From Planctomycetota bacterium (GTDB lineage Bacteria > Planctomycetota > UBA11346): a DNA stretch of 31,752 nt. The stretch covers positions 1 through 31,752 of the forward strand of contig JBBQSO010000063.1 in assembly GCA_038213805.1 (NCBI GenBank), in the 5' to 3' direction. Below, in pieces: positions 1 to 31,752 of this stretch. Each line of letters opens with the position of its first letter. Positions within the stretch are counted from its first letter, which is position 1. Under the pieces are notes generated by a model that saw only the letters and a list, made by a program, of their open reading frames with translations, made no database searches and was not told the origin of the DNA. The position numbers and the translations under genes are program-made.

Positions 1-1
1 G

Positions 2-613
2 CGTGCGCAGCTCACGGCGCACCCGGCCGAGCGCGGGATAGACCAGCACCTCCTCGGCGTCGCCGACGGTGCGCTCGGCGATGATCAGGCCAAAAGGCTG
101 CACCGTGCGGATCACCAGTGGCGGCAACACGGTCACGCCGCGGACACGGAAGCGCGCCGCCCACGTGACGCGCGTCGGCTGCGCTTCCAGGCCGCGTAGG
201 CGCGCCGCGAGCTCGCGGCGCCGGCTGCTGGGATGCCAGGCTTCGAGGGTCAGCGGGGGCGCGCCGCGCGCGGCTGAGAGCTGCGCGCCGAGTGTCACCT
301 CCTCGCCGGCGTGCGGCGTCGGCGGCAGCAGCCAGCGGCCCGCGATCGGGCGCAGCGCGCGCTGCGCCATCCACGCGGCGATGGCCAGCGCCACGACCAG
401 GCCGATCGCGAGCGCTGCGCCAAGCGGACGCGGCTGCCACAGCGTGGTGCTGGCCAGGACCGCGGCCTCGGCCAACACCAGCCAGCCGAGCGCGGTGAAA
501 TGGCTGCGTGGCCGGCCGCGCACCGGCACCAGCGTCACGGTGCGCGGCGGCCGCGCCGCGGTACGGGCCGGCGGACGGATCTCGGCCGCGACCGGCGCGG
601 CCGCTGGCGTCAT
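2..613 (-). CDS. DUF58-family protein (MoxR partner), N-terminal part; runs off the window edge
   Basis: Not in the ORF track because it is truncated. ATG at 613-611 overlaps the MoxR TGA (ATGA). Translation MTPAAAPVAAEIR...FTALGWLVLAEAAVL...LAIGLVVALAIAAW...RGVTVLPPLVIRTVQPFGLIIAER...EVLVYPALG shows two TM helices followed by RG...PFGL...VLVYP, typical of DUF58 proteins encoded after moxR. Confidence 0.75.
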   Translation of the reverse strand, partial: MTPAAAPVAAEIRPPARTAARPPRTVTLVPVRGRPRSHFTALGWLVLAEAAVLASTTLWQPRPLGAALAIGLVVALAIAAWMAQRALRPIAGRWLLPPTPHAGEEVTLGAQLSAARGAPPLTLEAWHPSSRRRELAARLRGLEAQPTRVTWAARFRVRGVTVLPPLVIRTVQPFGLIIAERTVGDAEEVLVYPALGRVRRELRT

Positions 614-1527
614 CGCGGCACCGCCAGGGCGTCGAGCAGGCTCTGCACCACCACGTCGGCGTGCTGGCCAGCGCGGCTGCTGACGCGGTGGGCGAGCGCC
701 GGCACGGCCAGGGCCTGGATGTCCTCGGGGATGACGAAGTCGCGACCCTGCAGCAGCGCGCGCGCCTGAGCCGCACGCTGCAGGCCGAGGCCGGCGCGCG
801 GGCTGGCGCCGTGCAGCAGCGCCTTGGTCGCGCGCGTGGCGCGCACCAGTTCGAGGAGATAAATCCGGACGCTCGGGTCGACGCGCACGGTGCGGGCCAG
901 CGCGCGCAGGCGCCTGCCGGTCTGCGCATCAATCGCCGGCGCCAGGCGCGCGAGGTCGGCTTCGGCGCCATCGTGGCCGAGCAGTTCCAGTTCGTGGTGG
1001 GCCTCTGGATAGCCCAGGCGGAAGCTGACCAGGAAGCGGTCGCGCTGGCTGTCCGGCAGGGGGTACGTGCCAACGTGGTCCAGAGGGTTCTGGGTGGCGA
1101 CGCAGAAGAACAGCGGTGACAGCGGACGCGCATTGCCCTCGATGGTCACCTGGCCCTCGCTGAGCGCCTCAAGCAGCGCCGCTTGGGTGCGTGGGGGGGT
1201 GCGGTTGAGCTCGTCGGCCAGCAGCACGTCGCAAAACACCGGGCCGGGGTGGAAGGTGAAGGTGCGTTCGCGCTCGTCGTAGATGGATACGCCGGTGACA
1301 TCCGCGGGCATCAGATCCGGGGTGCATTGCAGGCGCTTGAAGGTCCCGCCGACAGCCTGCGCAAGGGCCCGCGCGAGGGTCGTCTTGCCGACCCCTGGGA
1401 TATCTTCGATCAGGACGTGACCTCCTGCCAGAAAGGCAGTTACGAGCAGTTCGACGGCCGCCCGATTACCCCGGTAGACCCCCGCCATGGCGGACAGGAT
1501 GCGTTCGATCTCAGGGCTGGTCGGCAT
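610..1527 (-). CDS. moxR: MoxR-family AAA+ ATPase
   Basis: GHVLIEDIPGVGKT (Walker A), RLQCTPDLMPADVTG, VLLADELNRTPPRTQAALLEA (Walker B), ATQNP, GTYPLP, GASPR. Start placed at ATG 1527 (MPTSPEIE). Confidence 0.93.
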   Translation of the reverse strand: MPTSPEIERILSAMAGVYRGNRAAVELLVTAFLAGGHVLIEDIPGVGKTTLARALAQAVGGTFKRLQCTPDLMPADVTGVSIYDERERTFTFHPGPVFCDVLLADELNRTPPRTQAALLEALSEGQVTIEGNARPLSPLFFCVATQNPLDHVGTYPLPDSQRDRFLVSFRLGYPEAHHELELLGHDGAEADLARLAPAIDAQTGRRLRALARTVRVDPSVRIYLLELVRATRATKALLHGASPRAGLGLQRAAQARALLQGRDFVIPEDIQALAVPALAHRVSSRAGQHADVVVQSLLDALAVPR

Positions 1528-1616
1528 GGGCGGATGCTCGCAAGCGGATGGTGTGGGAAGGGTTCCGGAAGATGCTGCCGGCGGGTGCAAACGCCACCCG
1601 CCTTCCCAGGTTCACC

Positions 1617-1645
1617 TTGCCCTGGCGCCTGCAAGGGTTTATAAG
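1617..1645 (+). promoter_or_regulatory. Putative sigma70 promoter for the IHF/HU gene
   Basis: TTGCCC (1617-1622), 17 nt spacer, TATAAG (1640-1645); strong SD GAGGAGG at 1667-1673 before ATG 1678. Confidence 0.5.
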
Positions 1646-1677
1646 CCATACGGCGTCACACTGCATGAGGAGGAACC

Positions 1678-2040
1678 ATGCCACGGGAGACTATCGCCAA
1701 ACGTACGATCGCCGAGCGCATCGCCGAACGCCATGGGCTGGGCCAAGTCCAGACCCTGCAGGTCGTCCAGGCTTTCCTCGATGAGATCGTGCACGAGCTA
1801 TCCCGCGGCAACCGCCTCGAATTCCGAGACTTCGGTGTATTCGAGACGGTCACGCGCAAAGCCCGCACCGCCCTGAACCCCAAGACCCTCGAGAAGGTTC
1901 CGGTGAAGAGCCGGGTCGTGGTCAAGTTCAAGGTCGGCCGCCTCCTCAAGGAGAAGGTCGAGCATTTGGCAGATGCGCCCGAAGGTGCTGGCGAGTCAGC
2001 TCCTGCCGCTCCCAGCGGTGGCGACGTCCCGCCCGGCTGA
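1678..2040 (+). CDS. Integration host factor / HU family DNA-binding protein
   Basis: RLEFRDFGVFE...RKARTALNPKTLEKVPV...VKFKVG matches the HU/IHF fold; strong SD; Pro/Ala/Gly C-terminal tail. Confidence 0.93.
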   Translation: MPRETIAKRTIAERIAERHGLGQVQTLQVVQAFLDEIVHELSRGNRLEFRDFGVFETVTRKARTALNPKTLEKVPVKSRVVVKFKVGRLLKEKVEHLADAPEGAGESAPAAPSGGDVPPG

Positions 2041-2082
2041 TCACCCACCGGCGTGCGCCGGTCCGCTCCCCGAGACCTTCTG

Positions 2083-3174
2083 ATGCGCGCCTTGGCGGTC
2101 GTCCTGCTCTTCCTGGTCGCCGCGCTCACCGCGGCTGAGCCGAGCGTGCCTCCGGCACCTCCGGGTACTGCACCTCCAGTGACTAGCGCGGCTGCGACCG
2201 AGCCTGTCCACGTCCCGCCTTCGCCCGCCCTGCTCACCGTCGAATCGGGCGGCGGCGTGTTCAGCCTGCGCGAGACCGAATCCAGCGAGCTCAGCGAAGG
2301 GGTGAGCATCGGTTACGCCGGCGCTCACCTTCTCAATGACCGCATTCGTCACTGGCAGTCGACGCCCCCGGGCCTCGCCCGCGCCATCCTCGATCACGCC
2401 CTGCTGCTCGCCGGTCCCAAGGGCTATGATCCGGCGCACGTCATCATCGACACCCGCCAGTGCGAACTGCCCGAGCTCGGTTTTCGCGGCCTGCTCACCC
2501 CCGAGGGCGTCGAGGTGCAGCGCGTTGACATCGTGATGCTGCCGCCGGTGACGGTGGGCAGCGCACCCAAGGCGCCAGGTGTCAGCGCGGCCCAGCCGAT
2601 CACCGACCCGAAGCAGCGTCCGGGCACCCCCACGCCGCCGGAGGGGGGCACACCCGCAACCGCGGCCACCGGCGAGGCGCACCCGGCCAAGGCTGCCAAG
2701 GCGGCTCAGCTGCCGCCCATCGCCCTCGTCCACTACCGCATCCTGCTCCACCATCTCGAAGGATTCCAAGGCAAGCTGCGCAGCGCCAGCGGCTGGAAGG
2801 ACCACATGGGCTGGGCCGACGAGGCCGAGCTCTTGATGGTCGCCGATCTGCTGCCCACCGGTCTGGCCAACCCGCGATTCGAGACCATCCATCTCTTTGG
2901 GCGCCAGGCGCGTGGCGACCTGCCCAAGCGCCCAGCCGAGCTGGTCCGCCTCCGGGAGGGCGTCCACCCTCCGCCCTCGCTCAAAGCCATCACCGCCGAT
3001 GAACTCGACATGAGCATCGAGAGCATGACCCAGACCATCGAGTTCGATGCCGCGGGCCAAGTTAAGCGCATGCTGCAGGGCCAGGATGTGAAGATCAAAG
3101 GCACGCCCAGCCTGGACATGCCAGTCGGGCGCAGCAGCCAGCCGAAACTCGAGCCGGCGCCGACGAAGCCCTAG
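2083..3174 (+). CDS. Exported hypothetical protein, possibly LptA/OstA-like beta-jellyroll
   Basis: Signal peptide MRALAVVLLFLVAALTA-AE; two Pro/Ala-rich linkers; segments GVSIGYAGAHLLNDRI and ITADEL resemble OstA-type strands. The CDS is well supported; the family call is weak. Confidence 0.7.
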   Translation: MRALAVVLLFLVAALTAAEPSVPPAPPGTAPPVTSAAATEPVHVPPSPALLTVESGGGVFSLRETESSELSEGVSIGYAGAHLLNDRIRHWQSTPPGLARAILDHALLLAGPKGYDPAHVIIDTRQCELPELGFRGLLTPEGVEVQRVDIVMLPPVTVGSAPKAPGVSAAQPITDPKQRPGTPTPPEGGTPATAATGEAHPAKAAKAAQLPPIALVHYRILLHHLEGFQGKLRSASGWKDHMGWADEAELLMVADLLPTGLANPRFETIHLFGRQARGDLPKRPAELVRLREGVHPPPSLKAITADELDMSIESMTQTIEFDAAGQVKRMLQGQDVKIKGTPSLDMPVGRSSQPKLEPAPTKP

Positions 3175-3228
3175 AGCGACCGACCGGCGTCTTGTGTCGG
3201 TGAGCGCAGCGCCGACCATAAATGCCGC

Positions 3229-3747
3229 ATGATCGTCCTCCGCCACCTCTTGGCCGAATGCGTCAAGCTGCCGCTCGATCTGGTGCCCACGGCACCGGCT
3301 GAGGATGAGACCCCGGCCCAGGCCGCCCGCCGCCTGGCTGCCGACAAGGAATCCGCCATCACCGAGCTGTGCGCTGTGCTCGGGCTCAGCGGCCAGGTCA
3401 ACAACCTCACGCGCCTGACCCGCGACATGATCAACCGCGAGCGCAAGGCGACCACCGCCATCGCCTCGGGCGTGGCCATCCCGCACGTGCGCAGCATGCA
3501 GATGCGCGGCTTTGTGATGGGCTTTGCCCGCGCTCGCGACCCGGGTCTGCCCTTCGCCAGCCTCGACGGCGATCCCACCCGGCTCTTCTTCGTGCTCGCC
3601 AGCCCGCCCTGGGAAGACCGCACCTACCTGCAGCTCTACCGCGAGCTCAGCACCCTCATCCAGGACGAGGAGGTCATGGCCGGGCTGATGGCGGCGCAGA
3701 CCGTTCAGGAGGTGTTTAATGCGTTGCGGACGCTGTTGTTGAGGTGA
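3229..3747 (+). CDS. PTS IIA-family protein (nitrogen-regulatory/fructose type)
   Basis: RERKATTAIASGVAIPHVR retains the phospho-acceptor His motif (RE...T...G.AIPH); FASLDGDPTRLFFVL matches F.S.DG.PV.LFF. Confidence 0.88.
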   Translation: MIVLRHLLAECVKLPLDLVPTAPAEDETPAQAARRLAADKESAITELCAVLGLSGQVNNLTRLTRDMINRERKATTAIASGVAIPHVRSMQMRGFVMGFARARDPGLPFASLDGDPTRLFFVLASPPWEDRTYLQLYRELSTLIQDEEVMAGLMAAQTVQEVFNALRTLLLR

Positions 3748-3929
3748 TGGCAGGCTGATGGCTGATGGCTGATGGCTGATGGCCTTTGCTTTTTGCGTCG
3801 TTGAAGCGTTGATCTTCCTACAACAGCCGGGGAATCTCTATTGCCGGTCAACGGCGGTGCTGTCGATTCGGTCGCCTGCCATCAGCCATCAGCCATCAGC
3901 CATCAGCCATCAGCCATCAGCCATCAGCC
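3745..3929. repeat. Inverted pair of heptamer tandem arrays, (TGATGGC)n ... (GCCATCA)n
   Basis: TGATGGC at 3745, then AGGC, then 4 units (3756-3783); 94 nt spacer; 7 units of GCCATCA (3878-3926). Confidence 0.95.
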
Positions 3930-3952
3930 CGCCATTCGGCCTCCAGTCGTTA

Positions 3953-3979
3953 TTGACTCCGAATCCTACCCCATATCCT
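3953..3979 (+). promoter_or_regulatory. Possible rpsA promoter
   Basis: TTGACT (3953-3958), 15 nt spacer, TATCCT (3974-3979). The spacer is shorter than canonical. Confidence 0.35.
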
Positions 3980-4104
3980 GCGTGCCCCTTCGCAGATGCC
4001 GTCCCCGGATGTTCCGGCGTGATGCGCCTGCGCAACCGGTCCGCACCGCGGACCCTACCCCTGGCGGTCAGCCCCTGAGGCTGCCGGGAAAAGAATGCAC
4101 CCCC

Positions 4105-5736
<1,632 letters not shown>

Positions 5737-5785
5737 AGACACAGCAGACGCTGTCTGATGAGACGACGATGCCTCGGCATCGGCT

Positions 5786-5820
5786 TGCACCCGGGGGATC
5801 TCCTCCGGGTGCACGTATTT
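5786..5820 (+). terminator. Hairpin downstream of rpsA, likely terminator
   Basis: TGCACCCGG...CCGGGTGCA stem (5786-5813) followed by CGTATTT. Confidence 0.55.
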
Positions 5821-6173
5821 GCGGGAAAGGTTGTCGCCTCCGCGCACCAGACCGACAGCGGCGCACTCTGGTCAGAAGGTCAAAGTGGGCGTGCTCCAGG
5901 CGCTTCCGGGCATGAAATCGCCTCCATCCCACCTCGATACCATCGTGGGGAGGGGCCTTGGCGGCGCCGCGCGACGTTTCATAGGCAGCTAAAGCCCAAT
6001 CACTTACATAAATTCCGTGATGGTAGGTTAAGCAGACACTCCGACCCAGTGCGCAGGGAATCGGTTTGGGCCCACTGCGATTAGTGGTCTACTCACTGCC
6101 CGTTGTCCGTGGGGCCAGTGCGTGGGCGTCTGATACGCCTGTCCGCTGCGGTCCCGGGCCTCCCTGAATGCGG

Positions 6174-6211
6174 TGAACCTTTCCAAAGGAGCCGCGTTGA
6201 ACCGACTTACC
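6174..6211 (+). promoter_or_regulatory. ECF-sigma-like promoter, copy 1
   Basis: TGAAC (6174-6178), 16 nt spacer, CGTTGA (6195-6200), N7, TACC; the same motif precedes the other two paralogs. Confidence 0.7.
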
Positions 6212-6228
6212 GCACCTGGAGCACTCCC

Positions 6229-7920
6229 ATGAGCCCCTCGTCCCACGATCAGAACGACCACCTCGACGACGCTCAGGCCCGTGGCCAGAGCGACGGCCAG
6301 AACCCTGAGGAATTGGAGGGCGAGGAAGGCGAGGAGGAGGAGCATAAGCCCGCCTCCGGAATCGCCGGCTGGCCCATCAGCGCCGCGGTGCATGCGCTCG
6401 TCGCCCTGATCTTCTGCTATATCGTGTTCGCCGCCCACAAGGACGAGGAAGAGCTCGCGCCGATGCGCGTGACGACCATGGATCCTCCGCCCAAGAAGGA
6501 GGAGAAGAAGGAGCAGCGCGATGTCGAGGCCAAGGTCGACGTGAACGTCGAGACCGTCGCCGATGTCGCCGCCCCCGTCACCCAGCTCGACGTCAAAGTC
6601 GAAGAGGTCAGCCAAAGCGAAGAGGACAATGACGCCCAGGTGGCCAAGGGTCGTGAAGAGGCCGTCTCGTCCCAGGAGACCGGTGGCCAGGGCGCCTTCA
6701 TGGCGATCGGCGCCGGCGGTGGTTCCGCTGGCATGTTCGGCAGCCGCAGCGGCGGTGGCAAGCACCGTGCCCTGGCCAAGGGCGGCGGCACCCGCGCCAG
6801 CGAAAGCGCGGTGGACGCTGCGCTGCGCTGGTTCAAGAAGCACCAGAGCCCGAACGGCATGTGGGATCCCGAGAAGTACCCGGTCAACTGCCAGGAGAAC
6901 CCCAAGTGCGAGCCCGGCTCGACCGGTGACGTCGGCGGCAGCGATGCCGGTATCGCCATGACCGGCTACGCCGTGCTGTGCTTCCTGGGCGCGGGCTACG
7001 ACCACAAGACCCCGAGCAAGTTCAAGGCCACCGTGCAGAAGGGTCTCGAATACCTGCGCTCGGTGCAGAAGCCGGACGGCCTGCTGGGCGTGCGGAACTA
7101 CGAGCACGGCGTCGCCACCATGGCGATGGCCGAGGCCTATGCGATGACCACGGATGCCGACCTCAAGGGTCCGGCGCAGAAGGGCATCAAGGTCATCCTC
7201 GACCGCCAGTCCAAGGACGGCAGCAAGGACGCCGACAAGGCCTACAGCGGCCTGGGCTGGGACTACGAGGCGGCCAACCCGGCACGTAACGACTCGTCGG
7301 TCAGCGGCTGGTGCGTGATGGCGCTCAAGAGCGGGCTCGCCGGCGGACTGAACGTCGGCACCGGCATGGAAGGCGCCAAGAAGTGGCTCGAGAAGGCCTG
7401 GAAGGCCGCGAACAAGGACTGGATGAAGCTGACCGACCCGTACTCGGCGACCTCGAGCTTCCCCTACTGCTGGGATTCGACCACCGACGCCGTACAGATC
7501 GATCCGCCCGGCAGCGGTGCGCATGATATGGCCCCGGTCGGCGCGCTGTGCGCGGTGTTCCTCGGCCACCATGCCGGAAACATCATGCTCGAGTCGCTGT
7601 GCAACCACATCATGAAGTACCAGTTCCCGGCCAAGTACCCCTGCAACACCTACTACATGTATTACAACACCTTGGCCGTCTTCCAGGCCGGTGGCGACCG
7701 TTGGAAGCGCTGGAATGACACCGTCCGCGACATGCTGGTCAATGCCCAGCGCAAGAGCGCGGACTGTTTCGACGGCAGCTGGGATGCCCAGGGCACGATC
7801 TTCCACGGCAACAGCGTGGGTCGCGTGCTGAGCACGGCCTACTGCTGCCTGTGCCTCGAAGTCTACTATCGCTACAAGGTGGTCGGCCACGATGCGGCTC
7901 CGGATCCTGCAAAGAAGTAA
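6229..7920 (+). CDS. Membrane-anchored prenyltransferase/squalene-oxidase-repeat (alpha/alpha toroid) protein, paralog 1
   Basis: Acidic N-tail, TM GWPISAAVHALVALIF, PPPKKEEKK linker, Gly-rich segment, then QW-type repeats (ALRWFKKHQSPNGMW, GLEYLRSVQKPDG, LVNAQR...GSWD), NDSSVSGW and STAYCCLCLEVYYR. SD GGAG before ATG 6229. Confidence 0.88.
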   Translation: MSPSSHDQNDHLDDAQARGQSDGQNPEELEGEEGEEEEHKPASGIAGWPISAAVHALVALIFCYIVFAAHKDEEELAPMRVTTMDPPPKKEEKKEQRDVEAKVDVNVETVADVAAPVTQLDVKVEEVSQSEEDNDAQVAKGREEAVSSQETGGQGAFMAIGAGGGSAGMFGSRSGGGKHRALAKGGGTRASESAVDAALRWFKKHQSPNGMWDPEKYPVNCQENPKCEPGSTGDVGGSDAGIAMTGYAVLCFLGAGYDHKTPSKFKATVQKGLEYLRSVQKPDGLLGVRNYEHGVATMAMAEAYAMTTDADLKGPAQKGIKVILDRQSKDGSKDADKAYSGLGWDYEAANPARNDSSVSGWCVMALKSGLAGGLNVGTGMEGAKKWLEKAWKAANKDWMKLTDPYSATSSFPYCWDSTTDAVQIDPPGSGAHDMAPVGALCAVFLGHHAGNIMLESLCNHIMKYQFPAKYPCNTYYMYYNTLAVFQAGGDRWKRWNDTVRDMLVNAQRKSADCFDGSWDAQGTIFHGNSVGRVLSTAYCCLCLEVYYRYKVVGHDAAPDPAKK

Positions 7921-7972
7921 GCGCCTGCACGCGCATCAGATCAGATTTGCTGAAGGCAGCAGCCTGGCACAG

Positions 7973-8005
7973 GAAGACCCCCGCTCACGCGGGGGTTTTC
8001 TGTTT
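7973..8005 (+). terminator. Rho-independent terminator after paralog 1
   Basis: GAAGACCCCCGC-TCAC-GCGGGGGTTTTC followed by TGTTT. Confidence 0.85.
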
Positions 8006-8059
8006 GCGTGCGGTGGTCACTGGATGTCCGTGGCCACCTGAGAGGGGCGCGGATTGGTC

Positions 8060-8098
8060 TGAACGTTCTGCGCACGGGTGCCGTTCACCGGACATACC
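8060..8098 (+). promoter_or_regulatory. ECF-sigma-like promoter, copy 2
   Basis: TGAAC (8060-8064), 17 nt spacer, CGTTCA (8082-8087), N7, TACC; SD AGGAG before ATG 8114. Confidence 0.7.
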
Positions 8099-8113
8099 CC
8101 GCAGGAGTACGGC

Positions 8114-9829
8114 ATGGGTCATGCAGCAATTGTGGATGGACAATTAGCGCAGCGCACCGCGGTGGGTTGCGGCCGTCACCTGCGCCTGCGCGCTGTGGCC
8201 GGGTGGCAAATCAGCGCCGTCTTCCACCTCGCCGCGGCCGTGCTCTGTGCATGCGCCGTGACGATCGTGCACGATGGGGACGCGCCCGCGCCGCAGCCGC
8301 TGCTGATCGCCGTCGCCCCAATGCTGCCGGTCATGACGACGGCGAAGGAGGAGGCGCGCGTCCCTGTGGTGAACGCGCTTGACCTGATCGAAACCGACGT
8401 CGACGAGGCGGGTGCAATCGCCGGTGACATGGCCGGGCCGCGCGCGTCCGCGCTGGATACCGCCAGTATGAATGCCTTGGTCGGCGACATGCTGAGCACT
8501 GCTCGCGCGGGCACCGGCGCCGAGGGCCGGCCGGACGAGGACCAGCGCCAGGCGCATACCGGAACGGGCGCTAGACAGCGTGACGACACAGGCATCGGTG
8601 ACGGTTTCGCAGTCGGAAATGGGGAAGACAACGTAGGTGGGATTCACAGCCGGGGCATCACATGCTATTGCAAAGCGAGGCGCCAGGTCCTCCTGCGGGA
8701 GGGTGGAACCTGGCGCAGCGAGAACGCCGTCGAATCCGCGCTGCGCTGGTTCAAACGTCACCAGAGCGAAGATGGTCGCTGGGCGGCGGTGGGCTATGCG
8801 GCGAATTGTCAGGCGACGCCGAAGTGCGAGCCGGGTTCGCTGGACGGGACGGGCGGCAGCGAGGTCGATATCGCCCTCACTGGCTATGCCGTGCTGTGTT
8901 ATCTCGGCGCCGGCTTCGACCACTTTACGCCCAGCCGCTTCACGTCGCCGGTGCGCAGGGGTCTGGAATTCCTGGTCGCGTCGCAGCAGCCGGACGGCCT
9001 GCTCGGCAAGCGCACCTACGAACACGCGGTGGCGGCCTACGCCCTCGCCGAGGCATTTGCGCACACCGGCGATCCCACATTGCGCGGGCCGGCGCAGCTC
9101 GCGATCGCGGTCATCCTGCAGCGCCAGGCGCGCGGCGGCGGCGGTGAGGCGCAGGGGCGGCTGGGCTGGGACTACGAGGATGGCCACGCGGAACGCAACG
9201 ACGCCTCGGTGAGCGGTTGGTGTGTGCTCGCGCTGCGCGCCGCCGCCGCCGGGGGCCTCGACGTGGGCACCGGGCTGGGTGGGGCGCGCGCCTGGCTGGA
9301 GCGGGCCTGGCAGGCGGCGAATCCGGGATGGGCTCAGCTCGATGCGCACCGCGGACGCTCATCGTTTCCCTACGTGTGGGATGCGTCCAGCGGCGCGGTG
9401 CTGAGTGATCCCCCGGGTAGTCCTGCGCATGATCTCGCACCGGTCGGTGCGCTCTGCGCGGCCTTCCTCCGTCACCCGGCGGGTGATCCGATGCTCGAAA
9501 CGCTGTGCAACCATATCGAGGCGTGGCAGCTGCCCATGACGTACCCCTGCAACACGTATTACCTGTATTACGACACCGCGGCGGTATTCCAGGCGGGCGG
9601 CGAACGCTGGAAGCGCTGGAACGCCGCTGTCCGCGACCTGCTGGTCGGAGCGCAGCGCGGTGGCACCGACTGCTTCACCGGCAGCTGGGACGCCCACGGC
9701 ACGGTCTTCCCCGGACACGAGGTCGGGCGCGTCCTGAGCACCGCCTACTGCTGCCTGTGCCTCGAGGTGTATTACCGCCAGGAGCGCGTGGCGGTCGAGC
9801 CGGCGGTGGGTCGCTGCGTGTCGCGTTGA
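8114..9829 (+). CDS. Membrane-anchored prenyltransferase-repeat protein, paralog 2 (diverged)
   Basis: TM GWQISAVFHLAAAVL; ALRWFKRHQSEDGRW, PKCEPGS, NDASVSGWCVLAL, YPCNTYY, STAYCCLCLEVYYR are colinear with paralogs 1 and 3. Confidence 0.85.
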   Translation: MGHAAIVDGQLAQRTAVGCGRHLRLRAVAGWQISAVFHLAAAVLCACAVTIVHDGDAPAPQPLLIAVAPMLPVMTTAKEEARVPVVNALDLIETDVDEAGAIAGDMAGPRASALDTASMNALVGDMLSTARAGTGAEGRPDEDQRQAHTGTGARQRDDTGIGDGFAVGNGEDNVGGIHSRGITCYCKARRQVLLREGGTWRSENAVESALRWFKRHQSEDGRWAAVGYAANCQATPKCEPGSLDGTGGSEVDIALTGYAVLCYLGAGFDHFTPSRFTSPVRRGLEFLVASQQPDGLLGKRTYEHAVAAYALAEAFAHTGDPTLRGPAQLAIAVILQRQARGGGGEAQGRLGWDYEDGHAERNDASVSGWCVLALRAAAAGGLDVGTGLGGARAWLERAWQAANPGWAQLDAHRGRSSFPYVWDASSGAVLSDPPGSPAHDLAPVGALCAAFLRHPAGDPMLETLCNHIEAWQLPMTYPCNTYYLYYDTAAVFQAGGERWKRWNAAVRDLLVGAQRGGTDCFTGSWDAHGTVFPGHEVGRVLSTAYCCLCLEVYYRQERVAVEPAVGRCVSR

Positions 9830-9832
9830 ACT

Positions 9833-9862
9833 GATCGGCTGGCGGCGAGCGCGCCGATCGTT
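9833..9862 (+). terminator. Hairpin after paralog 2
   Basis: GATCGGC...GCCGATC stem directly after the stop codon; weak U-tract. Confidence 0.35.
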
Positions 9863-9979
9863 GCATCCACCTTTGGCTGATCCTTCTTGCGGGTGTGGTC
9901 GCTGCGCGCAACGCAGCAACCGGAGCGTGGTTCATATATTTCCCGATCCGCGCTAAAAATGTCATTTTCCGAACAGCGC

Positions 9980-10016
9980 TGAACCTTCCTTCCCGATGCC
10001 GTTCAACCTCTGTACC
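9980..10016 (+). promoter_or_regulatory. ECF-sigma-like promoter, copy 3
   Basis: TGAAC (9980-9984), 15 nt spacer, CGTTCA (10000-10005), N7, TACC; SD-like AGGGGG before ATG 10033. Confidence 0.65.
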
Positions 10017-10032
10017 ACGACAGGGGGATACC

Positions 10033-11715
10033 ATGAAGAGCACCGCAGGGGATGCAGCCAACCACCACGAGGATGAAGACGCGCTGCGCGACGGCGCAGT
10101 GCCCGGCGATGGCCCGGAGGAAGCAGCGGACGCGGCACAGGGCGACGATCGTCAGCGCAGCGGAATCGCCGGTTGGCCGATCAGCGCCGCGGTCCACGCC
10201 TTGGTGGCGCTGGTCTTCGCGTATGTGGTGTTCGCGGCGCACAAACAGGAGGAGGAGCTCGCGCCGATGCAGGTGACGGTCATCGATGCGCCGCCGAAGA
10301 AGGATCCTCCGAAGGACCAGCGCCAGATCATGGCTCAGGTGCCACTCGACATCCAGACGCCTGAGGACACGACAGTCGCGCCGATCACGACTCTCGACGT
10401 CATGCCCGAGGAATTCTCCCAGAGCGAAGAGAATAATGATGCGATGGCTGCCAAGGGCCGCGAGGAGGCGGTTTCAACCAGCGAGCAGGGATCCAGCGGC
10501 GCCTTCGCCGCGATCGGCGCCGGCTCCGGAGCTTCAGGGCTGCACGGATTGCGCACCGGCGGTGGCCGCCATCGCGCGCTGCAGGCCGGCGGGGCCAGTC
10601 GCCTCAGCGAAGGCGCCGTGGACGCGGCGCTGCGCTGGTTCAAGAAGCATCAGAGCGCGAACGGCATGTGGGATGCAGAGAAGTATCCGGCGAACTGCAC
10701 CGAGAACCCCAAGTGCGAGCCCGGCTCGACCACCGCGGCGGGGGCCAGCGATGCGAGCATCGCCCTGACCGGCTACGCGGTGCTGTGCTTCCTTGGCTCC
10801 GGCTACGACCACAAGACCCCGAGCAAGTTCAAGGCCACCGTGCAGAAGGCCCTCGATTACCTGCGCTCGGTGCAGAAGCCCGACGGCCTGCTCGGGGTGC
10901 GCAACTACGAGCACGCGGTCGGTACCTACGCGCTCTCGGACGCCTACGGCATGACCTTCGATCCAGACCTGAAGGCCCCGGCGCAGCGCGCCGTCAACCT
11001 ACTCATCAGCCGCCAGGCCAAGGACACCGGCAAGGACGCGGACAAGGCCTATAGCGGCCTGGGTTGGGACTACGAGGCGGCCAACCCGGCGCGCAACGAC
11101 TCCTCGGTCAGCGGCTGGTGCGTGATGGCGCTCAAGAGCGCGCTCGGCGCCGGGCTCCAGGTCGGCAACAGCATGGAGGGCTCGAAGAAGTGGCTCGAAC
11201 GTTCCTGGAAGGCGGCGAATAAGGATTGGGCGAAGCTGACCGACCCGTACACCGCGATGTCGAGCTTCCCCTACACCTGGGATGCGACCAGCGACGTGGT
11301 GCAGATCGATCCTCCGGGCAGCCCGATGCACGACATGGCGCCGGTCGGCGCGCTGTGCGCGGTGTTCCTCGGCCACCATGCCGGCAACGTCATGCTCGAG
11401 TCCCTGTGCAACCACATCTCGAAGTACCAGATGCCGACCAAGTATCCCTGCAACACCTACTACCTGTACTATGACACCGCAGCGATGTTCCAGGCTGGCG
11501 GTGAGCGCTGGAAGCGCTGGAACAACACCGTCCGCGACATGCTGGTGAATGCCCAGCGCGGCGGTGACGATTGCTTCAACGGCAGCTGGGATCCGCAGGG
11601 CACGGTCTTCCACGGCAGCGAGGTCGGTCGCGTGCTGAGCACCGCTTACTGCTGCCTCTGCCTGGAGGTGTACTACCGGCAGGCGATCGTGGGGCATGAG
11701 CCGGTCGCAAAATAG
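10033..11715 (+). CDS. Membrane-anchored prenyltransferase-repeat protein, paralog 3
   Basis: Highly similar to paralog 1 (SGIAGWPISAAVHALVAL, KGREEAVS, GYDHKTPSKFKATVQK, NDSSVSGWCVMALKS, STAYCCLCLEVYYR). Confidence 0.88.
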   Translation: MKSTAGDAANHHEDEDALRDGAVPGDGPEEAADAAQGDDRQRSGIAGWPISAAVHALVALVFAYVVFAAHKQEEELAPMQVTVIDAPPKKDPPKDQRQIMAQVPLDIQTPEDTTVAPITTLDVMPEEFSQSEENNDAMAAKGREEAVSTSEQGSSGAFAAIGAGSGASGLHGLRTGGGRHRALQAGGASRLSEGAVDAALRWFKKHQSANGMWDAEKYPANCTENPKCEPGSTTAAGASDASIALTGYAVLCFLGSGYDHKTPSKFKATVQKALDYLRSVQKPDGLLGVRNYEHAVGTYALSDAYGMTFDPDLKAPAQRAVNLLISRQAKDTGKDADKAYSGLGWDYEAANPARNDSSVSGWCVMALKSALGAGLQVGNSMEGSKKWLERSWKAANKDWAKLTDPYTAMSSFPYTWDATSDVVQIDPPGSPMHDMAPVGALCAVFLGHHAGNVMLESLCNHISKYQMPTKYPCNTYYLYYDTAAMFQAGGERWKRWNNTVRDMLVNAQRGGDDCFNGSWDPQGTVFHGSEVGRVLSTAYCCLCLEVYYRQAIVGHEPVAK

Positions 11716-11716
11716 A

Positions 11717-11776
11717 GCGGAAGGACCGAAGGGCGGAAGGGCAGAAGGGGGTATCCCTTCTGCCCTTCCGCTTTTC
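11717..11776 (+). terminator. Intrinsic terminator built from 8-bp tandem repeats
   Basis: Units GCGGAAGG/ACCGAAGG/GCGGAAGG/GCAGAAGG; perfect 17-bp stem 11733-11749 with 11755-11771, loop GGTAT, then TTTT. Confidence 0.85.
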
Positions 11777-11968
11777 CTACAGCCATCATGTTTCCCCGGC
11801 TTTACCCGGAGAGACCCTCGCCTGATCATGCCTCCGTCCGTTCCTTGGCTGCCCCGCCGTCCTGCGACCCCCGTGGTCTCCCGGAAAAACCCGGTTGAGC
11901 GCCCTGCCACAAGGCGATATGCCTAGGCCCCCGCCGCCCAACCGATGGCGGGTGACGAGGGGGCGCCT

Positions 11969-14527
11969 GTGGGATTCCTGGGACTGCGCAAGGCGAAGTG
12001 GCGGCATGCGGATCCGGCGGTGCGCCTGGCCGGCGTGGCCGACCTGACTTATGACCAGCAGGCGTTGTTCGCCAAGCTCGCCGGCGAGGACGCGGATGGT
12101 CGCGTGCGCCTGGCCGCGGCGCGCCGCATCAACGATCAGGGGGCGCTGCAGCGCCTGCTGCAGGCCGGCGATCCGGAGGTCGCGCGGCTCGCCCGCGAGC
12201 GCCTCGCCGGGGTGGCCGTCAAGCTTGCCCTGGAGCGCCCATTCGGCGAGGTCGGGGCGATGCTCGGCACCATCGCCGACCAGAAGTCGCTGGCCGAGCT
12301 CAGTCTGTCGGCCAAGGACGCGCAGGTGCGCGAAGCCGCCCTCGCCCGCCTGCTCGCGTTGCCGGAGCCCAGCCCGGCGCTGCTGGTGATGATCGCGGTG
12401 CAGGATGCCGGCGGGGCCTTCGGCCTGCGCGCGGTGGCCAAGCTCGACAAGCGCGGCCTGCTCAAGGATGTCGCGCGCAAGGCCAAGCACGCCGGGGTGC
12501 AGGCGGCAGCAGTGGCGCGCGCCGAGGTGCTCGAAGCAGAGAGTGGCAAGCCCACCCCCGAGCAGCTGCGCAAAGCCCGGCTCAAGGCCCTTGAGGCGCT
12601 CGCGGCGCAGGGCGTGCGCCTGGCAGTGACCAGCGACCACGAGCGCGCTGCCGCCGAGTGGACCGGCGTCGAGGCGCGCCGCGTCGCGGTGCTCGCTGAG
12701 TTCGCGGCGGTGCCGCTCGATGATACGGCGCGCGCCATCGATGAGCGTCTCCAGCGCGGGCATCGAGATTTCACCGCGCGCCGCGCTGCCGAACAGGCGG
12801 CGCGCGAGGCCGCAGAGGCCGCGCGTGAGAGCTTCCTGGCAGCCTTGACCGGCGAGGCCGCCGCCGCCGAGCCCGCAGCGCGCCGCGCCGAGCTGAACGC
12901 GGCCTGGACGGCGCTCGGCGTTCTGCCCGCGCAGAATAAGCGCGTTCTCGAGGCGCGCTTCGTCCAGGAGTTGGCGCGCATCTGCCCGTTGCCGTCCGCC
13001 GCCGCCGCCGGCGTGGCGTCTGACGCGTCAATCGCCACAGCTGAGGCGATCGCCGCGCGCGGCGACGGCCTGGACGAGGCCGCGCGCACTGAGCTGCAGA
13101 CCCTGACCGACGAGAGCGCTGCCCTCGCCGCCAAGGAGGGCCTGCAGCACGGCGACGACTTCCGCGACGTGATCGACCGCTTCCGCGTGCTACACAAGCG
13201 CTGGCTCTTCCTGAGCGCACCGCTGCCGGAGCGTCATCCGCTGCGCGCTGGCTTCATGGATGCCTACGGCCGGTTCAAGGAGCGGCAACGCGCCTGGCGC
13301 GACGAGCGCACCGCGCAGGCGACTGAGCGCGTGACCCGGCTCACCGCCCTGGCGGTGGAGGCCGAGGCTCTGGCCGCGCAGCCGCCCAGCGAGGCGGAGC
13401 TGCGTCCGCGTTTCGACCGCCTACGCCAACTGCAGGCCGAGTGGAAGGCGGTCGGCGCCGTGCGGCTGGAGCTGATCAAAGTGGTTCGTTCGCGCTTCCG
13501 CGCGGCTTGCGACGAGGCCTACAAGCCGGTCAAGGCTCTGCAGGAAGCCGAGGACTGGGCGCGCTTCGCCCAGTTCGCCAAGGCCGAGGAACTGGCCGCC
13601 GCCGTCGAGGCGCTGAGCGCTGTGGAGGATCTCGCTGCGGTCGCGCAGCACGTCAAGCGCGCCCAGCAGGACTGGAAGACCCTTGGCCCGCTGCCGCGCG
13701 ACAAGCGCGAGTCCGCCTGGCAGCGTTTCCGCGTCGCCTGCGACGCGCAGTACGAGCGCCTCAAGCCGCATTTCGCCGCGCTTGACGCAGCGCGCGCCAG
13801 CAATCTCGAGCGCAAGCGCGCGCTGGTCGCCGAGGTCGGGCAGATCGCCGGACAGGCGCCGATCGGCCTGGCCGGCAGTCCCGCCGACCGTCTGGCGAAG
13901 AAGGCCGCGGCCGAGCGCATCAAGGCCATCCAGCAGGAATGGCGCAGTGTCGGCCCGGTGCCGCGCGAGCACGACCAGGAGCTGTGGACCGCGTTCCGCG
14001 CGGCCTGCGACGGCTTCTTCGGCCAGCACCGCGCGGAGATCTCGGAACAGCACCAGGAGTTCATGGCCAACTTCGAGCGCAAACAGGCGCTGTGCGTCGC
14101 CGCTGAGACCCTCGCCGGCGAGGCCGAGGCCGGCGTCGCCGATCCGGGCAAGGCCCAGCCCGGCGGCGAGGTCATGCGCCGCATCAAGGACGTGCAGGCC
14201 GCGTGGAAGACCATCGGCCACGTACCGCGCGAACACGTCGAGACGGTGTGGACGCGCTTCCGCACCGCCTGCGACCGCGTTTACGCGACGCTGAAGGAGC
14301 ACATCGCCGCGCAGGAGGCGGAGCGGCAGGACAACCTCGCCAAGAAGCGCGCCATCCTGGTCGAGGCCGAGGAGCTGCTGAAGCACGAGAACGCGCACTG
14401 GTTCAAGGACGACTTCCGCGACCTCCAGCGTCAGTGGCGCGAGATCGGCTACGTCCCGCGCGAAAACATGGACGAGCTGGCGCAGCGCTTCCGCGAGGTC
14501 TTCGACAAGGCCATGGCATTGAAATAG
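11969..14527 (+). CDS. DUF349-domain protein
   Basis: N-terminal KWRHADPAVRLA HEAT-like start; five W-x-x-(I/V/L)-G repeats (WKAVGAVR, WKTLGPLPR, WRSVGPVPR, WKTIGHVPR, WREIGYVPR), most followed by (R/A)FR.ACD. Start placed at GTG 11969 after GAGGGG; ATG 11945 is the alternative. Confidence 0.88.
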   Translation: MGFLGLRKAKWRHADPAVRLAGVADLTYDQQALFAKLAGEDADGRVRLAAARRINDQGALQRLLQAGDPEVARLARERLAGVAVKLALERPFGEVGAMLGTIADQKSLAELSLSAKDAQVREAALARLLALPEPSPALLVMIAVQDAGGAFGLRAVAKLDKRGLLKDVARKAKHAGVQAAAVARAEVLEAESGKPTPEQLRKARLKALEALAAQGVRLAVTSDHERAAAEWTGVEARRVAVLAEFAAVPLDDTARAIDERLQRGHRDFTARRAAEQAAREAAEAARESFLAALTGEAAAAEPAARRAELNAAWTALGVLPAQNKRVLEARFVQELARICPLPSAAAAGVASDASIATAEAIAARGDGLDEAARTELQTLTDESAALAAKEGLQHGDDFRDVIDRFRVLHKRWLFLSAPLPERHPLRAGFMDAYGRFKERQRAWRDERTAQATERVTRLTALAVEAEALAAQPPSEAELRPRFDRLRQLQAEWKAVGAVRLELIKVVRSRFRAACDEAYKPVKALQEAEDWARFAQFAKAEELAAAVEALSAVEDLAAVAQHVKRAQQDWKTLGPLPRDKRESAWQRFRVACDAQYERLKPHFAALDAARASNLERKRALVAEVGQIAGQAPIGLAGSPADRLAKKAAAERIKAIQQEWRSVGPVPREHDQELWTAFRAACDGFFGQHRAEISEQHQEFMANFERKQALCVAAETLAGEAEAGVADPGKAQPGGEVMRRIKDVQAAWKTIGHVPREHVETVWTRFRTACDRVYATLKEHIAAQEAERQDNLAKKRAILVEAEELLKHENAHWFKDDFRDLQRQWREIGYVPRENMDELAQRFREVFDKAMALK

Positions 14528-14533
14528 CTGGGG

Positions 14534-14678
14534 CCGGAAGTCCGGGGTCCGGAAGTCCGGAAGTCTCGGGGATAGGACATCGCGGCCGTATTCGCTGGTC
14601 CAGCGATAGTCTGAGAAAGATTGCGGCGCAGCAGCACGCTGCAGTCGACTTCCGGACTTCCGGACCCCGGACTTCCGG
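14534..14678. repeat. Perfect 32-bp inverted repeat made of CCGGAAGT octamers, 81 nt spacer, between convergent genes
   Basis: 14534-14565 CCGGAAGTCCGGGGTCCGGAAGTCCGGAAGTC is the exact reverse complement of 14647-14678. Confidence 0.95.
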
Positions 14679-14696
14679 ACTTGCGGACCGGGGCAA

Positions 14697-15629
14697 TCAG
14701 CGGTCCGTGAGCAGCTTCTCGATGGTCACGTCGTAGGCGACGCGCAGCGCGCCTTCTGCGGGCACGCCGTGGCGCAGCAGTTCGAGCAGATTGGCGAGGT
14801 GCGCGCGCCGGCGCGGGTGGGTGAGGTAGGCACAGATCGCACCGGCCAATGGCGGATCGGGCTGGGGGCTGAGCAGCGCGGCGCGCAGCGCCTCGGGGCC
14901 GGCGTTCTGGCGCAGGGCCTGCATGCCGACCGGGCTGGGTCCGCCGTCGTGGCCCTTGGCACGCGCCACCTGGGCCAGGCCGCGGCTCAGCCACGGCGGC
15001 CAGCCACCGCGCGGGGGCGCAGTCAGATCGAGCGCAAGCAGCGTGAATTCCGCGCACAGCAGCTCACGCCGCGCGAGACCCTCGGGTGGTGCGCGCAGAC
15101 GCAGGCCGGGCGCGGCCGGGCGCACCAAGCGGTCCTGGCCAGGGAAGGGATCGAGGTGCGGTCGATCGACGACCAGCAGCAGCGGCCCGCTCCAGCGTGG
15201 CCAGGGCAGCGGGGACAGCAGCTCCTGGACCAGGCGCAGGCCCGATTCCGCATCTTCAGCCAAGTGCGGGACCACGTTGTCGCTGTACACCTGTACCGGG
15301 CCATTCGGCGCGGGCAGACCGAGGCGGGCGAATTCCTGCGCCTGCCACAGCGACAGGACCAGGTCGAGCCGGCCGATCGAGGTCAGGGGCGCGGGTGTGG
15401 AGATGACCAGCTCCCAGGCCTGCGCGACGCGCTCGCCGGCCAGTGCCGCCGACACGCGGTCGTCGAGCGGGGCTTCGGGCAGGGCGAGCAGCCAGTCGGC
15501 GCGCAGTCGTGGGCTGAGACCGGCCAGCGGCAGGCCGAGTGGCAGGTAGGCGCCGGCGAGTTCGACGGTGCCGCGCTCGGCCCGGACGGGGTGCACGGAC
15601 AGGACGGAGAGGGCGGTGACGAGGTCCAT
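14697..15629 (-). CDS. Hypothetical protein with degenerate gluzincin/peptidase-MA-like signature
   Basis: 311-codon ORF from ATG 15629 in a region with no better candidate; contains RELLCAEFTLLAL...WPPWLSRGLAQ. Confidence 0.65.
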   Translation of the reverse strand: MDLVTALSVLSVHPVRAERGTVELAGAYLPLGLPLAGLSPRLRADWLLALPEAPLDDRVSAALAGERVAQAWELVISTPAPLTSIGRLDLVLSLWQAQEFARLGLPAPNGPVQVYSDNVVPHLAEDAESGLRLVQELLSPLPWPRWSGPLLLVVDRPHLDPFPGQDRLVRPAAPGLRLRAPPEGLARRELLCAEFTLLALDLTAPPRGGWPPWLSRGLAQVARAKGHDGGPSPVGMQALRQNAGPEALRAALLSPQPDPPLAGAICAYLTHPRRRAHLANLLELLRHGVPAEGALRVAYDVTIEKLLTDR

Positions 15630-15798
15630 GGCGCCTGCGGTGGACAGGGATCTGCGGGTCGCGGCCGGCGCCGGCAAGTGGTGCTGGCCTTGGGGAGGCT
15701 GCGGAGCATGCTGCCCGGGAATCGGGGATCCGGCAAGCAATCGTCCGTCGGCCACAGCCGCTCCCCAGGAGCCCTGCGGCGACACGCTGGATGCGGCC

Positions 15799-16560
15799 GT
15801 GACCCGGGACCACCAGAAGGACCGCATGTTCCGCCGGCGCACCGACCAAGTCTATTCCACGCTGCAGCAGGTGCAGAGACGCATCACCGAGCAGACCGGG
15901 GCGGCGGATGAGGCCCGTGCCGAGGCGGCAGCGGTCGCCGCTGCCCAGCCGCTGGTCCACCTCCAGCCGCTGGCCAGCGCCCTGCCCGCCACGCGCGCAG
16001 GCGGGCCCGAGGGCGCGCTGCAGGCGCCGCCGTTGCAGCCGACCATGCCGCGCCTGCCCACCGGGGAGCGCCGCTACGTGCTGCAGCTCTCCGGCGAGAT
16101 CGCGCTGACCCTGGCCGTGGTGTGGATCCTGAGCATCGTGGTTGCCTTCGTGCTCGGGCAGCGCCTGCGCGGCGGCGCGTCCGCCGGATTGGCGCTGGGT
16201 GATGCGGGCAGCCGGACGCCGGGCGAAAGCGCGGTCATTTCCAGCGATGCGGGCGATTACGTGCTCGAACTGGAAAGCAGCCCCCAGGACGATGCGCAGA
16301 CCACGAACAGGCTCGAAGCGCAAGCCAAGGCGCTCAATGATTTCGTGCGCGCCGGCAACAACCCGACCTACAAGCCGTATTTCGGCGTGCGTCGCGCAGC
16401 CTCTGGTTCCCAGCAGCTGGTGTTCGGCCTGGTCGACAATGTGTTCGGCGTGAACCGCGAGCGCTTCAAGCCCTTCGCCGACAGCCTTTCCAAGCCGCGC
16501 TCCTCCGGCGGCGGCGGCTACACCAGTGCGCGCTGGGTCCAGGTCGGCGGCGCGCGCTGA
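15799..16560 (+). CDS. Single-TM hypothetical protein, possibly with a SPOR-like C-terminal domain
   Basis: TM IALTLAVVWILSIVVAFVLG; C-terminal GDYVLELESS...LEAQAKALND resembles the SPOR beta-alpha start. Start is GTG 15799 or ATG 15826. Confidence 0.7.
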   Translation: MTRDHQKDRMFRRRTDQVYSTLQQVQRRITEQTGAADEARAEAAAVAAAQPLVHLQPLASALPATRAGGPEGALQAPPLQPTMPRLPTGERRYVLQLSGEIALTLAVVWILSIVVAFVLGQRLRGGASAGLALGDAGSRTPGESAVISSDAGDYVLELESSPQDDAQTTNRLEAQAKALNDFVRAGNNPTYKPYFGVRRAASGSQQLVFGLVDNVFGVNRERFKPFADSLSKPRSSGGGGYTSARWVQVGGAR

Positions 16561-16573
16561 CGTGCCAGCGGGC

Positions 16574-17275
16574 ATGACTGCCTTCCCGGACGGCGCCTTC
16601 CCACGTCATCAGCTGCTGTGGCCGATGGTCGAGGCGCGCCTGCCGGCGGGCGAGCTGGCCCACGACCGCGAGCACCTCGCGCGGGTCTACGCCTGGGCGC
16701 TGCGCCTCGCAGGCGAAGGCGGCGTCGATGCCGATCTGGCCGGTGCCACCGCCTTGGTCCACGACCTGGTCTTCGTCCCCAAGGACAGCGCCGACCGCGC
16801 CCAGGGTGGCGCGCGCTCGGCCGCGGCCGCGCCCGCGCTGCTCGCCACGGCCGGTTACGCCGCCGCGGAGGCGGAGCAGATCGCCCTCGCGGTCGCGACC
16901 TCGTCCTGGTCGCGCGGGCTGGCGCCTGGCAATGCGCTGGGCGTGGTGCTGCAGGACGCCGACCGCCTCGATGCGCTCGGTGCCATCGGCCTGCTGCGCA
17001 GCGCAGCCTGCGCGCAATTCATGTCGCGGGTCGACCGTCCGGGGCGCTTCTACGACCCTGGCGATCCCTTCGCTGACAGCGGTCGGCCGCTCGATGACCG
17101 TCTTCAGGCCATCGACCACTGCTATGCGAAGCTGCTGCGGCTCGCCCCCGGGCTGCGCCTGCCTGGCGCGCGCGCAGAAGGGGCACGGCGGCATGCAACG
17201 ATCGTGGCCTTCCTGGCGGCGCTGCGCGGGGAGCTGGGGCAGGGCATGGCGGACCAGGCAGAGGCCATGGGATGA
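16574..17275 (+). CDS. HD-superfamily phosphohydrolase (YedJ-like)
   Basis: AHDREHLARV, ALVHDL, LQDADRLDALGAIG, IDHCYAKLLRL. Confidence 0.9.
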   Translation: MTAFPDGAFPRHQLLWPMVEARLPAGELAHDREHLARVYAWALRLAGEGGVDADLAGATALVHDLVFVPKDSADRAQGGARSAAAAPALLATAGYAAAEAEQIALAVATSSWSRGLAPGNALGVVLQDADRLDALGAIGLLRSAACAQFMSRVDRPGRFYDPGDPFADSGRPLDDRLQAIDHCYAKLLRLAPGLRLPGARAEGARRHATIVAFLAALRGELGQGMADQAEAMG

Positions 17276-17447
17276 CCACGGCCAGCGTCGCCCGCGCTAC
17301 GCGATCCGCCCGGAGACGTTGTTGGCGATCCGGCGATCCGGCGGGCCTGGATCCAGGAATCAGCGACAGCTTGGCGGCGCGGGGCGCATGCCCAGGGCAA
17401 CCTTGGACAACCGCACCGGAACGCTGATCCTCGCACTCACCTGGCCA

Positions 17448-17456
17448 TGGTATAAT
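17448..17456 (+). promoter_or_regulatory. Extended -10 promoter TGnTATAAT
   Basis: TGGTATAAT is a perfect match ending 13 nt before ATG 17470, with no SD in between. Confidence 0.65.
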
Positions 17457-17469
17457 CCCCTGAACACGC

Positions 17470-18867
17470 ATGAACTCCTTCCGCGCCCGCTGGCCTGATC
17501 GTCTCGGCTTCGTCGTCGCCATCGTCGGCGTCAGCCTGGGGCTGGGCGTCACGCGGGGTAGCGCTGGACCGGTCGACGGGGTGCAGCTGATCATGTGGCT
17601 TGCGACCCTGACGCTGGTGGTGCTGCCGCTGCTGATCATCGAACTGGGCGTCGGCGTGGTCTTCCAGAACGCCCTCGCCGAATGCTGTCGCAAGGCCAAC
17701 CGTCATTGCGAAACCCTTGGTTGGCTGGGCGCCGGGCTCGCCTATATCGCGCTGGTCCTTGGTCTGGTCGCGGTCGGCGGCTACCTGGTCTCGGCCTACG
17801 ACAGCGCGCTGGCCGCGCTCGCGAACCAGGCCCTGCCGGGGTCCGGTCCGCGCGCCGACAGCGGTCCGGTGATCCTGGCCATCGCCGCGCTGGTGGCGCT
17901 GATCGACCGGCGCCTGTGGCGCGGCGCGCCGAGCATCGCGCGCACTGCACAGCTGGTGGTGCCCGCCGGCCTGGTCGGCCTGGCCGCCCTCATCGTGGTG
18001 TTCGCTTCGCGACCTGGTGCCTGCGATGGCCTCGCCTTGCTGCTCGGCCCGGGCCCGGGCGGCTGGGGGCGCCTGCTCGACGTATCGGCATGGCTGATGG
18101 CGATAGGCCAGGGTGTGGCCGCGTGGCTGATCGGCCTTGGCCTGTTCGCGGCGTTCGGCAGCTATCTGAACCGGGCCAGCGACGTCACCGCCATGAGCGC
18201 CATCGCGGTGTGCGCTGCCGGTCTCTGCCAGCTGGTGATGGTCGTGGTCACCGCCCTGGCCATCGGCCTGAGCGGAGGCGCGCTGCCGCTGATCGGTGCC
18301 GCCACCGTCCATCCCGAAGGGCCGGTGCCGTTCGCCATCGTCGGTCTGGGCGGCACACCGTGGATCCTCGGTTGGCTGGCAACGGTGTGGTTCGCTGTGC
18401 TCGTGGCCTTCGCCCTACCCGCGCTGCTCGCTTTGGCCGAGGCGGTGGTCGCGCCACTCATCGATAAATTCCATCTGCCGCGCGAGCGCGCCGTGGCCAG
18501 CGTGTGCATGACCGCGTTCTTCGCCGCGGCGCTGCTCGCCGCGCTGCCGGTCGACGACTGGCAGGGGCGCGCCGAGGTGGTGCTGGGCGGGGCCGCGGCG
18601 CTGCTGCTCGCCGCGCAGGCCGCGTTCTCCTACCGGGCCGCAGATCTGCCCGCTCTGCAGCGCCACCTCAACGCCTATTCAGCCTTCAGTCTGGCATGGC
18701 CGTGGCGCGCGGCGGTCGCCTTCGCGCTACCGCTTCTGGCGCTGCTCAGCGGCCTGCAGATGGTGCGGCCGCTGCCCGCGGCGTTGGAGTGGTGGGTGGT
18801 GGCCGGTGCGGTGCTGCTCGCCACCGTCGCTTGGATCATCGCACGCCTGCCGGCGAGGGGCCTGTGA
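17470..18867 (+). CDS. Sodium-dependent transporter, NSS/SNF family (degenerate)
   Basis: RARWPDRLGFVVAIVGVSLGLG, LPLLIIELGVG, WLMAIGQ, FGSYL, EAVVAPLIDKF follow the NSS family layout; about 11-12 hydrophobic segments. Confidence 0.8.
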   Translation: MNSFRARWPDRLGFVVAIVGVSLGLGVTRGSAGPVDGVQLIMWLATLTLVVLPLLIIELGVGVVFQNALAECCRKANRHCETLGWLGAGLAYIALVLGLVAVGGYLVSAYDSALAALANQALPGSGPRADSGPVILAIAALVALIDRRLWRGAPSIARTAQLVVPAGLVGLAALIVVFASRPGACDGLALLLGPGPGGWGRLLDVSAWLMAIGQGVAAWLIGLGLFAAFGSYLNRASDVTAMSAIAVCAAGLCQLVMVVVTALAIGLSGGALPLIGAATVHPEGPVPFAIVGLGGTPWILGWLATVWFAVLVAFALPALLALAEAVVAPLIDKFHLPRERAVASVCMTAFFAAALLAALPVDDWQGRAEVVLGGAAALLLAAQAAFSYRAADLPALQRHLNAYSAFSLAWPWRAAVAFALPLLALLSGLQMVRPLPAALEWWVVAGAVLLATVAWIIARLPARGL

Positions 18868-19949
18868 GACCGGCCCGCCTGCGCACCATCCTGCAGGCCG
18901 TGGGCCTGGTGCTTACGGTGGCCGCGCTGGTGGTCACCTCGCAGCGCAGCGCACGCGCGCACATCCTCGCCACCTTTCACGGCTACCGCACCGACCAGGA
19001 GGACGCGCAGCGCCTGCCAGTCGAGGCACTGGCGGTGACCACCTTCGACCACCTCGGCGATCCCGGCGTCGATCCTGAGCTCGCCGAGGCCGCGCTGAAC
19101 GTGCTGCGCCGCAGCGCAAGCTGGTTCAGCCTTGGCCCCTCGGTGGCGAGGCGCTTGACCGCTTGGGTGGACGGGCACCTCATCGACCCGCGCGTCGAGG
19201 CGGAATCGTTCCGCGCGGCCATCGACCAGTTGGTGATCTGCGACGAGGGCGCCGACGCCGAGCGTCTGCGCCTGGCGGTCGCAGCACGCGCACCGGCACA
19301 CGCCGCACAGGTCGAGGTGCTGACCCAGGCCAGCGCCCGCCTTCAGGAATCCGCGGGAACGCCGGCCGGCGACCAGGCCCTGGTGGCATTGGCCGACGCC
19401 TGGTCGGGGTTATTCGGCACCGATGGGCGGCGCCTCAACTGGGCGGCACGCGCGCAGCCCGCGGTGGTCGAGGCGGAGCGCGTGGCGGTCGCCGCGGTGG
19501 CGGCGCACGTGCGCGCCCTGCTCGATCCCTTCGGCGTGAAGATCGACGCGCGCTACGGGGACGGGGCGGCCGACGACGGCATGATCGCCTGGCTCGAGAG
19601 CCAGGCCGAGACCGTCGGCCGGGCGCGCCCCGAGCTGCGCGGCTGGTTGCGCCATGCGATGCGCCAGCTTGCGCGCCTTGATCCCGACTACCATCTCGAG
19701 CCGGTGGTCGCCGCCGCCATCGCCAGCGCCGTGCGCCAGCGCACCCTGCCCTGGTCGGGTCTGGTGGTCGCCGCCGGCGTGCTCACCGCTCTCGGCGCCG
19801 GCCTGTGGTTCTCGCTCTGGCGCCTGGCGCGCGGCCCCATCCCGGTCGACGTCAACGCCGAGACCATGCAGAACGTCGAGCCCATCGATCTCGATACCGA
19901 TGCGGACACGCGGGCGAAGCTGACGGGGTCGCACACCGACGTGGGGTGA
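18864..19949 (+). CDS. Hypothetical membrane protein with N- and C-terminal TM helices
   Basis: GTG 18864 overlaps the transporter TGA (GTGA); TM ILQAVGLVLTVAALVV and WSGLVVAAGVLTALGAGLWFSLW; acidic tail. Confidence 0.75.
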   Translation: MRPARLRTILQAVGLVLTVAALVVTSQRSARAHILATFHGYRTDQEDAQRLPVEALAVTTFDHLGDPGVDPELAEAALNVLRRSASWFSLGPSVARRLTAWVDGHLIDPRVEAESFRAAIDQLVICDEGADAERLRLAVAARAPAHAAQVEVLTQASARLQESAGTPAGDQALVALADAWSGLFGTDGRRLNWAARAQPAVVEAERVAVAAVAAHVRALLDPFGVKIDARYGDGAADDGMIAWLESQAETVGRARPELRGWLRHAMRQLARLDPDYHLEPVVAAAIASAVRQRTLPWSGLVVAAGVLTALGAGLWFSLWRLARGPIPVDVNAETMQNVEPIDLDTDADTRAKLTGSHTDVG

Positions 19950-19961
19950 CAGCGGCCATGC

Positions 19962-20915
19962 TCAGAACGCGGCGGGTGCGGCCGATCCGGAGGCGTCCGC
20001 CTGAGGCAGCTTCTGAAGCGCCATCTCGCCGGCACGTTGCAGCGCGTAGGTCTTCGCGGCTGCGGCCGTGGTGAACAGCGTCCGCGACTGCTCGTCACGC
20101 CACTCGCCCAGCACATAAATGGCGGCGATGCGCACCTGCAGGTCGCCGGAGTTGGCGTGAGCGCGGATCTGCGCGAGGAACTGATGATCGTCTATTCGCT
20201 GGTACAGGTAGATCGCGAGGTCCTGCATGCCGTTCATCGCCGGGTCATCCAGGCCCCGCGCGAGCCGCGCCAGTGCTTCGCCATCGCGCACGTCGACCAG
20301 GGCGCTGAGTGCCTCGCGCCGGACCGCCGTATGGCGGTCGTCGAGGGCCAGGGCCAAGCGGGTGCGCAGCGGCTCGCGGGCGGGCTTCGCGCCGCAAGCG
20401 GCGAGATCGAGGCCGAGATGCTGGGTGAAGAAGGTGCGTATCCGCTCGGGTTCGTAGGGGCGATCGAGCAAGGCCATGAGCCGGGCATCGAGCCCGGCGA
20501 CGTTGGAGCGGCGCAGCAGGTTGATCGCCTCATTGCGGACGGTGTCGTCATCGCTCCAATCTTCCATGACATGCACCACCGCCGCGATCTCGTCGGGAGT
20601 GGTAAGACGCGGGACCTCTGCCAGGAAGTCGGGTGACAGGCGCGGTGGCTGTCCAGGACCAACGGATTTGTCGACGAAGCGTAGCAGGGCCGCGTTGGCG
20701 GAGCGCAGCGGTTGCGCCGGCGGGACGGCGGGTGGAACCGAGATGGGAACGGCATTGGTCTGGGTGGTGGCAACGTGTCCGGACACTGGCGACTCGGACG
20801 CGTGCAATGTGCCGGGTGCTGTGGGCGCGGCGGTGCGCTTGGCTGCCGGCTCGCGCAGCAGCAGGATGATGAGGGTCGCGAGCACCAGGCCTGCGCACCA
20901 CAAGAGCTTGGTCAT
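19962..20915 (-). CDS. Membrane-anchored/exported HEAT-repeat protein
   Basis: N-terminal hydrophobic LLWCAGLVLATLIILLL, Pro/Thr linker, then DDDTVRNEAINLL, DRHTAVRREALSAL, DLQVRIAAIYVLGE. Start at ATG 20915. Confidence 0.82.
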   Translation of the reverse strand: MTKLLWCAGLVLATLIILLLREPAAKRTAAPTAPGTLHASESPVSGHVATTQTNAVPISVPPAVPPAQPLRSANAALLRFVDKSVGPGQPPRLSPDFLAEVPRLTTPDEIAAVVHVMEDWSDDDTVRNEAINLLRRSNVAGLDARLMALLDRPYEPERIRTFFTQHLGLDLAACGAKPAREPLRTRLALALDDRHTAVRREALSALVDVRDGEALARLARGLDDPAMNGMQDLAIYLYQRIDDHQFLAQIRAHANSGDLQVRIAAIYVLGEWRDEQSRTLFTTAAAAKTYALQRAGEMALQKLPQADASGSAAPAAF

Positions 20916-21012
20916 CACGCGGGTAGCCCGGGGATTGTGTTTGGAAATGCCAGTTGCACGAATGGCAATGATGCGCCGATGCACATCATTGGCGCTCAAA
21001 GTGATTATCAAG

Positions 21013-21041
21013 TTGACAGTTTCGCATCGGATGCCTATTTC
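21013..21041 (+). promoter_or_regulatory. Putative sigma70 promoter for the PA14 gene
   Basis: TTGACA (21013-21018), 17 nt spacer, TATTTC (21036-21041), in a locally AT-richer divergent intergenic region. Confidence 0.5.
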
Positions 21042-21121
21042 CAATGCGCGAAATGCGCCTTGGCGCCATTCTCATTGTAGTACACGACACTCGCCCGCCA
21101 TCGCCCTCCCGAGGTTCCGTC

Positions 21122-23845
21122 ATGCCCGCCCGCTCCATGTTTCTGGTCATCCTGCTGCTCGTATGCGGGCTGCCTGCCCAGGCAGCGGTGCCGACCGATC
21201 CCGGCCTCGCCCCGGGTGGACTGGCCGGATTCTACTACGCGACGCCTGATTTCAGCGGACCGGCCCAGATGGTGGTCGATGGGCAGGTCGACTTCGACTG
21301 GGGCACGGGAGCGCCGCTTCCCGGCATGCCGGTGGATGATTTCACCGTGCGCTGGCTTGGCCAGGTCCTGGCCACCGACAGTGAGGATCTGACCCTGGTG
21401 GTGCGTTCCGACGATGGCGTCCGCGTCTGGCTCGATGGCGTCCTGGTGATCAACGACTGGGTGGCGCGTGCCCCGAGCGAATCCCGCTACACCTTCCCGG
21501 CGCTCGCCGGCCATGCCTATGCGCTGCGCCTCGATTATTTCGAGGCCAAGGGCGGGGCGGTGGCCAGCTTGGCGTGGGAAAGCGCACACCATTCCCGGCA
21601 GGCCATCCCGTCCGCCAATCTGATCCCGCTGCTGCAGCCGTCGCTCATCGCGATCCCCGCCGCCTCGCCGGTCTCGCCGATCTGCCTGGTCGGCATGCGC
21701 CGACCGGATGCGCAGGTCCAAGTCAGCGCCGACGGCACGGTCAGGAAGGTCAAGGACCTGCCCGAGACCGGTTTCTACGCCGATGTCCCCCTCGACGCCC
21801 AGCGCGCCACCAGCATCACGGTCGATGGGCAGGTCGCTGAGGTCGCATGGACGCCGTCCGAGGTGACCGGTGACCACCACGTCGTGATCCGCGTCGGCGA
21901 TGCCCTGCTGCTGACCGCTGCGCGTGCGGTCGTCTACGACCTCATCACCGATTCGGGCGTGGTCGCGACCGGCAGGAAGCTCAAGGCCGGCGCCACGCGC
22001 GTGGAGCGCTTCGCAGCGGCAGGCCAGTACGCCGTGCTCGTCAGCGATGCCACGGGCGCGAGCGCCGGACGCATGGATATCGAGGTGGTCGGCGTCAATT
22101 TCGACGGCCCGGTCGCCTGCCAGGTCGGTTTCCGCCGCGAGAAGGGCGTCGAGATCAGCGGCGCTCCCGCCGACCGCGTCGAGTTCGCCGGCGCTGACGC
22201 GTCGCTGCTCGACGTGGCATTCAAGGAAGTGACCGACTACGGCGTGCGCATCTACCTGACCGCCCTGCGCCGCGGCGCGCCGCTGGCCGTGGCGCGCCTG
22301 GCTGGTGGCGGTGCGATCATCGGCACACAGCGCATCGACGAGTTCACGCTGTCGACCGATGCCCTGCTGGCGGCCGTGCGCAACGATGACAATGGCAGCG
22401 CCGGCGTCGCCATGACCTTGCGCCCGTGGCTGCCGGACCTCACCGCGCAGTTCCGCATCTTCGCCCACGCCACCACCTTCGAAGGCGGCGGCAAGGCCCT
22501 GGACATCAGCAGCAACGACGTGAAGACCTTCATTGATCCGGCGACCGGCGAGAAGTGCGGACTGTTCGAGTTTCAGCTCGCGATCCCGGACGGCGAGAGC
22601 CTCTACTGCTTCAATCTGGCAATCGACCAGCACAGCAACCATGGGACCACGGTGGGTGGCAGCACCTTCAATGGCGCCGCCTGCGACTTCACCGTCGACA
22701 AGCTGAGCATCGAGCAGGGCGATGTCACCGCCCACCAGCTGGTCATCAACGAGGGCGCGTCCAACGCTGACGCCAATCATCACGGCAAGCACAAGAAGGA
22801 CCACCCCATCCTGCTCGACACCAGGGCGGCCGGCAGCCTGGTGATGACGCCCGATCCCGTGAACGGCGCCACCTTCGACTGCGTGAAGGAGGACAACTGG
22901 CGCCCGATCATCACTGGCACGGCCAAAGCCAAGACCGGACTGTATTCGGTGGCCATCCACAACACGCTGTTCAAGGACTGCATTGAAGTCTACTCGAACT
23001 GCAAGTTCGAGCTCAGCGCGACCATTGAAAAAGCGGGCAAGGACAAGCTCTTCCGGGTCTTCCCCGGGACCAGTGTGACGATCAACTGCAAGCTCCTCAA
23101 GAAGGGCACCAACGATCCGGCTACGCACACCCTGTTTGTGACCGGCACCACCAGCATGCCATTCGAGATCACCTGTCCGAAGAAGGAGGGGGAGACGGTG
23201 ACGCAGAAGGTTGACGTCTTTGCGCTCAAGCTTCCCGCAGGCGATTATTCCGCGAGGATCCTGAGCTCGTCGAAGGAGAAGATCTTCACCGTCACCGACC
23301 GTCAGACCCTGAACAACATGATCGACACTCTGCATGGCGAAATGGGCCATGTGACGACCGGCGGCGCGGCCGTCACCCCCGGGGCAGCGACCATCGTGTC
23401 AGGTGGCACGACCGGAGCCTTCACCGTGACCATCACCCAGCCGTTCAACGTCACCTACGAAGCTGCCTCGGATCTGCAGAACTTTCTGAATCCCGGTCAG
23501 AGCATGGCGTGGTCGCCGGCGGAGATGGCGAAGGCGCCCGCGGGTGAGCTCACCAATTGGGGCCTGACCGTGGACTATGTGCAGAACCACGAGACCGGCC
23601 ATGTTGCGACCTGGGACGCCGAGAAGGTGGCGAACCGCGTCGAGACCGCGCATGGCAGCGGCACCGGGACAACGGCTGCGGAAGCCAGAACGGCGGCGAA
23701 CGCCGCGCTGGCCCTCGAAATCACCGCCATCGGCGCGATCCCTGCCCAGATCAAAACGGCCGACAATGAAGCTCAGGCAGCTTTTCACCTAACGCCGCGC
23801 GGCGGCGTCGATGTCGGGCAGTTCAAGATTCCCGGCCGGGATTGA
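21122..23845 (+). CDS. Secreted PA14-domain protein with C-terminal HExxH domain
   Basis: Signal peptide ending PAQA; PA14 motifs GLAGFYY, VDFDWGTGAP, DDFTVRWLG, SDDGVRVWLDG, LDYFEAKGGA; HETGH at 23588-23602. Confidence 0.87.
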   Translation: MPARSMFLVILLLVCGLPAQAAVPTDPGLAPGGLAGFYYATPDFSGPAQMVVDGQVDFDWGTGAPLPGMPVDDFTVRWLGQVLATDSEDLTLVVRSDDGVRVWLDGVLVINDWVARAPSESRYTFPALAGHAYALRLDYFEAKGGAVASLAWESAHHSRQAIPSANLIPLLQPSLIAIPAASPVSPICLVGMRRPDAQVQVSADGTVRKVKDLPETGFYADVPLDAQRATSITVDGQVAEVAWTPSEVTGDHHVVIRVGDALLLTAARAVVYDLITDSGVVATGRKLKAGATRVERFAAAGQYAVLVSDATGASAGRMDIEVVGVNFDGPVACQVGFRREKGVEISGAPADRVEFAGADASLLDVAFKEVTDYGVRIYLTALRRGAPLAVARLAGGGAIIGTQRIDEFTLSTDALLAAVRNDDNGSAGVAMTLRPWLPDLTAQFRIFAHATTFEGGGKALDISSNDVKTFIDPATGEKCGLFEFQLAIPDGESLYCFNLAIDQHSNHGTTVGGSTFNGAACDFTVDKLSIEQGDVTAHQLVINEGASNADANHHGKHKKDHPILLDTRAAGSLVMTPDPVNGATFDCVKEDNWRPIITGTAKAKTGLYSVAIHNTLFKDCIEVYSNCKFELSATIEKAGKDKLFRVFPGTSVTINCKLLKKGTNDPATHTLFVTGTTSMPFEITCPKKEGETVTQKVDVFALKLPAGDYSARILSSSKEKIFTVTDRQTLNNMIDTLHGEMGHVTTGGAAVTPGAATIVSGGTTGAFTVTITQPFNVTYEAASDLQNFLNPGQSMAWSPAEMAKAPAGELTNWGLTVDYVQNHETGHVATWDAEKVANRVETAHGSGTGTTAAEARTAANAALALEITAIGAIPAQIKTADNEAQAAFHLTPRGGVDVGQFKIPGRD

Positions 23846-23848
23846 GTC

Positions 23849-24910
23849 ATGGGCATCGCGCGCATGCGGTGGTGCCTGATGCTCGCGACCGCCCTGCTCG
23901 TTGACTGGTGCCCGGCCGCCGCGGGCGAGGCGGCGCCGGCGCTCCGCGAAGCGGCACCGCTGGTGGTGCACTGCAGCCCCGATCCGATCGTCCTGGGCGT
24001 CACCGCCCTGACGACCTGGACCATCAGCCCGCGGCCAACGTATGACGGCTCGCCAGCGGATGTGATCCTGTCCCGCGACCATGTCGACCGCATGGTCTTC
24101 GGCATGATGACCGAGGTGACGCTCGCGGGCGAGAGCGATGGGTTTTCACGGACGCGTGAGCGCAGGGTCCTGCCGGTCGCCCAGGACCAGATCCTGACGT
24201 TGCCCGTCGAGGTGATCCTGCCGGGCTGGCGGATGTTCGCGAGCGGAGCCCGCAAACCGTTCGCCGGCAAGCTCGAGTGCTGGTGGGACATCGGTGAGCT
24301 GGCCACCACCGCGAAGACCCCGTTGGCGCTGGTCGCGCCGCCGCTGCCGGCGACCCTGCCCGGCTCCGCAGATCCACCGCCGCGTATACGCCAGGCGATC
24401 CAGGAGCTGGATGGTGTGCTGGTCAGCACGGGTGCGGTGACCACGGCGGATGACCTGATCGTCCACCTGACGCACGTTCCGGTTGAGTATGCTCAGCCAG
24501 AGGCATGGGCCTCGGCGGCGATCGAATGGACGCGCCTGCCGACGCGTGCGGGCGATGCGACCGTGGTGTTTTCGCCGTTCCGGGCGGGTCTCAGGCAGCT
24601 GGTGGGTCCCGGTGGCGCGGTTGCGGAGGTGCCAATGATGCCCAGCGACCTGCATTTCCCCGTGTCGCAGGCCCTGCAGGATCCGCGCACCGGCCTGGTT
24701 CCGCCTGGGATCTACAGCGTGCGTCTGGCCATGGTCAGGCGCGCTGTGCCAGTCGGCGGCGACACCAGCGGGGCGCAGATTCTGATTTTGGCGCACACCG
24801 CGCACCGCTTCATCCAGGTCCTCGCCCGCGATGAGCAGGCGCTGCCGCTCTGCCCGACCTGCGGCGCACGCCTGCCCAGCGATCCAGCAGCGGGCCACGT
24901 CCACCCGTGA
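23849..24910 (+). CDS. Exported hypothetical protein, candidate partner/immunity protein
   Basis: Starts 3 nt after the upstream stop codon; signal-like N-terminus ...LMLATALLVDWCPAAA; C-terminal CPTCG. Confidence 0.7.
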   Translation: MGIARMRWCLMLATALLVDWCPAAAGEAAPALREAAPLVVHCSPDPIVLGVTALTTWTISPRPTYDGSPADVILSRDHVDRMVFGMMTEVTLAGESDGFSRTRERRVLPVAQDQILTLPVEVILPGWRMFASGARKPFAGKLECWWDIGELATTAKTPLALVAPPLPATLPGSADPPPRIRQAIQELDGVLVSTGAVTTADDLIVHLTHVPVEYAQPEAWASAAIEWTRLPTRAGDATVVFSPFRAGLRQLVGPGGAVAEVPMMPSDLHFPVSQALQDPRTGLVPPGIYSVRLAMVRRAVPVGGDTSGAQILILAHTAHRFIQVLARDEQALPLCPTCGARLPSDPAAGHVHP

Positions 24911-24944
24911 GGCGTCGGCGCGCTGTCGGGCGCAGCTGTCGGCC

Positions 24945-25625
24945 TCACTCCGCATAGCGTACCCACAGGCCCTTTTCCAGCACCTCCTGCGGCAGGAAGC
25001 GCGCCTTGTAGCTCATCTTGCGGCAGCCGCGCACGAGGAAGCCGAGGTAGAGCCAGCGCAGGCCCTGGACGCGGCAGTACTCGATCTCGGCGAGGGCCAT
25101 GAAGGTGCCGAGGGCGCGGTCGCGCTGCTGCGGATCGTAATAGCAGTAGACGCTCGACAGCGCGTCGCTGAAACGGTCGCAAATGCTGACGCCAAGCAAC
25201 CGGCCCTCGCCGTCGCGCGCGTGCAGCTCACCACCGCCGATGCCGCCGTCGGCGGTGAGGAAGGGCGCGGGGTCCTCGACCTCCTCCTTGCCGTGCACGT
25301 CGCGCTGGTACGCGCGGAACAAGGCGCGGCGTTCGTCGTCCAGGCCGCGCGGCTGCCAAGATGCCACCAGGTCGCGATTGGCCCGGGCGCAGCGGCGCTG
25401 GTCGCGGCGCGGGCTGAACGCCGCGACATCGACGCGTACCGGCTGGCAGGCGTCGCACGCCGGGCACATCGGCATGTAGAGGTGGTCCCCCGAGCGGCGG
25501 AAGCGGTGGTCCATCAGCTCGCGGTAGGGGATGTCGCGCGGCGGGTTGGGCTGCGGGTGAAAGGCGTGGAACTCGCGTCCGGGCAGGTACGGGCAAGGCC
25601 CGCAGTGGTAGACGACGCCGCGCAT
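24945..25625 (-). CDS. bpt: Arginyl-tRNA--protein transferase family (bacterial Asp/Glu leucyltransferase, Bpt/ATE)
   Basis: CPYLPGR, FRRSG..LY.P.C..C..C..VRV, LSSVYCYYDP, LGT...L.EI, LYLGF, KMSYKARF.P.E. Confidence 0.92.
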   Translation of the reverse strand: MRGVVYHCGPCPYLPGREFHAFHPQPNPPRDIPYRELMDHRFRRSGDHLYMPMCPACDACQPVRVDVAAFSPRRDQRRCARANRDLVASWQPRGLDDERRALFRAYQRDVHGKEEVEDPAPFLTADGGIGGGELHARDGEGRLLGVSICDRFSDALSSVYCYYDPQQRDRALGTFMALAEIEYCRVQGLRWLYLGFLVRGCRKMSYKARFLPQEVLEKGLWVRYAE

Positions 25626-25703
25626 CCGGTCAGCGCCCGACCCGCCGCGCGCGGCGGCCGTAAGGTATGTCGACGCGCGAGAGGGGCTCGGCGCGCATCG
25701 CGC

Positions 25704-26612
25704 TCAGGCTCCCGCTACCGGCGGCAGCGCCACCGCTCCGGCCATGACCTCTTCGGCGAAGTAGCTGGAGCGCACGTAGGGGCCGGAGGCGGTGTACTTG
25801 AATCCGGCTTCGCGGCCCCAGCGCTCGAAGGTGGCGAACTGTTCGGGGGTGACAAAGCGGATGATGTCGTGGTGCTCGAGGCTGGGCCGCAGGTACTGGC
25901 CGACGGTGAAGACGTCGACCTGGTGGCGGCGCAGATCATCCATCAGGCGGCGCACCTCGTCATCGGTCTCGCCCAGGCCGACCATGATGCCGGACTTGGT
26001 CACGATCGAGGGATCGGTGCGCTTGACCAGCGCGAGCAGGTCCAGCGAGCGCTGGTAGCGCGCTTGCGGGCGCACCGTGGGGTAGAGCCGTGGGATGGTC
26101 TCGAGATTATGATTGTAGACATCGGGCCTGGCGCGAACCACGGTTTCGATGTCCGCTGCGCGGCCCTGGAAATCCGGGGTCAGCACCTCGATGAGGGTGC
26201 CGGGCGAGCGTCGGCGGATCGCCGCGATGGCGGCGGCGAAGTGCGGCGCACCGCCATCCGCGAGGTCATCGCGATTGACCGAGGTGACCACCGCGAAGCG
26301 CAGGCCGAGCTCGGCGATGGCCTCGGCCAGGCGCTCCGGCTCGCTGGCGTCGAGCGGCGCCGGAGCCTTGGCCCACTTGACGTCGCAGAAGGTGCAGGTG
26401 CGCGTGCAGTGGTCGCCCATCAGCATGAAGGTCGCAGCGCGCTTCGACCAGCACTCCTGGCGGTTCGGGCAGGCCGCTTCTTCGCAGACCGTGACCAGGC
26501 CGTGCTTGCGCACGATGTCGTTGGTCACCGCGCTTTCAGCATTGGCGGGCAGGCTGCGCCGGAACCACTCGGGCAGGCGCGGACGGGTCGGGCTGATCGG
26601 GACGACGGGCAT
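25704..26612 (-). CDS. lipA: Lipoyl synthase
   Basis: TVCEEAACPNRQECW (auxiliary cluster), CTRTCTFC (radical SAM), VVTSVNRDDL, NHNLET, GQYLRPS, VRSSY. Confidence 0.98.
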   Translation of the reverse strand: MPVVPISPTRPRLPEWFRRSLPANAESAVTNDIVRKHGLVTVCEEAACPNRQECWSKRAATFMLMGDHCTRTCTFCDVKWAKAPAPLDASEPERLAEAIAELGLRFAVVTSVNRDDLADGGAPHFAAAIAAIRRRSPGTLIEVLTPDFQGRAADIETVVRARPDVYNHNLETIPRLYPTVRPQARYQRSLDLLALVKRTDPSIVTKSGIMVGLGETDDEVRRLMDDLRRHQVDVFTVGQYLRPSLEHHDIIRFVTPEQFATFERWGREAGFKYTASGPYVRSSYFAEEVMAGAVALPPVAGA

Positions 26613-26996
26613 GGCGGGATCATGGGGGTCTGTGGGGGATGGGAAGCCCGTGATCGGAGCTCAATCCAGCTAGCTGCACACCCAGGGCATGCGGCCTCTG
26701 GGCACTACCATCACGCACGCCATGGATCGTCCAAGATCGACTCGCACTGGCGCCTAGAGGAACTCACGTGGCCGCAGGGGACTGCGTCGCGGCTCACGCG
26801 GGCCTTTGGAGAGGAGTTTTCAACTTCACCTGAGCCATTATGGGCTCATTCCTATCGCGTCGTCCGCTGCGGCCCCAATCCTCGCTGTCTGCGTCTTGCC
26901 GCTAAGCGGTCGCGTCGTGGCTTGGGAGCATTGTCAGTTGGGCCGCTATTCGCCAAGGCCCGCGCCCGGCTCATGGCGCAGTCGGCGCGTATCCTG

Positions 26997-29276
26997 CTAT
27001 TTCTTCTCAAACCGCTTCAGCGCCTCGATCGCCCGCTGCTGCCCCTGCTCCGCCGCCTTGGTCCACCAGGCGACGGACTGATCGAGGTCGACTTCGACAC
27101 CCCAGCCCTTGGCGAAGCAGTCGCCGTAGGCGACCTGGGCGACGGGGTGGCCGAGTTCGGCAGCCTTGGCATACCAATGACAGGCCTGATGCAGGTCGCG
27201 GGGCACGCCCCAGGCGTAGGTGAGGTGGTCGCCGAGGTTGCACATGGCGTGGGCGAAGCCCTGGTCTGCGGCCAAGCGGTACCACACCACCGCCTGCGGG
27301 TAGTCGCGCGCCACCCCATCACCGGTGGCGTAGCAGACGCCGAGGTTGTTCTGCGCCAGGGCCAGACCCTGGTCGGCGGCCTTGCGGTACCAGAAGATCG
27401 CCTCCTCCTGGTTGCGCGGCATGCCCAGGCCCTTCTCAGCGCAGTCGCCGAGGCTGAACTGCGCCTGGGCCTGGCCGCCTTCGGCGGCGCGGCGGTACCA
27501 GGCGGCGGCGGCGACGTGGTCGCGCGAGACGCCGTGGCCCTGGGCGTGGCAGTCGCCGAGGGCATTGAAGGCTTCGACCAGGCCGGCCTCCGCGGCCTTG
27601 CGCAGCCATAGCACCGCCTGCACGGCATCGCGTGCCACGCCCTGTCCACGCAGCAGGCATGCTCCGAGCTGCAGCTGGGCGTCGGGCAACTCCTGAAGGG
27701 CGGCCTTGCGGTACCACGCCACTGCCTGCTTCGCGTCGCGCTCACCGCCCTCGCCGGTGGCCAGGCAGTCGGCGAGGTTGTGCTGGGCCTTGGCCAAGCC
27801 CTGCTCGGCCGCGCGCCGGTACCAGGCCACGGCCTGGATGGGATCGCGCGGCAGGCCGTGGCCGTGGCGGTGGCAGTTGCCGAGGTTGTTCTGCGCCAGG
27901 TCGAGTCCGTGAGCCGCGGCCTTGCGGTACCACACCATGGCTTCGCCGTGGTCCTGGGCGACGCCGTCGCCATTGCGGAAGCAGGTGCCAAGGTTGTTCT
28001 GCGCGGTGGCGTAGCCCTGCTCGGCGGCCTTGCGGTACCAGTGCACGGCCATGCCGAGGTCGAGCGGAACCCCCATGCCCTTGCGGTAGCACACGCCGAG
28101 GTTGTTCTGCGCGATCGGCAGACCCTGCTCGGCGGCGCGCGTGAACCAGATCACCGCGCGCGGCAGGTTCTGGGCCACGCCCTCGCCGTTGCGGAAGCAG
28201 GTGCCGAGATTGTTCTGGGCCAGCGCCAGGCCCTTTTCGGCGGCGCGCGTGAACCAGGTCACCGCCTCGGCGAAATCGCGGGCCACGCCGGTGCCCTTCA
28301 TGTAGCAGGTGCCGAGGTTGTTCATCGCCAAAGGCAGGCCCTGGTCCGCGGCGCGCCGGTACCAGTGGACCGCCTGGATGTAGTCGCGCGGCGCACCGTC
28401 GCCGGTGCGGAAGGCGGTGCCCAGGTTGTACTGCGCCGTGGCTTGGCCGGCCTCGGCGGCGGCCAGGTAGCGGCGCACGGCCGGATGGTCGTTGGGGTTC
28501 TGACGCAGCTCGTCGGCGAAGGAGTCGATCGGCGTGACGACGTGGGTACCGGTGCCCGGGGACAGTACGATGCGCTCGTCGTCGGGCAGGTCGTCGAATG
28601 GCGTGCGCGGCTCGGGCAGAGGCAGGCGGCCGGGGACGGCCTGCAGCGTCATGGGGATGGGGTCGCGTGGGCTCGTACCGGGCACCTGGTCCTCGAGGAC
28701 CACGAGTGGAACCTCATCGTGCGGCAGGGGGGCTTCACGCAGCCATTGCGGGATGTCCAGCGCGGCATCAGCCCCGGCGTGAACGTCGCTGCTAGCCACG
28801 GTCGGCTCGTGCAGGGGGGTGTCCTCGGTGACGGGGATCCCCATTGCGCGTTCCGCTGTCGCCGCGGTCGCTGCGGAAAGGGCGGTCGGCGGTTCCTCTG
28901 ACCCCTCGGCCGTGGTCACTGGTGCGTAGCTGGAGTTGGAGATGGCGGCGGTCGAGCAGGTCTCGGGCAGCGTGAGCGGGTCGTGATCGTTGACGGTCTG
29001 AGCCGCGGCGCGGTCGATGGCGACCTGGGCCAAAGTCGCCTGGGTCCAGCCGCGGGCCTGGCTGTCCGGCCGCACGGCCAGATCCAGGGGCTCGTCATCG
29101 TCGTCCTCGGGAATGCCGAAAGGCGGCACCAGGAAGACATTGGCCGGGGCTTCGGGCGGAGGGGTGTTGCGCATGCGCTGCAGATCGAGCAAGCGCTCCT
29201 GGGCGGCACGGCGCCAGCGCTCATCCTCGGGGTTGTCGGGCGACAGCTGGTTCGGGGGATCCGTCGGGCTCGGCAT
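26997..29276 (-). CDS. Sel1-like repeat protein (13 repeats) with a long acidic Pro-rich N-terminus
   Basis: 13 consecutive ~36-aa units AQxNLGxCxxxGxGVxxDxxxAVxWYRxAAxQG. Start at ATG 29276 after GAGG; no signal peptide visible. Confidence 0.92.
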   Translation of the reverse strand: MPSPTDPPNQLSPDNPEDERWRRAAQERLLDLQRMRNTPPPEAPANVFLVPPFGIPEDDDDEPLDLAVRPDSQARGWTQATLAQVAIDRAAAQTVNDHDPLTLPETCSTAAISNSSYAPVTTAEGSEEPPTALSAATAATAERAMGIPVTEDTPLHEPTVASSDVHAGADAALDIPQWLREAPLPHDEVPLVVLEDQVPGTSPRDPIPMTLQAVPGRLPLPEPRTPFDDLPDDERIVLSPGTGTHVVTPIDSFADELRQNPNDHPAVRRYLAAAEAGQATAQYNLGTAFRTGDGAPRDYIQAVHWYRRAADQGLPLAMNNLGTCYMKGTGVARDFAEAVTWFTRAAEKGLALAQNNLGTCFRNGEGVAQNLPRAVIWFTRAAEQGLPIAQNNLGVCYRKGMGVPLDLGMAVHWYRKAAEQGYATAQNNLGTCFRNGDGVAQDHGEAMVWYRKAAAHGLDLAQNNLGNCHRHGHGLPRDPIQAVAWYRRAAEQGLAKAQHNLADCLATGEGGERDAKQAVAWYRKAALQELPDAQLQLGACLLRGQGVARDAVQAVLWLRKAAEAGLVEAFNALGDCHAQGHGVSRDHVAAAAWYRRAAEGGQAQAQFSLGDCAEKGLGMPRNQEEAIFWYRKAADQGLALAQNNLGVCYATGDGVARDYPQAVVWYRLAADQGFAHAMCNLGDHLTYAWGVPRDLHQACHWYAKAAELGHPVAQVAYGDCFAKGWGVEVDLDQSVAWWTKAAEQGQQRAIEALKRFEKK

Positions 29277-29412
29277 GATCCTCGTATCCAATAGCTTGAG
29301 ATTCTCCTTCCAAGAGGCCCTGGCAACAGGCAATACGCCCTGCTGTCCACTCGCGTAGGCAGAGCCTGCATGCGGACTTGCGGTGCCGGCCCGCGCCGAT
29401 CCGATGGCCGGC

Positions 29413-30411
29413 ATGCTGAAAGACGAAGCGGAAATCATCGTGCGCTCTGGTAATGGCGGCGCCGGCGCGGCGACCTTCTACCGCGAGAAGTTCATCCCCG
29501 AGGGCGGCCCGGATGGCGGCGATGGCGGCACGGGCGGAGACGTGATCTTCGTCGCCAGCCCCCACCTCAACACCCTGTCGCTGTTCAACCGCCGGCGGCA
29601 CTGGAAGGCCAAGCACGGCGATCCCGGCAAGGGCAGCAAGTGCTTCGGCAAGGACGGCGAGGATCTCATCGTCAAGGTGCCCTGCGGCACCATCATCCGC
29701 CTCGCCGACACCGGCGAGATCATCGCGGACCTGACCGAGATCGACCAGAAGGTCACGGTCGCGGCCGGTGGCAAGGGCGGCAAGGGCAACGTGCGCTTCA
29801 AGAGCTCGACCAACCAGACCCCGCGCCAGTTCGGGCCGGGCGAGCCCGGCATCGAGATGAAGCTCAAGCTCGACCTCAAACTGATCGCCGACGTCGGCAT
29901 CATCGGGTTCCCCAACGCCGGCAAGTCGACGCTGCTGTCGCGCCTCTCCAAGGCCCGGCCGAAGATCGCGCCCTACCCCTTCACCACCCTCGAACCTCAG
30001 CTGGGGGTGATCGAGCGGGTCGACCGGACCCTGGTCCTGGCCGACATCCCCGGGCTGATCGAGGGTGCGGCGGAGGGGGTCGGCCTGGGCCACACCTTCC
30101 TGCGCCACGTCGAGCGCTGCCCGATGCTGGTGCACCTGGTCGACGGTTCCGATGGGGACGTCGATGAACTCGCCAGGCGCATCGCGGTGCTCAACGAGGA
30201 GCTCCGCCGCTTCAGTCCGTTGCTCGCCGGGAAGTCCCAGCTGGTGGTGATCAACAAGGCCGACACCCGCGATGACCTGGCCGAGGTCGCAGCCGGACTT
30301 GCCAAGCGCCTCAAGCAGGAGGTACGCTTGATCTCCGGCGTCTCCGGTGAGGGTCTGCCCGAGCTGGAGAACCGCCTGCTCGAGCTGGTCCCCGCCACCA
30401 AGGAGACCTGA
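29413..30411 (+). CDS. obg: GTPase Obg/CgtA
   Basis: Gly-rich Obg fold (GNGGAG, GGPDGGDGG.GG), GFPNAGKSTL, YPFTT, DIPG, NKAD. Start at ATG 29413. Confidence 0.97.
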   Translation: MLKDEAEIIVRSGNGGAGAATFYREKFIPEGGPDGGDGGTGGDVIFVASPHLNTLSLFNRRRHWKAKHGDPGKGSKCFGKDGEDLIVKVPCGTIIRLADTGEIIADLTEIDQKVTVAAGGKGGKGNVRFKSSTNQTPRQFGPGEPGIEMKLKLDLKLIADVGIIGFPNAGKSTLLSRLSKARPKIAPYPFTTLEPQLGVIERVDRTLVLADIPGLIEGAAEGVGLGHTFLRHVERCPMLVHLVDGSDGDVDELARRIAVLNEELRRFSPLLAGKSQLVVINKADTRDDLAEVAAGLAKRLKQEVRLISGVSGEGLPELENRLLELVPATKET

Positions 30412-30429
30412 TCATCGGAGGTGAGCGGC

Positions 30430-31542
30430 ATGAACATCAAGGAAGTCCTGCGCGCGATGGTGCAGCTGCGCTCCTCCGACCTCTTCCTGAAGGTCGGCGG
30501 TCCACCCCGGGTGCGGGTGGATGGCACCGTCCGCCAGCTCGGCAACACCGCGCTGACCAAGGACGACCTCAAGGACGCCTTCCTGCTCGTCATCGACGAG
30601 CACAGCCGCGAGACCTTCAAGAAGACCCACGAGGTCGACACCGCCTTCGAGGAGGAGGGCCTCGGCCGCTTCCGCGTCAACTGCTTCATGCAGCGCGGCA
30701 ACATCGGCTTCGTGCTGCGCCACGTGCGCAGCGACATCCCCGAGTTCAAGGACCTGGGGCTGCCGATCGAGACCTTTGAGCGCCTGGCGATGCTGCGCCG
30801 CGGCCTGGTGCTGGTCACCGGCATCACCGGCTCGGGCAAGAGCACGACCCTAGCCTCGATCATCGAGTACATGAACCGGAACACCAACCGGCACATCATC
30901 ACCGTCGAGGACCCGATCGAGTACAGCTACGTCGACGACCGCTGCGTCATCAACCAGCGCGAGGTCGGCGTCGACACGCGCGACTTCAAGAGCGCGCTGC
31001 GCAACGCCATGCGCGAGGCGCCCGACGTCATCCTGATCGGCGAGATGCGCGACATCGAGACCGTGCAGGCCGCGATCGACGCCGCCGAGACCGGCCACCT
31101 GGTGCTGTCCACGCTGCACACCATCAACGCGCAGCAGACCATGGAACGCATCATCAACTTCTTCCCGCCGTACCAGCACACGCTGATCCGCATGCAGCTG
31201 TCGATGGTCTTCCAGGCGGTGGTCAGCCAGCGCCTGGTCCCGCGCAAGGAGAAGGCCGGCCGCGTGCCCGGCCTGGAGGTGATGATCGCGACCCCGACCA
31301 TCAAGCAGATGATCGAGGAAGGCCGCACGCCCGAGCTGTACACCGCGATCCGCGACAGCGAGCACTACGGGTGCATGACCTTCAACCAGAGCCTTTTCAA
31401 GCTCTACGAGAAGGGCGACATCACGCGCGAGGACGCGCTCGCCACCTCTGATAATCCGGACGAGATGGAGATGCTGTTCCGCGGCATCCAGCGCGGATCG
31501 TCGACCTCGCTGTTGCCGTCGATGGGGAGCAAGAAGGGGTAG
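30430..31542 (+). CDS. Type IV pilus retraction ATPase, PilT/PilU family
   Basis: SSDLFLKVG.PP, GITGSGKSTTLA, TVEDPIE, QREVG, REAPDVILIGEMRD, TGHLVLSTLH. Start is ATG 30430 or GTG 30421. Confidence 0.95.
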   Translation: MNIKEVLRAMVQLRSSDLFLKVGGPPRVRVDGTVRQLGNTALTKDDLKDAFLLVIDEHSRETFKKTHEVDTAFEEEGLGRFRVNCFMQRGNIGFVLRHVRSDIPEFKDLGLPIETFERLAMLRRGLVLVTGITGSGKSTTLASIIEYMNRNTNRHIITVEDPIEYSYVDDRCVINQREVGVDTRDFKSALRNAMREAPDVILIGEMRDIETVQAAIDAAETGHLVLSTLHTINAQQTMERIINFFPPYQHTLIRMQLSMVFQAVVSQRLVPRKEKAGRVPGLEVMIATPTIKQMIEEGRTPELYTAIRDSEHYGCMTFNQSLFKLYEKGDITREDALATSDNPDEMEMLFRGIQRGSSTSLLPSMGSKKG

Positions 31543-31560
31543 GGGGGAGGGGAGACAGAG

Positions 31561-31740
31561 GGCTGATGGCTGATGGCTGATGGCTGATGGCCCGAGGTCC
31601 GACGTCAGTGGATGAATCCGGATCATAAATTGTGCTACCCAGAATTGACGGAAGCCGGCGCTTCGCGCCGGCTTCCTATCAGCTATAAGCTATAAACTAA
31701 CAGCAAAAAGCTAAAAGCTATAAGCTATCCGGCATCAGCC
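31561..31740. repeat. Heptamer arrays flanking a hairpin after the PilT-family gene
   Basis: (GCTGATG)x4 at 31562-31589; hairpin GGAAGCCGGCGC-TTC-GCGCCGGCTTCC at 31650-31676; degenerate heptamers TATCAGC TATAAGC TATAAAC TAACAGC AAAAAGC TAAAAGC TATAAGC at 31677-31725. Confidence 0.9.
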
Positions 31741-31752
31741 CATATCCACCAT

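Follow-up and report, generated by a model that had tools for sequence, protein, structure and literature searches.

TonB carries energy to the outer membrane, and the Ton and Tol systems share one principle, a 5:2 proton motor that pulls on a periplasm-spanning protein. In Escherichia coli, the D-box of TonB (QPISVTMVTPAD) is flanked by prolines and held by the ExbD dimer (PMC10907165). Transducers that combine a transmembrane helix bearing the SHLS motif and a linker with a vWA head instead of a TonB head were published in 2025 (Williams-Jones et al., Mol Biol Evol, PMC12204202). According to the text of that article, these vWA "motor-driven force transducers" occur in PVC and other bacteria, Planctomycetes included; their disordered proline-rich linker contains a beta-strand "motor box", and their genes lie beside TPR-tolQ-tolR-tolR.

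The window, a stretch of 31,752 nucleotides from a Planctomycetota bacterium, contains three tandem genes that probably encode a toroid-headed variant of this transducer class, putatively coupled to a motor. An earlier reading made from the sequence only had described them as a same-strand trio of paralogs with S-x-x-x-H in the transmembrane helix, as the translations confirm (Table 1). None of the three orfs contains an internal stop, and the start of paralog 2 is uncertain because an ATG lies 12 codons inside the GTG-started orf. Paralogs 1 and 3 are 70% identical, and paralog 2 is 47% identical to the former and 46% to the latter, retaining the motif despite its N-terminal divergence, as had been remarked. 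All three share a layout of one N-terminal transmembrane helix with W-x-x-S-x-x-x-H, a disordered linker rich in proline, lysine and glutamate (the translations contain the reported strings DPPPKKEEKKE and DAPPKKDPPK), a glycine-rich stretch whose glycine columns are invariant in alignment A2, and an (alpha/alpha)6 toroid. The coordinates first given for the motif were correct for the pentapeptides SAAVH (paralog 1, and 10183-10197 in paralog 3) and SAVFH (8213-8227 in paralog 2), but the isoleucine of "ISAAVH" lies three nucleotides upstream of each range.

Table 1. Features of the three tandem genes, in coordinates of the window.
Feature	Coordinates	Strand	Description	Basis
Paralog 1	6229..7920	+	563 aa; acidic, predicted cytoplasmic tail, transmembrane helix with S51/H55, linker, Gly-rich stretch, toroid	Translation, Pfam
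Paralog 1 transmembrane helix	6367..6435	+	Approximately residues 47-69; W48, S51, H55; SAAVH 6379-6393	Position transferred from paralog 3 model
Paralog 1 D-box-like Pro-flanked strand, APMRVTTMDPPP	6457..6492	+	Residues 77-88	Sequence, column conservation
Paralog 2	8078..9829	+	583 aa from GTG, start uncertain; diverged N-terminus and linker, W-x-I-S-x-x-x-H kept	Translation
Paralog 3	10033..11715	+	560 aa; protein used for AlphaFold2 model	Translation, Pfam
Paralog 3 transmembrane helix	10171..10239	+	Residues 47-69; W48, S51, H55	DSSP helix in AlphaFold2 model; block pLDDT 94 and 87
Paralog 3 D-box-like Pro-flanked strand, APMQVTVIDAPP	10261..10296	+	Residues 77-88	Sequence, column conservation
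Paralog 3 linker and Gly-rich stretch	10297..10563	+	Disordered, Pro/Lys/acidic; KGREEAV...GxGAF..IGAG.G..G..G.R.GGGR	pLDDT <50 over residues 96-168
Paralog 3 (alpha/alpha)6 toroid	10564..11679	+	Residues 178-549; QW-type repeats, C-terminal LEVYYR	pLDDT mostly >90

A single N-terminal helix with serine and histidine one turn apart is the docking feature of the TonB/TolA type, and the proposal that the pair is conserved among homologues held: S51 and H55 are invariant in the 43 sequences of alignment A1, which reaches down to 30% identity, and among 270 retrieved proteins assessed by HMM, 196 have the transmembrane module, with histidine in all 196, serine in 192 and tryptophan in 181. The motif is more than a chance occurrence, because a scan of the 5.5-Mb genome for [WFY]xxSxxxH with an uncharged hydrophobic stretch after it returned only the four paralogs of this family and one unrelated multi-pass orf. 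Of the SHLS motif only S and H are kept; in the 42 N-termini of alignment A3, the position seven residues after the histidine is M in 17, F in 10, L in 8 and A in 4, while the position eleven residues after it is V in 28, Y in 10 and I in 4, never serine. Flanking charges are only weakly asymmetric, with KR 1.60 and DE 1.33 on the N-terminal side of the helix and KR 1.55 and DE 2.38 on the C-terminal side.

The segment past the helix has the consensus (E/D)-x-P-P-(V/I)-(R/K)-(V/I)-x-x-(I/L)-x-P-P-P in A3 (E/D in 40 of 42 sequences, PP in 33, R/K in 32, I/L in 34, then PPP), and a pattern search recovered a proline-flanked alternating strand in 27 of the 42. This predicted strand, of the D-box or motor-box kind, directly follows the helix, and in paralog 3 it resembles the ExbD-binding D-box of E. 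coli TonB. It lies approximately 22-30 residues past the histidine, compared with 23-32 in TonB, which likewise has an N-in helix with S-x3-H and a periplasm-spanning linker rich in proline, lysine and glutamate; the family differs from TonB in having neither TonB_C nor the L and S of SHLS. TolA offers a similar three-part architecture, with SAVLH in its helix and, past the helix, the strand SIDAVMVD preceded by a glycine run, but the family lacks the long helical domain II, TolA domain III and the tolQRB-pal context.

Comparison of N-terminal profiles extends the resemblance within the phylum. The A3 profile aligned by hhalign with ten N-termini of Planctomycetota TonB_C proteins over 42 columns (Prob 93.3%, E 2.8e-7), a match that is favoured because these ten of 30 were chosen for a transmembrane histidine and anchored on it. 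It also aligned with 47 vWA-protein N-termini (Prob 95%, E 3e-8), while control N-termini of ExbD gave 0.3% and seven windows of ExbB gave 0.2-17.3%. A search of 343 six-frame orfs from 30 TonB loci with the A3 HMM placed TonB_C orfs, aligned at S..H, at ranks one and two and in four of the first five places. With the N-terminal HMM of the family, TonB and TolA both went undetected in the chromosome of E. coli K-12 (E up to 10), and direct scoring of the K-12 proteins gave 3.6 bits for TolA and nothing for TonB.

The vWA proteins with W-x-x-S-x-x-x-H occur in vWA-LspA-TPR-ExbB-ExbD-ExbD clusters of two genera, which match the published class as its text describes it, and S-x3-H is present in 119 of 121 vWA homologues (by eye or filter). 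Their motif is identical in type to that of the family (VPSWVLSALFH compared with GWPISAAVH), and the transducers described in the text of PMC12204202 share with it a single helix with the serine and histidine of SHLS, a disordered proline-rich linker with a strand, and a globular head other than TonB_C. In contrast, the family has an (alpha/alpha)6 toroid and no vWA, and the subfamily of the window is never beside TPR-tolQ-tolR-tolR in 68 loci. The head had been called a novel effector. The words "toroid", "cyclase", "prenyl" and "terpen" do not occur in the text of PMC12204202, whose supplements might list other heads, but the claim of novelty has to be tempered because vWA-headed transducers of the same helix-and-linker type were already described there.

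Motor genes are located elsewhere in this genome. The window was correctly said to contain no exbB or exbD, neither family being represented among its 19 large orfs; the ExbB and ExbD matches of the genome are on other contigs (C9, C13, C101, C34 and C118), with ExbB/ExbD sets on C9, C13 and C101 and the single TonB_C gene on C9. An enrichment of exbB and exbD near such genes, which had been put forward as a test, was not observed in the subfamily: phmmer and family HMMs found no ExbB and no ExbD among 3552 orfs of the 68 loci (874 kb, many of them short contigs), and in five near-complete genomes, 13 full-length members are separated from every ExbB match on their contig by 250 kb or more. 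The genes farther around vary from locus to locus, with Ser/Thr kinases at 14 loci, DUF349 at 12, SpoIIE at 11, AraC at 10 and MoxR at 6. A genomic association with part of a motor does exist in a sister toroid subfamily (P0271), of which the barrel is 29% identical (E 4e-37) and which differs by an extra transmembrane helix. S83 and H87 are invariant in 13 of its sequences, and an ExbD gene is immediately upstream of the toroid gene at 13 of 13 loci (the founding locus and all 12 fetched orthologue loci), scoring 99-109 bits to PF02472 in the three that were checked.

The best explanation, to which a probability of roughly 55% may be assigned, is that the three proteins are TonB-like bitopic proteins with a toroid head, coupled to an ExbB/ExbD motor encoded elsewhere. 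The N-terminus would be cytoplasmic and the remainder periplasmic. The first 90 or so residues have the layout of TonB or TolA, with the Ser/His helix followed by the strand-prone, proline-flanked D-box-like segment, after which a disordered linker of about 100 residues leads to a cysteine-rich, squalene-cyclase-like toroid in place of the TonB C-domain. In the most probable mechanism, the helix would dock by its Ser and His at the rim of an ExbB/TolQ-type pentamer, and the periplasmic ExbD dimer would capture the strand, after which proton-driven movement of the motor would be transmitted through the linker to the toroid. The toroid might then bind a ligand or partner in the envelope, such as a glycan, an isoprenoid lipid or an outer-membrane protein. 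As candidate motors this genome offers an ExbB-ExbD-ExbD cluster on C101 as well as an ExbB-ExbD pair on C13.

The leading alternative, which is less probable, is that the three are ordinary periplasmic toroid proteins with a membrane anchor, which bind or act on a glycan, on peptidoglycan or on an isoprenoid lipid. In that case the helix would be an anchor only, its Ser/His face serving homo-oligomerisation or contact with a non-motor partner such as a kinase, a protease or a tandem paralog. The lack of motor genes at all 68 loci, the recurrence of signalling neighbours (Ser/Thr kinase and SpoIIE), the frequency of tandem paralogs (two module-bearing orfs at 10 of the 68 loci) and the insignificant likeness to TonB and TolA of E. 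coli are consistent with an anchor, as are the presence of the same transmembrane motif on a zf-HC2 anti-sigma-like protein and the predicted fold of the head, which is common to many glycan-active enzymes (VIA-align of the model with GH76, Z approximately 22, and with epimerases, Z approximately 22.8). However, a mere anchor leaves unexplained why an invariant histidine has serine one turn away across the 196 relatives, why a proline-flanked strand is conserved past the helix, why the N-termini match those of TonB and motor-linked vWA proteins while the ExbD and ExbB controls fail, and why ExbD and toroid genes are paired in the sister subfamily.

The head was described from the start as a cyclase-like barrel without DxDD following the glycine-rich stretch, a description upheld by the AlphaFold2 model, the fold comparison and a motif search. 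The modelled head of paralog 3 is closest to squalene-hopene cyclase 1gsz (Z 25.9, rmsd 2.8 A over 281 aligned residues), the single-domain cyclase 8paj (Z 25.6, 19% identity) and drimenyl diphosphate synthase (Z 23.8). The family profile matches SHC at E 3e-24 by way of QW-type repeats, Pfam SQHop_cyclase_C scores 24.4, 31.7 and 34.3 bits in paralogs 1-3 (the cut-off of 26.1 leaving paralog 1 below it), and relatives are labelled in public records as "hypothetical" or "terpene cyclase/mutase family protein". It is nonetheless very improbable that the three proteins are genuine class II terpene cyclases, or prenyltransferases, with isoprenoid substrates: they have the toroid fold with QW repeats of class II cyclases, but a regular-expression search found neither D-x-D-D nor DDxxD in any paralog, they have one toroid on a TonB-like arm and not a two-domain cyclase body, and their scores with NCBIfam cyclase models, 19-29 bits, fall far short of the cut-offs (322-851). 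Their barrel, moreover, is very likely extracytoplasmic, as had been supposed, because 29 of 74 relatives that lack the anchor begin with a signal-peptide-like sequence and the domain is rich in cysteine (11-14 residues). Neither TonB_C (PF03544, E up to 0.1) nor a VWA family was found by Pfam scan in the three paralogs. More improbable still is a TED-like module of the alpha-2-macroglobulin/complement kind, acting as an inner-membrane-tethered protease trap or adhesin. Sub-threshold matches to Pfam TED_complement (12-21 bits, cut-off 22) and matches of the model to CD109 (Z 17.9) and C3 (Z 17.4) speak for it, but the TED fold matches rank under cyclases and glycosidases, the CxEQ thioester motif is missing from all three paralogs, and the toroid has no flanking macroglobulin domains.

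If the preferred reading of motor-coupled, TonB-like proteins is true, the Ton/Tol principle gains a third type of head after the TonB/TolA domains and vWA, and a misleading cyclase annotation can be corrected. Because the Ser/His pair, like the D-box-like strand, offers precise residues for mutation, the idea can be put to a direct test in planctomycetes that are amenable to genetics. The family is present in almost every sampled Planctomycetota genome (140 of 151) and is often multicopy, with up to 19 matches per genome, far outnumbering motors. ExbB was found in 150 of the 151 genomes and TonB_C in 111; both family and ExbB being near-universal in the phylum, their co-occurrence is uninformative. 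In the 40 genomes with ExbB and no TonB_C, motor-coupled toroid proteins would be candidate outputs for the ExbBD motors, and all 20 TonB_C-negative genomes listed carry both the family and ExbB. A broader and rather doubtful extension is that toroid-headed arms are the main outputs of phylum-wide ExbB-ExbD(n) motors, with many interchangeable arms (toroid or vWA) sharing few motors, and using the proton-motive force to pull on glycans or lipids of the envelope or on gates in the outer membrane. The motor clusters of this genome and of another (G064) adjoin large orfs, which in this genome have, by eye, secretin-type C-termini.

The three tandem genes of the window are most economically explained as a toroid-headed variant of the class of force transducers that a motor drives, a reading to which a probability of about 0.55 is assigned. 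Williams-Jones et al. (PMC12204202) describe that class as having an SHLS helix, a motor-box-bearing linker and vWA as its head; of the SHLS motif, the toroid family retains S and H alone. The three paralogs share 70%, 47% and 46% pairwise identity, and the segments that the sequence-only reading had given for the anchor motif translate as SAAVH, SAVFH and SAAVH, with the isoleucine 3 nt upstream. Ribosomal protein S1 is encoded upstream of the trio and a DUF349 protein downstream, and a scan of 5600-12100 for promoters and terminators gave no signal above shuffled controls. None of the 19 large ORFs of the window is an ExbB, ExbD or MoxR/vWA protein, in agreement with the earlier statement that the window lacks exbB and exbD. 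Further genes lie within 21044-31542.

Coordinates of the features discussed (C, contigs of the window's genome; L, loci fetched from other genomes, G; window paralogs from ORF translation)
Feature	Location	Strand	Remarks
Paralog 1	window 6229-7920	+	563 aa
Paralog 2	window 8078-9829	+	583 aa from GTG, start uncertain
Paralog 3	window 10033-11715	+	560 aa
Gly-rich stretch before barrel	window 10450-10560 and equivalents		
DUF349 repeat protein	window 11945-14527	+	860 aa, downstream of trio
PA14-domain protein	window 21044-23845	+	933 aa
Sel1 protein	window 26997-29438	-	13 repeats, strand opposite to PA14 gene
Obg GTPase, PilT/T2SSE-type ATPase	window 29383-31542	+	after Sel1 gene
ExbB/ExbD set	C9		carries the genome's only TonB_C gene
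TonB_C protein	C9:40111-40794	-	TM helix without His, Asn in hydrophobic stretch
ExbB/ExbD set	C13		
ExbB, then two ExbD	C101:1-13403		ExbB start signal-peptide-like
Lone ExbD	C118		
MotA-family match	C34		neighbour MotB-like by eye
Toroid ORF	C77:6797-11578	-	1593 aa
ExbD-toroid pair	L087:10512-13171; L148-L159		
Motor-operon toroid protein	L138:9841-11691	-	G070, 616 aa
zf-HC2 anti-sigma-like protein	L128:1448-2869	-	G066, 473 aa
Tandem anchor proteins	L127:747-2612 and 2775-4667; L129		G043 (L127), G070 (L129), ~620-640 aa

The family is widespread in the phylum. A word-indexed search found 566 proteins at E<=0.001 among 8000 scored candidates, and an exhaustive search yielded 9746 representatives (50% identity), of which 1548 reached E<=1e-30. 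In an even sample of the phylum, 140 of 151 genomes have the family (E<=1e-20), usually in multiple copies, as do 86 of the 95 high-quality genomes; the 68 loci fetched from species-representative genomes for the window's own subfamily are all labelled Planctomycetota except for a few labelled 'bacterium', and include Kuenenia and Brocadiaceae. The conservation of Ser and His on which the sequence-only reading depended is borne out: both are invariant in 43 chosen sequences with identity down to 30%, and when a helix-region HMM was run over the less selective set of all 270 proteins gathered, the 196 that bear the module had His in every case and Ser in 192 (R, A, N and V in the other four), with Trp kept in 181. 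Because this HMM derives from the family itself, module presence is partly circular; the residue counts within the module are not. The remaining 74 proteins comprise fragments, large proteins of several domains and forms without the anchor, and the signal-peptide-like N-terminus of 29 of them would place the barrel outside the cytoplasm. Relatives of ~1000-1100 aa that have the family's Gly-rich stretch and barrel were considered as TonB-like proteins and rejected; all seven examined (P0186, P0177, P0193, P0200, P0212, P0214 and P0229) bear a signal peptide and lack the SxxxH helix.

Likeness of the N-terminus to TonB was sought at two distances, taking the E. coli TonB and TolA sequences from the K-12 record. 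Against the K-12 chromosome, a 62-column N-terminal HMM matched neither protein at E<=10, and direct scoring gave TolA 3.6 bits and TonB none, so that homology to E. coli TonB/TolA is not detectable by profile. Within the phylum, 30 TonB_C loci were fetched and their 343 six-frame ORFs scored with the family HMM; TonB_C ORFs took the first two ranks and four of the first five, each aligned at S..H, though the top two had weak E-values (0.026 and 0.13). Ten of the 30 TonB_C ORFs passed a filter for a TM His and 20 failed. Aligned by hhalign with the N-termini of those ten, a set selected for and anchored on His, the family gave Prob 93.3% and E 2.8e-7 over 42 columns reaching into the post-helix PP-strand; controls were negative (0.3% for ExbD N-termini, 0.2-17.3% for seven ExbB windows). 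The family N-terminus appears TonB-like at the profile level within the phylum, not against E. coli.

The strand that follows the helix is a second TonB-like feature, one absent from the sequence-only reading. Its family consensus is (E/D)-x-P-P-(V/I)-(R/K)-(V/I)-x-x-(I/L)-x-P-P-P, and paralog 3 reads EELAPMQVTVIDAPP there. The D-box of TonB is QPISVTMVTPAD, which Loll et al. 2024 (PMC10907165) describe as a Pro-flanked strand directly past the anchor, captured by an ExbD periplasmic dimer; Williams-Jones et al. 2025 (PMC12204202) name it the motor box and report it in TonB, TolA and the new class. The spacing from His to the strand is alike, 22-30 residues in the family and 23-32 in E. coli TonB.

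The same anchor carries other heads. The gene order vWA-LspA-TPR-ExbB-ExbD-ExbD was found in two genera, where the N-termini of the vWA proteins read ...VPSWVLSALFH... and ...VPSWAASLAIH...; among 121 vWA homologues, S-x3-H is present in 102 by a strict filter and in 17 more by eye, and hhalign of the toroid family with vWA N-termini gave Prob 95%. A search for the module in five genomes also returned three further vWA proteins, a zf-HC2 anti-sigma-like protein and one 621-aa ORF with no Pfam family and S-x-x-x-N instead of His. Occurring as it does on TonB_C, vWA and toroid proteins, the module is a portable N-terminal unit common to these heads. His20 provides the key side chain in the helix of E. 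coli TonB, and Asn is tolerated there; the His-less or Asn-bearing anchors noted here would fit that tolerance. In the zf-HC2 protein, the anchor AWAVSGMFHGL follows a cytoplasmic zinc finger, and among the tandem anchor proteins of ~620-640 aa, two have VWA and one has no Pfam family and the S-x-x-x-N form of the motif. No publication on TonB-like proteins with toroid heads came up in literature searches; the supplements of PMC12204202 might list further head types; the main text of the P. limnophila essential-gene paper mentions none of ExbB, ExbD, TonB, TolQ, squalene and prenyltransferase.

The chief alternative, less likely but substantial, is that of a simple membrane-anchored protein of the periplasm, with a Ser/His face that serves some other partner. 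The expected enrichment of exbB/exbD near the window's subfamily did not materialize: single queries and family HMMs had no match among the 3552 ORFs of the 68 loci, many of which are short, and in five near-complete genomes, 13 full-length members are separated by 250 kb or more from any ExbB match of their contig. Unbiased clustering of neighbours in the 68 loci recovered only tandem paralogs, S1, DUF349 and scattered kinase, phosphatase, AraC and MoxR genes; two module-bearing paralogs occur in ten loci. DUF349 lies downstream of family members in 12 loci, a recurrence that is probably due to shared ancestry, as the linkage to S1 in these clusters would also be. Co-occurrence over the 151 genomes was uninformative because the family (140), ExbB (150) and TonB_C (111) are too widespread.

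A motor gene does adjoin a sister subfamily, typified by P0271 (767 aa; barrel 29% identical to that of paralog 3, E 4e-37), which has an additional N-terminal helix, an invariant FFS..VH and a D-box-like post-helix strand, EPISIQTVPD. Orthologue loci were fetched from 12 of the 41 genomes with a match; in all 12, as in the founding locus (13/13), an ExbD gene is directly upstream on the same strand, and three of these genes that were checked scored 99-109 bits with Pfam ExbD. The pair, whose genes often overlap, spans many genera, usually without ExbB nearby, and its toroid partner is a two-helix protein of ~750-800 aa with invariant S-x-x-x-H. A link to ExbB was rejected as incidental: ExbB is near the pair in a single genus only, at 4.5-5 kb in two genomes, and in five other genera the distance is at least 95 kb or the two share no contig. 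Unlike it, the ExbD link held. In one of 17 further ExbB regions, a signal-peptide protein with SQHop_cyclase_C and HEAT is encoded directly upstream of ExbB-ExbD-ExbD. The motor-operon toroid protein of G070, of this make-up and position, has a signal peptide and no TonB-like anchor.

The window's genome has four toroid paralogs, three in the window and one on contig C53, and they are its sole ORFs with an aromatic-x-x-S-x-x-x-H anchor. Set beside its motor genes, this census leaves at least two motors without an identified arm and four arms without an identified motor, which is suggestive but falls short of proof. Beside the C101 cluster are two large ORFs whose C-termini look secretin-type, together with LysS and a prepilin-type protein (domains by eye). 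The long ExbD type of this genome occurs in three of 61 genomes at E<=1e-15, and only two Plug-domain receptors were found. In another genome (G064), the only ExbB is followed by four ExbD, flanked by ORFs of 886 and 1014 aa (L090).

The head was modelled with AlphaFold2 for paralog 3 from the 43-sequence alignment (mean pLDDT 78.7, pTM 0.70). The model has a helix at 47-69 (block pLDDT 94 and 87), pLDDT <50 over residues 96-168 and an all-helical domain at 178-549, mostly >90. VIA-align of this domain with 48,161 chains grouped it with (alpha/alpha)6 toroids, best with squalene-hopene cyclase (1gsz, Z 25.9 and rmsd 2.8 A over 281 aligned residues), also with a single-domain cyclase (8paj, Z 25.6, identity 19%), and at Z ~22 with GH76 mannanases and sugar epimerases. 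Foldseek, the check proposed earlier, found generic toroids alone in the PDB, matches in the protein atlas were unnamed Planctomycetota clusters alone, and QW-type repeats carried the match of the family profile to SHC (E 3e-24). The fold is thus cyclase-like, yet the catalytic motif is absent: DxDD, missing as the sequence-only reading held, DDxxD and CxEQ were found in none of the three paralogs, SQHop_cyclase_C matched weakly (24.4, 31.7 and 34.3 bits in paralogs 1, 2 and 3; cut-off 26.1), and NCBIfam cyclase models scored 19-29 bits with cut-offs of at least 322. A true cyclase is unlikely. A TED-like trap is also unlikely, the TED Pfam match of the paralogs being below threshold and TED-type domains aligning at Z about 17-18. 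Residues conserved in the head are W202, Q207, W213, Y292, W362, Y414, Y476, Y479/480 and W519, aromatic and polar positions that would be compatible with a ligand pocket. High conservation also marks the Gly-rich stretch that precedes the barrel (KGREEA..E.GG.GAF..IGAGGG..G.FG.R.GGG+K/R), which the anchor-less signal-peptide relatives of ~1000-1100 aa share. In the ORF on C77, the C-terminal part holds the same toroid, 45% identical to paralog 3 across residues 150-552.
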